Positions 1-64,000 are shown, counted from the stretch's first letter. The stretch is 64,000 nt of DNA from Yuukianura sp. NJ FZ-2021 (GCA_046563655.1 CM102290.1:13268001-13332000); one strand, 5' to 3'. Translations and numbers: made by a program. The notes: generated by a model from the letters alone, not told the origin.

Positions 1-1726
1 GGATACAAACACCACCTGAAATTAAGAAAATACTTAATTGAAAAAAAGCAGCATAATGATGTACAACAATAATTTGTGAAACTGATTAGTGATTATCGAG
101 CATGATAGATATTGATGTAATTATCATCTGTACAGTTACTTACTTTTCTAATGATAACACTAAACTCTTTTCTCAGAAAAACAATAAATGATGAATAGTA
201 GACTTAACCTTACTTACTAATTTTAATTACGAAGTTAAAAGAATCAATTGTTTCGATTTAACTTTGAATTGAAATTCCAGTTTGAAATTTACACTGTGGA
301 AGTGGCAAATTCCAAATTCGGTTAGACTCAAGGCCTCGTGACACAGGGAATGTTCACCACATGCCATTTAGTTTACGAGGATTTAAATAACACTTAAAAT
401 TAACTGCTGGTTTTAAGTTATTACAACTTTTAAATGAAATTTTATTTAGTTGCGTCAACCAATCTATTAAGATGCGCAGTTAGCTTGCTAAACCACTTAA
501 AGACCAAATTAACGAGCTACCCATACATAATGTTGCGGGCGTTACGGAATAAGTGTGAAGAGCAGCAGAGTGGTCAGTTACGCTAATCCGGAAATGCATC
601 CATTGTAACCACGCAAAACGTACCCACCGACGCCATAGTGGTTACAGTAAGCGGTTCGTTAGAAAGAGATGGCTACTTTATTTAAAAAAAAGCTGGTCTA
701 ACACTTTTATTTCAACTACAGCATTAGCCAATTGGAGATTACAAAAAATGGCGTAGGTGGTTACACAACGTGGTAACGAATTCTGGCTTACTCCAACCGA
801 AAGATGAACTAAAAAATGACACATCTTCAAAACCACACAACACAACACACCTCCTTCCTCCCCACACGCTGATAATCAATTTGCAGTTTGTTTATATTGC
901 TTCAGCTGGTAAATCCCTATCTCTGGCCGTAAGAACTAAACAGGAAAGTTTGATTTTTTATTAATTAATTCACCTACCTGTCTTACGTATCATCTTATTC
1001 ATCCATCGTCTAGTACTTTACTTACTCTTCAACCTCCTCAAGGTCTTTCCTGAATGGAGGATGTATTATTCATCATCACTGCTCAGAGATGCTTATCGGT
1101 GTTACACTAACGTCTACAACGTTCTGACTCACATTTTCGGTTCAAACAGTCTTCTGGTGTTCTAAACATATCATCAGGACAAATCAGGAAGACCTTCTTT
1201 TTCCTGGAAAGACAGAGGAACGTTTTCCGAAAAGTAAGACTAATAAGTATTAAAAATTGTATAATATATAATGTAGTACTTATAATATACAATATATATT
1301 TGTTACGTATTGTGTGGTTGAGGCCATTGGAGGGCCCACGAAGGGTTTTTCATATCTCGGTGTTAGTGGAGGAAGCTATCGTACTAGGACGGGAACGATA
1401 TAGCCAAGATTAAGACGTAAACGTGTCAAATTTAAGTCACTGTATACTTTCAATTTCAAAAGTATTGTATTACAATACATAAACCTACAGTAGTAACCTA
1501 ACTGATGGATACTTCGGCTATAAAATTACTTTGGGTCTCTCACTAAGCCCCACGTATTTATCGTTATGTAGTAGGTAAATACGGTTCGTAAGCATAACGT
1601 TAGGGTTAAAAATGTTGCATACGTTGATGTAGTTGCGATGGTTTAGAGCGAGAACGCACTATTCGGCACAACTCGTTGTAAGTTATTTCATACTAATGTT
1701 TGTCAATTTAATTTGAAACCCGTAGG

Positions 1727-2655
1727 ATGAGTTCCAGTAGAAATCAAACGTTTAGCATTGACGATGCTTTTGAAGAGGAGAATACGGATGCAATTCGAAT
1801 CTATGGAGCAACTACTACTACTGCCCGATCCCCACTAAACATGTACACAAGAAGCGGCTACAATACTTCCTCCATCAAGACGCCCAGTCCTGGTGGTGAC
1901 GCTGTCATCCCTGATGACGTTCAAGTGTACATTCAAGACCCTTCGAACTCCCAGAACATCAGACCTATCCTTAATGGTTTGAAGCGAGGAAAAATGGAGA
2001 TAGATGTAAGGTAGCTACGGTTGACTATTACATTATCCATGTCGGGAGTTGTCTAATGTTACTTGTTCACAATTTAGACGGTTTCCAAGGACAGCGACTC
2101 GTTAATTGCAGAAAGTGCAGAAGATGATTCTGATGGATTTGATCCTACAATGCCTTGGTGGCGACATCCGAAGGTCAGGGAGAATTGGAAAATGGTCCTT
2201 GCTGCTCTCGCTTTGTTCTTCATTGGTCTCGGTAATAATAATTTACAGTCAAACCTCTCATTCCGAAACTCCCTCTGATTGGCTGGTTTGTTTAAAAGTT
2301 TTCGCGGCTACCGTAAACGTACTAAATGATCCCCCTCCCCCAAACTTCAGTTTTAAGTGTCACTGTCATATGAATGGACAAAAAAGTTTAGGAATGAGAG
2401 GTTTGACTATATTCGAATAGATTTTCAATTTTTTTTTCAACTGTCTCAACCTGATTGGCTTCTAATTTTTTCACAGGGCTTTCTGTCGCAGGATTGGTCA
2501 TTATCATTCTCCCCATCGACGGCTTACAAGGCGTTGTTTTTTTTATTGCTGGAGTAATATGTTTTATTCCAGGAGCGTATCACGTAATATATATTTATTT
2601 TGCTGTGAAAGGGAAACGAGGGTTTGACTTCAACTTTTTGCCGCTATTCAATTAA
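1727..2655 (+). CDS. TMEM134: Transmembrane protein 134 homologue, ~203 aa; exons 1727-2005, 2078-2231, 2477-2655
   Basis: GT-AG junctions join in frame (GAT|gtaagg..tttag|ACG; G|gtaata..cacag|GG). The C-terminal half WWRHPKVRENWKMVLAALALFFIGLG..FFIAGVICFIPGAYHVIYIYFAVKGKRGFDFNFLPLFN matches the TMEM134 two-TM signature as I recall it. Confidence 0.9.
2246..2409. mobile_element. Tc1/mariner-pogo-type MITE (CAGT family) in TMEM134 intron 2
   Basis: TA|CAGTCAAACCTCTCATTCC ... GGAATGAGAGGTTTGACTA|TA; TIRs with TA flanks. Confidence 0.8.
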
Positions 2656-3285
2656 TACTCGTTGAAGTGAGGTCAGGCACATATACTGGATTTCAATTTT
2701 TAGCCTTTCTTATGCCCTTGCGTTCAAACCTAAAAGCTACTTCATAACAGCATTTTAGAACGACCAACAATATTTAAACTTTAAATAATGACTAGTAATA
2801 ACTAGCTGTTTTTGAAACATTTTATTATAACGCCTTAGTGGATTTTTTAAACAAATTATTACGAGTTCGTCTAGGCTGTAGAAGTTTTCTGTAAATTCGT
2901 GTAGACGAATTTGCTTTATCCTACTATTTACTCCATGGAATTTTTAGGCATAGAATATTCAAGCCTTTAAAAAACAAACAGCTAAACTTCATTTTCGTAC
3001 TGCACGGTTTTAATTTATACAACTTTTGTCAATGTTCAAATATTTCTTTTGATTTTTTGAAATAATACAAATACAAAGAACTGAATGCATCTCAGTAGTA
3101 GGCGGACGTGTCATTTGTTGTACTGGTTTGACTTTTTGTAATTTAACACCCTCCATTAATTTAATTAGTTACGTTGAACATTGGTAGAGTGGTGGAGGTT
3201 TGAATTGAGTTATTGCAAGTTTCAGTTGCTCAGTACTATTAGGAAGTGCATTACATTACATCATTTCTCAATGCAATTGGGAGTA

Positions 3286-3756
3286 CCGTAGAATTCCAAG
3301 TAGTACCCCCGGGTACTAATTCATCTTAGACTTTCGGTGGACGGGTACCAACAAGGTTCCTATAGCAACCAAATAGTTTTCCTTAACAGGCTAGGCAATA
3401 AGTCCCATTTTCCAAAAATCTTGCTACAAAAATTTTCTCCCCTGATTTTCCTCTGAACTTGTTTATCGCTTTTTTGTCCAATGTAAAAGTTTGCACCAAC
3501 CAGAAAGTTCGAAATGAAGAAAAAAAAAGTTCGGAGGAAAAATTTCCAGGGAAACGAGAGTTGCCCATATGTGTTTTAATTTTTGAAATTTCGAAGAGGA
3601 AAAAAAAGGCGACTTATTGCCTAACCTGTTAAAGAAAAAACTATTTTCTTGTTTACAAACCTTGGGTACCAATTGAATTGTCAACCCGAGGCGGAGGGGC
3701 GCTAATAGGGTGACGGGGCATTATTTGGAACAGGGATACTGTTTGGAAATTTACGG
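3286..3756. mobile_element. CCGTA-type Tc1/mariner-like MITE with a nested P-like MITE
   Basis: TA|CCGTAGAATTCCAAGTAGTACCCC ... GGGATACTGTTTGGAAATTTACGG|TA. Confidence 0.75.
3352..3664. mobile_element. P-element-like MITE (CAAGG..CCTTG) with 8-bp TSD
   Basis: CAAGGTT/AACCTTG ends; perfect TSD GGTACCAA on both sides; sub-terminal IR TTAACAGGCTAGGCAATAAG / CTTATTGCCTAACCTGTTAA. Confidence 0.85.
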
Positions 3757-4250
3757 TACTATTTCGTATTTGGGAAGGAGTGAAGTCCTTGATTAATTAT
3801 TGTCCTCCCTCATCATCAGTAACTTCGAAATATAGTTCAGCAGGAGTCAAATAATTATTTTAATAGACTTCCAATCTTTATTTGGGTTGAGGTGGCGGGC
3901 GTATCTGAATGTTGTACTTTTGGCATACTGCAGAAGTATAAGTACTGGTGAAGTATTGGTTGGGGAGGTCCTTTGGACTGTCATTGAAGGACGTCGTCAT
4001 AGTGGACAGAGACTTCAGCATCTCTACAACACATTTTGATGACGAACAGGAACAGGTACTATACGTTCTGCCGTTTGTTTCCATTGTGTCGAATCCCTTG
4101 TTCTTTGTAGTGCATGGGGAGACACGAAGACTCGCAACAATCTTGGATGCAGTTGAGGTTTACTTGTTGGTGTTGCCTGTTGGTCGCTACATTCTTTCTC
4201 TATTGTTCTCGGACAGCAGAGTACAAGGTAGTCAGTGCCCAAGTGCCTGG

Positions 4251-4368
4251 AAACGCCACGCGAAAACTAAAAGTTCTGAAAAAGCCACGCGAAAACTAAA
4301 AGTTCTTCAGAAAAAGCCACGCGAAAACTAAAAGTTATACTGAAAACGCCACGCTAAAACTAAAAGTT
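4251..4368. repeat. Tandem repeat, 4 units of ~30 bp (GCCACGCGAAAACTAAAAGTT core)
   Basis: Core seen four times with short variable linkers. Confidence 0.85.
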
Positions 4369-6082
4369 AAAAAGTTGAGCTTTGTGTTTGGTTAAAGAGA
4401 AAGTTTCTTCCAATTCAACAAATTTCATTCAAAATTTTCGTATTGGAGAATTGTGTAAGTGCTTCCACTTTTCGAATTTGAAGATTATCAAACACTGTTG
4501 TGTGGAATGAATTAAAACCAGTTTCCATAGAATGTGCTGGATGGAACCTTAAACATACGGTAAGTTGGGTTCCAAATTTGACAAGTACTGTCATATGAAT
4601 TACGAGGAGATACAGGTATTTACAGATTACAGGTTAGGCTAACGTTCCTGATTTTTAAAAAACAACATTCAACATTTGAATTCCCGCCTGCTCTACATTA
4701 CAAACGTCTCTACAGTTAGAATACAACATGCGTAGTCCTTACTAATGAGATAACTTTTGACAAGATTCAAATCTGTTGCAAAGTGCGAGTTTTTCGGACA
4801 ACTTTTCACAAATTTAAAAGTGTGATAACCTCGTGAGAGAATATTTGAGAGAATGCAAACAACTTAAGCCATAAATGGACGTTGGCGGTCCAGGAAGCAC
4901 CTCCAACAATAAGTTCAGAAGCAAAGTGGATTGAAAGGGCGGATGTTAAGTGTATACAAAGTACTACAATGGGAGAAAATTCCTAAGGAATTGTGATGTT
5001 GAGGAGGATATGGCAAGTACAAGCCACCCTCATTCCTTAGCCCATTGTTTCCTCCATCATCTTCCATTTTCATTAGGCTATTTTGTTCCTGTCTCAAATC
5101 AGCATCTTTGTCATCTCCATCTTCACTCATTTCCATAGTACAAGCCGATCCTAAATTTAAACCACTCTGTACATTTACTAAATTTACAATTCCCGTTTCT
5201 AAATCAACCAAATCCTTGCCCTCTGGCGTGTCCAAAAACGAATTAATTCAAATCCAAAAGTACCGTAAAACTCCAAATTAGGACCGAGGAACGAACGTTT
5301 TACGCCCGTTATGTTCAAATCACCTTATTAAAGATCTGCACCTGAAGAAAACCGTGATTAAAGTAAAATTTTAAAGCTGTAGGTGGGACAAACTGATAAA
5401 AAGATTTCTAAACAGAAATTATTATCTCGCAGAAATCAATCCGTGTTAAATCTGTATTTTGCAACACATTACTCTTCATGGTTTACTTTTTTTTAAATTC
5501 ACAAGTTAACTCACCATCGTTGAAAAATGATTGGAAAAGTATAGTCGAGACACAGCATTTTGTCAGGAAATTTCCATTGACCTTATTTTGTGACCAAGAA
5601 TGTGTAATACTCCTTCAAATCAACAAGATCATCCCTCCTTAATAAGAACAGAAAGTGTTAAAGTTTGTACAATCATGAGATTAGGATTTGATTGGAAAAG
5701 ATTGGAAATTTAACACGAAGTGTACCAACGTCTTGAGTAATTTTTCAACCAAAATGACAATCATTAGTGCTGAAATTTGTTTCACAGTGATCCACTGAAA
5801 GTTATTAAGCTAGGTGCAGAAATTGTTGTCTGTATTGTGGAAATGTTGGTCTCTTTGTATCTGTTTTCTCGACAGCGTGAACTGTTCATTAGGGCATCCC
5901 AACTTCAATCCTAAATTTAGCACTATTTCATTTATCGTTGGTTTAATGCTGTTTTCTCTAAATGGGTTTATGCAGGTACAGTTCTTCAATATATTGGTGC
6001 ATATTGTACTGCAATGCTAGTTTTTGAATACATTGGTGTATATTGTAATATATTGCCAAAGTTCAAAGTCAAAATAAATTTT

Positions 6083-6272
6083 AAACTGCGCACAAACTGC
6101 GCTACAGCGCACAAGCACAAACTGCGCTACAGCGCACAAACTGCGCAACTGCGCACAAACTGCGCTACAGCGCACAAACTGCGCTACAGCGCACAAACTG
6201 CGCTACAGCGCACAAACTGCGCTACAGCGCACAAACTGCGCTACAGCGCACAAACTGCGCAACTGCGCACAA
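6083..6272. repeat. 19-bp minisatellite AAACTGCGCTACAGCGCAC, ~9 units including truncated ones
   Basis: Directly visible tandem array. Confidence 0.9.
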
Positions 6273-7732
6273 AATTTTATTTACACATTTTATTATTTTT
6301 TTTTTTGGAATAGTGACTGAATTACAATGTAAAATGAACTTCCATTTTTTTTACTTTTCGGTTTGAAGAGACTATTTCCTTGGTACGTTGAGTACTCTAA
6401 TTAAAGACAAGGAGACTTTAGATACGCTTTGCTGAGGAAGCGTAATGCCCATGTTCACGAGTTACGCATTTTTGTGGGTACCCACATTCCGGTTCATTGT
6501 CTTCAAGTTCAAGGACAAACAGTTTCACAAACCCAACCAAGCCTTTCCAGCATCCGCCTAACTACTGCAAATATGCGTGAGTAAAGTAATTTTGAAACTG
6601 GAATGCTAAAAGTATGCCTAATTTGTGCAAGTTGTCAAGCATTTCCTGTCGTTCCGTCCATTCTACTTGTACTGTCGGAGGTGACGTTCTGTTAATTAAG
6701 AAGATCACACCTCCACCACTTTCCATAAAAATAGCACAGGAAAGTAAAGCATCTCTGATCTTTGTGTGTGCCGAAGATGAGTGGTGAGAGATCTTTGAGT
6801 CAGAAGATTAAAGAGACATTTGGAGTGGACATATTTCATGTGGTGAGTCATAGTAGGTCACCATGATCAATTCTCACTTCAATTGCCAACTAGTCAGTCC
6901 GGGTCTTGAGTCAAGGCAACAAGTCATGCCCATTTCAAAATTTGAAAAGAGACGCTTATTGAAAGTGGCAGTTGAATTGGGCACTTCTGTGTGGTAATTT
7001 CTATTGTTCAGTGTTTGTTCACATTCCTACATTTAAATAAACTGTGACCACTTTTACACAGAAGTTGATTCTTGACCCCTCCCAGGTCAAAGTTCAATGT
7101 TCTCTACATGTAATCTACATTTTTAAGTGCACTTTCGACGCAAATGGTGTAAGAAACATTACATCGCAGGTAAGTTGCGTTACAGCGTCATAAAATCTCA
7201 AATCAAGTCAGTCGGAAATATTATGTGAAAGTGTTATTATTAAAAAGAGAAAAGTCAATCACAAAGACAAAAGGAATTACAATTTCTAATGGACTTGAGA
7301 GAGTTAGGTCGTCGATGGACGCCATTTATACTGTAATTCCTCCACTACAAATTTAACAATAGCGAAATCCTCTCCAAGTCACTCTCCCATTTAAGGTAAT
7401 GTTGAAGAAGAATGGCCTTTATTCTGCTGCTAAACTATTTCAACTACTATTGTTACTATGGTAACATCATCTTCAGATGTTGAAACTATAAGTACTCAAA
7501 TTGTCAGCCGCCGCCCTTGGAACAATATTAACTCATGATGTTGACAGTTACCATGGTTTTATCTACTGGTGTGAACATAATACAGTAGACACTCTCAAAT
7601 TGCAACTCACGCTTATTGGTTAGTGTGATTGGCGTCCTACCGAAAGCTTTCTAATATAAGGCATTGGGCTACTCAAAATGCCAGCAGTTGATTTGTTTAA
7701 AGTTGAGCTCTCGCCAAAAACTTAGGTTTTAC

Positions 7733-7996
7733 CAAGGTTTGTTGATTTTGATTTTCTTTAACAGGTTGGGTAATACCTCATGTTTTTTGATTTTGCAAAT
7801 AAAAAAAGCGATTTTTTATTTCAGGGCATCGTAGTCATAACATTACAGCCGAATTTTTTTAATTGTGCGTACGAATTGGTAGCAATTTTTCGAATTGGTA
7901 CTAAAATTGATACCAATTTTTTTTTCGTTTTTCTGTCAACAAGCGAGGTGGTACCCAACCTGTTAAAGAAAATCTTTTCGTTGTCAAGGAACCTTG
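7733..7996. mobile_element. P-like CAAGG MITE
   Basis: CAAGGTT..AACCTTG; TSD GGTTTTAC/GGTTTCAC; internal IR TTAACAGGTTGGGTA / TACCCAACCTGTTAA; close relative of 54435-54675. Confidence 0.8.
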
Positions 7997-10900
7997 GGTT
8001 TCACGGTAATCGGAGAGAAAAAAAAGTGTTGGAATTTGAGAGTCTTTACTGTGATGCTTTCTATTTATCAAAATATGAATTGCATATTCAAAAAAGGAAG
8101 GGATTAGTCGGAATAAACTATAAAAAAATGAAATTCAAATTTCCATTTTGGTTGACCATTTTGAAATTTGGTTTAAAATTTGAGACCTAAAAAGTTCGTA
8201 GTAGGAGCGGAGTGAGGTTGAATGACAGGATGGCTGAGCCACTTTTTGTAAAAAGTGCAATTTGATTCTTCCGCCCTCCTCCGGAGGACAGAATGGCAGG
8301 AGATTTTAAATAATAATAATCATAGTAATGGCAAACGGAAAGGGAAGAAGACGTTGTTATTTTTCTGGACTTGACTTTGTATGAATATCTTACTAAAAGA
8401 TATGTTTATGGTATGTACAAGTAGGAAATATTTTTATGTAATCCGTGTAGTAGTCAATCCCTGGTAATAGTTCAATGTCTTGTTAAAAATGTGAAAATTG
8501 TTGCGTGGTGGTTGCTGCGAAAGGAAGAGGAAAAGATGATGTCGGACATTGGACAGTCATAGTACTACATAGAAATGGGAGGAAAGTTATGACATGACAT
8601 CCAAAACAACTTTTTTAGGAAAGAGTTATAGACTATAACTTTTAGTACATTTTTTTCAATTTTTTACTTAAAGACTGGACATCTTCTCATTCTGTAAGTA
8701 ATGGAAACGATTTTCTTGATTTTCAAAATTTGATATTTTAGAAAAAAATTTCTGAGAGTCGACTTTCTTATAATTTTTTTCCTTGACCTTTGACTTGTCC
8801 GCTTTCAAATCAAAATTTTAATTTTCTTGACCTTTGGCTTACTCACTTTCAAATTAAAATTTTAATTGGTTGAAAGCAGGATTGGATCACAATGTTTCAA
8901 AATGTAAGCAACAAGAATTTGTTTTTTGTGTGTCTAAATTTCATAAATTTCATGTCAATAATGATACTCGCCCCACCAGATTTTTGTGATTACCGTCCTA
9001 TGTACAGTAGGTTTCCCAAAATGTTGCGTGAGAAATTTATAACATAACTGAATCTGAAATGCAACGACTATTAAAATTATACACGTCATTGTTTGTTTTA
9101 ACTCTCAACTACAAATGCTGTCTTTACTTTGTCGAATGTTCAATGTTAAAAATTAATATTTGGATAATTGCAACTTCGTTTCGTATGTTGATGAAATAAT
9201 TCAGGAAGTTCGGGCTTAAAGTAATTTCAAATTTTCGTGCTAAAGTAATATCGAATTTGAGTAATTCATAATAGTCTGTGATTAAATGTGAATTATTAGA
9301 GAGAATCAAATGTACTTGTATTTGCTGAGAATTAAGGAAAAAATTGATTTCAAGTCCACAAGGTTTTCCAATTAATAGACATTCAATTTTTCTTCACACA
9401 TTGATCATTGTTAAATTAAAGTTAATTGTTGCAACCAAGGTTAGCACGATTCTATGGACGATAAGATCATAATTATACTTGAGTTGGTAATGCTCCCTGT
9501 TGCGAACTGTGTACATACATGTTTAGTTCATACTGTGCTGAGATCATACTTAAAATATCTTAATTTTTTATTTCATCTTTTCGTGTTTGTAATATTTGTT
9601 TTTTTGTCACAATAAATGCCAACATGGGGTAGTTGTAATACATGAGTATGAAAACATGTACAAAAAAGAGGGAATTCTGTAAGCGTCAAAAATGGCAGGA
9701 ACAAGGTTAGTAATATACAGTGCATGTCATATTTGATAAAGATTTTTTTAAGTGTAGCATAACATAAAGTGAAACGATTGTTTTCACTTCGCCTTTCAAA
9801 TTACAAAGTTGCTTGATAAGATTTTAGGCGTAAGAAAAGTTGTTACCTGTAGTTGGAGCCGCCTCAAATCCAAAGCGTTTCTAGTATCTGATTGTTTAAA
9901 TTTTGAATGTTGGCGCTCAGCTTGGAGTCTTTGGAAAATGGATTTCATGTTAGTAAATGACTTTGTGAGACAAAGAAACGCTGAGAAAACGGCCATTAAT
10001 GGATGTGTCATTCACTGGGATGGAAAAGAGATACAAGTCAATGGATTTTTCATATAAATATGATTGTAATTGTCAAAAGTTTGGAATAAGCTTGAAGGAC
10101 ATGATATTTGTAGCATTCGTTAAAGTTTTGTGCCCATTCCTCCACTGGCGGCGTAGATTTCATCCTCTTCGAAGAGTATGAAAACTGTGTAGATGAACTA
10201 AAAAGTCCCGCCAATGGTTCACAAACAAACGTTTTTGCAATTTTGAAAGGGATTTGGAAAAAAAAATTATTTATTTTATTTAATTTATTTAGTTTATTTA
10301 AATATTTCGCTGGTTTTTAGTAAATATTTTTGGCAGGTCTAATTGTAGTCAACTAAAATTTGAAAATGGGTTGTAAAACTGCATTGTCTTTGAATCTAGT
10401 TTTAATTACAAACAGAGTTAACGGATTACTTTCTTCTTCAACAATTTGAGTCCAAAGGGGTCTCAGAAGCCACAAGATCTTGTTGAAACGCATTAACTGC
10501 ATCTCTGCGACACTTTTACTCTCTAAGATCACCCCCAGCATCCTTCAAAGCAATGACTTTAGAAATCTTGCCAGATCCTCACCATAATTCCTCTCCCCCG
10601 TCCTTCTCTTTGAGCAATACCCCAAAAGATGTGAATTTGACTTGCAACTTTTGCAATTTGAGCAGTTGCTGCACAGGGGAAACTGGTACAACACTTTTCC
10701 TTCTTAAGTGTATCAAGGCCAAAAACTTTTTAATCCTAATGGACGTGGCTAACCAAAAGAACTCTCTCCCTCACTCCTCATGTCCCCAACAATTCCACCA
10801 AATTCACAACTATTGAGGACCATTCTCATTAATGTCAGATCAATCATTTCCAAAACTGAGCCAAAATCCCCTCGGGCTTCATTAATCTCAGCGTCAGGAG

Positions 10901-13271
10901 GAAAGAAATTCCATTAGTTTCTCCTTCCACCTCATTGCGTCTTAGTTTGTCAATTTTACACTTACTATTATTAGTGAAAGTGGAGATTCTGCGCAGGACA
11001 CAAAGTCATTTGGCAATTCTGGATGCACTTTGTGTTTTTCGTTTTACAAAATTCAATTGTAAGTTTGTGAGCTTTAACTGGAAAAAGAGAAAGTGACACC
11101 GTTTTCTCCATTTTGGACAAAAAAGTGATTGAATTTCTGTGTTAGCAGTTTTTTTTTAAAGGCGTGGCTTTTGTTCAGTGCAAATCAAGAATGAGGATTG
11201 TTAAGCCCAATTCATAGTAAGTGGTGAAGAACAAATTTGAATTGAACTGATTTCTGCAGTCTCGTTTCCCTTGAAGTAAGTCCAAGGACTTCAAAATCAA
11301 AACTTCAAAATTTCATTGTTACAGCAATTCCTCAATTTCAAGAACCCACTGCGTTTGGCCCACTCATAATTTAAAGTTGGTCTCTTTGAGTCAGTGAAGG
11401 CCGTGGTATGCAGAAGAGATTCAAATCCTAAAATTAGTTCACCTCAATTAACTTTAACCAATTTCCAAATTGCAACACTTTCTCAAGTAGTTGGGCCAAC
11501 AGTGAATCGATTTTGTCCAAGGTTCCATTGACAGGCGAACAGTCAAACGGGAGTGTTCGGTAAAGCCCTGTGCTCACCTTCAAGCCATTTTTGACGTTTT
11601 AGTTCCCGTTAGTTCCCATGCAGTACTTGTACGGTAAGTGAAAGGTGATGGGCCCTGTCAATTGTTCATCCTCCCACACGTAGTACTGGTCGTAAGTCAC
11701 TAGTACTAATTTGGAATTGGGTAGAGCCGTGGAGGCATCGGAGTACTTCAAGTGTAACATTTGAAAAGTATTGTGCAGTGCCCTTCCTATTGTCAATTGA
11801 CATGGCCCCAAACTTGGTTCGACTTGAGATGCCTTACAGTTTAGCAAGTATCCGCCCTAGCTTTTGCATTTCCTACAATTTCCAACCACGTAGAGATGGT
11901 AGTGATGACCTTGTTTCCTTTCCCTATGACTTCTCATGACTGTCAATCCAAATTACAGCTACCTCATTTTAACCCCCCCCCCTTTTTTACACCCCCCCCC
12001 CCATGCAGTAAGTGATGGCTCAATTTCTTTCGTCCGTCGGAAACTGACATTCGGACATTTCGGACCAATTCAGGTGACCGAAATAACACAAAGTAATTTT
12101 AACACTGTAGGAGGCCCGGTAAATTTGAAAATGTTGGGGGTGTGGCTAAGACTTGCACATGGCACATGATCATACCGTGCATACATTTCGGACATTTTGA
12201 ACCAAAATTTGAAAAAGTGACCGAAATTTGAAAAAGTGACCGAAACCGGGAACACTGCCCGTGACATGATCCGGATGGACCATAACTCTGGACAGATCAT
12301 GGACTCTGCGGAATATTCGAGCACTGCTGTTGAATTTTACCGCTTGTGCAAAGTACTGCTGTGCGGCGTTTGGGCTTCATCTGTTGTAGTTGCAGTCCAG
12401 TTTTTGAAAAATTTTGAAAATTTTTGGTATAAAGATGAACGTGTCGGCGGCATCTTCCGTGTCAGACTTTTCAAATGGCCTTTTGTCATCGAAAACTGCA
12501 AGGCCGCTTTGTAAGATGCAGAACTTACAACTGTGATCTCTTGGTTTTACAGTTAGGATTGTGTGCAGTAGCAACTCATGAGCACACACCACCCTCGTAA
12601 AGTCTGCTTGTCCGCTCTGCGCATGCGCGCATTACTTGGCTTGTTACTCGGAAGGTGTGTGCAAATCGTTAGCACTTCCTTGACAAACACTGTCATTGTC
12701 TCTGGCCTTGTTTAGGACAGACTTTAATTAGTCCCGTTCCTTGAGGCTTAGCTGAACTAAATTTGTGCACAGAAAACCTGCGCCTAGGCTACTGCGCATC
12801 TTCCCAATAAAATTCCTTGCTATGTCCTGGGTTGGGCTTGTCCTATATTCTAACAAACAGGATGAAGGAGATTCCTCAAATGGCTACTATTAAAGGCTTG
12901 ACCTTTCCCTCGGGGGACTTGACCTCCTTTTTCAAATTCCCTCCTAGGTTACAGTCTTGGTGGAAAATCAAGGTCTCTTGGTGTGGACAAATACGAAACA
13001 TGCTTAATAGCATTTTCTTGGGAAGGAACAATAAACACGACGATGCGGAACCAATAAATTCTTCCCTTTGTGTCCTCATTCCCAGTCTTAATAGATTTTC
13101 GTTCTTCCCGCTTTTTTGAAACTGCATAAAACTGCATTTTTTATTTGAATTGTTGAATCTAGCTTTTTCCTCTTTTTGAAGCTGTACAAAAGTTGCACCA
13201 TTTTTTTTTAAAAATGTTGAATTTAGATTCTTCCCGCTTTTTCTGAACCTGTACAATAGTTCCTTGACACC

Positions 13272-13505
13272 CAAGGTTCCTTGACAACCGAAATACAACA
13301 AACAAATTGTATTTACTACAACAGGTTGTCCAATACCTCAAGGTTTGCAACAATCTTACTTCAAACAAATTTCTGCACCAATCCCGTTTACATTACATGG
13401 AAAAAATTACCATAGAATTGTAGATTTTTTTCAAACAAATTTTCAAATTTGCAGTTATTGGACAACCTGGTGTAGAAAAAGTTTTTTTTTTGTTTACGAA
13501 CCTTG
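13272..13505. mobile_element. P-like CAAGG MITE
   Basis: CAAGGTTCCTTGACAAC .. TTTACGAACCTTG; internal IR CAGGTTGTCCAATA / TATTGGACAACCTG; TSD degenerate; similar to 17356-17668. Confidence 0.7.
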
Positions 13506-16090
13506 GATGCACCATTTTTTCAAAAATTATTGACTTTAGTTTGTAGTTTTTAGTCTGGTGACAAAATATGTGTCGTCTCCGTACCCATTTGAGTGAAAAC
13601 CATGCGCCAAAAGGATGTTGGTTAGCAATGTTTGACCGAATTTACTACTTTGTAACAATCCAAAATTCCAAACAATCCCATGAAATTGTGTCCTATTATT
13701 TAGTCTTTATTTTCCTTGTATCAACCTCATGTCTTGAAGGAAAAGAAACAAGTTTTGAGACTAGGTTGGTCATGACATGACTATTCAATCCCGAATACAT
13801 ATCGCCTCATCTTCAAAAACCGAGCTAAGACTCTTATTAGCACCATCTTAACTTAACAATGCACAAAGCAATCCACGAGGTACATTTTTAAGGTCCATTC
13901 ATAATTTTTTGAAAAAATTGGCTCTATGCTTTCATTTTTATTCATTTGAAATTGGAGCAGAGCAGAGCAGAATTTCAAAGTAAATCATAAATTGATTGAT
14001 GGGCGTGGCACAGACGAAACCTGCTCATGCTCCTCATAGCATTAAATTGGAAATTGGAAATCGTCCAGCAGGAATTTCGAAATTCAATATGCAAACAAAG
14101 TCGTAAAAAACTACTTCGAATCTGGAGTAACTATAGTTACTTCCGCGTTAACTTTAATGATGGTGACAATTCCAATTAAAATTTGAAAATTTAATTTCGT
14201 TTTTTTTCCTGCATGTTTATTAGATATTTTGAAAGCGTCACTACTGAAAGTGAAAAACATTCAAATGCTAAGCATTTCAAAAAGAAAAGTTGTAAGTTGT
14301 TGAATTTTTAATTTTATGTTTATGAAGCAAGTCTACAAGATTGAGGAAGTTGACTTTGTTTTTGTGCCTTTCGATTGGAAATTTTACTTTCGATACAATT
14401 TCTATCGTAAATCGACCGCTCCAATTAACATATTAACATTTATTAAGTTTAATTAACTCTAAACATGCATTGTTCATTTGCTCAGATTCGGCTGGTAAGT
14501 ATAGTAGTTCATTGACTTTGGTTATCAGATGCTTAATCTTGATTACCATTATGCAGACGTTATGCTTGTTACTTGAGGCTGTACTTTTTAGCACTATATA
14601 GAAGAAGTTTATGCATGCGTGATGCCAGGAAATGATGCAGTTTGACCTTTGATCTCACACATTTTTTTTCAAATTTTCTGATTTCCTTAAATTTTGAAAA
14701 TTTTCAATTTCAAATTTATGTAGACATGATAAACACACATTTACTATTCTTAGCAGATGAAATGGTCAAAATAATTTGATCAACAAGTGAAAATGTCAAC
14801 TGCTACAAATGATAGGTTATTTTCGGTTAGGCTACGTTTTTTTTATGTTTGCTCTTTTCACATTTTGATCAAATTGCATTTAGACAAAATTGTTCCAATA
14901 TTTTTAAGTGAAGTTATCAAAGATAGAAGCGAATGTTGTTGTCACTTTTTGTGTGTCACGGGGTCATGAAGTAGAGATGTGTAAGAATCAATACGATCTT
15001 GAATTTGGCTCTACTGGGGACTTAAAATAGATTTAAATTGTTGACACAAATTGTTGACTCACTTAAGCGTGTCACATCTCTTCTCTTACGACCAAGATCT
15101 CTTAAATTTACTCTGAATTCTATTTTTAGAAACGCACACATTCATACAAACTTTACAAAAAATTTATACAATTCCTTAAATCCAAGTCGACTTAAACTAA
15201 TTTCCTATTTTGTGTCCTTTTGTATCCGACACTGACTTAGATTTGAATCAGAGTAAACAAAACGCATAGCTACGTTGAATCCCAAAATGGCTCAAGAAAA
15301 GATGTTGACAAAAAAAATCAAATTTCTCACTCCTAAATAGCACTAAATTAAATGACGCTTCTAAATCTCCTCTTGACAAGGATGAAAAAGCTTAAGAACC
15401 AGAAAGTTCTTGTTTTCAGATGAAGCGTTGGTGTACCGTTCAATGCAGTTAGAAATAGACGTAATTCGTGACGAAGGAATTGAGTTTCGTTTTAGAAAAA
15501 AATTATCTATGTTTTAAAAATTTATAATTTTTTTTTCAAACTATTTTATAAATTTCATATTATATTCATATCATAAATTATTTGATAATTTTTATTTATA
15601 AATTTGTTTTTTATTTGGAATGTTAATATGTACAGTGCTGATTGATGGTTAGGTCAAGCGTTAAATTTGGTTAAGCGTCTAATACAGTGGCGAGATAATG
15701 GCAGTGTTCAATACAATAAAAACTCACCCCCTCTCCCACCCTCTTTAAGTGTCAAATTTTGATGACTTTTTTAAGAAGTTTAAAATGTTCATTGTCTAAA
15801 ATGTTTAAAGTTTTTATTGTTTTACATTTCTAGGATTTCGACCGGTCAGTGACCCCAATAACCATCGTGTGGTCATATCAAATCACAAAGTGCTAAACTA
15901 AAAACTCGCTGTTCACGCTGTGCTGTTCAACATCTAAAACTGTGTCCCAATTTCTCTACTATTCACTTCCCTCTTGTTGAAGTTCAGCCGATCTGTCACA
16001 ATCTTCGCCGTTCTGGATTTTGCCATAAAGTTCAAAAGTTAAAAAAAGTGAAAATATTGCTGAAAACTTCATTGTTTCCAAGGGAACAAA

Positions 16091-19000
16091 ATGTCTTCGT
16101 GTGAAATGAAGCGATCTTCCTACTACGTTCTGTTCCTCGGAGCCAAGGAGAGCAAAGGGCTACGAGGGGAGCACTATATTGAGCCAGTACTTCAGTACTT
16201 GGTAGCACAAGAACATCGGATGCAAGCACTCAAAGTGACACTGCAGATCAGTAACAAAGGACTCCGCATAATTCCGTCAAGTCTCAAGGTCACGTCCACC
16301 GAATCCGAAACTGAGAAACACTTCATTCCATATTCGGCCATCACATGCGTATTCCAGGCCCCGCCTCCAAATGACGACATTGTTTCAACCATCCTCATGA
16401 TCTACAATCCTGACACGAATTGTCCCGTACATGTACATTGTTACAGGTAAGTTGTTTTTTGGACATGCGCGTGCGCATCTTCTGAAAATATTACAACTAC
16501 TGACCTTATTGTGGGTACTAGGTCACGTTATTTCAAAGAATTCTGAACATTCAAATTATGTCAACTTTCATGTACAGTAAAACCTCTCATTTGGAAACTT
16601 TTTTGCTCGTTCACGAGACGGTTGAATGCCGTAAAAGTTCAGTTTTTGAGTTGATGTCAACAAATTAAATTTTGGAGCTTTGGGTGTCCCAATGTTTCCA
16701 ATGTGCTGTACTCATAGCATTTACAGTAGCCGCTAATAACTTTTGAACCAACTAACCAATCAGAGCGAGTTTCCAATTGAGAGGTTTTACTGTATTAGTA
16801 TTTAAGAACTTTTTTCGTATACTCTCTTTTAATTATAGATATTTGTACACTTGAGAGCGGGGTTACTAAATTGGAATTGGAAAACCGTTGCTTTCGCTTA
16901 TGCTAAACATTTTTAATTTTAGCTTTCCACTCATGAAGTTTGGTTATTTAAAAATTTGAAATGGAAATTTGCCTGAGTAGAAGTAATAATAACAACTTTA
17001 CTGTTAACTTGCACTTTAAGTGACTTACAAGCCCATTTCACTTACTATTAGAGAGAGTGATGAAGAGAGAATTTTAAAGAGGATGACCTCGGAAATTAGC
17101 TCTTGACTCCTTGATGCAAATCTTTACAAAATTTAATAACGGTACAAGTAAGCTAACGATTCGCTCCAAGTGCCAAAAAAGGCTAATTCTAATCATGGGC
17201 TACACTTAACATCGAATCAATTATTTCACTGCATCGCAAATTTCCAATCTTCAATTTGAGTACTTTTGCCAATTGAAACGCCTGTTGAGCCAAATAGTTA
17301 ACGCAAATGCTCCTTTAACGTGCATGGCATTTTAAACTTATAATTTGGAATTTATCAAGGTTCCTTGACAACGAAATTGTATTTCCTACAACAGGTTGTC
17401 CAATAACTCAGGGTTTTCAAAAATCTTGCTTCAAAAACTTTTAGCACCAATTTTGTTTATACATTTTTCCCCGTTTTTTTCAAACCTTGAACACTTGAAA
17501 TCGCATAGGAATAAAAGAAAAGTGTAAAAAAAAAATTCAAAAATTGCCATGGACATGGAGGCGAAGTTTAACCCGTTTGATTTTTGAAAATTTGGGCAAA
17601 AAATTGAAAAGCCCGAGTTATTGAACAACCTGGTGTAGAAAAAACATTTTATTTGTTTACGCACCTTGGAATTTACTTTTTAAAATATGTTGTTGTTTTT
17701 TGCTTTTCAGATGTGATTCGTCCGAAACTGCTTCCGTTCTTAAAAGTCAATTAGAAACTTTAGTCAATCGGGAAGACAATCAAAGGAAATTTCGAGACAT
17801 TGAGTCAAAGCTACAATCAAAAGGACTTCTATCCTGTCCAAGTCCTACAAGGCGACCGACACCCGATTTTGACTGTCTAACGTCCGATTCGTCGGAAAAT
17901 TCCGACCGCGGTTTCGGTTCCGGTTCCGGAACGTCGAACCTAACGTCAGACCGTGTCGCTTCACTCTACGACTCACTAGCTGCAGAACTTCGAGCCAAAC
18001 TAAATGTCGGGCGGAAACGAAACACACCGCTCCTGCTGCCTCCACGTGACTATGACACGATGCATCGTCAGCGTGGGAATTTGAGCGGCATAGAGTCTCG
18101 GCGTTGCTCGAATCCGGCCGTCGTCGGGCCGAATGGTGAAGGTCAACGGACTAGACGCTCTTATGCCTCGAGGGAACAGGAGTCCTGTGGTCGATCCAGT
18201 GGAATTGGCTCGGCGGAAGACAATGGAAGTCCAATTCATGACCCATTGTTGGACTCTCAGCAGCTTCAATCCTCTTCTGATGGTAAGAGACAACAAAAAA
18301 AGTAATTAGAACTTGATTGTTTCAGGCTTAAGTGTCTTGCGGAGTTGCAGCAGCAGCAGACTAATGGACCGTACACAGTTTTTCACACGGTTCATCATGA
18401 TTCATGACGAAAAAGTTCCTCTATTGCACTTCGTGCACTTACAGTTACCGAAAGTTTTGACTCTCACAGAGCAATCATCATCATCTTCATCACTGATAAA
18501 TAAAAAAAAATCCGTAGGGACCAAACTATGACTGTAATGGCAGCACGCCATTACTCCGAAAGAATAGTTCCGATATAAATTGCTCCGAATGAATTGCCGC
18601 AAAACAAATTGCTTCAAAAGACTATTTGCTCCGAAATTGAATTAATTTGCATTAAAGCAATTACCGTTAAATAGGTTAGGCAATAAATGGTAAGGCTAAA
18701 TTTGGTTATGCTAACAATCATGAATGAGATTAGTCTTGGTTGAGTTAACATAAGCATACGATTAAGCTAAAAAATTATTTTTTTTTAGCAATCTGAGTTT
18801 CGGAGTAATTGGTTTCGTGGTAATTTATTCGGAGCCTATACCTTTCGGAACAATTCATTCGGAAGAATGGCATGAAATAGACTCTAATATTTCCGCATTT
18901 CGAATTATTGCAAAAATTAAGTTTTTTATTAATTTGAGTCAGGGGCCTAAAAACTTATTGATGGTCAATGGGGAAATCATTTAATTTGACTTATCGTCAA

Positions 19001-22000
19001 GTACCGTTGAAGATAAAGTGGCAAAAGACTTCATCTTTGTACAAGGACGTGGGAGAACTTAAGAACGTTTCAAAAAAAAAGTTGAATGCGGGCTGTAAAA
19101 TTGCATGTGTGAAGTGCAATTTTGAAGCGAAAAAAATTTTTACTACAACTTTCCTACTGGTATACACAAAGGAAACGGTTCCGGCATTAGTGTAGTATAT
19201 TATTAATGGATAAAGTTCAGGATCATTAGGGTCAATTTTGTAACATTTAGGCTTACATTTTTTTAACAACGTGAGGAATTCGTTCGTGTTGTTACACATT
19301 ATAAAACGACGACATTCCTACCAAAATTTCAACAAACCATAAAAGTTTGAAATTTAGAAATCGTCCCTACAGCAAGACTTTCGCACTTACTTGGCTACCT
19401 AACTTCCAATAATGTAAAACATAACTTACCAATTGACAGATTACAAATTACATAAAGATATGGTTGAATTTTCAAATTTACAAAGTTTCATATGTCAATA
19501 GGGAGATTGCGTTATGACTAATTTATAGAATTTATTTAATTTATGAAGTCCTGCCTCTTTCCACCCCCTGCAACCCGTTTTGTGTTACGGCTCCCGCTAT
19601 TGGTCGATTTCAAATCTATGACGTCACTTTGCAAACTTTTTTCCTTATAGAACGTATGAGTGTGTTTATAAATTTAAATCCGAAATGTTCAAAAATTCAA
19701 AAGTTTGAAAAATGACGTCACTTCCCGCCATAAATCTTATACTTTCTATAAATTCTATAAATTATTTAATAACGCAACCTTTTCAATATTTGCGGGAAGT
19801 TCAGTTTTAAAAACTAAAAAAGAGCATTTTACTCCTGATTTCTGTTTTTGAATCGTGACAATCATCTTAATTGGACTGCAACTAGGGGTCGGAATCCGGA
19901 GCGGTTTCTTAAAATCCGGATTTCGGATTTTGACGGATTTCAATCCTGAAATCCAGATTTAAATCCGGATTTCAATTTCTGTGTTAACTCCCATAAGAAA
20001 TTCAAAATTGGTTTAAGCTGTCAGAAATGCAGGTTGGAAACACTCGTAGCTAAAACCTTGATGATAAACTCGGCGTGTTTATTTTTTGAATCAAATTACT
20101 AGTGTTGAAAAAAAATGAAACATTGGCACAACATTGGCACAACATTAGCACAACATTTGCACAACATTAGCACAACATTGGCACAACATTGGCACAACAT
20201 TGGCACAACATTGGCACAACATTGGCACAACATTGGCACAACATTGGCACAACATTAGCACAACATTAGCACAACATTGGCACAACATTAGCACAATATT
20301 GGCACAACATTGCCACAACATTAGCACAACATTAGCACAACATTGGCACAACATTAGCACAATATTGGCACAACATTGCCACAACATTAGCACAACATTG
20401 GCACAACATTAGCACAACATTGGCACAACATTAGCACAACATTGGCACAACATTAGCACAACATTGGCACAACATTAGCACAACATTGGCAGAACATTAG
20501 CACAACATTGGCACAACAATACAAAATACGGTATTTTACGAACCCTGAAATTGAGTAAATCTGAGGTTGGCTATTTTTTTTGATACCGCACATGCCCTCG
20601 AATAGCTCTTATAATCCGTAGAAATCCGGATTTCAGTATTTAAAAATCCGGATTTCGGATAATCCGAATCCGTCAAAAATCCGGATTTGAATCCGGAGCC
20701 AAAATCCGGATTCCGACCCCTAACTGCAACTCAGCAACACTTTATCAAAGTTGCGACAACTAAGTTTGAGGTGTCAATTACTTAAAAATGGAGAAACTTT
20801 ACCATTTTATTTGTCCTCGTTCTTAAATGGTCGTTGCATTTTGTTAATTCCCATAATTTATCAAGACCTCATATAAAATAGATTTCTACTTATTTTTCAT
20901 ATTACTCATAAATATTAGCACGTTTCATCATAACTCCTTCTTTGCTCCAAAAAATAGTTGACTTAACCTAATTTTCCCTAAGAGGATCGTTTCTTATCAA
21001 AAACTTTTTCAATTTCTATAAAACTTTCAAAAATTTGAGTTTTTTATGTCTGGAGGGTAATAAACTGTTGTTCTTTCACACCAGTATTTTCAGTATTTAT
21101 GTTTCATGAAAAATAAGTAATCTGACACAATGTCTAAAGCAATTAATGAACAATTCAACAAAAGAAATGTACAGGTGTAATTACTTTATCTATTTTTTAT
21201 TAAGCGAGTACGTCTGTCATGTAAAAAAAAACCAAGCAAAAACGTCTTCTTGAGAAATCTTTTACAAAAGATGAACATAACCTTGCGGAATCGGAAAATT
21301 ATAAACATGAAAAAACAGATTTAGAAAAAAATTCCGCGGTTTTCAAATCCGTTATTGTGGCGGCTTTGTAGTACTTTTTTTTTGTAGGTCATTGCACTCT
21401 GGTCTCTTCTGTACTGCATTGTTGAAGACAGGCGGAAGAAGATATCTTTTTGATAGCGTTAGGTTTAGGCGTTCTTCTGAACTGAAACTGACAAAAGTCT
21501 CTCCATTGTTTGCAAACTCCACTTGCGACACCAAGGATTTTGTTGGTGGAAGTTTTAAAATCATGTACTCCTCAAGTATCCCCCCAACAATGTTTTCAAG
21601 TCCACCGAAGCGACCAACAACAATTTCAAATATTGGTCGGGAAACATTTGGCTTTTTCCAAATCCACGTTCTTCTTCCATCATCCTTAAATACACTATGG
21701 AACGGCGTGGGAAAATAAAAATGTTTCCTCAAATGTTCAATTTTGACTTGGGTTCAGATATTTTTGTCCCTGGAAACATCATTAGAAAAGCTCGCTCCGC
21801 TGCACAACTGATTATAACATCCCTCTCAACACTTTTTGTTTTGTAGAAAAATCAACATTTCACGTTTCCTCGAAAGTTTGTTTAAATAAACGGTTGTAAA
21901 CCGGTGTACGTAAGTAGCGAAAGATGAAAAATTGGCACTTCATTAAGCCAATGGCTCTCCATGCATAGTGAACCCATGACAGACAGACAGACGAGGTCAA

Positions 22001-25000
22001 ACTATAAAGTTGCTTCCGCAACTTAAATAGTAACAGGTAGAGGTGTTAGCAAGCGGTAGGAGGACTTAGTTTTTGTTGAATGAGTTTCGTAGTTAAAAAT
22101 ATCATAAATTTTAGGTAATCAAACGTATTTTTTTATTCAAACAATATTTTTTCGATTTTGTATTATGAATTGTGTACTTAAAATGTGCAAAATGTCCCTG
22201 AAGCAGAACAGAAGTTCGAGGAGATAAAAACAAAAGAAGAAAAGTTTCGTTTTCTTTGCGACTTCTGAAGCATGAAAGATGTGGGTTGCATATTTTGATT
22301 GGTGGTGTAGATTAGAACGCACAATTTTGCACCCACTTTTCCTTTCAAAGTTCCCTTCTCCCCTCTTGATTGTTTCCGGTTAATTTCAAATTTTGGCAAA
22401 TTTTAACCAAGACGAATTTCACCTGTAGCCATTTTTTGTCTGTAAAAGGAAAAAATAGGATGAAGGTGTCTGGCACTTAAGCCGTAGAGGGAGATTGTAC
22501 TTTCAAGAAATTTGAGACACCTTGCCAAAAAAATTTTTTTGGAAGTAGACTGTGTGTAACTATTTAATAGGATTAGTGTAGACAGAGATGACTTAAGAAG
22601 TTTATGGGAAAAAGCTAGTTTCATTATGATTGATGGCAGCTCCATAAGTTCATGTAAAGTGAAGAAATTTTTAACCTTTCAAAAGTTTTTTGTCATTTGA
22701 AAAATTTGCGTTCTTTAACAAAGGTCAACTTCAGCCCACTTTAGTTTCCAAAAAGTTTATGATGGTTTGATGCCAAGCGTTTCACAATATTTGCTTTAAA
22801 CTTTTTTTTTTCATAGGTACACGCCGTTTTGTGTTTTCGCAATGTACTTTTTCCGTAGTGGATTTTTTCCATATAAAGTTGAGTTTAGATCATAATCGTA
22901 AAATTTGTGTATTTTAGAATACAATTCGGGTTTTACTGCCATATTTTGTAGCAATTTGTACTTCAAAACACTTTTCACTAACACATCAGTAAATTTTTGA
23001 ATTCTGTCACAAAAAACTTCAATTCGACACTAAATAGGTCGTAAAGTTGTCAAAATTGCTTTAAAAAATGATTTTGGCTTATAATTTTTGAAAAAATTTG
23101 GAATAATGAGGTGTTTTTGTGAACAACTAAATATAATTTTGGAATAAACGGGATTCTGTTGTTGATCTGCACAGTACAAATAAAAATAAAAAAAATAGTC
23201 AAAGTAATAATTTTGAAAAATGAAAAATGTTTTTGTGTGAATTCAAATTTGAATTTTGGAACCCACGAAAGTTGAAATTTAGAAAAACTTTGAAAGGTAA
23301 GTAGTGGACAAAACTGCGTGGGTTTCAGTTGATTCTAAGGAAACTAGGAGGTCAACAATGGATATCCCCCTTGACCCACAAATCTGTGACATCATTGTCC
23401 TAAATCTTTCCCTTAAGTTAACAAGTGAGAGCAACATTTTTTCAGGAAAAACAGTTTTAAGTGTACGCATCAATTTGCGACACTCCTTCCTTTTTTTGCA
23501 GCGTCATAGATTGAAAGACAAACAATCTGTGATATGTTCAGCAATTTATTTTGGTGACCTGCTGAAACGGATTTCCATTTAGGTTTCCCTATCTTTTCCC
23601 ACCGAATTTGGATTGACAATTACTTGGTCGTTAGGAAACAAAACCGTTGAAAAACTGAGTTAAAGGACATGTCCGGATAAGAGATTTCTGGGCCCTCGCG
23701 AAGCCTTGCATTGCGTGAGATAGGAGTTGAGATGAGAGAAATGAATGGGAGCAAATCACCATGTAACTTCTCTTATCCCACACCATGCAAAACTCCCATT
23801 GGGCCCAGCTCCCATCTCTTTCTTAAGCTTATCCGGACATGTCCTTTACAGTGGAATAGAACCCCTACGATGCCAAGAACATTAAAAAAGTTTAGATCTT
23901 TTATAGTATGAACCACTGATTCGCTCTTCCTCCTGCGCAAACTCTATTTTGTGCCAATTTCCCATTTAAAAAAAAGTTAGTCAATAGGAGTTGATTCTGC
24001 TTCTTAACTGCCAAAATCCAAAGCGGTAGGGAATTGTAGTACAGTAAAACCTCTAATTCAGAAACTAGCCCTCATTGGTTTGTTAGTTCAAAACTTTTTC
24101 GCGCCTACAGCAAACTTCCTGAGTGCATAGGATATATTGGATCACACAAAGGGCCAACAGTTCATTTGCTTTGTAACTTAAAAGTTGCTCAAAAACTTAA
24201 CTTTTACGGTACTCAGCACCCGCGTTATAAATAAAACAGCAAAACAAACGTTTCCAAATGAGAGGTTTTACTGTAGTGTGAACTAGAAAATAAAAGAACA
24301 AAGGCACAATTAAAGATGTCACCAATTTATTTCTTTGGCTCTTCCAACCAATTTCTGCCCACATCATCACTTCCATTTCTAAAGGCCATCATAAATTAAC
24401 GCCGTTTTCAGTGTTTTAGTCACCCCCTGTTCCGTCTGACCCAATTCGACTATTTTGGCAAATCCTTAACGTCTGACACCTTTGACAATAATTGTTCTGT
24501 TCAAATTTAGATTTAGGAATGGAATGATTCTAAGAGAAAGTCAGGTGAAATTAGCAAAAATAAAAGCAGCATGGGGGTTCTCACTGATTAAAAATTTTTA
24601 AATGAAAGTTCTAATTATGTCGTTCAATGATGCAAAATTTTAATGTATTAAATTTTAAATACACTAGGGTACCAAATTGGGAAACTCATCTGATTCGCTG
24701 TCGCTTGAAAAACCTACCGCCCCATTACCGTAAAAGTTCAAAAATAAGTTAGGAGTGAGAGTGTTTTGGGATGAATGTTGGATGTTAGTAGTTTACAATT
24801 GACTTTCCTCCAAAACTCAAACCCTTACGGTATCTCTTCCATGAGAAAAAGTGAGAAAAGAGTTTCCAAATTTGGTCCTCCAGTGTAGTGAAATTATTAT
24901 TTTTGAAGCCTTATTTTTTTTATTTATTTTTTTTTTGCAGACGAGGACTGGAATCAGACACAAGTCGTTGCTACCGAAAGCTCTCAGTTTTTGGTGCGAC

Positions 25001-25916
25001 CCTCTTGGCCTGTCACAAAGTCATCACCGCCATCGTCTGCCCCGGCACAACCCACGTCCTTACCGCTTCCGCCTCCACTTCCGAAGAGACCCGAACTAAG
25101 ACAAAGATCACCCGCTGTCGCTGCCCCACCTCCGCTCCCAGTCTTTTCTCGTGAAAAATTTGAAGGAGTTCGCCAAAAATGGGAAAAAATGGATCACCAG
25201 TACGTCGTGAAACAAAAGTCTCATGACAGTTTGGACGAGGGATACCGTTCACGAGAAGCCGTTGAGGCTGACTACAGGTTCCAGCATTACTTTCCACATC
25301 ATATTAAGTCGAATTTAACCCGAGTTGAAGCTAATCATTGTAATTTTATGTTTTCAGGAGACAATTATCAAGAGAAACTCTGCTGCGATCTCTGAGCCGA
25401 TCCAAAGCAGGATCTAGGGACAGTCTAGACCGTTGGGTGGAAAATGGCGTCCGCTCTCGCGGAATCTGGCGAAAACTGGACGAGGAGCCTCACGGACCAT
25501 GCGCAGTACCGGAGTCAAAGTTTGGACCGGTTCAGCCTGGCAGATTTTCGCCACTGACGCCCACTGGCAAACCAAATAAGCAGTACTTGCCATCGGACAA
25601 ATCCCAACGAACTCCTCCCAATGTCATGCCAAATGGAAACAAAAGCAGAAACAAGGAACCGACGACTCTTCCGTCCTCTAGCCATGCAGCCCGTATGGAT
25701 CCGAAACGGAGTTTTCTTGGTTCTAAAGACAAGTCATACAAAGAGCTCGGAGAACAAGAACGATTTCCCGGGTTAGACCGTGATACGGCTCGCTCACTTC
25801 ATTCCAGCAGTCAAAACTTGAGTCAGCACATCTACTCCGAACCTTCATTTGACAGTCATCGTTCTAACCATTCCATTAGCAAACCCAAGAAGTTCTCATT
25901 TGCTTTCTGGAAATGA
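16091..25916 (+). CDS. PTB/PID-like domain, proline-rich adaptor protein A, ~607 aa; exons 16091-16446, 17711-18282, 24941-25277, 25358-25916
   Basis: All four exons join in frame through GT-AG sites (donor at 25278 is weak, AG|GTTCCA). N-terminus has a PTB-like pattern: YYVLFLGAKES, helix, KVTLQISNKGLRI, HFIPYSAITCV, VHVHCYRCDSSETA. Later LLLPPRDYD and polyproline tracts. Acceptor at 15833 suggests upstream UTR exons. Confidence 0.8.
16575..16792. mobile_element. CAGTA-family pogo/Tc1-type MITE (intronic)
   Basis: TA|CAGTAAAACCTCTCATTTGGAAAC .. GTTTCCAATTGAGAGGTTTTACTG|TA. Confidence 0.85.
17356..17668. mobile_element. P-like CAAGG MITE (intronic)
   Basis: CAAGG..CCTTG ends; TSD GAATTTAT/GAATTTAC. 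Confidence 0.8.
18544..18875. mobile_element. MITE with TIRs and multiple sub-terminal (T)CCGAA/TTCGG repeats; internal TTAGG-like motifs
   Basis: CACGCCATTACTCCGAA pairs with TTCGGAAGAATGGCATG; CCGAA motifs repeat on the left and TTCGG motifs on the right. Confidence 0.6.
19883..20722. mobile_element. hAT-like non-autonomous element containing an 11-bp minisatellite (copy 1)
   Basis: TIR TAGGGGTCGGAATCCGGA / TCCGGATTCCGACCCCTA; perfect 8-bp TSD ACTGCAAC; AAATCCGGATTT sub-terminal repeats. Confidence 0.9.
20119..20518. repeat. 11-bp minisatellite AACATT(G/A)GCAC, ~36 units
   Basis: Directly visible array inside the hAT-like element. Confidence 0.95.
21978..22027 (-). mobile_element. DINE-1/HINE-like (Helentron-related) 5' end
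   Basis: Minus strand: TTT-AAGTTGC-GGAA-GCAACTT hairpin followed by (GTCT)n; same layout at 29154 and 47718. Confidence 0.5.
23664..23845. mobile_element. MITE with AGG..CCT ends and TTAA-like flanks (Kolobok-like)
   Basis: TTAA|AGGACATGTCCGGATAAG .. CTTATCCGGACATGTCCT|TTAC; perfect 18-bp TIR. Superfamily inferred from termini only. Confidence 0.7.
24042..24273. mobile_element. CAGTA-family MITE
   Basis: TA|CAGTAAAACCTCT .. AGAGGTTTTACTG|TA. Confidence 0.8.
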
Positions 25917-26174
25917 GCACAATAGAGACACTTTTCACCAGAGTTAGGCCGACTGCTTCAACTTTTCTGTAATTGATCGAGTCAAGGCATAATGGATTAA
26001 TTTTGTAAATGCTAATTAATAATAATTATGACTTAGTTTTAGTACCGGGCTATTCAATATTGTTAATTTATGGGGAGAATGTTATATCTAATCCTCGGAT
26101 TGAACTAACCGCTCAACTTGTAACTTTTCTGAATTACAAAAAAAAGTTGTCGTCTTAAATGCAATTTTTAGGTA

Positions 26175-26352
26175 CAGTAGAACCCCTTCATTACGCAATT
26201 TTTAGTTCCGCTCCTACTGACGTAGAGATACCGTAAAACTTATGTTTTTGGCGGGATTTCGGTTGTAAACAAAACAAAACGCTATGTCCTATATCTCATG
26301 TATGTTAGAATTTGCAGAATCAGAACATGTTGCGCAATGAGAGGTTCGACTG
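26175..26352. mobile_element. CAGTA-family MITE
   Basis: TA|CAGTAGAACC..CATTACGCAA / TTGCGCAATGAGAGGTTCGACTG|TA; body similar to 43159 and 59300. Confidence 0.8.
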
Positions 26353-27788
26353 TATTTATTTGAAATCCGTCCAACGACTGTTGCTAGCACAGCAAATTCA
26401 AAAACATTTTTTCATATCTGAGATGATTTTTATAAATTTGGAGCATTCTCCCTAATAAAGTAAAAAAAAGTCTCAATTGTTGAGCTTGGATTTTATAAGC
26501 ATGGAGTTTTAGTATTTTACTGTAAAAGTAAAAATATGTTCTCAACTTGCACTTTGGAATATTATAGTTAAATATTAGTTTAACATTACTTAATATCAAT
26601 ATAATTAGTACTTATGAGTATAAAATTTAGTTTTTAACATCACTACAAATTCAAATTAATGTTGACAGAGAATTCCATGCTCTTCGGTGTATTATGGAAG
26701 TGAAAATGTACCAGTATAAGCACTTTTAACTGATGTAACGCAAATCACGCAACTGCTAACAACTTGAAACTTAAATTGGATCATTACTACTATGTACAAC
26801 AGGACATTTGATAAATTTGTCTCCTGAAATAGGCAACTTAGCGTGTTAGAATAAATGACCGATAATGTTAAGCTGTGCGGTAGGTTTATTTTTAAAGCTG
26901 GTTCAAAAATTCCATCCAGAAGGTTACCTATGATTTTCGTTTTTGCTTTTTTTTTGCGTTGAAAAATAACGAATTTGAGCAAAAAACAAAAACAGAGTAG
27001 TTTTGAACACCTCAAGTAATTGTAATTGCAGCAGTTTTATATTTCCAAATTCTTGTCTTTGAGTTGTATACTAACATGAAGTTAATATGAATAACACGGT
27101 GTAACCAAAAATACTTCTTTTAGTAAAATAAGAAAAAAAGGGCCATTTTTGCGAAAATTTGAATGTCACATCCGAAATTTTAAACTTGACAAAACTGGGG
27201 TTTGGCTAACTTTTAGCTGCTACATGTATTTGTCAATACAAAATTTATGAATTGTAATCTTTAAGAAAATTTGACAGTTACATTTTAATTTTGAAAATGT
27301 AATTTGAACATATAAAATAGAGAATCACTACTACGTAAGTTATAAAGTTAAGACGAGGGAGTCATTGCACTGAAACACTATCATTTTAGTCTAATTTAGT
27401 CTAAAGTGAGTCTAAAACTAAACTAAATCGTTTAATAAAATAAGATAATACGAATGCTATAGACAATCAACATAACAATGTAGGCTAAAATTTATTGTTT
27501 ACATGGGTGTGTTACTTCTTAGTAGACGACTTCTAATAAATCAATTACGAATTATAGATGCCTTTTTATGGAATTGATTTTTCCTTGAAATTATTTCATC
27601 TCGTGACCTCTGAGCTTGTTTCAAACCAATAAATTATCAAAAAATTCCATTTCGCGTGAAATTGAGAACGCCCCAATACAAACGCTACTGAACTTCCGTT
27701 TTCTTTACAATTTCTAGAATAAATTGGTGTGACATTGGTTTAGTCTCCTACGTATTTTTTAAAGATACAAACCATAATAACGAGATTA

Positions 27789-27998
27789 CAGCAAAACCTC
27801 TCTTATTGCAACTCTCACCGATACCGTAGGCTCTCTAATTTTGTCACATCAGACCACCCAATATATTGTAAATGTGATTTTTTTTTAAAAATAATTTCCC
27901 TCAAAAAACTAAGGTATTTAAAAAAAATAGCGTAAGAATAGCGGGAAAAAATAAGCGCGAATTCAGCTATTGGAGTTGCTATAAGAAAGGTCCTTCTG
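27789..27998. mobile_element. CAGTA-family MITE, degenerate
   Basis: TA|CAGCAAAACCTCTCTTATTGCAACTC .. GAGTTGCTATAAGAAAGGTCCTTCTG|TA. Confidence 0.65.
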
Positions 27999-28383
27999 TA
28001 CTACTTAAAGTTTGCCCATATTTCTATCATTTTATGGCAAATTGCGACGAATAAGTGCATTAGTGTAGCTTTATGTAACGTTTGCCAAAATATTCAAATT
28101 GAACTTGTTTTTTTATCTTAACAAGAAAACTAGTTGACACCAATTGTTAGTTTAAGGTCAATTTAATTGTAAATTTAAATTTAACGTAAAAGTAGACATA
28201 CGATAGTTACCGACCTGTAACAACTTTTGATAAAACCATGACTGTTGTTCTTGAAACATCTTTTGAACACAGAAATCTAATTAAGCAATAAAAAGTTTTA
28301 GTTATTCTTATAGGAAATCCGCCCAAAGGCCTCTACTCAAATTGGCAATAGCCACCATGCACCTTGGTTCCTTAATAATTAAG

Positions 28384-28584
28384 CAGACATGCCAAAAATA
28401 TTTAGTCTCAATGGCTGTAGTGTTAACAAAAATTAATATTCCGGGTCTTTTTGGTACTAAACATTTATTTAAATGCCCCATGCCCTTAATGTTAAGTTCG
28501 TAAATGTTTCGAGTTTTTTTTCGGTAAATATTTTATTTATTTAAATATTTCGCTGGTTATTAGTAAATATTTTTGGCATGTCTG
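28384..28584. mobile_element. hAT-like MITE (CAG..CTG family)
   Basis: TIR CAGACATGCCAAAAATATTTA / TAAATATTTTTGGCATGTCTG; related to 33515, 51403 and a right-end fragment near 10290-10340. Confidence 0.8.
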
Positions 28585-29153
28585 TAATAAGTTAGTTAAG
28601 TTGTTAGGTTTGCTTTAATTTTTGGTGGTCCATTAACCTTCAGTTTAACTTCTGGGGTTACATCCTCATAAGAAGTATGAGAAATTGCAGTAATTAAGCA
28701 TAAGTGATTTATATTTGAGTGCAACAATGAGAAGAAGGGCCACGCCCTTGTCTCTTCCTTGAGTTTATGCAAAATTCATATAGAAATATAAAGACATTTT
28801 GCTCAAAATAATTCTCATCCTGTCCAAAAATAGGAATATAATTTTCAAAATTTAATAAAATTCGTGGTTGAAAACCCTGCGTTTAGGATAACCTATTCAA
28901 ATTGCATTTCATTGGATCACTGTTATTAAATTGCAGTGTCAGGAAGATCGAGGGCTGACCTCGCTAGAGCAATTTTGAAGCGTCAAGGTCAACTGCAATT
29001 TTATGCAAAAAAGTTTTTCTTAAATGTTTTTTTTACTCCATTTCCAATTCGTCTGACCTAAATACTTTAATTCACTTCCACTTTTATAATGAGCTGTTTA
29101 GTGGCCATTGTGATTTTGTTTCAATTTGAAATGCGACATTGATCGACTTCTCA

Positions 29154-29207
29154 TTTACTAAGCAGCAAAAGCTACTTTATGCATCGACCTTGTCTGTCTG
29201 TCCGTCC
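29154..29207 (+). mobile_element. DINE-1/HINE-like 5' end
   Basis: AAGCAGC-AAAA-GCTACTT hairpin, then TATGCATCGA and (GTCT/GTCC)n; nearly the same as the start at 47718. Confidence 0.5.
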
Positions 29208-30627
29208 TTTGGTGACTTACATCGGAAATAGCTAAATGTTGAACACAGTGACAAATTAAAGCAAATTTGTAGCTTTTTCATATTAGACATCTACAAATGC
29301 TACACTAACAAAATCTTAAACTAAAAATAACTGAAAATTTTGAACTGCTTTTGAACTTTCGGGAGTTTTAATGGACAAGGTTGGCTTTCTGGAAGATTTT
29401 GTTTTGAAATGTAAAGTATAATTGAAACAATGACGCGTGTAATGTCTCACATTGACCTCCATTTTGAAATTGATGCACTGATGTAATTGTACATAAAAAG
29501 TAATTGTGTTTAGTCAGTTTGCAAGTTGTTAACAATCAACAGTCGTAGCTCTGCTGCGTTTTGCTAGCTCATGTGTGTTAAGTTTATGGTGACACGAGAG
29601 GGCGCGGCCACTTGAATAGACGACAATGAGGAGCCGTGCAGTGTAATAACTTGTACCTGTAAATTGCATTGGAATCCTGAAAGCACACGACAAATTAACA
29701 ATTAAAATGACCTTTATTACGACATTTTAAACGTGAATTGTGACCAAAAAAATTTATTCGAAGGATGAAATGCTCATCTTCGGTCAAGGGCTCCATCGTA
29801 TATACTATTAATGTAAATTAAATTTCTTTACTTTAATTTTTTTTTGAACTCTGAGGTCAGTGACCTCTCAACTCTTTGCACAGTTCAAGTTTTTAAATCT
29901 GCATTACAGCTTCTGCTGCTTTGTTGATGTTAGAGCAAGTGTATTTTCATGCGGGTGATAATTGGGGTTGAATGGACTAATTTTTGTTATTAATTATCTT
30001 CAACAAGATTTTGAGTTGATAGAAAATTGGTTTTGAAAGTGGAAAATTTAAGGCTGAATTTGGGTGTGTGTTTAGAGAAAGTAGAAAGCTTCCTACATGT
30101 TTTCTGTCCTAAAGGACAAAGTGGGAGTGCTAAAGGTGTTATATTTCTTGGTAGTAAGTTGGAAAAGCAGAGTTTGACCAAGGCACTCCTTGGATTTGAA
30201 GTTCATGTGGGTCAGGAGGTCATTTCTATGCAGATTCAACATTCAGCACTTCTTCTGACTCCCAGCAAACCAAGAAGAAGCTCATTCAAAGTTGTCTGCC
30301 TCCTGGGCTGGGGAAATGGAAAAACAATGAAAAAAATCTGATGAAATCAACATGAACGCTGCTCTTCTTGTTCTCCTTCAAAGTCTCTTTTCTTGTATTA
30401 ATTGAAATGATCAACCAAATATCCGCTACTACCAAAAGATGCTGAATGCTGATGCTGGTAGTGCTGAGCGTTGAACTCCCAATCCACATTTCACTTCACT
30501 TTCAGTAATTTCCAATCCACAAAACTCGTTTTTTTCAATTCTGAACATTTAACTAACAATTGTTCCTTGACTTTTCCAATTGTTTTTTTCTGTATGCAGC
30601 AACGGTGTTGAAGTCAAAATTTTGTTT

Positions 30628-30855
30628 GTTTTTTCCATAACAGGTTATACCATAACTCCTTTTTTTCAAATTTTCAAATTTTTTGAACCGCACAACTGAG
30701 GCGGATCCGTTGCGTTAGCAATTCGAAGTCAAAACTATGACTCCGCAACGTGAAAATTAAAAAAATTTAAAAAAATTATTGCGAAAATCAACAAAATTGT
30801 GACAAAAGTTGTTTTTTCATGTTTAAAAAAATCGGAGTTATGGCATAACCTGTTA
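30628..30855. mobile_element. Degenerate relative of the CAAGG MITEs (sub-terminal IR only)
   Basis: TAACAGGTTATACCATAACTCC / GGAGTTATGGCATAACCTGTTA inverted pair; outer ends not resolvable. Confidence 0.45.
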
Positions 30856-31997
30856 CTGCTTTGGTATAAATGGGCGCTGTAGCAACCTTAGTTTCCAGCA
30901 TAAAATGTAGGCTACCTGTGGTAACCTAGCAACCACAAATTTTGAGGACTTGCTGAAAGAAAGCCAGCATCCCTTCCTTCTGAAGAGGCTCGACTAATTC
31001 CTTTCGCTTCTGCATAACTTAAAGCAGAAAGTGTAAATTGCAAATTTGCAAATTTGAAATTTAGCTAATGGTTTCGTACAACCCTTGTACGAACTCAAAC
31101 ACTTTTGTGCTAAATGGAAATGGAGAAATTTTTTTTCTATTTTTTGCCCAGTCTACACCACGTTGTTAAAGTAATGGTTTGCACAATTTCCTTTTATGCC
31201 AAATTATGTTCAGGTTGACGCAAGTTTTTGCAAATTTTGAAAAATATTGGACAGTCTATTAGGCTAAAGTGTGTTTACATTTTTTGAAGACGACAAATAT
31301 GAAAAGAGTTTTGAGTCGCGGCTTTGTGTCTGTGATCTTTATGAAGATGAGATTCAAATCCTTTGAAATCTTTTTTTTACAAGTGACTCTGAGATCACGG
31401 AGGCGTGGAAAAGTGACATTAGTGTCGATGAAAGCAGCAGCAGAGAGTCATTATTTGGTCATCAGTTTCTTAAGTGAGTAGATAAGATGCTCACGTAGTA
31501 CAAAAGATGCAATTCAAAGAAATTACTGTAAAAAGATTCACAAATTTTACCAATACTACATTTGACAATGCTAATACAAAATAATGTTCAGTTAGGATTA
31601 TATAGTAGCAGTGATTTTCTGTGTAAATATCAAATCTCTTTTTTTTATCGAAATTTTATTTTGAATTTAAAGTGGCCAAACTTTGAAAAACTGACGTTAA
31701 TGTAGAGCTATTTGCAGTTTTACAGTAAAACAACAATGATTTTCAAATTCCGGAAGCAGTTTATTGAAGTTGAGTGTGATTTACTGCCTACCGTTGATAA
31801 AGCTAACACCTAAAAATAATACTGATTTTACCTTCTCCTCATACTTTCAGCTTTTCTTAAAATTAATGGCTAAATTTTGTCGTTTAGCGTCAAATTTCTG
31901 AAATGTTGGAAGCATTGTACCGAATATATCGCGCAGCGTGGGTTGATACAATACTGTAGGAAATGGCACTACCAGCATAGCTAATGAATGTCTCAAT

Positions 31998-32160
31998 CAA
32001 GGTTGCTGCAGCAACGAAGTAGTTTTCCTTTAACAGGTTAGGCAATAAGTTTTGTTTTCGAAAAATCTTGAGTCTAGCAATTTGTTGCACCTTTTTTTAA
32101 ATTTTTTGAGTTATTGCCTAACCTGTTAAAGTAAAAGTATTTCTTTGTTTATCCACCTTG
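31998..32160. mobile_element. P-like CAAGG MITE, internally deleted
   Basis: CAAGG..CCTTG; TSD GTCTCAAT/GTATCAAT; IR TTAACAGGTTAGGCAATAA. Confidence 0.8.
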
Positions 32161-32201
32161 GTATCAATACTCGAGGGGTCCAGTAGATCATATGGTGTAG
32201 A

Positions 32202-32369
32202 CGTAGCAGGTAATTTGGTCGGAAGTGAATTGGTCGGAAACGCAGAGGTCGGCAGGCGTATATGGGATTTAGGTTAGGTTTGGTTAATCTTTCTAATGCT
32301 AGGGGTAGGTTAGGTTTGCCGACCACTGGGTTTTCGACCAATGCAATTCCGACCAAATTACCTGGAACC
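32202..32369. mobile_element. MITE with 8-bp TSD and internal TTAGG repeats
   Basis: CAGGTAATTTGGTCGGAA / TTCCGACCAAATTACCTG inverted pair; flanked on both sides by GGTGTAGA. Confidence 0.75.
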
Positions 32370-33514
32370 GGTGTAGAGCATCTTCCTACACTGAAGATGG
32401 CGTGGGATCGGATCTCACCAAGTTCAATACATTTTTCTCACGGTATTGAGCTAACAAACGTCTCTTAAAACGTCTCCACAGAATTGGAGCCCTATGTGGT
32501 AGGAATATACGTGGGAGACTGACTATGGTACGCGTGCTGAAAAGAAGACGGTTAAGATAAGATCAAATGATGGAATGACAAGATTAAGTTGATGGCACCG
32601 TTTCATCTCAATGACATGGATCCTTCCGTCGTCACACGGTGCCATAATAACATCTCGTATAGTACCATTTTTTAGGTAAAGTGCGTTTCTTTTCTCATAA
32701 AATACAGATTTAAATGGAGCACGGGACCAACTGCCCTTTGCGAATAAAATTTTCAACGCCTCTCAAAGTTTTGCTGCCAAAGAACGGCCAGATAGCAGCC
32801 CGAAAAGGCTTCCACCCCCAGACCATGAATTTTTACGGATTACTCTGAAAAGCTATGTGTCTTGTCCATTTGGCATTTGGGATTCATTTTTGCGTTAAAT
32901 TGCTCCAAATTTTTCAAAAATTTATAAATTATCAATCTACCAAAACAGAAATTAAGCAAAAAACAATTTTTTCTAACTCACGTTTTGCACATCAAAAAAA
33001 AATCACCACTAGAAAATATCATACAACGTTGTTCGTTCATTCCAATTTGTCAAACATTTTTTTTAATTCAAAATTTTTCAAAAACCAAAAACTACAAAAA
33101 TTCGAAACTACTACAGAGCAAGTTCAAGATCGTAATAGGTATACTATGTTACGTAAAAGGTGACACGTCCTCTGTGCGCAAAAAAAAAAGATATTAGAGG
33201 CTGACCAACAGGAATAACAGAAACGACTTAATTGTAAATAGAGAATAAGAAAATAATACAGTACAAAGGTAAATTTTTAAATGTTGTGAGTCTACTAAAC
33301 TGTAAATACAGAGTTGTTATTAGTTCAGGTTGAAGAAGAATTTTGGGCACAGTGTACTTCTCCTAAAAGTGACTTTAATTCTAAACAGAGTTTAGCAAAA
33401 TACGGATCTAAAGAATATAAACAAAACTATTTCACCATTTAAATTAAATTAATTTTATCACTGGGAAACTTAAAAGGAAGCACTCGTACAAAAAATGAAA
33501 TTCAAACTTATGAG

Positions 33515-33706
33515 CAGGGATGTCAAAAATAATTGGTCTCCATGCCCTTAATGTTAATAAAAAAAACTATTTGCGTCTTTTTTGTTACTCAATATTTCCT
33601 CATGCCCTTCATATTAATTAACTAAGCATTTAGACGATTTTTTTAAAAAATAATTTTTTTTGTCAAAATTTTGGGGGGTTTTTAGTACATATTTTTGACA
33701 ACCCTG
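33515..33706. mobile_element. hAT-like MITE
   Basis: CAGGGATGTCAAAAATA / TATTTTTGACAACCCTG; 8-bp TSD CTTATGAG/CTTATAAG. Confidence 0.8.
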
Positions 33707-33934
33707 CTTATAAGTTATTCCACATAAACTTCAGATTTTTGGGAAAAAAAAATAGGAAAATTATGTTTTAAAAATAGTTTTTAGTTAACGAAAAACTAAG
33801 TATTTAGGACTACGATTATGAAAAAACGAATATTGCACCAGACTTTATTCTAGAGGATTCTTGAGAAGAATAAAATTAGACTTTTTTTTGGATAAAGAAG
33901 ACAAACAAAATGAAACAAACGGAGCTACATGAAA

Positions 33935-36900
33935 CTACACCATTTGAACAGTCGCCCACGCATTGAACGTCACTTTCTTATTAACTTTTTTCTTCACCTT
34001 GTTTCCCGTGTTGTCTCCCGGTTGCGTCCACATTCCATTTAACTTGGGCATCAAATTCTCCCGGAAGTTTTGTTTGACTCTCTGAGACAAGTTGGCCCAG
34101 ACTCCAGGCGGATACGGCCCTGAGTCTCGCAGTAAAATTTTTGCAGTTCCTTTTCCAGTCAAATGGCTCAAGGTCGATGTTTTTGAAATTCCGCGGCGCA
34201 GTGACTTTGGTGTAATTGGAACTGGGCGATGAGGGTTGAATGGAATAGATGCTGCTGCTGCACTGCCGGGAGTGAATTGCTGTGATTTCCTCGTTTCGGC
34301 AATCTCGGTCCAAGCCGAGAATGGAACGAGGAGTTGTCGTCCATGGGTGCTGGCCCATGTCAAGTACTCTGTTCCTCCATTGACATTGGTCAGGGCATGA
34401 GAAGGCACAAAGTTCAATGACCTTTGGTAGGGGGCAAAGGTCGATGACGTCCGACCCATGACCTGATACAAGTAGGACTCTTTCGGATAACTACTTCTAG
34501 GTGTGCTCACACTCTCTGTTTTCAATGGAACCAAAACAACAGGTTTCCCGCCAACTTTTAGTTTTCCAGGAGTAGAGTTTAGTTGAAGTCTTCGTTGAGG
34601 GCGGAATGGAGCTCGGATGCTTGTGATTTGACTTTCGTCGTCCGAATCTTCTTCGGATTCGGTATCGACTAACCGATTCGGATGTTCCGGAGTACCGTTT
34701 TCAGTTTCAGAGTCGACTCTCATGTCATTTGAATTTATAGCAGGGACTGAAAAGTAGTGACGTTGGAATGAAAGTGTGTTGAAGTTTCGAGGAATCGTTC
34801 CAAGTGATTTAGGAGGCGGGTTTGACGCAAAGTCAATAGATTTTGCTAAATTTTTCGGTTTAGGGGGATCGTGTAGAGCAAAATCTACGACTGGCGGTTG
34901 AGGAATTGTAAAAACTTGGACTTTTGAAGTAGTTTCTGGAAGGACTTCGGTGGGTTGAATAGATGGAAGAGAGAGGTAGCGTTGATTCTCTCTGTTGTTT
35001 AGAGCTGACGACAAAACGGAACAAGTACGAGGCGGGGGCGGGGGTGGGGCCAACCCTGGTCCCGGTGGGACCGTCCCACCTTGACTTCCATTCATTTTGT
35101 GTTTGACTGGTTTCACTTTGAGTCGAACTTCACGGTACTTTTGAAACAGTTCCTCAGCTTCGGTCTTTGATCGAAACGAAGTTATGAGAGCCACCATCTT
35201 GGATAAATGTTTAACCACCCACACTAGAGTAGAAGGATGGAGACTATCGGCATGGCAAAACAGGACGTCCTGGATAGGATAAGATTGGAACGATGAAATG
35301 TTCGGCAGGGATTCCCACGATTGCGGAGATCTTTCTCCGGAGAAAGTCGGGGATGAAAATTCATCCGAATCGGAGCCATTGCCGGATGAAGAGTTGGAGT
35401 CATCCAGAAATGACTGAATATTGGAAGCACTGGAAATGCTTGTGTTGTCATTAGAAGCTACTGATGACATGGACAGGAGTTGCGTGGAAACTCCATTTTC
35501 TTCCTTGACCTTTGACACATCCAGGTCCTTCATGAGCTCAGTCAAATCAAGGTCAGAAGGTTCTTGGATTTTGATTGACCGAAGTGACTCCGAATCGGAT
35601 TCAAATCCTTCATCTCGTGATCGAAATCCAGGCGCAGTAAGTTTGAGTCCACGTTCAGAACAGTCTACAGTGTACCTTCAACCATGAAAAAAAAAAGTTT
35701 TTTGAAACTTTTAAACTTTTTGTTTTGAAAGATGAAGAAAATCATGACTCGCATTTTCCTGGTCCAAATAGTTTTGGTTGAACCTATTATTATTTTTCAA
35801 ATTATGATCCAGCCAAGAGCTCTTCCTACATTCTCAATTCGTGTATGAAAAAAAAAACCTCAATTGTAACAAACATACACAGAGATGGTAAGAAAACATG
35901 GTAATCAGAAAAGTGATCCCAAAAAGATGCGATGAGGGGCTGATGCCTTAATAGCATATTGAAAATCCGTCGGCTGCTCTACTGCCCCGAGCTACAAATT
36001 CTTTTAAGAAAATGAAAAATGAAATTGGATTTTTGAGGGTTCAGAACACTCACATTCTCGGCTTTAAAAAGTTTCAAAATTTTTATAAATTATATGTTGA
36101 CGCAGTGGCCCTGGGTGCTTTAAATTTGTAATTCTTCCTTTTTTTAAATTTTTGAGTACAGTAGAACCTCTCATTGTGCAACATTTGCTCCGTCTTTGCT
36201 GACCCCGAGATAGGAACCGTAAAACTTAAATTTTTGGTGGGATTTAACTTGTAAACAACGATAGCCTACATTAGAACCTGATAGCGATAGCACAATGGTT
36301 AGAGTTCTTCCTAGATTGAAGAGACGTGGGTTCGAGTCCCACGCGGTTCTTTATTTTTTCTGCTCTGCACTGTTGTTCTTTGGTTCTCAAGCCATGTGAA
36401 TCTAACCCTGAACCTTACATGTGTCAGAATTCGGAGCCGTGCAGAAGCCGGGAAAACTCTTGTTCAAACGAACCAATCAGAGCGTGTTGCACAATGAGAG
36501 GTTCCACTGTATCTCAAAGCTTATAAAGCAGAAAGCGAAGCTCTTACTTGATTCCATCGTGGAATTTGAGTTGTTTCTTTCCAGTCTCAGGGAGTTGGTA
36601 CCTCTGCATTAGCGTAGTGACCAGGTTTGCTAAAACTTCAGAACGAATGGCTCCATCCAATTGAACTTTTCCCAGCAGGTACCCCGTAGAGCTCCCCATC
36701 TTTTCAACTGAAATCATAAAAAACAACCGTACTGCCATCAAAATTTTATTTTTGCTTAAGAATTCATCCAACGGAGATGAATTTTTCATTTGTAAAAGTT
36801 GAAGAAGTTACTCCAGGCACATTGTAAAGCCATTCATTAAATTGAATGGTTCTAAGTGCTATGTACACTGAAAAATGGAGGACTGTGCACAGTGTACAAT

Positions 36901-37098
36901 GAGTCTTCATCATCATTGTTGGTTCACCGTATCCAACACATGACATGACACGAATTAATTTCAAATTTGCATTCTCATCATCCTATCATCCACAATTCAA
37001 AATCCTTACTCTGCAAAAATCCGACGGAAGATGCACGAGTCTTTGCCACTTTTTTACTGTGCAATGACTGTTCCAATAGGACAAGCCATTTGGAGAGT
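33935..37098 (-). CDS. Divergent (split) PTB-like, proline-rich protein B; exons 37098-37010 (open frame; coding or UTR), 36707-36548, 35675-33935; ~630 aa from ATG 36699; 5' end uncertain
   Basis: In-frame junctions CAGA|gtaagg..tttcag|TT and ATCAA|gtaaga..ttgaag|G. PTB-like elements GYLLGKV, helix, YTVDCSERGLKL, then QSYPIQDVLFCHAD..LVWVVK..VALITSFRSKTEAEELFQKY. C-terminus KKVTFNAWATVQMV. Confidence 0.75.
36159..36509. mobile_element. CAGTA-family MITE carrying a ~150-bp tRNA-like insertion (intron of gene B)
   Basis: TA|CAGTAGAACCTCTCATTGTGCAAC .. GTTGCACAATGAGAGGTTCCACTG|TA; about 140 bp longer than sister copies at 43159 and 59300. Confidence 0.85.
36274..36349 (+). pseudogene. tRNA-like sequence (pseudo-tRNA or tRNA-derived SINE head)
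   Basis: A-box TAGCACAATGG; stem TCTTC-CTAGATT-GAAGA; T arm GTGGG-TTCGAGT-CCCAC (B-box); GAACC/GGTTC acceptor-like pairing; T-run immediately after; 5' part has a GATAGC duplication. Confidence 0.65.
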
Positions 37099-37371
37099 CT
37101 AACAATAAAATGAACTGTTACTCTAACGTTTCAATTGTTCATTCAAAATTTAGCTACTTATAACCAAAAGACTTCCAACTTTGAGTAAAAACAAATTCAA
37201 TTTCAAAATTTACACAAAAAATGAGCAGTCGAAACTAAATTTTGGTGTAAATTTTTACGAAAACCATCGCTGAGTAGAAAAAAAAAGTAAACTGCAAATT
37301 GCAAAAAATTTAGGAAAAAGGAAATGGCAACAAATTTGATTCGCATTCTGTCACTAGTATTTGCAGTGTTA

Positions 37372-37504
37372 CCGTATTTCCTCGCCTATAACACGCACTC
37401 GTGTATAAGACGCAGCGCAGCTACCAATTCTCAAAAATACCTCAAAAGCTCGAATACTGCGAAATTTCTCAGATAAGACGCGCCTTATACGCGAGGAAAT
37501 ACGG
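37372..37504. mobile_element. CCGTA-type MITE
   Basis: TA|CCGTATTTCCTCGCCTATAA .. TTATACGCGAGGAAATACGG|TA. Confidence 0.8.
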
Positions 37505-38687
37505 TAATTAAAAGTTTCAGCTCAAAAACAAAGCGAGAAGAAGCGGAAAATTTGAATTCTCGGGCCGAACTGACGCCGATTTTGAAAAAAATGAAGTCAG
37601 CCGCCACTACACATCTCCGTTAAAGTAAAACGATGATTGTAGTGGTAAAGTTGGGCTGTAATTTGTGATAAATTAAAATTTAGCTTGAGTATTAACTGAC
37701 TGCTACTCAAGTTGAGGTGTGTGAACCACCTTATAGTTACGGAGTCGTTTGTTGCAGGAGTTTTAAGTCCTATCATCTTGTTTGCTCTAATTTTTTGGTA
37801 CTAAAGAAATTGTTTGGTTGAGGGAACAAGGCGGCCTTCATTGTGGAGCAGCAAATGATCTCGTAACATCCGTTAGGTTTTGCTACTTGTGTTCATTTTG
37901 GTGAATTAAAGTCCGATTTCCTACTGACAGGAGAGCAATTACGTAAGATGGACTCAATGAGATCTACACCTTGTGGTGCAATGTGATGGTCCGATTCTGA
38001 TTTGTTAGGAAAGAGTCCTTAGTCACAGGCCAAAGAACTTTTGAAGTCAAAATTGACGTTATAAGGTAGGTTAATCAGTGTAGCGAAGAAGAAGCGTGCG
38101 CAAGAGCCCTTATTCCGGCTCAGTTCTTCTAGGAATTACTTAACACTGACCCCACTCACCTCCGTAGTATTACAACGTGTCAAATTGTGACTCACAAAAA
38201 GTAGAAATAGTCCAATACGAAAGGAGTGCGTGATTAAAAATTAATGATAAATTAAAACTTAAAAATGTATTGACCAATAATTAATACAAAAATTTCAGAA
38301 TTCCTGTGACTCCAGCCCAAATCATAATTTTAAAGAATCCATAACTATTTTAACCTTGTTCTTATTAAGTATTTGGAGCTATTTAATAAAACCGTAACCT
38401 AATGTCTGTCTGTCTGTTCGTGGGTTACTCAGTAACCGTTGAATGGATTCCAAATCTATTTCTGGGGAAAGTTACTAACAACAGTACTTGATTACCGGTG
38501 TTAAAAATTACTCTCATCGCTCATAAAGTTCCTATATGTCAAAGGTCAAAGTTCAGCACATTTTGTAATGGAGACTTTAAAAATTAAGAGTAACAATATT
38601 AGTATGTAAGACTACAGTGAAAGTAAGATTTACTGAAATTTTTATCCCTTGAATTGTTTTTTAGTTTTCAATTCAAAGTTACGAGTA

Positions 38688-38853
38688 CCCTAGTTCACGG
38701 CGTATATCTCGCGGGTTATCTCACGTTTTTCCGGCTCTCGGCAAAATACATAAGAAGAATTACATTTTGGTGTTTTACTTAAATAAATCTATTCCCTTAA
38801 ATATTTTTTAGTGCGTGTATAAGCAGCTGCGAGATATACGCTGTAAAATAGGG
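38688..38853. mobile_element. CCGTA/CCCTA-type MITE
   Basis: TA|CCCTAGTTCACGGCGTATATCTCGC .. GCGAGATATACGCTGTAAAATAGGG|TA. Confidence 0.75.
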
Positions 38854-40669
38854 TAAATTTTAAATTTTGGTTTATAAATTTTGAAGTAGCCAAAATAGTT
38901 TTTAAGATCCGTTTTCCATATGAGAGTTTTCTTTTAGTAATGTTTTTACAAAACGTGGGTGTAGAACTAAATTGTGTTTTGGCTATGTTAGTACAAGGAG
39001 TGGCTCTCTGCGGGAATTTGTGAATGTGTGAAAAGTCCGCTTACGCTGATTTAGAAAGTCCTCGAGTTATTAAGATCCAAAAGCCAACTTTTTCAGACAA
39101 ATCCTTAACGAGTCCCCATTTTCCTTCTGTCCTTCTTTCACCAAAAATATTTTCAAATTCAAAACTCCTTTTTTGAATTTTATTGTGCTTGGTCCACTCC
39201 ACTGTTACACTCTGTCGGACTTTAAATTTCTTCACACACTTGTAGCCGCTGCATGGGTTATTTTTAAAAAGTAACACCGAGGCACCATAGATCACACTTT
39301 TAACAAAACTGAAACTTCCATGCCTTGACAGGTCCAGGCGTCCTTGTCTGAATAGGCTAAGTGCCAGGGGCCTTCCAAGGGCTTGGCATTTCCATGATTT
39401 ACTTCTTTTTTTAGATTCAATGGAATTCACTTTTTTCAAAGTTCACTTTTTGTGGCAACGGGTGTACTACAATAGCTCACTAGAGTCCAGTCACCTCTGA
39501 TGCCTCTTTGACACACAGACACAAATTACAATCAAAACAACAATGAAGTGGAGGTGGACGGAAGGAATGAAGATGAAAAAAGTATTTGAGGGGATGATTT
39601 TTGAAGATGGTGTGGCGCCCAGTGCAACTTGGACTAAGCTTCTAGCTTCTTTTCAAATCATTTGAATCCCCAATGCACTTTAGCTAACGGCGTTGGTGAT
39701 AGTTGCTATACTTCAAAGTTGAAAAAAAAGTTTAAAACTGGTCCTAGGACTGGGCTAGGCAAGTTCACTGGCCAAATTCCACAGTGTGCACAGCTCGATT
39801 TGACGAAAATGCTTGAACATTTTTTGACCTTGCAAGGAACAGTCGAAAGGAGGATCTTGAACTAACACTCTTTCTGAACCTGTTCCATTTGAACAACGTT
39901 TTTCACTACAATAGGAACACCTTCCGATCTCATCTTCTCAAAAGATGCAAGGCTACCAAAATATTTCATCTTCTTGTCTGCACTTTACTGGTGGCTCTCA
40001 GTATCTCAAAGAGGGACTTGGATGATGCTGAGATGCTTCCCTTCGTTTTAGTAATGTGGACCAAGTTCTACAGGTTTTGGTCCCCTTCGTTTACTGAGGA
40101 TTTGGTGAGGTGGATTGGCTCAATTTTTAAGAATCTTTTCCCGCATTGCCACCATTTGCTGACCAACTGAAGCTTTTGAAGTTGTAACTTTTTTCAAATG
40201 TTCCCTCTCTTTTTTGAGCATTGTGTCCACTTTGGTTTTTTGAGGAATCTTGTTCCTGACTGACTGATCCCATTTCCATGAGTGGAATGGAAGTAGGCTA
40301 CCTGTTCAATGTTGATTTCTCATTAGAACTAGAATTTATGAGGTTCAAGTCTCTGTGTAACCGCAGAGGCACTTTTGCGGGAACATTGAAAAAAGACAAC
40401 AATTGAAAAAGCAACTGCTAAAAGTTTCTGCTCCTCTGATTTTGCCTTTTCTCCGTGGTTTTTACAAGGAAAATGACACAGAAAACGAACACGATTTTTA
40501 AAATGTCTACAAAATTAGAAATTGAACTCAATAAATTTTTTCAATCACTGTCACTTGTTCGTTTAAACCAACACAGCTTTAAATTATAAATGTCGGATTG
40601 TCACTCTTTTCCAAAAAAAAACTTAATGTTTCAAATAAAAAATATTCAAGTTCATTTTTTTTTACATTA

Positions 40670-40842
40670 CCGTAAATTCTGGCTTATTGCACGCGGGTTA
40701 TCTATTGGGTTTCCGCTCAGATATAAATCAGAATTTTTTTTAGTCTTTCAATATTTTCGAATTCAAACTCTAGGAAACCGTTTCCTTAAAATATTTAGGT
40801 GTGGGGTCAAGATAAGTTCGGGTTATAAGCCAGAATTTATGG
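40670..40842. mobile_element. CCGTA-type MITE
   Basis: TA|CCGTAAATTCTGGCTTAT .. ATAAGCCAGAATTTATGG|TA. Confidence 0.75.
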
Positions 40843-43158
40843 TAATCTTATGATTTTTATTCATCAAAAACGCTAAAATATGTTTTTAAGCCGTTTGAGT
40901 CTTAACAATACAAAAAATTTCAGAAAGGAAAGAAAGTTAACTTAATTAGAACCTGAGATCAATTGATTTTGAAGTTTATTTTGAATGAGAGCAAAGCTGA
41001 TCTCTCGCTGATTTGTTACAAATCAAAAGTCAATGCCTCTCATGTACCGATACTCCCCGCTAGGGCGAAATTTGTTAATTTAGTTCATGTGTTAGCCTAA
41101 ATTACTATGTATGGTGAAAGATGCATCAGAACCCATTGTTTTTTAAAGTGTTCGCGCGCAATTAAAAAAATAATGAACTGAAACCTCCAAGGTTTGTATG
41201 ACTGTCAGATCAGGATGAAGATTCGGTGCAAAATTATTCAAACCGCAAGGCATCTTTTTTCTTTTTTGGCGCAAGGAGTTAAATTAGAGTGAAAAAAGAA
41301 AGAAAAACGTGCCTCTTTTGTTTACTGCACAAATTGGCGCTCTGATTCATCTTCTTTTATGTGAGCAGCAGCAGATGACCAAATAGAGTCTCAAATATTT
41401 AGAGTTGTGCGCCAGAGGCGCTAAAAACTAAAACTCCAATCACACACTACAGTTTTTAGAAAAGTTTTTAACAAAAAGCACCTAAGGAGAATAAAATGTT
41501 GCAAATGCAATGTAATTTTTGACGTCTTGAGAGCATTGACGTGACGTCCAGAGAGTCCGTTGTTCTCATAAGTCAGATTTTAAATTTGACGTGAAATTGG
41601 GACATTGGCTGACGGTTGAGGATGAAGCATTGTCACAACATTTACTTTTGGATCAACGTTGGTGAAAAGTGCGCCAAGAGCTTAACTTTCATCATCGTCT
41701 TTTCTTAAACGTCAAAGGCATTGATGGGAGATGAACGCTTTGCTTTGACTCAAGCGATGATTATGGATCTGTCAAAATCAGCGTCATCTTTTGCACACTA
41801 CGTGTCGATCAGAAGCGTCTGACAGCTTAGACCTCCCCAACATTTCGACACATTTAATTTCAGGTCGAGAGTCTTTTGAGTTCTAATTGCGCTCAACAAT
41901 TAAGTTTCATCTTTTTTTGTTTGAAGAAGGTCTTTGGGTTTCCTTCTGCTGCCAGTCAAAAGAAGCAACGTTGTTTCGAGTTTCTAAAAATTTTGTAACA
42001 TTTCAAAACTTTTTTTTGAAAATAATTACACCCACTTTCCAAAATGCAAATGCAAAAGTTATCAGGTCCGATGAGAGTGAAAATTTTTTACAATTAATTT
42101 TGAAAGTTTTAGATTACATCACGTGATTAGGTTTGATCCAATTTTTTTTTTCAGAGCTTCACAACTACAATTCAAAATGGAACTTCTAAGATTATGTCTT
42201 TCAAATTGTAGAAAGTAAAGGAAATTGAACTCTGATTGGATTTTTTTTAGTTCTGTCCTAAAGGTGTGACCCATTATTGGAAATCCATTTTGAAATTCTA
42301 AGAGAAAGTTTTGTACTATGAAGTTGGTCATGTCCACGTTCCAATGCTCAAAACTTTGCACGTCTTGTTACCATGAGAACGGCATGGAGGGGCCCTTTGA
42401 CTTACTTTTGACCGTGGATCGTTGTTGCCTTGGTGCTATCTGACTACGTGACCACTGGCCGGACCCACCCAGACAGTAAGTCAATTTTTGTGCTGCGTTA
42501 GAGTTCAAGTTTGCCTCAGCCGAGAGTAATTGAAGACATGGATGAGGGTTGAAAGCATAATTTAAACTTGAATTGCAAAGGATTCCATTCAGAAAACTTT
42601 AAATCTCCCTCACTCTTGGCTCTAATGGAGGAGAACGCTGTGCCAAAAGAAACTTAAAAAATAAAGTGGTCATGCAACTTTTGGTGGACTGTAATACTGT
42701 AATTGTTGTTTGGTGTGTCTTCCAAGGCACTTTTGAGAGATGTTTAGTGTTCATATGAATATGTGTTATTGGACTAGTGGGACACAATAGAGCCCAAAAT
42801 CCACACACACACACGTTTACATGAACTTTCATTCGACAGACAGAATTTGTATCCTCGAAGAAATCTTTTAGGTTTTAAAAGCATCAGAGGCTAAGCTCCT
42901 CAGATCAAAAGTTGTGCTTGAAAGCTTTTTCCAGTAAAAGCAATACAAGACTAACCTTCAAAATGTGTAACCTTGCCTTCCCAAAATAATATTTTGGTAA
43001 CAACCTTGTATGGAAGGAATGTTTCTAATTTTACTTTGAAATTGGGCACGAACCTTGAAATTTTTGTCTTTTCGTGAAATCCTTTTTCCACTCTGCATGG
43101 GTACTTTAAATTGAAAGCTCCAGTCTTGTAGTACGCAGAAAACACAAATTGAGAAATA

Positions 43159-43368
43159 CAGTAGAACCTCTCATTGTGCAACTTTGAGCTCCGCCTCTCC
43201 TGCCGGTGAGATACCGTAAACCTTAAATTTTAAAGTGATTTAGCTTGTAAACAAAACAAAACGCTGGTCGAATATCTCAGATGTATTAGAATTCGAAGCC
43301 GTACAGCGCCCGCGAAAACTCTTTTTCAAACCAAACAATCAGATGTTGCGCAATGAGAGGTTTTACTG
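43159..43368. mobile_element. CAGTA-family MITE
   Basis: TA|CAGTAGAACCTCTCATTGTGCAAC .. GTTGCGCAATGAGAGGTTTTACTG|TA. Confidence 0.85.
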
Positions 43369-45182
43369 TAGATTCCACAATATACTTCATCTTTAACAAA
43401 AATTTTTGAGAAAAAAATTGACATATTAAAATTATGAATTAAATCTGAAGCGAGGAGTAAATGAACCAGAAATAATCGGACATCAAGGCTTTTTTTCGTA
43501 TTTAAAATTTGAAAAAGTTTTTAGGTAAGAGGGATTTGGTTCATTTGCTATTTTTTGCACGTATACTCTGCAGTATAAATTGAGAAGCATTTCCAAGTCC
43601 CCCAGAGGTGTGGAGAGATCTGAATTAAAAGAGAAATTGGATTGAAGGAGGTGCCTAATGCTACGTTAATCGATGACTAGGATCCCATTGACAGAGCCAT
43701 GCGGGAATCCAGGAACGAACAATTCATGTTCCCCTTGGCACAAACTTCAACTGAAAGTAACAAAGTACTTTTGCCAATTGTCATTTCCATGCTTTTTGTT
43801 CATTTAGCACCCCAGAGCTACAGAAGATTTGGAATTGGACTTCAAAATAGAAAAATAACAATGAGAACTGGCTCAAGCCTTGGAGATGGGACTGACGACG
43901 ATGCTCTGAAATCAAGTGCAACAAGAACTATATGCTCCTGTTTCAACCAAGTTTAGCAGTTAATTAGTCACGACGTTTTGGCTTCCGAAGTACGAAAAGC
44001 CTTCGGGACTTCTGCAGCATATTTTTTCGGCATTTTACGCTAGTTACAAATTGCAACTTGCAGTTTTGCAAATTTTCTGCAAATTCTGCCCCACAAAGAG
44101 ATTTGTAGACGATGACACATCAAGGAAATCCAAACGGTCGCCTATTTCCAAATTTAGTTCGAATCCTGTCTGTCCTTGTACATTTTTGGTTGACGAATTT
44201 GATAAAATTTTCATTTTTTTTTAAATTTAATTTTCATTGAATACAAAAAATTTTTTAACTCACTCCTGCTCAAAGTTGCTTTACTAAAATGGAGTCTTGC
44301 GCCACTGCATCCGTCGTCGTCGACTTTGATTTGGTTCCGATTGGTCTTGACACGATTGAATTTCGTCATCAACCCCCCATATTTGTAGCAATTCGTCACA
44401 GTTTCAGTAGCAATTAATTGAAACCTTGAGTATGTAAGATTAATCTGTACGAGACAAAAATTACTAATAATGTGCACCAACAGTTTTAAAAAGTAAAACA
44501 TTTTGTTGCTGTTGAGCAGTCAAAACTTTTTATTTTTGCTGCAGAGCATAGTCAAAACCTTGTTTTTTTTCTGTTGAGCGGTCAAAAGTTTTTGATGTTC
44601 AAAATTATTTGAATTCCATGTCAAAATAATAAATAGCCATGCAACGTTACTCATTTTTTGCTTAGTTGTAACAAACATTTTGTTGTACATTGACCATAAC
44701 AAAGTCCCATTCACAACATGTAGCTAAACAAATTTGACAAGTGTGACATCCTCCGTAATTTATTAGTCTTCATTTCCGTATGACATCAGACTCTTATTAG
44801 CCAAAATTCCTTAGATTATGATTAAATCTTAATTGTAAATCGTATTAAAACGTCAATCGTTGGGCATTGGAAGTTGCAATGCCCAACTACGTGTACAAAA
44901 GTGACCAATGAAAGGAAACTTGAAGTGAGAGTTGGTCAATTACTAAATGATTGAACCTTAGGATTACACTGTTAGATTGTATTTCGCTAACAACTGATCA
45001 CCCCTCTAATCAATTTGGGTATCAACTGTCTGTCACCAGCAAATGATCTATGCCTGTTAATTACTAAAAGCAAAGCGACAGGGCGTCAGTGCAAACATTC
45101 AGTCTACTGTCACCATCGCCGCGCAGCTTTTAACATTTTATCAGTCGTTTTCAACACTGCCAACCTTATTTTTGATTTTTTA

Positions 45183-45396
45183 CAGTACACCCTCTCAAAT
45201 GGAAACAATTTTTTGTATTCTTGATGGAATGCCGTAAAGAAAAAAGTTTTTGGCGGGAACTCTGCTTTAACCAAATCGACTACTTCACGCTTAAGCGTTG
45301 TCCAAAACGTTTAACATGCCAATAATAAGAAAGTTTACGGTAGGTCTCAATCAAACCAACCAATCACAGTGAGTTGCAATATAAGGAGATTTACTG
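45183..45396. mobile_element. CAGTA-family MITE, degenerate
   Basis: TA|CAGTACACCCTCTCAAATGGAAAC .. GGAGATTTACTG|TA; body resembles 16575. Confidence 0.6.
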
Positions 45397-45479
45397 TACT
45401 TAAGCTACTGTAGATCCACTCACTGTTTTGAAACAGGCACATGCGATGTAGGTGCTTTTTTTAGGAACAAGCAGATCAA

Positions 45480-45789
45480 TAAGGTTCGTAAACAAGAAAA
45501 TAGTTTTTTCTTTAACAGGTTAGGCAATAAGTCGGTTTTTTTTGTATTGTTTTCCTCCCAAAATTTCAAAAAATGAAAAACATCACGGCAGCTCTCGTTT
45601 TCTTGGTGATTTTTAGCTTTGATGCATATAGTTTTATATAGATTGCTGCAAATTTTTAACTCAAATAAACTGATCAGCATGTTCAGAGTAAAATCAGAGT
45701 AAAAAAATGTTTGCAGCGACATTTTTGGAAAATGAGACTTATTGCCTAACCTGTTAAAGAAAAACTATTTTGTTGTAAAAGAAACTTTG
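45480..45789. mobile_element. P-like CAAGG MITE, reverse orientation, degenerate ends
   Basis: TAAGGTTCGTAAACAAG .. AAACTTTG; sub-terminal IR TTTTTCTTTAACAGGTTAGGCAATAAGTC / GACTTATTGCCTAACCTGTTAAAGAAAAA. Confidence 0.7.
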
Positions 45790-46765
45790 GAGCAGATTTA
45801 ACAGTTGATTGAGGAAGGCAAAAGTAATCGACTGCGTAGAAGCTTGCTGTAGAGTCATTAGGTGTTAAAATGAGAATAATTTGACAGTAGGCAGAGGTGA
45901 CGATAGTACTTAAGCATTACCAAGGTGTAAAAAAATGCAAGTACCCCCGTGTCAAAATATTTTTTTTAAATTGCAACTTTTTTTCGCTCCGTGTTGCCGC
46001 ACTCAAATTCCTTATTTACTACGCTTCCTCCATTGAACAGGAAAAAAATAAGAAAGTTGGCTGTATCGACTAGATGAAGTGGATTTCCAAAATAATTAAA
46101 TGCACAAAATGAATGTACAGCCTATGCCTAATTCTACTTTTGCACCACCTCTGACCAAAGGTCATCCTAACTAACAACTCTCCAAATTAAATTATCGTTT
46201 CAAGTGAAAGTGGTTGGTCACCAACGCAGTAACGCCTAATTTCTTAATTTCTAAAAACAAGGGAAGTCCATCATCCAAATTGAGCCGGTTCACGCGCATG
46301 CCTCTTCTTACAGTACTTGTTTAACTACAGCATTTAGTTAGCTCAAGGCTTGTTTACAAACTTACAAACCAAAATGCAAAATACAAACATGCAAAAAAAC
46401 AGCTTCGTGGACACATTCTGAAGGAAATTTCACTTTTTAAATAAAATTTTAATAATATGAATATGAAGATGAGAAAAGTTGTTAAGTTGAACAACTTTGG
46501 GAGCTGAATACTTGAAGACTTTGGACATGCAATAGAGGGACTTGCGGAAGCTTTACAGTTTAAGTAAGTTACTTTTAATACAATGAAAATTTAGTTTTTA
46601 AAGATGAAAAAGTTCATGTCAAAAGGCATTTTGTTTCCTCAACGTGTGGATTAAAGTTTAATTGAACTTTATGCCTCATCTTTTCATCCAACTCAATTGT
46701 TTTCTTAAATCTAACAGTTTCCCTTTCTATTGTTTACTTACGTTATACTCACCATAAAGTGTTTA

Positions 46766-46912
46766 CCGTAAAACTGCTAATAAACGCCCGGGCGTATTTC
46801 CAAAATCTCAACTTTTGCTCCCGGGTTTTTATTTCTAAGCTGGGTTGAATTTTCCGGTATTTGATGCAAGCGTGCTGGGTTTAGAGACTGGAGCTTATTA
46901 GAAGTTTTACGG
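46766..46912. mobile_element. CCGTA-type MITE
   Basis: TA|CCGTAAAACTGCTAATAA .. TTATTAGAAGTTTTACGG|TA. Confidence 0.75.
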
Positions 46913-47717
46913 TAGTGTAAAATGTAAATTTGGTGGGACAATTGAAACTTTAAGTTCATAAATAATGTATTAGAAAAGGAGTATTAGCTTAGAGGAAAGC
47001 AGCTTCCTTTAGTAATACCGTTGGCTTCAAATGTGCTAATTTTGAGGCGAGGTTTAAATTTAAATGATTTCAAGACGACGGAACTTAACTAACTTCCGTT
47101 GTTTCTCAAATTACCAAGTTTATTCAAAATGGTGGACATTGGGAAGGGCCACCTTGTCATAATTCTTGTCAACGTCTTGGGTATCTCCACATGTCGTGAC
47201 AGGTTTCTTCAATGAAACGACATATGTACAGGATGTTTCAAAAGTTTCAGCGCTGAAACATCGTTTGAATAAAACATGGTTCATCAACTGTGTTTGAACA
47301 AAGTTGAAAATACTGGGGTGGCGAAGTTCACTATGAAAAACAGTTCCAAGAATAGACTTGAGTCAGAAGTCTTGGGTAAAAAGTGAATCAATGGAATTCT
47401 GTGCAGGAAGATGTGGTCATCAGACGGGAAAATCAAAATCACATTTGTCATGCCAAATTATTAGTCTTGTCAGGACAAACTTTACTGTCTGAGACTCAAT
47501 GGACCGTGAAAGGCGGCAGCGTATGTCCTCCATATCAAACAAAGTCGTGCTTAGTGGACATAGCGGCGGCACAGACAGCTTTGACAAAAAATTGTTTAAA
47601 ATGTCTCAAGCAAACATTTGTAATAAAAATGTGTTAACTGTTAACATGAAAAATGCGATTTCAGAATCAATGTCGAAGAAAGTTTTGCTCAACATGTAGG
47701 ACCGAAATGAACAAATA

Positions 47718-47850
47718 TTTTTTAAGAAGCAAATGCTACTTTATGCATCGAGGTTGTCTGTCTGTCTGCATGTCTGCCTGTTTGTATTTCTTTCTGTCTG
47801 TAATTTTTTCTGTCTGTCTCCATGTCTGCGTGTATGTCTGTCTGTCTGTC

Positions 47851-47885
<35 letters not shown>

Positions 47886-48030
47886 CTGTATATGTGTGTG
47901 TTTGTCTGTTTGGCCCTAAAACAATCACTTTTGAACTGTCTCCTTTTGTATATTTTAATATACGGTGACCCCGTCGCCTATAGCTTTCCACAGTGTAGTA
48001 GGTCAAAGGTCAACGGTTCATTCGCTACTT
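47718..48030 (+). mobile_element. DINE-1/HINE-like element with expanded (GTCT)n microsatellite (47755-47910)
   Basis: T-run, then AAGAAGC-AAAT-GCTACTT hairpin and a long GTCT/GTCC array; GCTACTT recurs near 48024. 3' boundary approximate. Confidence 0.55.
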
Positions 48031-50199
48031 ATGTACAATCCTTTTTACAACCGTGTTTCTTCAGTATATTCAGAATTAGTAAGAATTCAGAAGCCTTGTT
48101 TGTGTAAATGTACAGACAGATCAAGTTTCGTATGAAAATAAATGATGATGATTTGTTGATGACAAACGTTTTGTTGAATTTGGGTTAGGCTGAGTGTCCT
48201 ATAATTAGACATTGGTTTGGAAGACACTGTGGGAACAAAGAAGGTTATTTCAAGATGGAGTAACCTACAAACACAAGAGGCTTCCAAGCCCAACGTCCAA
48301 GAAGTCTCCCATGTCCAAAGTGTCAATGACACTTTGTCATCTTCACAACATCAATCAAAGGCCTAAACAAGGAGGGCCTTAAGTGTCCACTCCTGTGTCC
48401 TCTAATTCCTTCCGTGGACTTTCTCTGGCTCAGCGGCGCATGAACACAAGATCAGTTCTAAAAAACAACACTCAGAGCCAAATCCCATTTTGTTTTTCAA
48501 ACAAAGTGGAAGGGAATGCTGGGGTTTGTGGAGCCTGTTCATTAGCTGTACTTAGCGAGCACATTCATTCCTGGCAGAAAACAAAGTCATTCTCAATCTC
48601 TGAATGAAGATTCGTATTTGAACATGTCTGTAAATCTGAGTTTAGAAATTAAGGTTAATTAAGTTAGAGTTAAAAGTCTATTGAAATGCTACTTCTGTTA
48701 TATGAGTAGTACAACAATGAAGAATGAGGTGCAGAGTTGTTAAAGCTGGGATTCCATTTTGACACTCCCTGGGACTCGCATGAATTTGAATTGGCGTCAA
48801 AATTTTAAAAACATTTCACGACCATCTTCAAATTCATCGAACTTCACCTTCAACCGAAGATCAAACTTGAGAGTTAAAACTAAAAATAGAATTCAATTCA
48901 AAAGAATAAAGTAGGAGTGGAGTACGAGTCCTTTTGAATTTTAATTGAACACAATTATCATCCTGAGCGACAAAAGATGAAATTTATTTGTTCACATAAT
49001 GTACATTTGTGTTCAATTATTTTAAGTTCTTGGGTGCTACTTAATTACACCCTTTCAAAACAAACGCCAAAGTGAAAGTCAACTTTTACTCATACTGTAC
49101 ATTCCAGTTTTGAAGTTTACACCAAAGTGTTTTTCTGCATATAGTGTCTAAAATTTTTGTTGAACGGATTGGAAACTAATGAGATAATTTAGAATAAAAA
49201 TTTTCTAAAAAGTTGAAGTTTAGTTAGATTTTCAAAATTTGAGGAACAATTGCATTGTAAAAATGGATTTTGAGGAGACTAATGTTGGTTTCACGTTGTT
49301 TTGCCTGAGGATAGAGGTAACCTTACATGATTTTTCATTAATAAATTTTAGCCACCTACTGTACAACAAATCAGCAGTGCATAGCCACCTAGCGGCAGTT
49401 GAAGAAAACTTGAATCCAAGAAGTCGCCAACTACTGTCGCTTTTGAACTTTGTTTTGCATATTTGGCAGAAGATGAAGTCTAAGGAATGTCATCTTCATC
49501 AAGGATTTGAAGATTAGGCAGAGGTGAGTTCGGTAGTTGATGTTTCAAATTAAACAGGTTCATTCAAAAGGTGTAAAGTTGTGTTAATACCAAAAAGTAT
49601 ACCGAACAATCTCCGAAGTTACAAAATCCACAAATCCCCTACTTCATCTTTATACAAATTCTCAAAAACTTTCTCAAAAGAATTTTGTTTTTTTTCTTGT
49701 TAAAATGCAAACCTGTTGCAAGAAACAAAACGACTTTTTAGTTGGTCAACTTAGGAATTAATCATAACTACATAGGAAAAGATACAAAACCTTTAGCTTG
49801 AAGGGTTAGGGAAAACAAGGAAGAGAGAACAATAGTTTAAATTTTTTCATAATAAAATCATAACTTTAAATCATTTTCTCAATTTTTATGTCAAGTTGAC
49901 TGAAACAATTTAACAATTTGTTTTTGAAAATGTGTGCTTTTCACAATTTCTCATCTGCGAAGTACAATAGCTTTTATTGGGATTGCAAAGCTCTTTTTAA
50001 TTCGAAAATGAGATTTTTGTTAATCAGGATTAACAGAAAAATTGTTAATGCTTCGTTAGTTGTTGAATTTTCACGTACAAGCTTAAGTTCAATATTTGCG
50101 CAATCTCTGGAATTTTGAACAGGATTTTAAAAAAGGGAAAGTTAGGCTATGCTTTCTCCTTGAACCGATTGAGGCCAAGAGTTGAATTGCTAAGGAATA

Positions 50200-50675
50200 C
50201 AGTAAAACCTCTTATTGTGGAACACGTTTCATCCTAACCTAACCTTTTCTTCTCCGTATCCGTGACAACGGTGTACCGTAAAACTCATATTTTGTGTGAT
50301 AAACCAAGCCTAAACTTGTGTAAAATTGAATTGCTGGGTTGAGCGCCAGTACACTTAATAAGAAACTTTACAGTAACAACGTAACTTTACGGTAACAATA
50401 AAGGTTAACTACGGAAACGTCGTTGCGCTATGAGGGGTTTTACTGTATTTGGACCATTGAGAGTAACGCTGCCGGTTCAGAGAGAGTTGAGGTGCAGATT
50501 TAGAAACTTTACGGTAACAACCGAAGAATTTCTCTTGTTGCCGTATGAGAGGTTTTACTGTATTTGGAACATTGGAACCAGCTTTCTCGCTTCAGAGCGA
50601 GTTGCGATGCAGAGTTAGAAACTTTACGGTAAGAACCGAAGAATTTCTGTTGTTGCGATATGAGGGATTTTACTG
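50200..50675. mobile_element. CAGTA-family MITE (50200-50445) followed by two 115-bp tandem units, each ending in the right TIR
   Basis: TIR-like GAG(G/A)GG(T/A)TTTTACTG|TA ends at 50445, 50560 and 50675. Confidence 0.7.
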
Positions 50676-51402
50676 TATTCGGAACATTAATCTGCCGGTT
50701 CAGAGGGAGGTGAAGACTATGTATTTTTTGGAATGGTTGGAATTCATGTTGGTGGGTTGAAGAGGGAGTGCTGGGCAGGTGGAAAGTAGAATAGCTCGGA
50801 GGAATTTGATCTTGTGATTGTTGAACAGGTAAGGAGGCCTCCCCATGCCAACGGAACCCTCTGCCTCCCCATCATCAGTACTTCTTCTTCCCTCGTCCCT
50901 GACACTTCAACTTCCGCAACCACTCAAACTTCAAGTCTCACCAAAAACCGTGCCCCAGTTTACGTCAGCGACTCAACTACGGTGTCCAGGAAGTGGCTGG
51001 AGTGACTGGAGCAGCGGAGTGCCCACCGTCCAGGTCAAGGTTCCAGGTATGTCGTGTCACAAGTTCAAAGTTTAGAATTTAAAGAGAACGAGGGAGTGGT
51101 GGAGAGAGGCTGTTCAATGGCTGACCAAGGGGATGAAATTGCAACCCTCCTTCATCCCCCACCCCTCCTCTCCTTGTACTCTCCCTGGACTTCCTCCTTC
51201 GGTTTGGCCTCACTTGACGTCGTTCGGAGTTCACACAAAACAGTCAAATTCAAATCTCTGTGGCCTCTTACCTTAACTACTTTGCAAGGATTTGGTAAAA
51301 ATCAGAGATCAAGTGATGCCCACAATACCAACTTTTCATGATCCTGTGAAATTATTTAATACAAAAATTGCCGGTAACGTCAATGATTTGGGACGGGATG
51401 AG

Positions 51403-51586
51403 CAGAGATGTCAAAAATATTTAGTCTCCATCCCCGTAAAGTTAATAAAAAAAATATTTGAGGGTTTTTTGTTACTAAATATTTATTTATTTGTCCATGC
51501 CCTTAATGTCAAATAAGTAAATATTTTGGGTGATTTTGTAAAAACATTTTTTGTCCATACTTTAGCACATATTTTTGACAACCCTG
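51403..51586. mobile_element. hAT-like MITE (same family as 33515 and 28384)
   Basis: CAGAGATGTCAAAAATAT / ATATTTTTGACAACCCTG; TSD not evident. Confidence 0.7.
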
Positions 51587-52181
51587 TCACTTGGAGTTCA
51601 AGAATTTAAAAATTACAAAATTACTGCATTGAAAAAAAATTACCACAAATTACTAAAAATGGCACCCATTAAACTATGAAAAATCACTTTAAAAAATTTG
51701 TTTTATGTTGAAGGGAGTAACGACTCTAAAATTTTTCGACCCCTCAAACTAGCATATCCGCATTATTAAACAGACATGAATGAATTGTCTATTAATTATG
51801 AAATTAATGTCGCACAAGGGGATGAAAAATCAAAAACTGAGTTATTGCGCCCCATTTACATCAATTATTATTATTAATTACTCACAAAAAAAAACTTGCT
51901 TGGTGGCATTTTCTATGAAAATTGGTTAATTGTATCAATCAAGCACATCCTCTTGATTTATGGGATCAAGTTTAAGTATTTGCAGAGTAAGGTCAACCTC
52001 ACACTGAGGTCAAACTTGGTAGGGGCTAAACCAACATAGGGTGTGGCACCAGTATCATACAAATCTGAAATTGCAGAACAGGAAAAAACATTTTCACGAA
52101 AAAAATTTACTTCAATTTTAACTTTTTATTAAACTGTAATATATTTTCAGGAATTTATTGGATCCGGGTGAAAAATTCAGG

Positions 52182-54311
52182 ATGCCACTCGTGAGAAAAT
52201 CCAGAGCAGGTCGGACCAAAGGTCACCACAGTGAAGAAGACGAGTCAACGCCAATATGTCGCTGTCGCGTGTTGTACCTTGGTTCAGCAGTGCCACACAT
52301 TACAAAAGATGGACTTCAAGGGATCCAGGAGCCCTTGAAAGAACTTTATCCCGACACGGGACTGTCTTCACTCAAGGGCATTGACTCTTGGTTAAGTGTT
52401 TGGTCCAATGGACTCTTACTGGAAAACGTGGACGAAAAAAACACAAAGATCACCAGGTTTTTCCCAATAGAGTCTCTACACTACTGTGCCGCTGTTCGGA
52501 ACGTTCTTGTTCCAGCCAATCGGGATGGCCCGTCATCATCGTCTAATGAAAAAGTCCAAAAGTTTCTACCTCTCGACTCACCATTTGCTCAACTCCCAAA
52601 TTTAAATCACCCGCCTCTTTTTGCCTGCATTTTGCGGCGCACAACTGGAATCAAAGTTCTAGAATGTCATGCGTTTATTTGCAAAAGAGAAATGGCAGCC
52701 AACGCACTCGTGCGATGTTGTTTCCATGCCTATGCCGACTCGACTTATGCAAAGCAACTGGAAAATGGCGGTACCCTAGCAACCAACGGTGGAGTATCTA
52801 ATGGAAATGGGTATACAAATGGAAATGGAGCAATGTTTAAAGATTCAGCGCCAATTCAGCGCTCTGTGACTCCGTTGGACTCTATTGAGAAAGTGACAGG
52901 ATGGCAAGCACTGAGTCAAAATGGAGACTCTGATATCATTGTCCTTGGGAATTCAACTGATGAAGACTTCAGAGATGGGCCAGTGACGAGTTCAACTCCA
53001 AGCAGAGACAAATTTGAATTTCGAGCCGAATTTCCAGATGAAGATGAAATTTACGAAGGGAACGAAAATCATAAGATTTGGAGCGGCAACAATTCGACTT
53101 TGGGACACAACGGAACTTCGGAATTGGTGTACTTAGAAGCTGATGGGACCCTTAAGTCTATCAAATCACATAACTCTAGACTTTCAAGGCCACGTCAGTT
53201 TGTGTCCCCTCCACCTCCACCTCCTCCTCCACCTCCACAGTTCTCATTGCTCAAATCGGCTGTAGAAGAGGACGCTTCGTCCAAGAAGAAAATGAAAAAG
53301 AAAATGAAAAAAGACAAGGTCAAAGGTCAGCCGCAATATTTGGTTCGTCCAGCATCTATGATGAACCTAAGTAGTTCCCAAGGGCTTCAGCCTATCCTTA
53401 CGACACGACCGGGTAGTGTCATCAATGGGCCAGTGTCACATCGTCCAGGCAGTGCAATGTCAACTATGACACGCCCTCGACCTGTCCACTCTCAACAGTT
53501 GATACCAGTGCCACACCATGTCCATGGAAACGGGTTCTATCCACCACAACCCATCTATGGTCACATTCCTCCACAGTTTGCCATATCTCACCCTCAACTG
53601 GTCAATGCCTCCAAGTCCAAAAAGAAACAGAAGCAACTGCTAACTGCCGTGCCCATCCTTGCTCCAACTCCAATGCCCATGATGGCCCACCATCATCATC
53701 CAGGGCTCCACCACCCCATGAACGCAACCCCCTCTCCCATGTACCACCATCACCATCAGAAGCTCATTGATGAGCACCATGAGCACCAGCGGGGACTTAA
53801 GGGCCCACCGGGTGACATGATCCTCATGCCCCAAACACCAGCTCAGTATGCCACGATTGAGCGAGGCTACCATTACCACTCGAGACCCCTCAACGGTGAG
53901 TCGGCTACTCTCATGTCAAATAAGAGCAAAGGGAAAAGTAAAGGGTCCCCCCAAGAGGATAGGGAAGGGTCCCCCTTCAACTCGGGCATTTACCGTAAAG
54001 GGCACTTGAACGAGCGGGCATTCTCGTACTCGATTCGGCAGGAACACCGATCAAGGTCATTTGGTTCCCTGGCTAATCTGCAATTTGGGAATGAGACAGG
54101 TAGACCTTCGGGGTCATCGCCCTCGTCAGCCGAAGGGATCAAAAAGGAGCGGGAAATTATTCAAATGGTGAGAGATTTGGACTTATCTGGAGATGAAATT
54201 GAGAGATCACATGTTCCCCCGGAGATGTACCCGCAACACCGTAAACCCACACCAGCAGTCAATGGACACCGGAAACAAAATGGCCATGGGCCGAGGATAA
54301 CTCACCGATAG
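52182..54311 (+). CDS. PTB/PID-domain, Pro/His-rich adaptor protein C, ~709 aa, single coding exon
   Basis: Long ORF after acceptor tttcag (52150); first ATG at 52182. Clear PTB pattern CRVLYLGSAVP..GLQGIQEPLKELY..SWLSVWSNGLLL..RFFPIESLHYCAAV..LFACILRRTTGIKVLECHAFICKREMAANALVRCCFHAY. Poly-Pro, Lys-rich and His-rich tracts follow. Confidence 0.88.
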   Translation: MPLVRKSRAGRTKGHHSEEDESTPICRCRVLYLGSAVPHITKDGLQGIQEPLKELYPDTGLSSLKGIDSWLSVWSNGLLLENVDEKNTKITRFFPIESLHYCAAVRNVLVPANRDGPSSSSNEKVQKFLPLDSPFAQLPNLNHPPLFACILRRTTGIKVLECHAFICKREMAANALVRCCFHAYADSTYAKQLENGGTLATNGGVSNGNGYTNGNGAMFKDSAPIQRSVTPLDSIEKVTGWQALSQNGDSDIIVLGNSTDEDFRDGPVTSSTPSRDKFEFRAEFPDEDEIYEGNENHKIWSGNNSTLGHNGTSELVYLEADGTLKSIKSHNSRLSRPRQFVSPPPPPPPPPPQFSLLKSAVEEDASSKKKMKKKMKKDKVKGQPQYLVRPASMMNLSSSQGLQPILTTRPGSVINGPVSHRPGSAMSTMTRPRPVHSQQLIPVPHHVHGNGFYPPQPIYGHIPPQFAISHPQLVNASKSKKKQKQLLTAVPILAPTPMPMMAHHHHPGLHHPMNATPSPMYHHHHQKLIDEHHEHQRGLKGPPGDMILMPQTPAQYATIERGYHYHSRPLNGESATLMSNKSKGKSKGSPQEDREGSPFNSGIYRKGHLNERAFSYSIRQEHRSRSFGSLANLQFGNETGRPSGSSPSSAEGIKKEREIIQMVRDLDLSGDEIERSHVPPEMYPQHRKPTPAVNGHRKQNGHGPRITHR

Positions 54312-54388
54312 ATTTTAACAGGGTGAGTCATTTATATTATATTTAGACACATATAGTTGTACGGAGTATGGTGTTACCACAAGTAGCA

Positions 54389-54751
54389 CCGTAAATCTCC
54401 AAATAGTACCCCCGTTCCAAATATACATCCCCCTCAAGGTTTGTTGACTTTGATTTTCTTTAACAGGTTGAGTAATACCTCATTTTATCCGATTTTGCAA
54501 AAAAAAAAGAGTGTCTTTCATTTCAGGGTATCGTAGTCATACAGCGGAAGTTTTAAAATTTTACATACGAATTGGTACCAAAATTGGTATCAATTTTTGT
54601 TTTTTTTTTCGTTAACAAGCGAGGTAGTACTCAACCTGTTAAAGAAAATTAACTTTTCGTTGTCAAGGAACCTTGTCCATTCTTCGTACTCCGCCTCCGT
54701 ATTAGAGACGAAAAGGTTAGTACCCCGCTAGTACTATTTGGAAATTTACGG
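54389..54751. mobile_element. CCGTA-type MITE with nested P-like MITE (54435-54675)
   Basis: CCGTAAATCTCCAAATAGTAC .. GTACTATTTGGAAATTTACGG|TA enclosing CAAGGTT..AACCTTG. Confidence 0.75.
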
Positions 54752-55216
54752 TAGGTTGACATAGAAAGAATGAGTTTGTTTTGGCAGTTGGTGACACTGT
54801 TACCATTTTTAGTGGGATGTTTGTTAGTGTTTGTCTTTGAAAGATTCGTGAGGCAAGACGGTGTTCAAAAGATTTGGTTCTTTGAACGCATCTTTGAGAT
54901 TCACCCACTTTGGGCCATGTTGACCACCTAAACAAACGAACCGAGGAGAGCCATTGTATTCAATTGACGACTCTTAGGTAGGGTTTGAGCTCATTGTGAT
55001 GATACGTATTCGCAGAGTACAGTTGATACTACCGTAAGTCCCTTTCTGCTTTGCTAAACTCGTCTTTTAATTAGTCCTGGGCCTCTCTTCTCCTAACTTC
55101 TTCGCTCATTTTTAATTATAATATTTTACAACACCTTGCCTTTGAGGCTTTACAAACCTATTCCTAGATGTACTTTCGGCTCTAACCACTCCGAGAAACC
55201 ATATGCAAATCGTATA

Positions 55217-55607
55217 CCGTAAGTTTCCAAATAGTACCTCTCTCCATATTAGTTCCGTTCCCCCAGGAGGCTTCAAAAGAAATAGTATCCCCGTCTAACT
55301 GTAAGAATAAGCCCCCATAATAATTCGCGGGTAGCTGGCTATTAGTATACCTTTCATATTAGTACCCCTCCCCATATTGGTACCCCCCCCCCCATATTAG
55401 TAGTACCCCCATAGTAGTATCCCCTATACTAGTACCCCCTATTAGTTCCCCTACAGATATTAGTATCCCTACTCCAAGAGGCCTTGAAAAATTAGTACCC
55501 ATGTCTAGCATTATAAGCGCCTTTAATAGTCCTCGGGTGCCTGACGTGTAGTAGCCCTTTACCAAAGAGGATTTACGACCTCGGGGGTACTAACTGAAAA
55601 TCTACGG
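55217..55607. mobile_element. CCGTA-type MITE with internal ATATTAGTACCCC repeats
   Basis: TA|CCGTAAGTTTCCAAATAGTACC .. GGTACTAACTGAAAATCTACGG|TA; about 10 internal TAGTA(C/T)CCC motifs. Confidence 0.65.
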
Positions 55608-56154
55608 TATCATCTTTAGGAAATCCTCTCATGCAACCCTCATCTTTTCTACCCTCCTTCCATCCTCATCTTCTCAGGAAAAAACGCTTTGCTATTATCA
55701 AAATTCACGGCACTGCACTTTTAGTTACCTCAGAACGTCATGAGAGAATGAATGACATCTTCCCACATTCCCAACCACCCAAAATCCCCAGCTCAACAAA
55801 TCTGTAGTCTCGTGTCGTTTGAAACCTTAAGGGCTCAACTCCAAGTCACTTGAATGACATCATGAATGACCTTAAGATTCCACTGTAGCCAAAGTGTAGA
55901 AAAACATGTAGACCCGAAAGGCAACACTACCACGACAGCGATTCATTGAAAACTAAAGTGGTAGATGCAGTTCCACGAGTCTGAATTCGTTTCGCTTGTT
56001 CCTGTCAACCAATCAATTGTTTCTAGAGAGCATTGGCCTCCTCGTCAGCATTCCATTGGCTACGAGCATCGTAGAACATTGCAGGCAGGATTTACATCAA
56101 AATCATACTCCGCATTGTCGCCATGTTGTTTAAAGAATGATAAAGTATTGGATC

Positions 56155-57483
56155 TATGGGTCGGAATCCGGAACGGGTTTCTTAAAATCCGGATTTCGGA
56201 TTTTGACGGATTTCAATCCTGAAATCCGGATTTAAATCCGGATTTCAATTTCTGTGTTAACTCCCATAAGAAATTCAAAATTGATTTAAGCTGTCGGAAT
56301 TGCAGGTTGGAAACACTCGTAGCTAAAACCTTGATGATAAATTCGGCGTGTTTATTTTTTGAATCAAATTACTAGTGTTGAAAAAAAAATGAAACATTGG
56401 CACAACATTAGCACAACATTAGCACAACATTGGCACAACATTGGCACAACATTAGCACAACATTAGCACAACATTGGCACAACATTACAACATTGGTACA
56501 ACATTGGCACAACATTAGCACAACATTGGCACAACATTAGCACAACATTGGCACAACATTGGCACAACATTGGCACAACATTACAACATTGGCACAACAT
56601 TGGCACAACATTAGCACAACATTACAACATTGGCACAACATTGGCACAACATTGGCACAACATTGGCACAACATTACAACATTGGCACAACATTGTCACA
56701 ACATTGGCACAACATTGGCACAACATTACAACATTGGCACAACATTGGCACAACATTAGCACAACATTGGCACAACATTAGCACAACATTGGCACAACAT
56801 TGGCACAACATTGGCACAACATTACAACATTAGCACAACATTATCACAACATTGGCACAACATTACAACATTGGCACAACATTGGCACAACATTGGCACA
56901 ACATTGGCACAACATTACAACATTGGCACAACATTGGCACAACATTGGCACAACATTAGCACAACATTACAACATTGGCACAACATTGGCACAACATTAG
57001 CACAACATTACAACATTGGCACAACATTGTCACAACATTGGCACAACATTAGCACAACATTAGCACAACATTGGCACAACATTGGCACAACATTGGTACA
57101 ACATTAGCACAACATTGGCACAACATTAGCACAACATTGGCACAACATTGGCACAACATTAGCACAACATTGGCACAACATTAGCACAACATTGGCACAA
57201 CATTAGCACAACATTAGCACAACATTGGCACAACATTGGCACAACATTAGCACAACATTAGGACAACATTGGCACAACAATACAAAATACGGTATTTTAC
57301 GAATTCTGAAATTGAGTAAATCTGAGGTTGGCTATTTTTTTTGATACCGCACATGCCCTCGAATAGCTCTTGAAATCCGTAGAAATCCGGATTTCAGTAT
57401 TTAAAAATCCGGATTTTGAATAATCCGAATCCGTCAAAAATCCGGATTTGAACCCGGAGCCAAAATCCGGATTCCGACCCCTA
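56155..57483. mobile_element. hAT-like minisatellite-bearing element (copy 2)
   Basis: Arms near-identical to 19883-20722; left TIR carries one substitution (TATGGG); TSD poorly conserved. Confidence 0.88.
56393..57278. repeat. 11-bp minisatellite, roughly 80 units, with ten 8-bp variant units
   Basis: Directly visible; ACATTACA variants are interspersed. Confidence 0.95.
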
Positions 57484-58380
57484 ATTGCTTTACTGCTTTA
57501 TTTTGGGCTAAAAAATTGTAGGTTCAGGTTACAAAATATGAATGACGAAGCGGTCTTGATCAATGAGACAAAAATTGGAGTGACAATGAGAATGTTTACA
57601 ATCTCCACAAAATTTTGCAAAAAAAAAATGTGCAAATTTTTTTAAGAGACGTTACTCTGGCAGTATTTGCAAAGTCCTGCGAGTTCTGCGCCAATTTCGT
57701 CTTGTTCCCACGAAAAGAGTAGTGATTTGGATTGAAACTACTACACAAAATGGTGGAGCAGTGGAGGTAAAGATGAATGTAGGGCAAAGTGTCATTTTGT
57801 AAGACTTCATTCCTATGCCAATATCAGTCTATGCTGAATTGGTGTGAAGCGGATGACGCAGGTTGAACACAGTTGAAACTTATTATTCGAAATTTCGAGT
57901 TTCTCAACCAGATTTTCAAAAACCCGTTTGGCCTCTCCTCCATTTTGTGAATGGACTCACAGTGTACATAAACATAAACTTAAGCAGAAGTTGATATTGA
58001 TGGAAATGTTGTACAGAATGGTGGTGGGAATTGGTTGTAAGTTGTACCTTGAGCACCACATCTTCTGATTGTGTTATTGACCTTTATTTCATGTTGGTCC
58101 ATGATGGCAATGGACCCTCCTCTCAACAATTCCTTCTATCGCATCCGCCATCTTCATCTTGCTCATCTCTGGTGTAGGCAAGATCACGTCAATCTCAAAT
58201 CTGCACTCATACAGCATCATAATAATCGTCCCACGATCAATTGTTCAAGTTTGCACTCTACAAACTGTTTCTGTCTTACGATTTCCCATTGCCTTTCTAC
58301 TTACCATGCGCACTACTTTTCAGGAAATGCGGTATTCAATACAGTAGGCAAGACTTTTGTAATGTTACTACTAATTGTGC

Positions 58381-58495
58381 CAAGGTTCCTTGACAACGAG
58401 AAGTTAATTTTCTTAACAGGTTGGGTACTACCTCGCTTGTTGACAAAAAAAAATTATTACCAATTCGGTACCAATTCGTTTGCAAAATTTAAAAT
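58381..58495. mobile_element. Truncated P-like CAAGG MITE (one end)
   Basis: Reverse complement of the right end of the 7733 and 54435 copies. Confidence 0.65.
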
Positions 58496-59299
58496 TAGCT
58501 GCATTGTTATTTGCTAACAGCCAAGGAAAGTGGTATACCTTGCTAACAAATTTTTTGAATTCATTGGCCTACGTTGCTTACAGCATGTGCAAGAAAATTT
58601 GTGTTTTCGGACTGGGATTGGCGAACATAAATTTTTTGTAATGTAATCAAACTTATACTTTATCCGGCATGTCTTGTGAATCAATCCTTTGTGCGGCCTG
58701 AGTGCATCAAAATTCTGGTCATGTTCTGCAAGTCAATTTCTAAGGAAATCGGTTGGTTGGGTTTACACAGAGAGTTAAAGTTGTTGTGTAGGAATTAAAA
58801 GGAGTGGTTGGACATAAAGAGCGGAGGTCGTTGTTCCATTAGTTGTAAACACTCAATACGATGAAATTCATCTGAATGTACTACATACTCCGTATAACTG
58901 TTTAATTGTTCTCTTCATTTCTTCTTTTTTGACAGGAGGAAGGCAATAATCCAGCAAAACCAAAACTACCTTTCACTCAAGCAGTTTTTACAAAAATTTC
59001 AAAAGTTGGCAGAATTTAGTCATTGGAAAACTACTGGCGACTTTGAGAGAGAGGTTGGAGATAGACGACTTTTGAAGGCTGCTCAATTTTAATTGTCGTC
59101 CAAGTACAAGTTTACAGTTAACACTTCCAATTGTTGTCAGAGAGCGGTGATCCCTTTATTCGTTTAATATTATAAATACTACACTTAAATGTCATGTTTG
59201 AACATTAGGAAATAAGTTTAACTTAATTTTTCATATATTCACTCAATTTTATTTAAACTTTGTAATTTTAAATTATTAACTTAGATTTATTCCAAATTA

Positions 59300-59509
59300 C
59301 AGTAGAACCTAACGTTGTGCAACATTAAGCTCCGCCTTTTTTCCTAACAGCGAGATACCGTAAAACTCAAATTTTTTGAAGGATTTACTTATAAACGAAA
59401 CGGTGGTCCAATATCTCAGATGTGGTAAAATTCGGAGCTTTACGGTAGCCGCGAAACGTTTACTCGAACTAACCAATCAGAAGATGTTGCACAATGAGAG
59501 GTTGTACTG
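59300..59509. mobile_element. CAGTA-family MITE
   Basis: TA|CAGTAGAACCT..TTGTGCAACAT / ATGTTGCACAATGAGAGGTTGTACTG|TA. Confidence 0.8.
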
Positions 59510-60410
59510 TAACTCAAAATTTTTTTTATTACGTTCAACTTTTAATGCAGAAACTTCAAATGAAAATGAAACGAGTACTGCAAAAATGTTTGAAATTCAA
59601 TGTCAAAATTCTGAATTATCGGCAAAATGTTAACGTGTATTTCAATTTGCAATTGGGAGGAACAGAAATTATTAGGCTTCTTTTTATACTTCACTGTTGA
59701 ATTAGTTGTAGCCGGAGACAGACTGATTGTTAACTAATTTTTAAGTTAATTAATAGTTAACTTATTTAGAAAAAATATATGCCCGAGCTTGAAAAGAAAT
59801 TAACCTCCCTGGAATTTCAAGATTTTAACATTTTCGAAATCCAAATTGTTGAAAATTTGTAGAGTGATTATAGGAATAGGTCTGAGTTGTGTCGTGTATA
59901 TTGATTGTTTTCGTGACAAATTGATGCATGTTGTTCCGTTTGTTGTTTAACTAGTTTTATAATTACTTTTCCATTTTTAGTATTTGATTCCCTAACAAAT
60001 TAGTTTCTGAGTGTTTATTTTGCAGAGGTTTATGTATGGACTCCTTAGTTTAAATTACTAAGAAAAAAACGTTGTTTTAGTTATTATTTATTTAAAATTG
60101 ATGTTAATTTATACCTGTACTTAATATTTTTACCGGAGGACACCAGGAATTTAAGTTGAAGTGAAGGAAAGTGTTTATGTGCCATTCAATTCCATTAACT
60201 GCCTAGAAAGAATCCATGCAAGAACAAAATGCAATTCCTCCGTCCAATCAAACTAAATTTTTGTATACAAAAATTTTTAAATTTTTGTGTTTCTTAATAC
60301 AAAAAAAAGATCAATCCGTCCGTTGCGTGTTGACAATCCAATCCAGTTTTGCCTAAGTATTAAATTGCAAACTGTTACAACAAAGTCCAGTACTATGACA
60401 GGGTCAATAC

Positions 60411-60555
60411 TACCAATGAGGATACTAAAGAACGAGAGTAAGTTTGAGTTTTTCTCCACCCGCCAGTTTTTTTATAGTTGAGTTGGGATGGCTAAAAAAC
60501 TGGCGGGTGGAGAAAAACTCAAACTTACTCTCGTTCTTTAGTATCCTCATTGGTA
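60411..60555. repeat. Perfect 62-bp inverted repeat with 21-nt spacer (foldback element)
   Basis: 60411-60472 is the exact reverse complement of 60494-60555. Confidence 0.92.
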
Positions 60556-61024
60556 ACAAAGATGCGGAAAAGCAAGACGGGTAGCTAAAGGACATCTTAA
60601 GATTCATTCAGGACTGAACCTGTGTAGAACTACAATGTATATTCCATATTTAAATGTTTTACTCCTGTACATTTACATCGTTACTGCGAAATAAAAAACA
60701 AACGCAACAACAAAACTTGGTTTGACAGCGACAAAAATCGTTTTTTATAAAATACTCGTTTTTTGGTGCCTCCGTTTTTCCCTTTAATTTTCATTCATTT
60801 TTCATTTTTCAATCTTCTCTTCACAAAACTTGCATCTTCATTATTGTAAATAATCATTGTATAATTAGATTGGTAATTTAAGAAAAACTAAGAATGGTAA
60901 GTCTTAAAATCAAATTCTTAGGTTTACATTAATAATTATAATTCTTAGGCAAATTTTCCAAGGTCGTTTGGTAATCTGGTGAACAGAATAGCTTCTTTCA
61001 GGTATTAGCGAAAAAAGTTATGGT

Positions 61025-61866
61025 TCACTGCAGCCCTCTGCAGTAGTCAAAGACGTCGTCGTAAGGCCCTTCAACACAGTAAAACCCAACCAATTTGTCT
61101 TCGTAATCCTCAACATTTTGGCAAATCCAATCCGCTCTCTCGTCGCAAACGAGATGTCTGCTGCCATATTCATATCCCACGCGTACAGTAGATACAGTCG
61201 TGTCCAAAAGTACTTTAAAAACACTTTCAGAAAGATGTGTCAAATTCGTATTTTCACCAATACGCACATGCGCTGCTGGATTCAGCCCTTCAAAAGTTCC
61301 CACAGAAAGGCCACTGTCAGTCAGTCGATTATAGTCCAGGTCCAAGTACGTAACATTTGGCAGGAAAGCAAATGGCATGAGACCAATTTCCTGTATCCCA
61401 GTTTTGAAAAAATAAATTGTTTGGAGGGACTGTAGTCCGTCAAGTGCCAAATTTTCAATTCTTGGTAAATCTCCATTTGAAAAATAAATGCCTTCAAGGT
61501 TACTAAATTTTCTGACAAAAAGGAATGGATCTTCATCAAAGCTGGCGGTTACTTCCAGTTGTGTTGTGTACTCATAAGTGCTCGGAAATGCATTTGGGTC
61601 AATGATTAGTTCGTTATTGCGGAAATACAACTCAATTTCCTTGAACTGAAGCGTAGTCATTACAGCTTCGGGGATTGTAATTTGGTGCTGATCTGTAGAA
61701 GTAGCCAGGCGCAGACCGTCGAACACTGGATAGCTTTCAACTGCCTCGCTAACTTGATCAAACATGAGCTTGAAGTCAGTTGTATTATATACGGAACATT
61801 CTAGTCTTCTGTAATCCGTTTTGGTACATGAGCACTCTATTGGTAACAGATCATTTGCTGGACACG
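61025..61866 (-). CDS. Cys-capped LRR module 2 (terminal exon of the LRR gene, or a tandem paralogue lacking its ATG)
   Basis: CPANDLLPIECSC N-cap, LRRs (LQSLQTIYF, LPNVTYLDLDYNRLT), C-cap LVCDERADWIC..GFYC..DVFDYC; collinear with module 1; no in-frame ATG upstream of the N-cap; acceptor ATTTCAG at 61867. Confidence 0.75.
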
Positions 61867-61933
61867 CTGAAATTAAAATCAATTGACTTCCATGAATAAT
61901 TACACAAAAACTAAAGATACAGATACGCCTTGT

Positions 61934-62017
61934 CAAGGTTTCGTTTCGTATCGTATCTCGTTAGAAGCGATATGATACGATCTGAACCCTGACGGATACA
62001 ATACGAAACGAAGCGTG
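61934..62017. mobile_element. Short foldback/MITE between the LRR modules
   Basis: CAAGGTTTCGTTTCGTATCGTATC pairs with GATACAATACGAAACGAAGCGTG; no clear TSD. Confidence 0.55.
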
Positions 62018-62048
62018 AACAAAAATAAGACAAAATCGGGTTGAGTTA

Positions 62049-63286
62049 TTAACCTGTTTTGCAATAGTCAAATACGTCCTTGAACTCGTCACCAAGGCAA
62101 TGAAATCCTTTCAGTTTCTGTTGATATTCCCCATCTAAGCAAATCCAATCCGACCTGGCATCGCAAACAAGTTGGTTGTCTTCATGATCTTCCTGTTCTC
62201 GCCCAACCCGGACAGTAGACCGAGTCGAGTCCAGCAGAACTTTGAAAACGTTTTCTGGCAAGTAAGTCAAATTTCTGTTTCCCTCCAGATTGACCTCTGC
62301 ATATGGACTGATCCCTTCAAAGCATCCAGGGGACAGCAACTCTGATGAAATTTGATTTGATGCCAAATTAAGTAATGTGAGAGTTGGCTGATAGGCAAAT
62401 GGACTTAGCCCAATTTCCTTGACATCCGTGGAATCAAATTCAATCGTCTCCAGATATCGCAGACCTTTGAATGCATTATCCACAATTGTGGAAATTCCAT
62501 GTGAAAAAAATGACAGATATTTCAAATTTGTAAAACTTCTGATGAAGGGATAAACATTGTTGGATCGACCATGTTGAATAACGATAGTCGTTGTGTACTG
62601 GTGTGTGCTTGGAAATGCATCACTATTGATACTGAGGTGTTGAGTACTGCTGAGAATGAACTGAATTGTTCCAAATTTGAGTCCAGTCATCACATTTGCT
62701 GGAATTGTGACTTCGTAGGCGGAGGGGCTGGAGCTTATCGTTAATTCCTCAAATATTGGGTTTGTTCCTGAAGCTTCAGATATTTGATCAAACATTTTCT
62801 TGTAGTCCGTCCCTGTGGAAACTGTGCAATTGACAGTTCGCTCAAACTCGGCATTCTGTTCGCATATGCACTCCACCGGAAACGATTCTGAAGGAGGACA
62901 TTCTCCACCCAAGGTTTCTATAGCAACAAAATAGCATTAAGAGGTTAAGCAATAAGTCCCGCTTTCAGAAAATCTCTCCCCAAACTTTTTTTTCACCCAA
63001 GTTTCACCCAGACTTGTTTTGTGCAAAAATGTAAATGTTTGCACCAAACTTAACGTTCAAAATGAATGAAAAAAATTCGGTTTCCAAAAATCGCCCAGGA
63101 AACTAGACTTGCCGTGATTGTCTTTTCATTTTTGCAATTTTGGGGGAATAAAAAATAAAAAGCGACTTATTGCCTAACTTGTTAAAGAAAAAACTATTTT
63201 CTCGTTAACGAACCTTGTTGTCCACCAGCTGAAACTTTTAGCACAGGAGCCAATAATACCAATAGGAACAATTGTAGCCGTTGCAT
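62049..63286 (-). CDS. Secreted leucine-rich-repeat protein, module 1; exons 63286-63214 and 62917-62049 (313 aa), or spliced at 62054 to module 2 (592 aa)
   Basis: ATG at 63286 gives signal peptide MQRLQLFLLVLLAPVLKVSA; in-frame splice CAAG|gttcgt..ctatag|AAACC; CPPSESFPVECIC N-cap, LRRs, C-cap LVCDARSDWIC..GFHC..DVFDYC. Confidence 0.82.
62910..63217. mobile_element. P-like CAAGG MITE inserted in the LRR coding region, coinciding with intron 1
   Basis: CAAGGTTT..AACCTTG ends; body collinear with 3352-3664; flanking duplication TTCTCCACC/TTGTCCACC. Confidence 0.88.
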
Positions 63287-63612
63287 AATTGACTTCTCAA
63301 ATTTATATTTTGCACTTGAAATTCTGATTTAAATTTAAATTTCGTTTTGCCTCACGATTTTAGCAGCTTACTTTTCTGAACCTTACTCCAAATAAAACCA
63401 GCAAACTAATCATGCACTTTTAAAGGTTACTTTTGGATCCGTATTACATCAGCAAATATAAATAATCACATCATACACGTTTTCTATCTAAAACTAATCT
63501 TGATCACTACTTGAATTGGAGTAAGTGTATTGTTTTTAACAAAACAAGGAACAATGGTTTTCAAATTTTTGAGTGATTTCTGGCTTTTTACTGATGTCAC
63601 CTGTTATGCAAT

Positions 63613-63783
63613 CTGGGTTCGAAGTCGGTAACTTACGTCATGTAGTCATGTTGTAACTTACCGTCATACATTACGTAACTTTCAAAAGGGTTTTGTAAGT
63701 TACTAGTTTTATCATACGTACTTATGTTAGTTACGTAACTTATGTATTTTTGGTGAAAAATACCGTAAACTTCGAACACCCTG
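63613..63783. mobile_element. hAT-like MITE with GTAAC/TTACGTAA internal repeats
   Basis: CTGGGTTCGAAGTCGGTA pairs imperfectly with TACCGTAAACTTCGAACACCCTG; possible TSD TATGCAAT/TTTGAAAT (6/8). Confidence 0.5.
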
Positions 63784-64000
63784 TTTGAAATACAAATTTA
63801 GACACATATGAAAACATTCAGTTTTTCAAAATCATTTTTTCCATGTTCTACTAAAACTTTTTGGCAACTTCTTCCATTAGGTTATTAGACAACATTTAAA
63901 AAAAAACTGTTAACTTCAAGAAACATGTCAACGGTCTAAGGCGACTGGAATTTTTTTTTACAAATTTGAAAAGTGTCTTTTCAAAATAGGCAAATTATAA

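Follow-up and report, generated by a model that had tools for sequence, protein, structure and literature searches.

A 308-nt MITE lies within a minus-strand gene for a secreted LRR protein in the stretch of DNA analysed here (64,000 nucleotides, called the window below). Judging from its flanks and from related genes, it entered a formerly uninterrupted coding exon. The element brings with it a GT-AG pair whose use would preserve the reading frame, and we put the probability that the MITE became a new, spliced intron of the LRR gene at roughly 0.55. An earlier, sequence-only reading had proposed a recent intron gain from a P-like MITE. The insertion into a continuous exon and the element-borne, frame-preserving GT-AG pair have stood up to closer analysis, but the terms 'recent' and 'P-like' have not.

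The gene (d1) and its tandem paralogue (d2) are organised as follows.

63214-63286, minus strand: coding part of exon 1, with the ATG at 63286-63284 and 24 codons (MQRLQLFLLVLLAPVLKVSAGGQQ) plus 1 nt
62049-62917, minus strand: exon 2, which opens AAACCTTGGGTGGAGAATGTCCT, contains the capped LRR domain and ends ..DYCKTG, then TAA TAA
62900-62898, minus strand: first Cys codon
61025-61936, minus strand: tandem paralogue d2, 43% identical to d1

By eye, the exon 1 leader looks like a signal peptide, with a basic start, a hydrophobic core and the small residues V-S-A. The open frame of exon 2 runs from 62917 to the TAA TAA at 62051-62046 (first TAA 62051-62049), and all 288 codons are intact, which agrees with the earlier description of the downstream ORF as undamaged. 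Exon 2 scores above the Pfam cut-offs for LRR_8 (29.3 bits, cut-off 27) and LRR_5 (30.4 bits, cut-off 27.7). The LRR domain is predicted by AlphaFold2 with a mean pLDDT of 90.6 (12-sequence alignment), and the solved folds nearest to it are the Toll N-terminal domain and the Nogo receptor. Its neighbours in a language-model atlas are arthropod LRR clusters annotated 'Oplophorus-luciferin 2-monooxygenase non-catalytic subunit-like'. The Cys columns are invariant over the 12 aligned sequences, and d1 retains 14/14 invariant family columns. The gene product thus has the features of a secreted capped LRR protein, namely an LRR above the Pfam cut-off, a leader (by eye) and Cys-rich caps.

Close relatives of the protein did not turn up in the databases searched. 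The word-index protein search with exon 2 had no hit at E <= 0.001 in either the near or the longer length class. The exhaustive protein profile search gave no orthologue or transcript-derived product, and relatives had at most 37% identity among the matches listed. When metagenomes were scanned with the single LRR protein, 141 stretches matched the pattern and none encoded a relative; the metagenome alignment scan yielded eight loci, none of which resembled the window in nucleotide sequence or in its MITEs. Elsewhere in the window, at 52182-54311, lies a single-exon gene with a PID domain. Over the first 260 residues its product shares 85% identity with a protein of the springtail Allacma fusca, and a further protein is 95% identical to it. 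The source of the window is therefore most likely a springtail that is a relative of Allacma but distinct from it.

The insertion consists of the element and a short duplication of the target.

62910-63217, minus strand: MITE, 308 nt (CAAGG..CCTTG), with subterminal inverted repeats of ~55 nt
63226-63218, minus strand: left copy of the target-site duplication, GGTGGACAA, matching the right copy in 8/9 positions
62909-62901, minus strand: right copy of the target-site duplication, GGTGGAGAA

The earlier placement of the MITE, after the signal peptide and ahead of the first Cys of the LRR gene, is correct to the base. The flanks match in 8 of 9 positions if the duplication is taken as 9 bp, and in just 3 of 8 if it is taken as 8 bp. 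The duplication is therefore one base longer than the 8 bp usual in the family. A match in at least 8 of 9 positions has a chance probability of ~1e-4.

The window contains further members of the same family.

3352-3664, plus strand: intergenic sister MITE, collinear with the LRR copy, perfect 8-bp duplication
45480-45789, plus strand: sister MITE in the opposite orientation, no clear duplication
7733-7996: shorter or diverged relative
13272-13505: shorter or diverged relative
17356-17668: shorter or diverged relative
31998-32160: shorter or diverged relative
54435-54675: shorter or diverged relative
58381: truncated MITE end

In the window, nine occurrences of an 11-nt seed taken from the subterminal repeat compare with an expectation of 1.0. 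The collinearity of the LRR copy with the copy at 3352-3664 is borne out by an end-to-end alignment on the same strand with 73% identity, and the copy at 45480-45789, in the opposite orientation, aligns to the LRR copy at 72%. The sister copies had been described as flanked by 8-bp duplications. This applies to four of the seven other complete copies (with 8/8, 7/8, 7/8 and 7/8 matches), but the remaining three have no recognisable duplication. The LRR copy is the only one of the eight complete copies within clear coding sequence in the window, and the only one with long open frames on both flanks. The copy at 17356-17668 lies antisense within an ordinary intron (16447-17710). The copy at 13272 was considered as a possible intron of a coding exon and set aside, as its flanking frame is lysine-rich and without a Pfam match, and is regarded as non-coding.

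Like hAT elements, members of the P superfamily make 8-bp duplications. The hAT hallmarks are 8-bp target-site duplications and a terminal YARNG (PMC3014272). CAAGG, which fits YARNG, is present at both ends in seven of the eight complete copies; the termini of the copy at 45480 are TAAGG and CAAAG. The family resembles hAT-superfamily MITEs (PMC3014272) in these termini and in the 8-bp duplication, which four of the seven other copies have (the LRR copy has 9 bp). On these motifs, the CAAGG..CCTTG MITE fits the hAT hallmarks, and it shares with P elements just the non-specific 8-bp duplication. The 'P-like' label is thus unsupported. A Pfam scan of 8 of the 27 window ORFs of at least 110 aa, together with the two LRR ORFs, contained no transposase match.

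The state of the gene before the insertion can be reconstructed. In-silico removal of the MITE and one copy of the duplication yields ...GCTGGTGGACAA/TGTCCT... in a single frame. Leader exon and duplication meet exactly, which is to be expected if the leader was once the 5' portion of a single exon with the domain. The sequence-only reading had pointed to paralogous LRR genes and to related species as places where an intron-free site might be found; the adjacent paralogue and distant homologues provide one. In d2, a leader-like stretch and the domain share one frame (...LILISACPAND..) with no interruption. In six of eight metagenome homologue loci, leader and domain form one ORF; the other two are partial matches only. 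Four of these six contigs (3-6 kb, with long non-coding flanks) are taken to be genomic DNA. The full-length homologues have a hydrophobic leader of ~17-26 residues, which ends 1-3 residues before the first Cys, and the single-domain relatives from the exhaustive protein search are 300-340 residues long and 27-34% identical. DNA alignment of the 5' regions of d1 (in its empty-site form) and d2 gave nothing meaningful. Since the site is uninterrupted in d2 and in six of the eight homologue loci, any intron at the leader/domain boundary of d1 would be new, and would coincide with the MITE.

The features that would make the MITE an intron all lie within it. They are listed here with an intron of the same window for reference.

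62918-63213, minus strand: putative intron, 296 nt, phase 1, wholly within the MITE, with GT at 63213-63212 and AG at 62919-62918
63208-63213, minus strand: donor-like hexamer GTTCGT, after exonic CAAG
62936-62942, minus strand: branch-point-like TCTTAAT, with its A 19 nt ahead of the AG
62918-62935, minus strand: pyrimidine-rich tract and acceptor AG (..GCTATTTTGTTGCTATAG)
62910-62917, minus strand: final 8 nt of the MITE, AAACCTTG, which would remain in the mRNA
16447-17710: reference intron in a PID-like gene, with a GTAAGT donor and a TTTTCAG acceptor

On the coding strand, the ends of the element read as had been claimed, with CAAG/GTTCGT as the donor string and TTTTGTTGCTATAG/AAACCTTG as the acceptor string; in fuller form, the 3' end is CTCTTAATGCTATTTTGTTGCTATAG/AAACCTTG. 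Splicing 63213-62918 in silico leaves 4+8+9 nt and reads AGGQQETLGGECP, so that the predicted residue of 21 nt and the intact frame are both confirmed, although the splice pair was originally picked by looking for one that preserves the frame. The joined frame is open for 38 codons upstream and for more than 100 codons downstream of the junction. The seven extra residues would stand before the first Cys, outside the folded domain. Read without splicing, the frame continues past the G at 63214 (GTTCGTTAACG...) and meets a TAG after seven codons. The sequence-only reading had also drawn attention to the extra base of the duplication, and rightly so: the ninth base makes the residue 21 nt, and the 8 bp usual in the family would leave 20 nt and shift the frame.

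The MITE supplies both splice sites, at the motif level only, with a GT at element bases 5-6 and an AG 8 nt from the far end. An AG stands 8 nt from one end in all eight complete copies, and GTNNGT is found at the other end in seven of the eight. The terminal repeats are asymmetric, and read on the same strand CAAGGT(T/G)NGT at one end and ...AG N AAC(C/T)TTG at the other. The sense reading alone combines a GT that has G at +5 with an AG; turned around, the element would offer GTTCCT as its donor and no AG at the far end. By these motifs, only one orientation could be spliced, and the copy in the LRR gene has that one.

The LRR donor is weak, and its bases at +3 (U) and +4 (C) are off the usual consensus; it was compared with one intron placed in the window (16447-17710). 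In the RNA form of the LRR MITE, both ends pair (MFE -86.8 kcal/mol, z -2.9), and the long stem of the predicted structure contains both splice sites and would bury them. Splicing, and any selection for it, are our inference.

The acceptor end of the LRR copy differs from that of its relatives. It reads ..CCTCTTAATG followed by a five-column gap and C, compared with the conserved ..CCTGTTAAAG(A/G)AAA.. motif; the same conserved motif is intact at the donor end of this copy. In six of the seven other copies, a further AG lies 20-23 nt before the terminal AG. Through the loss of the conserved 3' motif, the LRR copy has lost this competing AG, and its nearest one is 44 nt away. The branch-point consensus is YNYTRAY, and the LRR copy alone among the eight copies has a match to it, which arises from its private changes. 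Pyrimidines make up a fraction of 0.65 of the 20 nt ahead of its AG, more than in any of the other seven copies. The changes are clustered at the 3' end, with three of the seven events in 118 terminal columns. This has a roughly estimated probability of ~0.03 for a pre-named 12-nt window, which, given the post-hoc choice of the window, is not significant. As signs of tuning or selection, the 3'-end changes of the LRR copy are suggestive only.

The age of the insertion is harder to judge than had been supposed. In a three-way alignment of 324 columns, the LRR copy has 38 private substitutions and the two sister copies have 21 and 31. Its conserved termini carry seven substitutions and a 4-nt gap in 118 columns. 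With at least as many private changes as two sister copies, the LRR copy does little to support the description of the insertion as 'recent', and this part of the earlier claim is weakened. In a simple neutral simulation with 0.1 indels per substitution, an 864-nt frame remained free of stops and indels with a probability of 0.08 at 2% divergence, 0.02 at 3% and 0.0005 at 6%. A neutral 864-nt frame would thus rarely stay intact if one third of the divergence post-dates the insertion. However, the private changes of the LRR copy may predate the insertion, in which case the argument from age fails. Their dating relative to the insertion is weak, because only three full-length copies were compared.

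The chief alternative, which is distinctly possible if on the short side of even, is that the MITE is a plain disruptive insertion, which either inactivated the gene or tags a null allele carried by the sequenced individual. In that case the terminal repeats would yield the splice-like strings as a by-product, and the frame would be open for lack of time. Several observations agree with this. The GT and AG strings belong to the family consensus and are not particular to the LRR copy, the donor is weak in comparison with the GTAAGT intron of the window, and the splice sites lie inside the stem. An intact frame would be unremarkable at 0.5-1% neutral divergence, for which the simulation gives P 0.53-0.29. 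In addition, d2 looks defective too: its 303-codon frame is intact, yet there is a TTG in place of the expected ATG and no in-frame ATG upstream, which suggests a decaying tandem cluster. Either the cluster has recently disabled genes with still-open frames, or d2 is expressed in another way. As the d2 frame is intact without an ATG, intact frames in this cluster are no proof of function.

On the other hand, a disruptive insertion would require three coincidences. The element would have landed in the sense orientation (1 in 2), its residue would be divisible by three by way of an atypical 9-bp duplication (none of the four other copies with a recognisable duplication has 9 bp), and the changes at its 3' end would all happen to point towards a better acceptor. 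Moreover, the LRR copy looks as old as its sisters, and its duplication already carries one mismatch.

It is improbable that the gene is expressed, but not via the proposed junction. The routes to be considered are an upstream exon, use of the second AG at 62904-62903, partial or regulated retention of the intron, and a two-domain transcript that joins d1 and d2. The second AG lies 15 nt downstream of the proposed acceptor and is equally in frame, but it lacks a preceding pyrimidine tract. For the joint transcript, there is a phase-compatible candidate pair between d1 and d2 (ACAG/GTTAAT at 62054/62053 and TTTCAG/CG at 61867/61866). Read from stop to stop, the frame of exon 2 begins at 62936, so that any acceptor must lie within ~35 nt of the proposed one. 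Against an upstream exon, reading of the 714 nt of the window upstream of the ATG revealed no further exon with an ATG and a leader, and the known leader exon is exactly adjacent to the duplication.

Secreted proteins commonly have introns at signal-peptide/domain boundaries, but an old intron of this kind that was later colonised or replaced by the MITE is effectively excluded, because there is no intron sequence outside the element, the flanks being the duplication and forming one frame when joined, and because d2 and the six homologue loci are uninterrupted there.

For the preferred reading, the conversion of the MITE to an intron, we propose the following course of events. A non-autonomous DNA transposon with a habit of 8-bp duplication and hAT-like ends would have entered the LRR gene, which encodes a secreted protein and then had one coding exon, directly before the first Cys codon. 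It would be so oriented that, on the mRNA strand, its slightly different terminal repeats provide AAG/GTTCGT 5' and (T-rich)AG/AAACCTTG 3'; of its 308 nt, the spliceosome would excise 296 (63213-62918). With the 12 element bases left over and the 9-bp duplication, the protein would gain seven residues (QETLGGE-type) after the signal-peptide cleavage region and ahead of the folded domain, a place at which a change in length may be tolerated. The allele could have survived only through the 9-bp duplication, or through a later 1-nt slip in the G run, either of which would give 21 nt and not 20. Later changes at the 3' end may then have improved the branch point and the pyrimidine tract.

The proposal that the element is Introner-like is weakened. 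The terminal inverted repeats and the duplication at the ends of the putative intron are the transposon hallmark of an Introner, but the 8-bp duplication leaves 20 nt and so is not frame-neutral. The MITE in the LRR gene looks like a one-off survivor and not like a designed intron generator, and on present sequence evidence it is probably to be filed as a single-locus transposon-to-intron conversion and not as an Introner. We consider it very doubtful that the CAAGG..CCTTG family is a working intron generator in a springtail lineage. If it were, the one-base asymmetry of the repeats (G versus C at position 9) would exist to provide the G at donor +5 and the acceptor AG, and many genes would carry such introns, in UTRs or at coding sites with compensating lengths. 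This would also make its host the first terrestrial hexapod with an Introner-type system.

The origin of new spliceosomal introns in animals is still poorly documented. If the preferred reading is true, the LRR gene would offer a datable single-locus case in a hexapod-like genome, with an empty site that can be reconstructed to the base and splice signals that can be traced to the MITE's own ends. A one-base oddity in length would explain why survival was open to the LRR allele but not to the usual insertion. The LRR copy may further show a later tuning of the branch point and the pyrimidine tract. If the junction is real, this would be a clean textbook example of a transposon that turned into an intron; otherwise, it would be an ordinary gene disruption.

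Transposon-derived introns are an established kind, and the LRR case would be a rare event of this kind in animals, at one locus. Single insertions that are spliced from exons are reportedly known from maize, where Giroux et al. are said to have described a Ds 'de novo intron' in 1994, and from Drosophila, where Fridell et al. reportedly found the same for a 412 element in vermilion in 1990. Ds is a hAT element, of the superfamily whose hallmarks the LRR MITE fits. Both cases reportedly resemble the LRR gene in being one-off exon insertions with splice sites in or near the ends of the element. They differ in being laboratory or recent mutant alleles, in which splicing, often imprecise, is said to have been shown. 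In comparison, the LRR case would be older, and possibly a fixed natural one.

On a broader scale, a survey of 3,325 genomes identified Introners in 175, with just two animal groups among them (Gozashti et al. 2022, PMC9860276). Its supplement has lines with Introner entries for copepod and Oikopleura genomes, and zeros for Folsomia candida and Orchesella cincta, which we take to mean that no Introners were detected in these two species (PMC9860276). No report of transposon-derived intron gain in springtails was found in the literature searched, judged by titles and the beginnings of abstracts. Among the cases in the survey, the LRR MITE would work like family 4 of Aureococcus sp., which has two internal splice sites and adds 4 nt of the element and an 8-nt duplication, 12 nt or four residues in all (PMC9860276). 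This family shares with the LRR MITE the target-site duplication, the internal splice sites and the retained bases, which would be 12+9 = 21 nt, or seven residues, in the LRR gene. The differences are that the alga has many near-identical introns with splicing shown, whereas the LRR case is one locus in a hexapod-like animal, known from its sequence alone, and that the 8-bp duplication of the LRR-MITE family gives 20 nt.

The MITE-type Introners of Micromonas pusilla and Aureococcus (Huff et al. 2016, as described in PMC11282704 and PMC9860276) are likewise short non-autonomous DNA transposons with terminal inverted repeats and a duplication. They are themselves removed as spliceosomal introns (PMC11282704), whereas removal of the LRR MITE is putative. 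In Micromonas, the element provides one splice site and a 3-nt duplication the other, so that no bases are added, in contrast to the 21 nt that the LRR MITE would leave. A further parallel comes from an animal, the tunicate Fritillaria borealis, which has MITE-derived non-canonical introns (Henriet et al. 2019, as described in PMC11282704). Both cases concern an animal lineage; in Fritillaria, MITE insertions became introns whose ends are brought together by the paired ends of the element (PMC11282704), as would apply to the LRR copy. However, the Fritillaria introns are mostly non-GT/AG and require an altered spliceosome, whereas the intron in the LRR gene would be of the ordinary GT-AG type.

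The family of CAAGG..CCTTG elements that contributes the putative new intron of the secreted LRR gene d1 is asymmetric at its termini. In all eight complete copies in the window, position 9 of the terminal repeats is consistently G at one end and C at the other:

3352, 7733, 13272, 17356, 31998, 45480, 54435 and 62910, complete MITE copies (n=8)

Because of this difference, every copy, when read on one strand, has AAG/GT..G.. at its start and an AG 8 nt before its end (8/8). The asymmetry may be due to selection for spliceability, or else to simple descent.

A member of the family is also found within an ordinary intron:

16447-17710, plus strand, intron of a PID-like gene, GTAAGT...TTTTCAG

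The MITE copy (17356-17668) ends 42 nt before the intron acceptor, and is oriented so that its own GT and AG are not presented to the transcript of the PID-like gene.

The d1 gene is followed by its tandem LRR paralogue, d2:

61025-62054, minus strand, d2 and the d1/d2 junction region

In the window sequence, the 303-codon frame of d2 is unbroken and its N-terminus is leader-like. The expected start position is occupied by TTG (61936-61934) instead of ATG, and the window sequence contains no in-frame ATG upstream of it. The d1 stop codon is separated from d2 by only about 110 nt, and a phase-compatible candidate splice pair (donor 62054/62053, acceptor 61867/61866) is present. Splicing at this pair could link the domains of d1 and d2 in a single two-domain product; d2 may instead be a gene that was disabled recently.

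Other repeats in the window include a second inverted-repeat family and a pair of long arrays whose period is 11 nt:

16570-16801, 26215-26365, 36154-36522, 43154-43381, 50195-50688 and 59295-59522, second inverted-repeat family
19996-20900 and 56279-57200, 11-nt-period arrays

The inverted repeats, with ends like TACAGTAGAACCTCTCATTGTGCAAC and its reverse complement, occur at six or more dispersed sites, and are likely another MITE family. In the arrays, which are probably minisatellites, the repeat finder counted 58 (19996-20900) and 54 (56279-57200) register-shifted copies; one frame of the latter is open and encodes a repetitive HNIGTTLAQHW-type peptide. Two further repeats lie at 6096-6304 and 47739-47932: a tandem repeat with 8 copies of a 19-nt unit, and an array of 8-nt period that is rich in (TGTC)n.

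The strongest indication of the source organism comes from a further gene:

52182-54311, plus strand, single-exon PID/PTB-domain gene, about 709 codons

Its product is 87.5% identical to a metagenome protein over the full length, and its first 260 residues share 85% identity with a protein of Allacma fusca.
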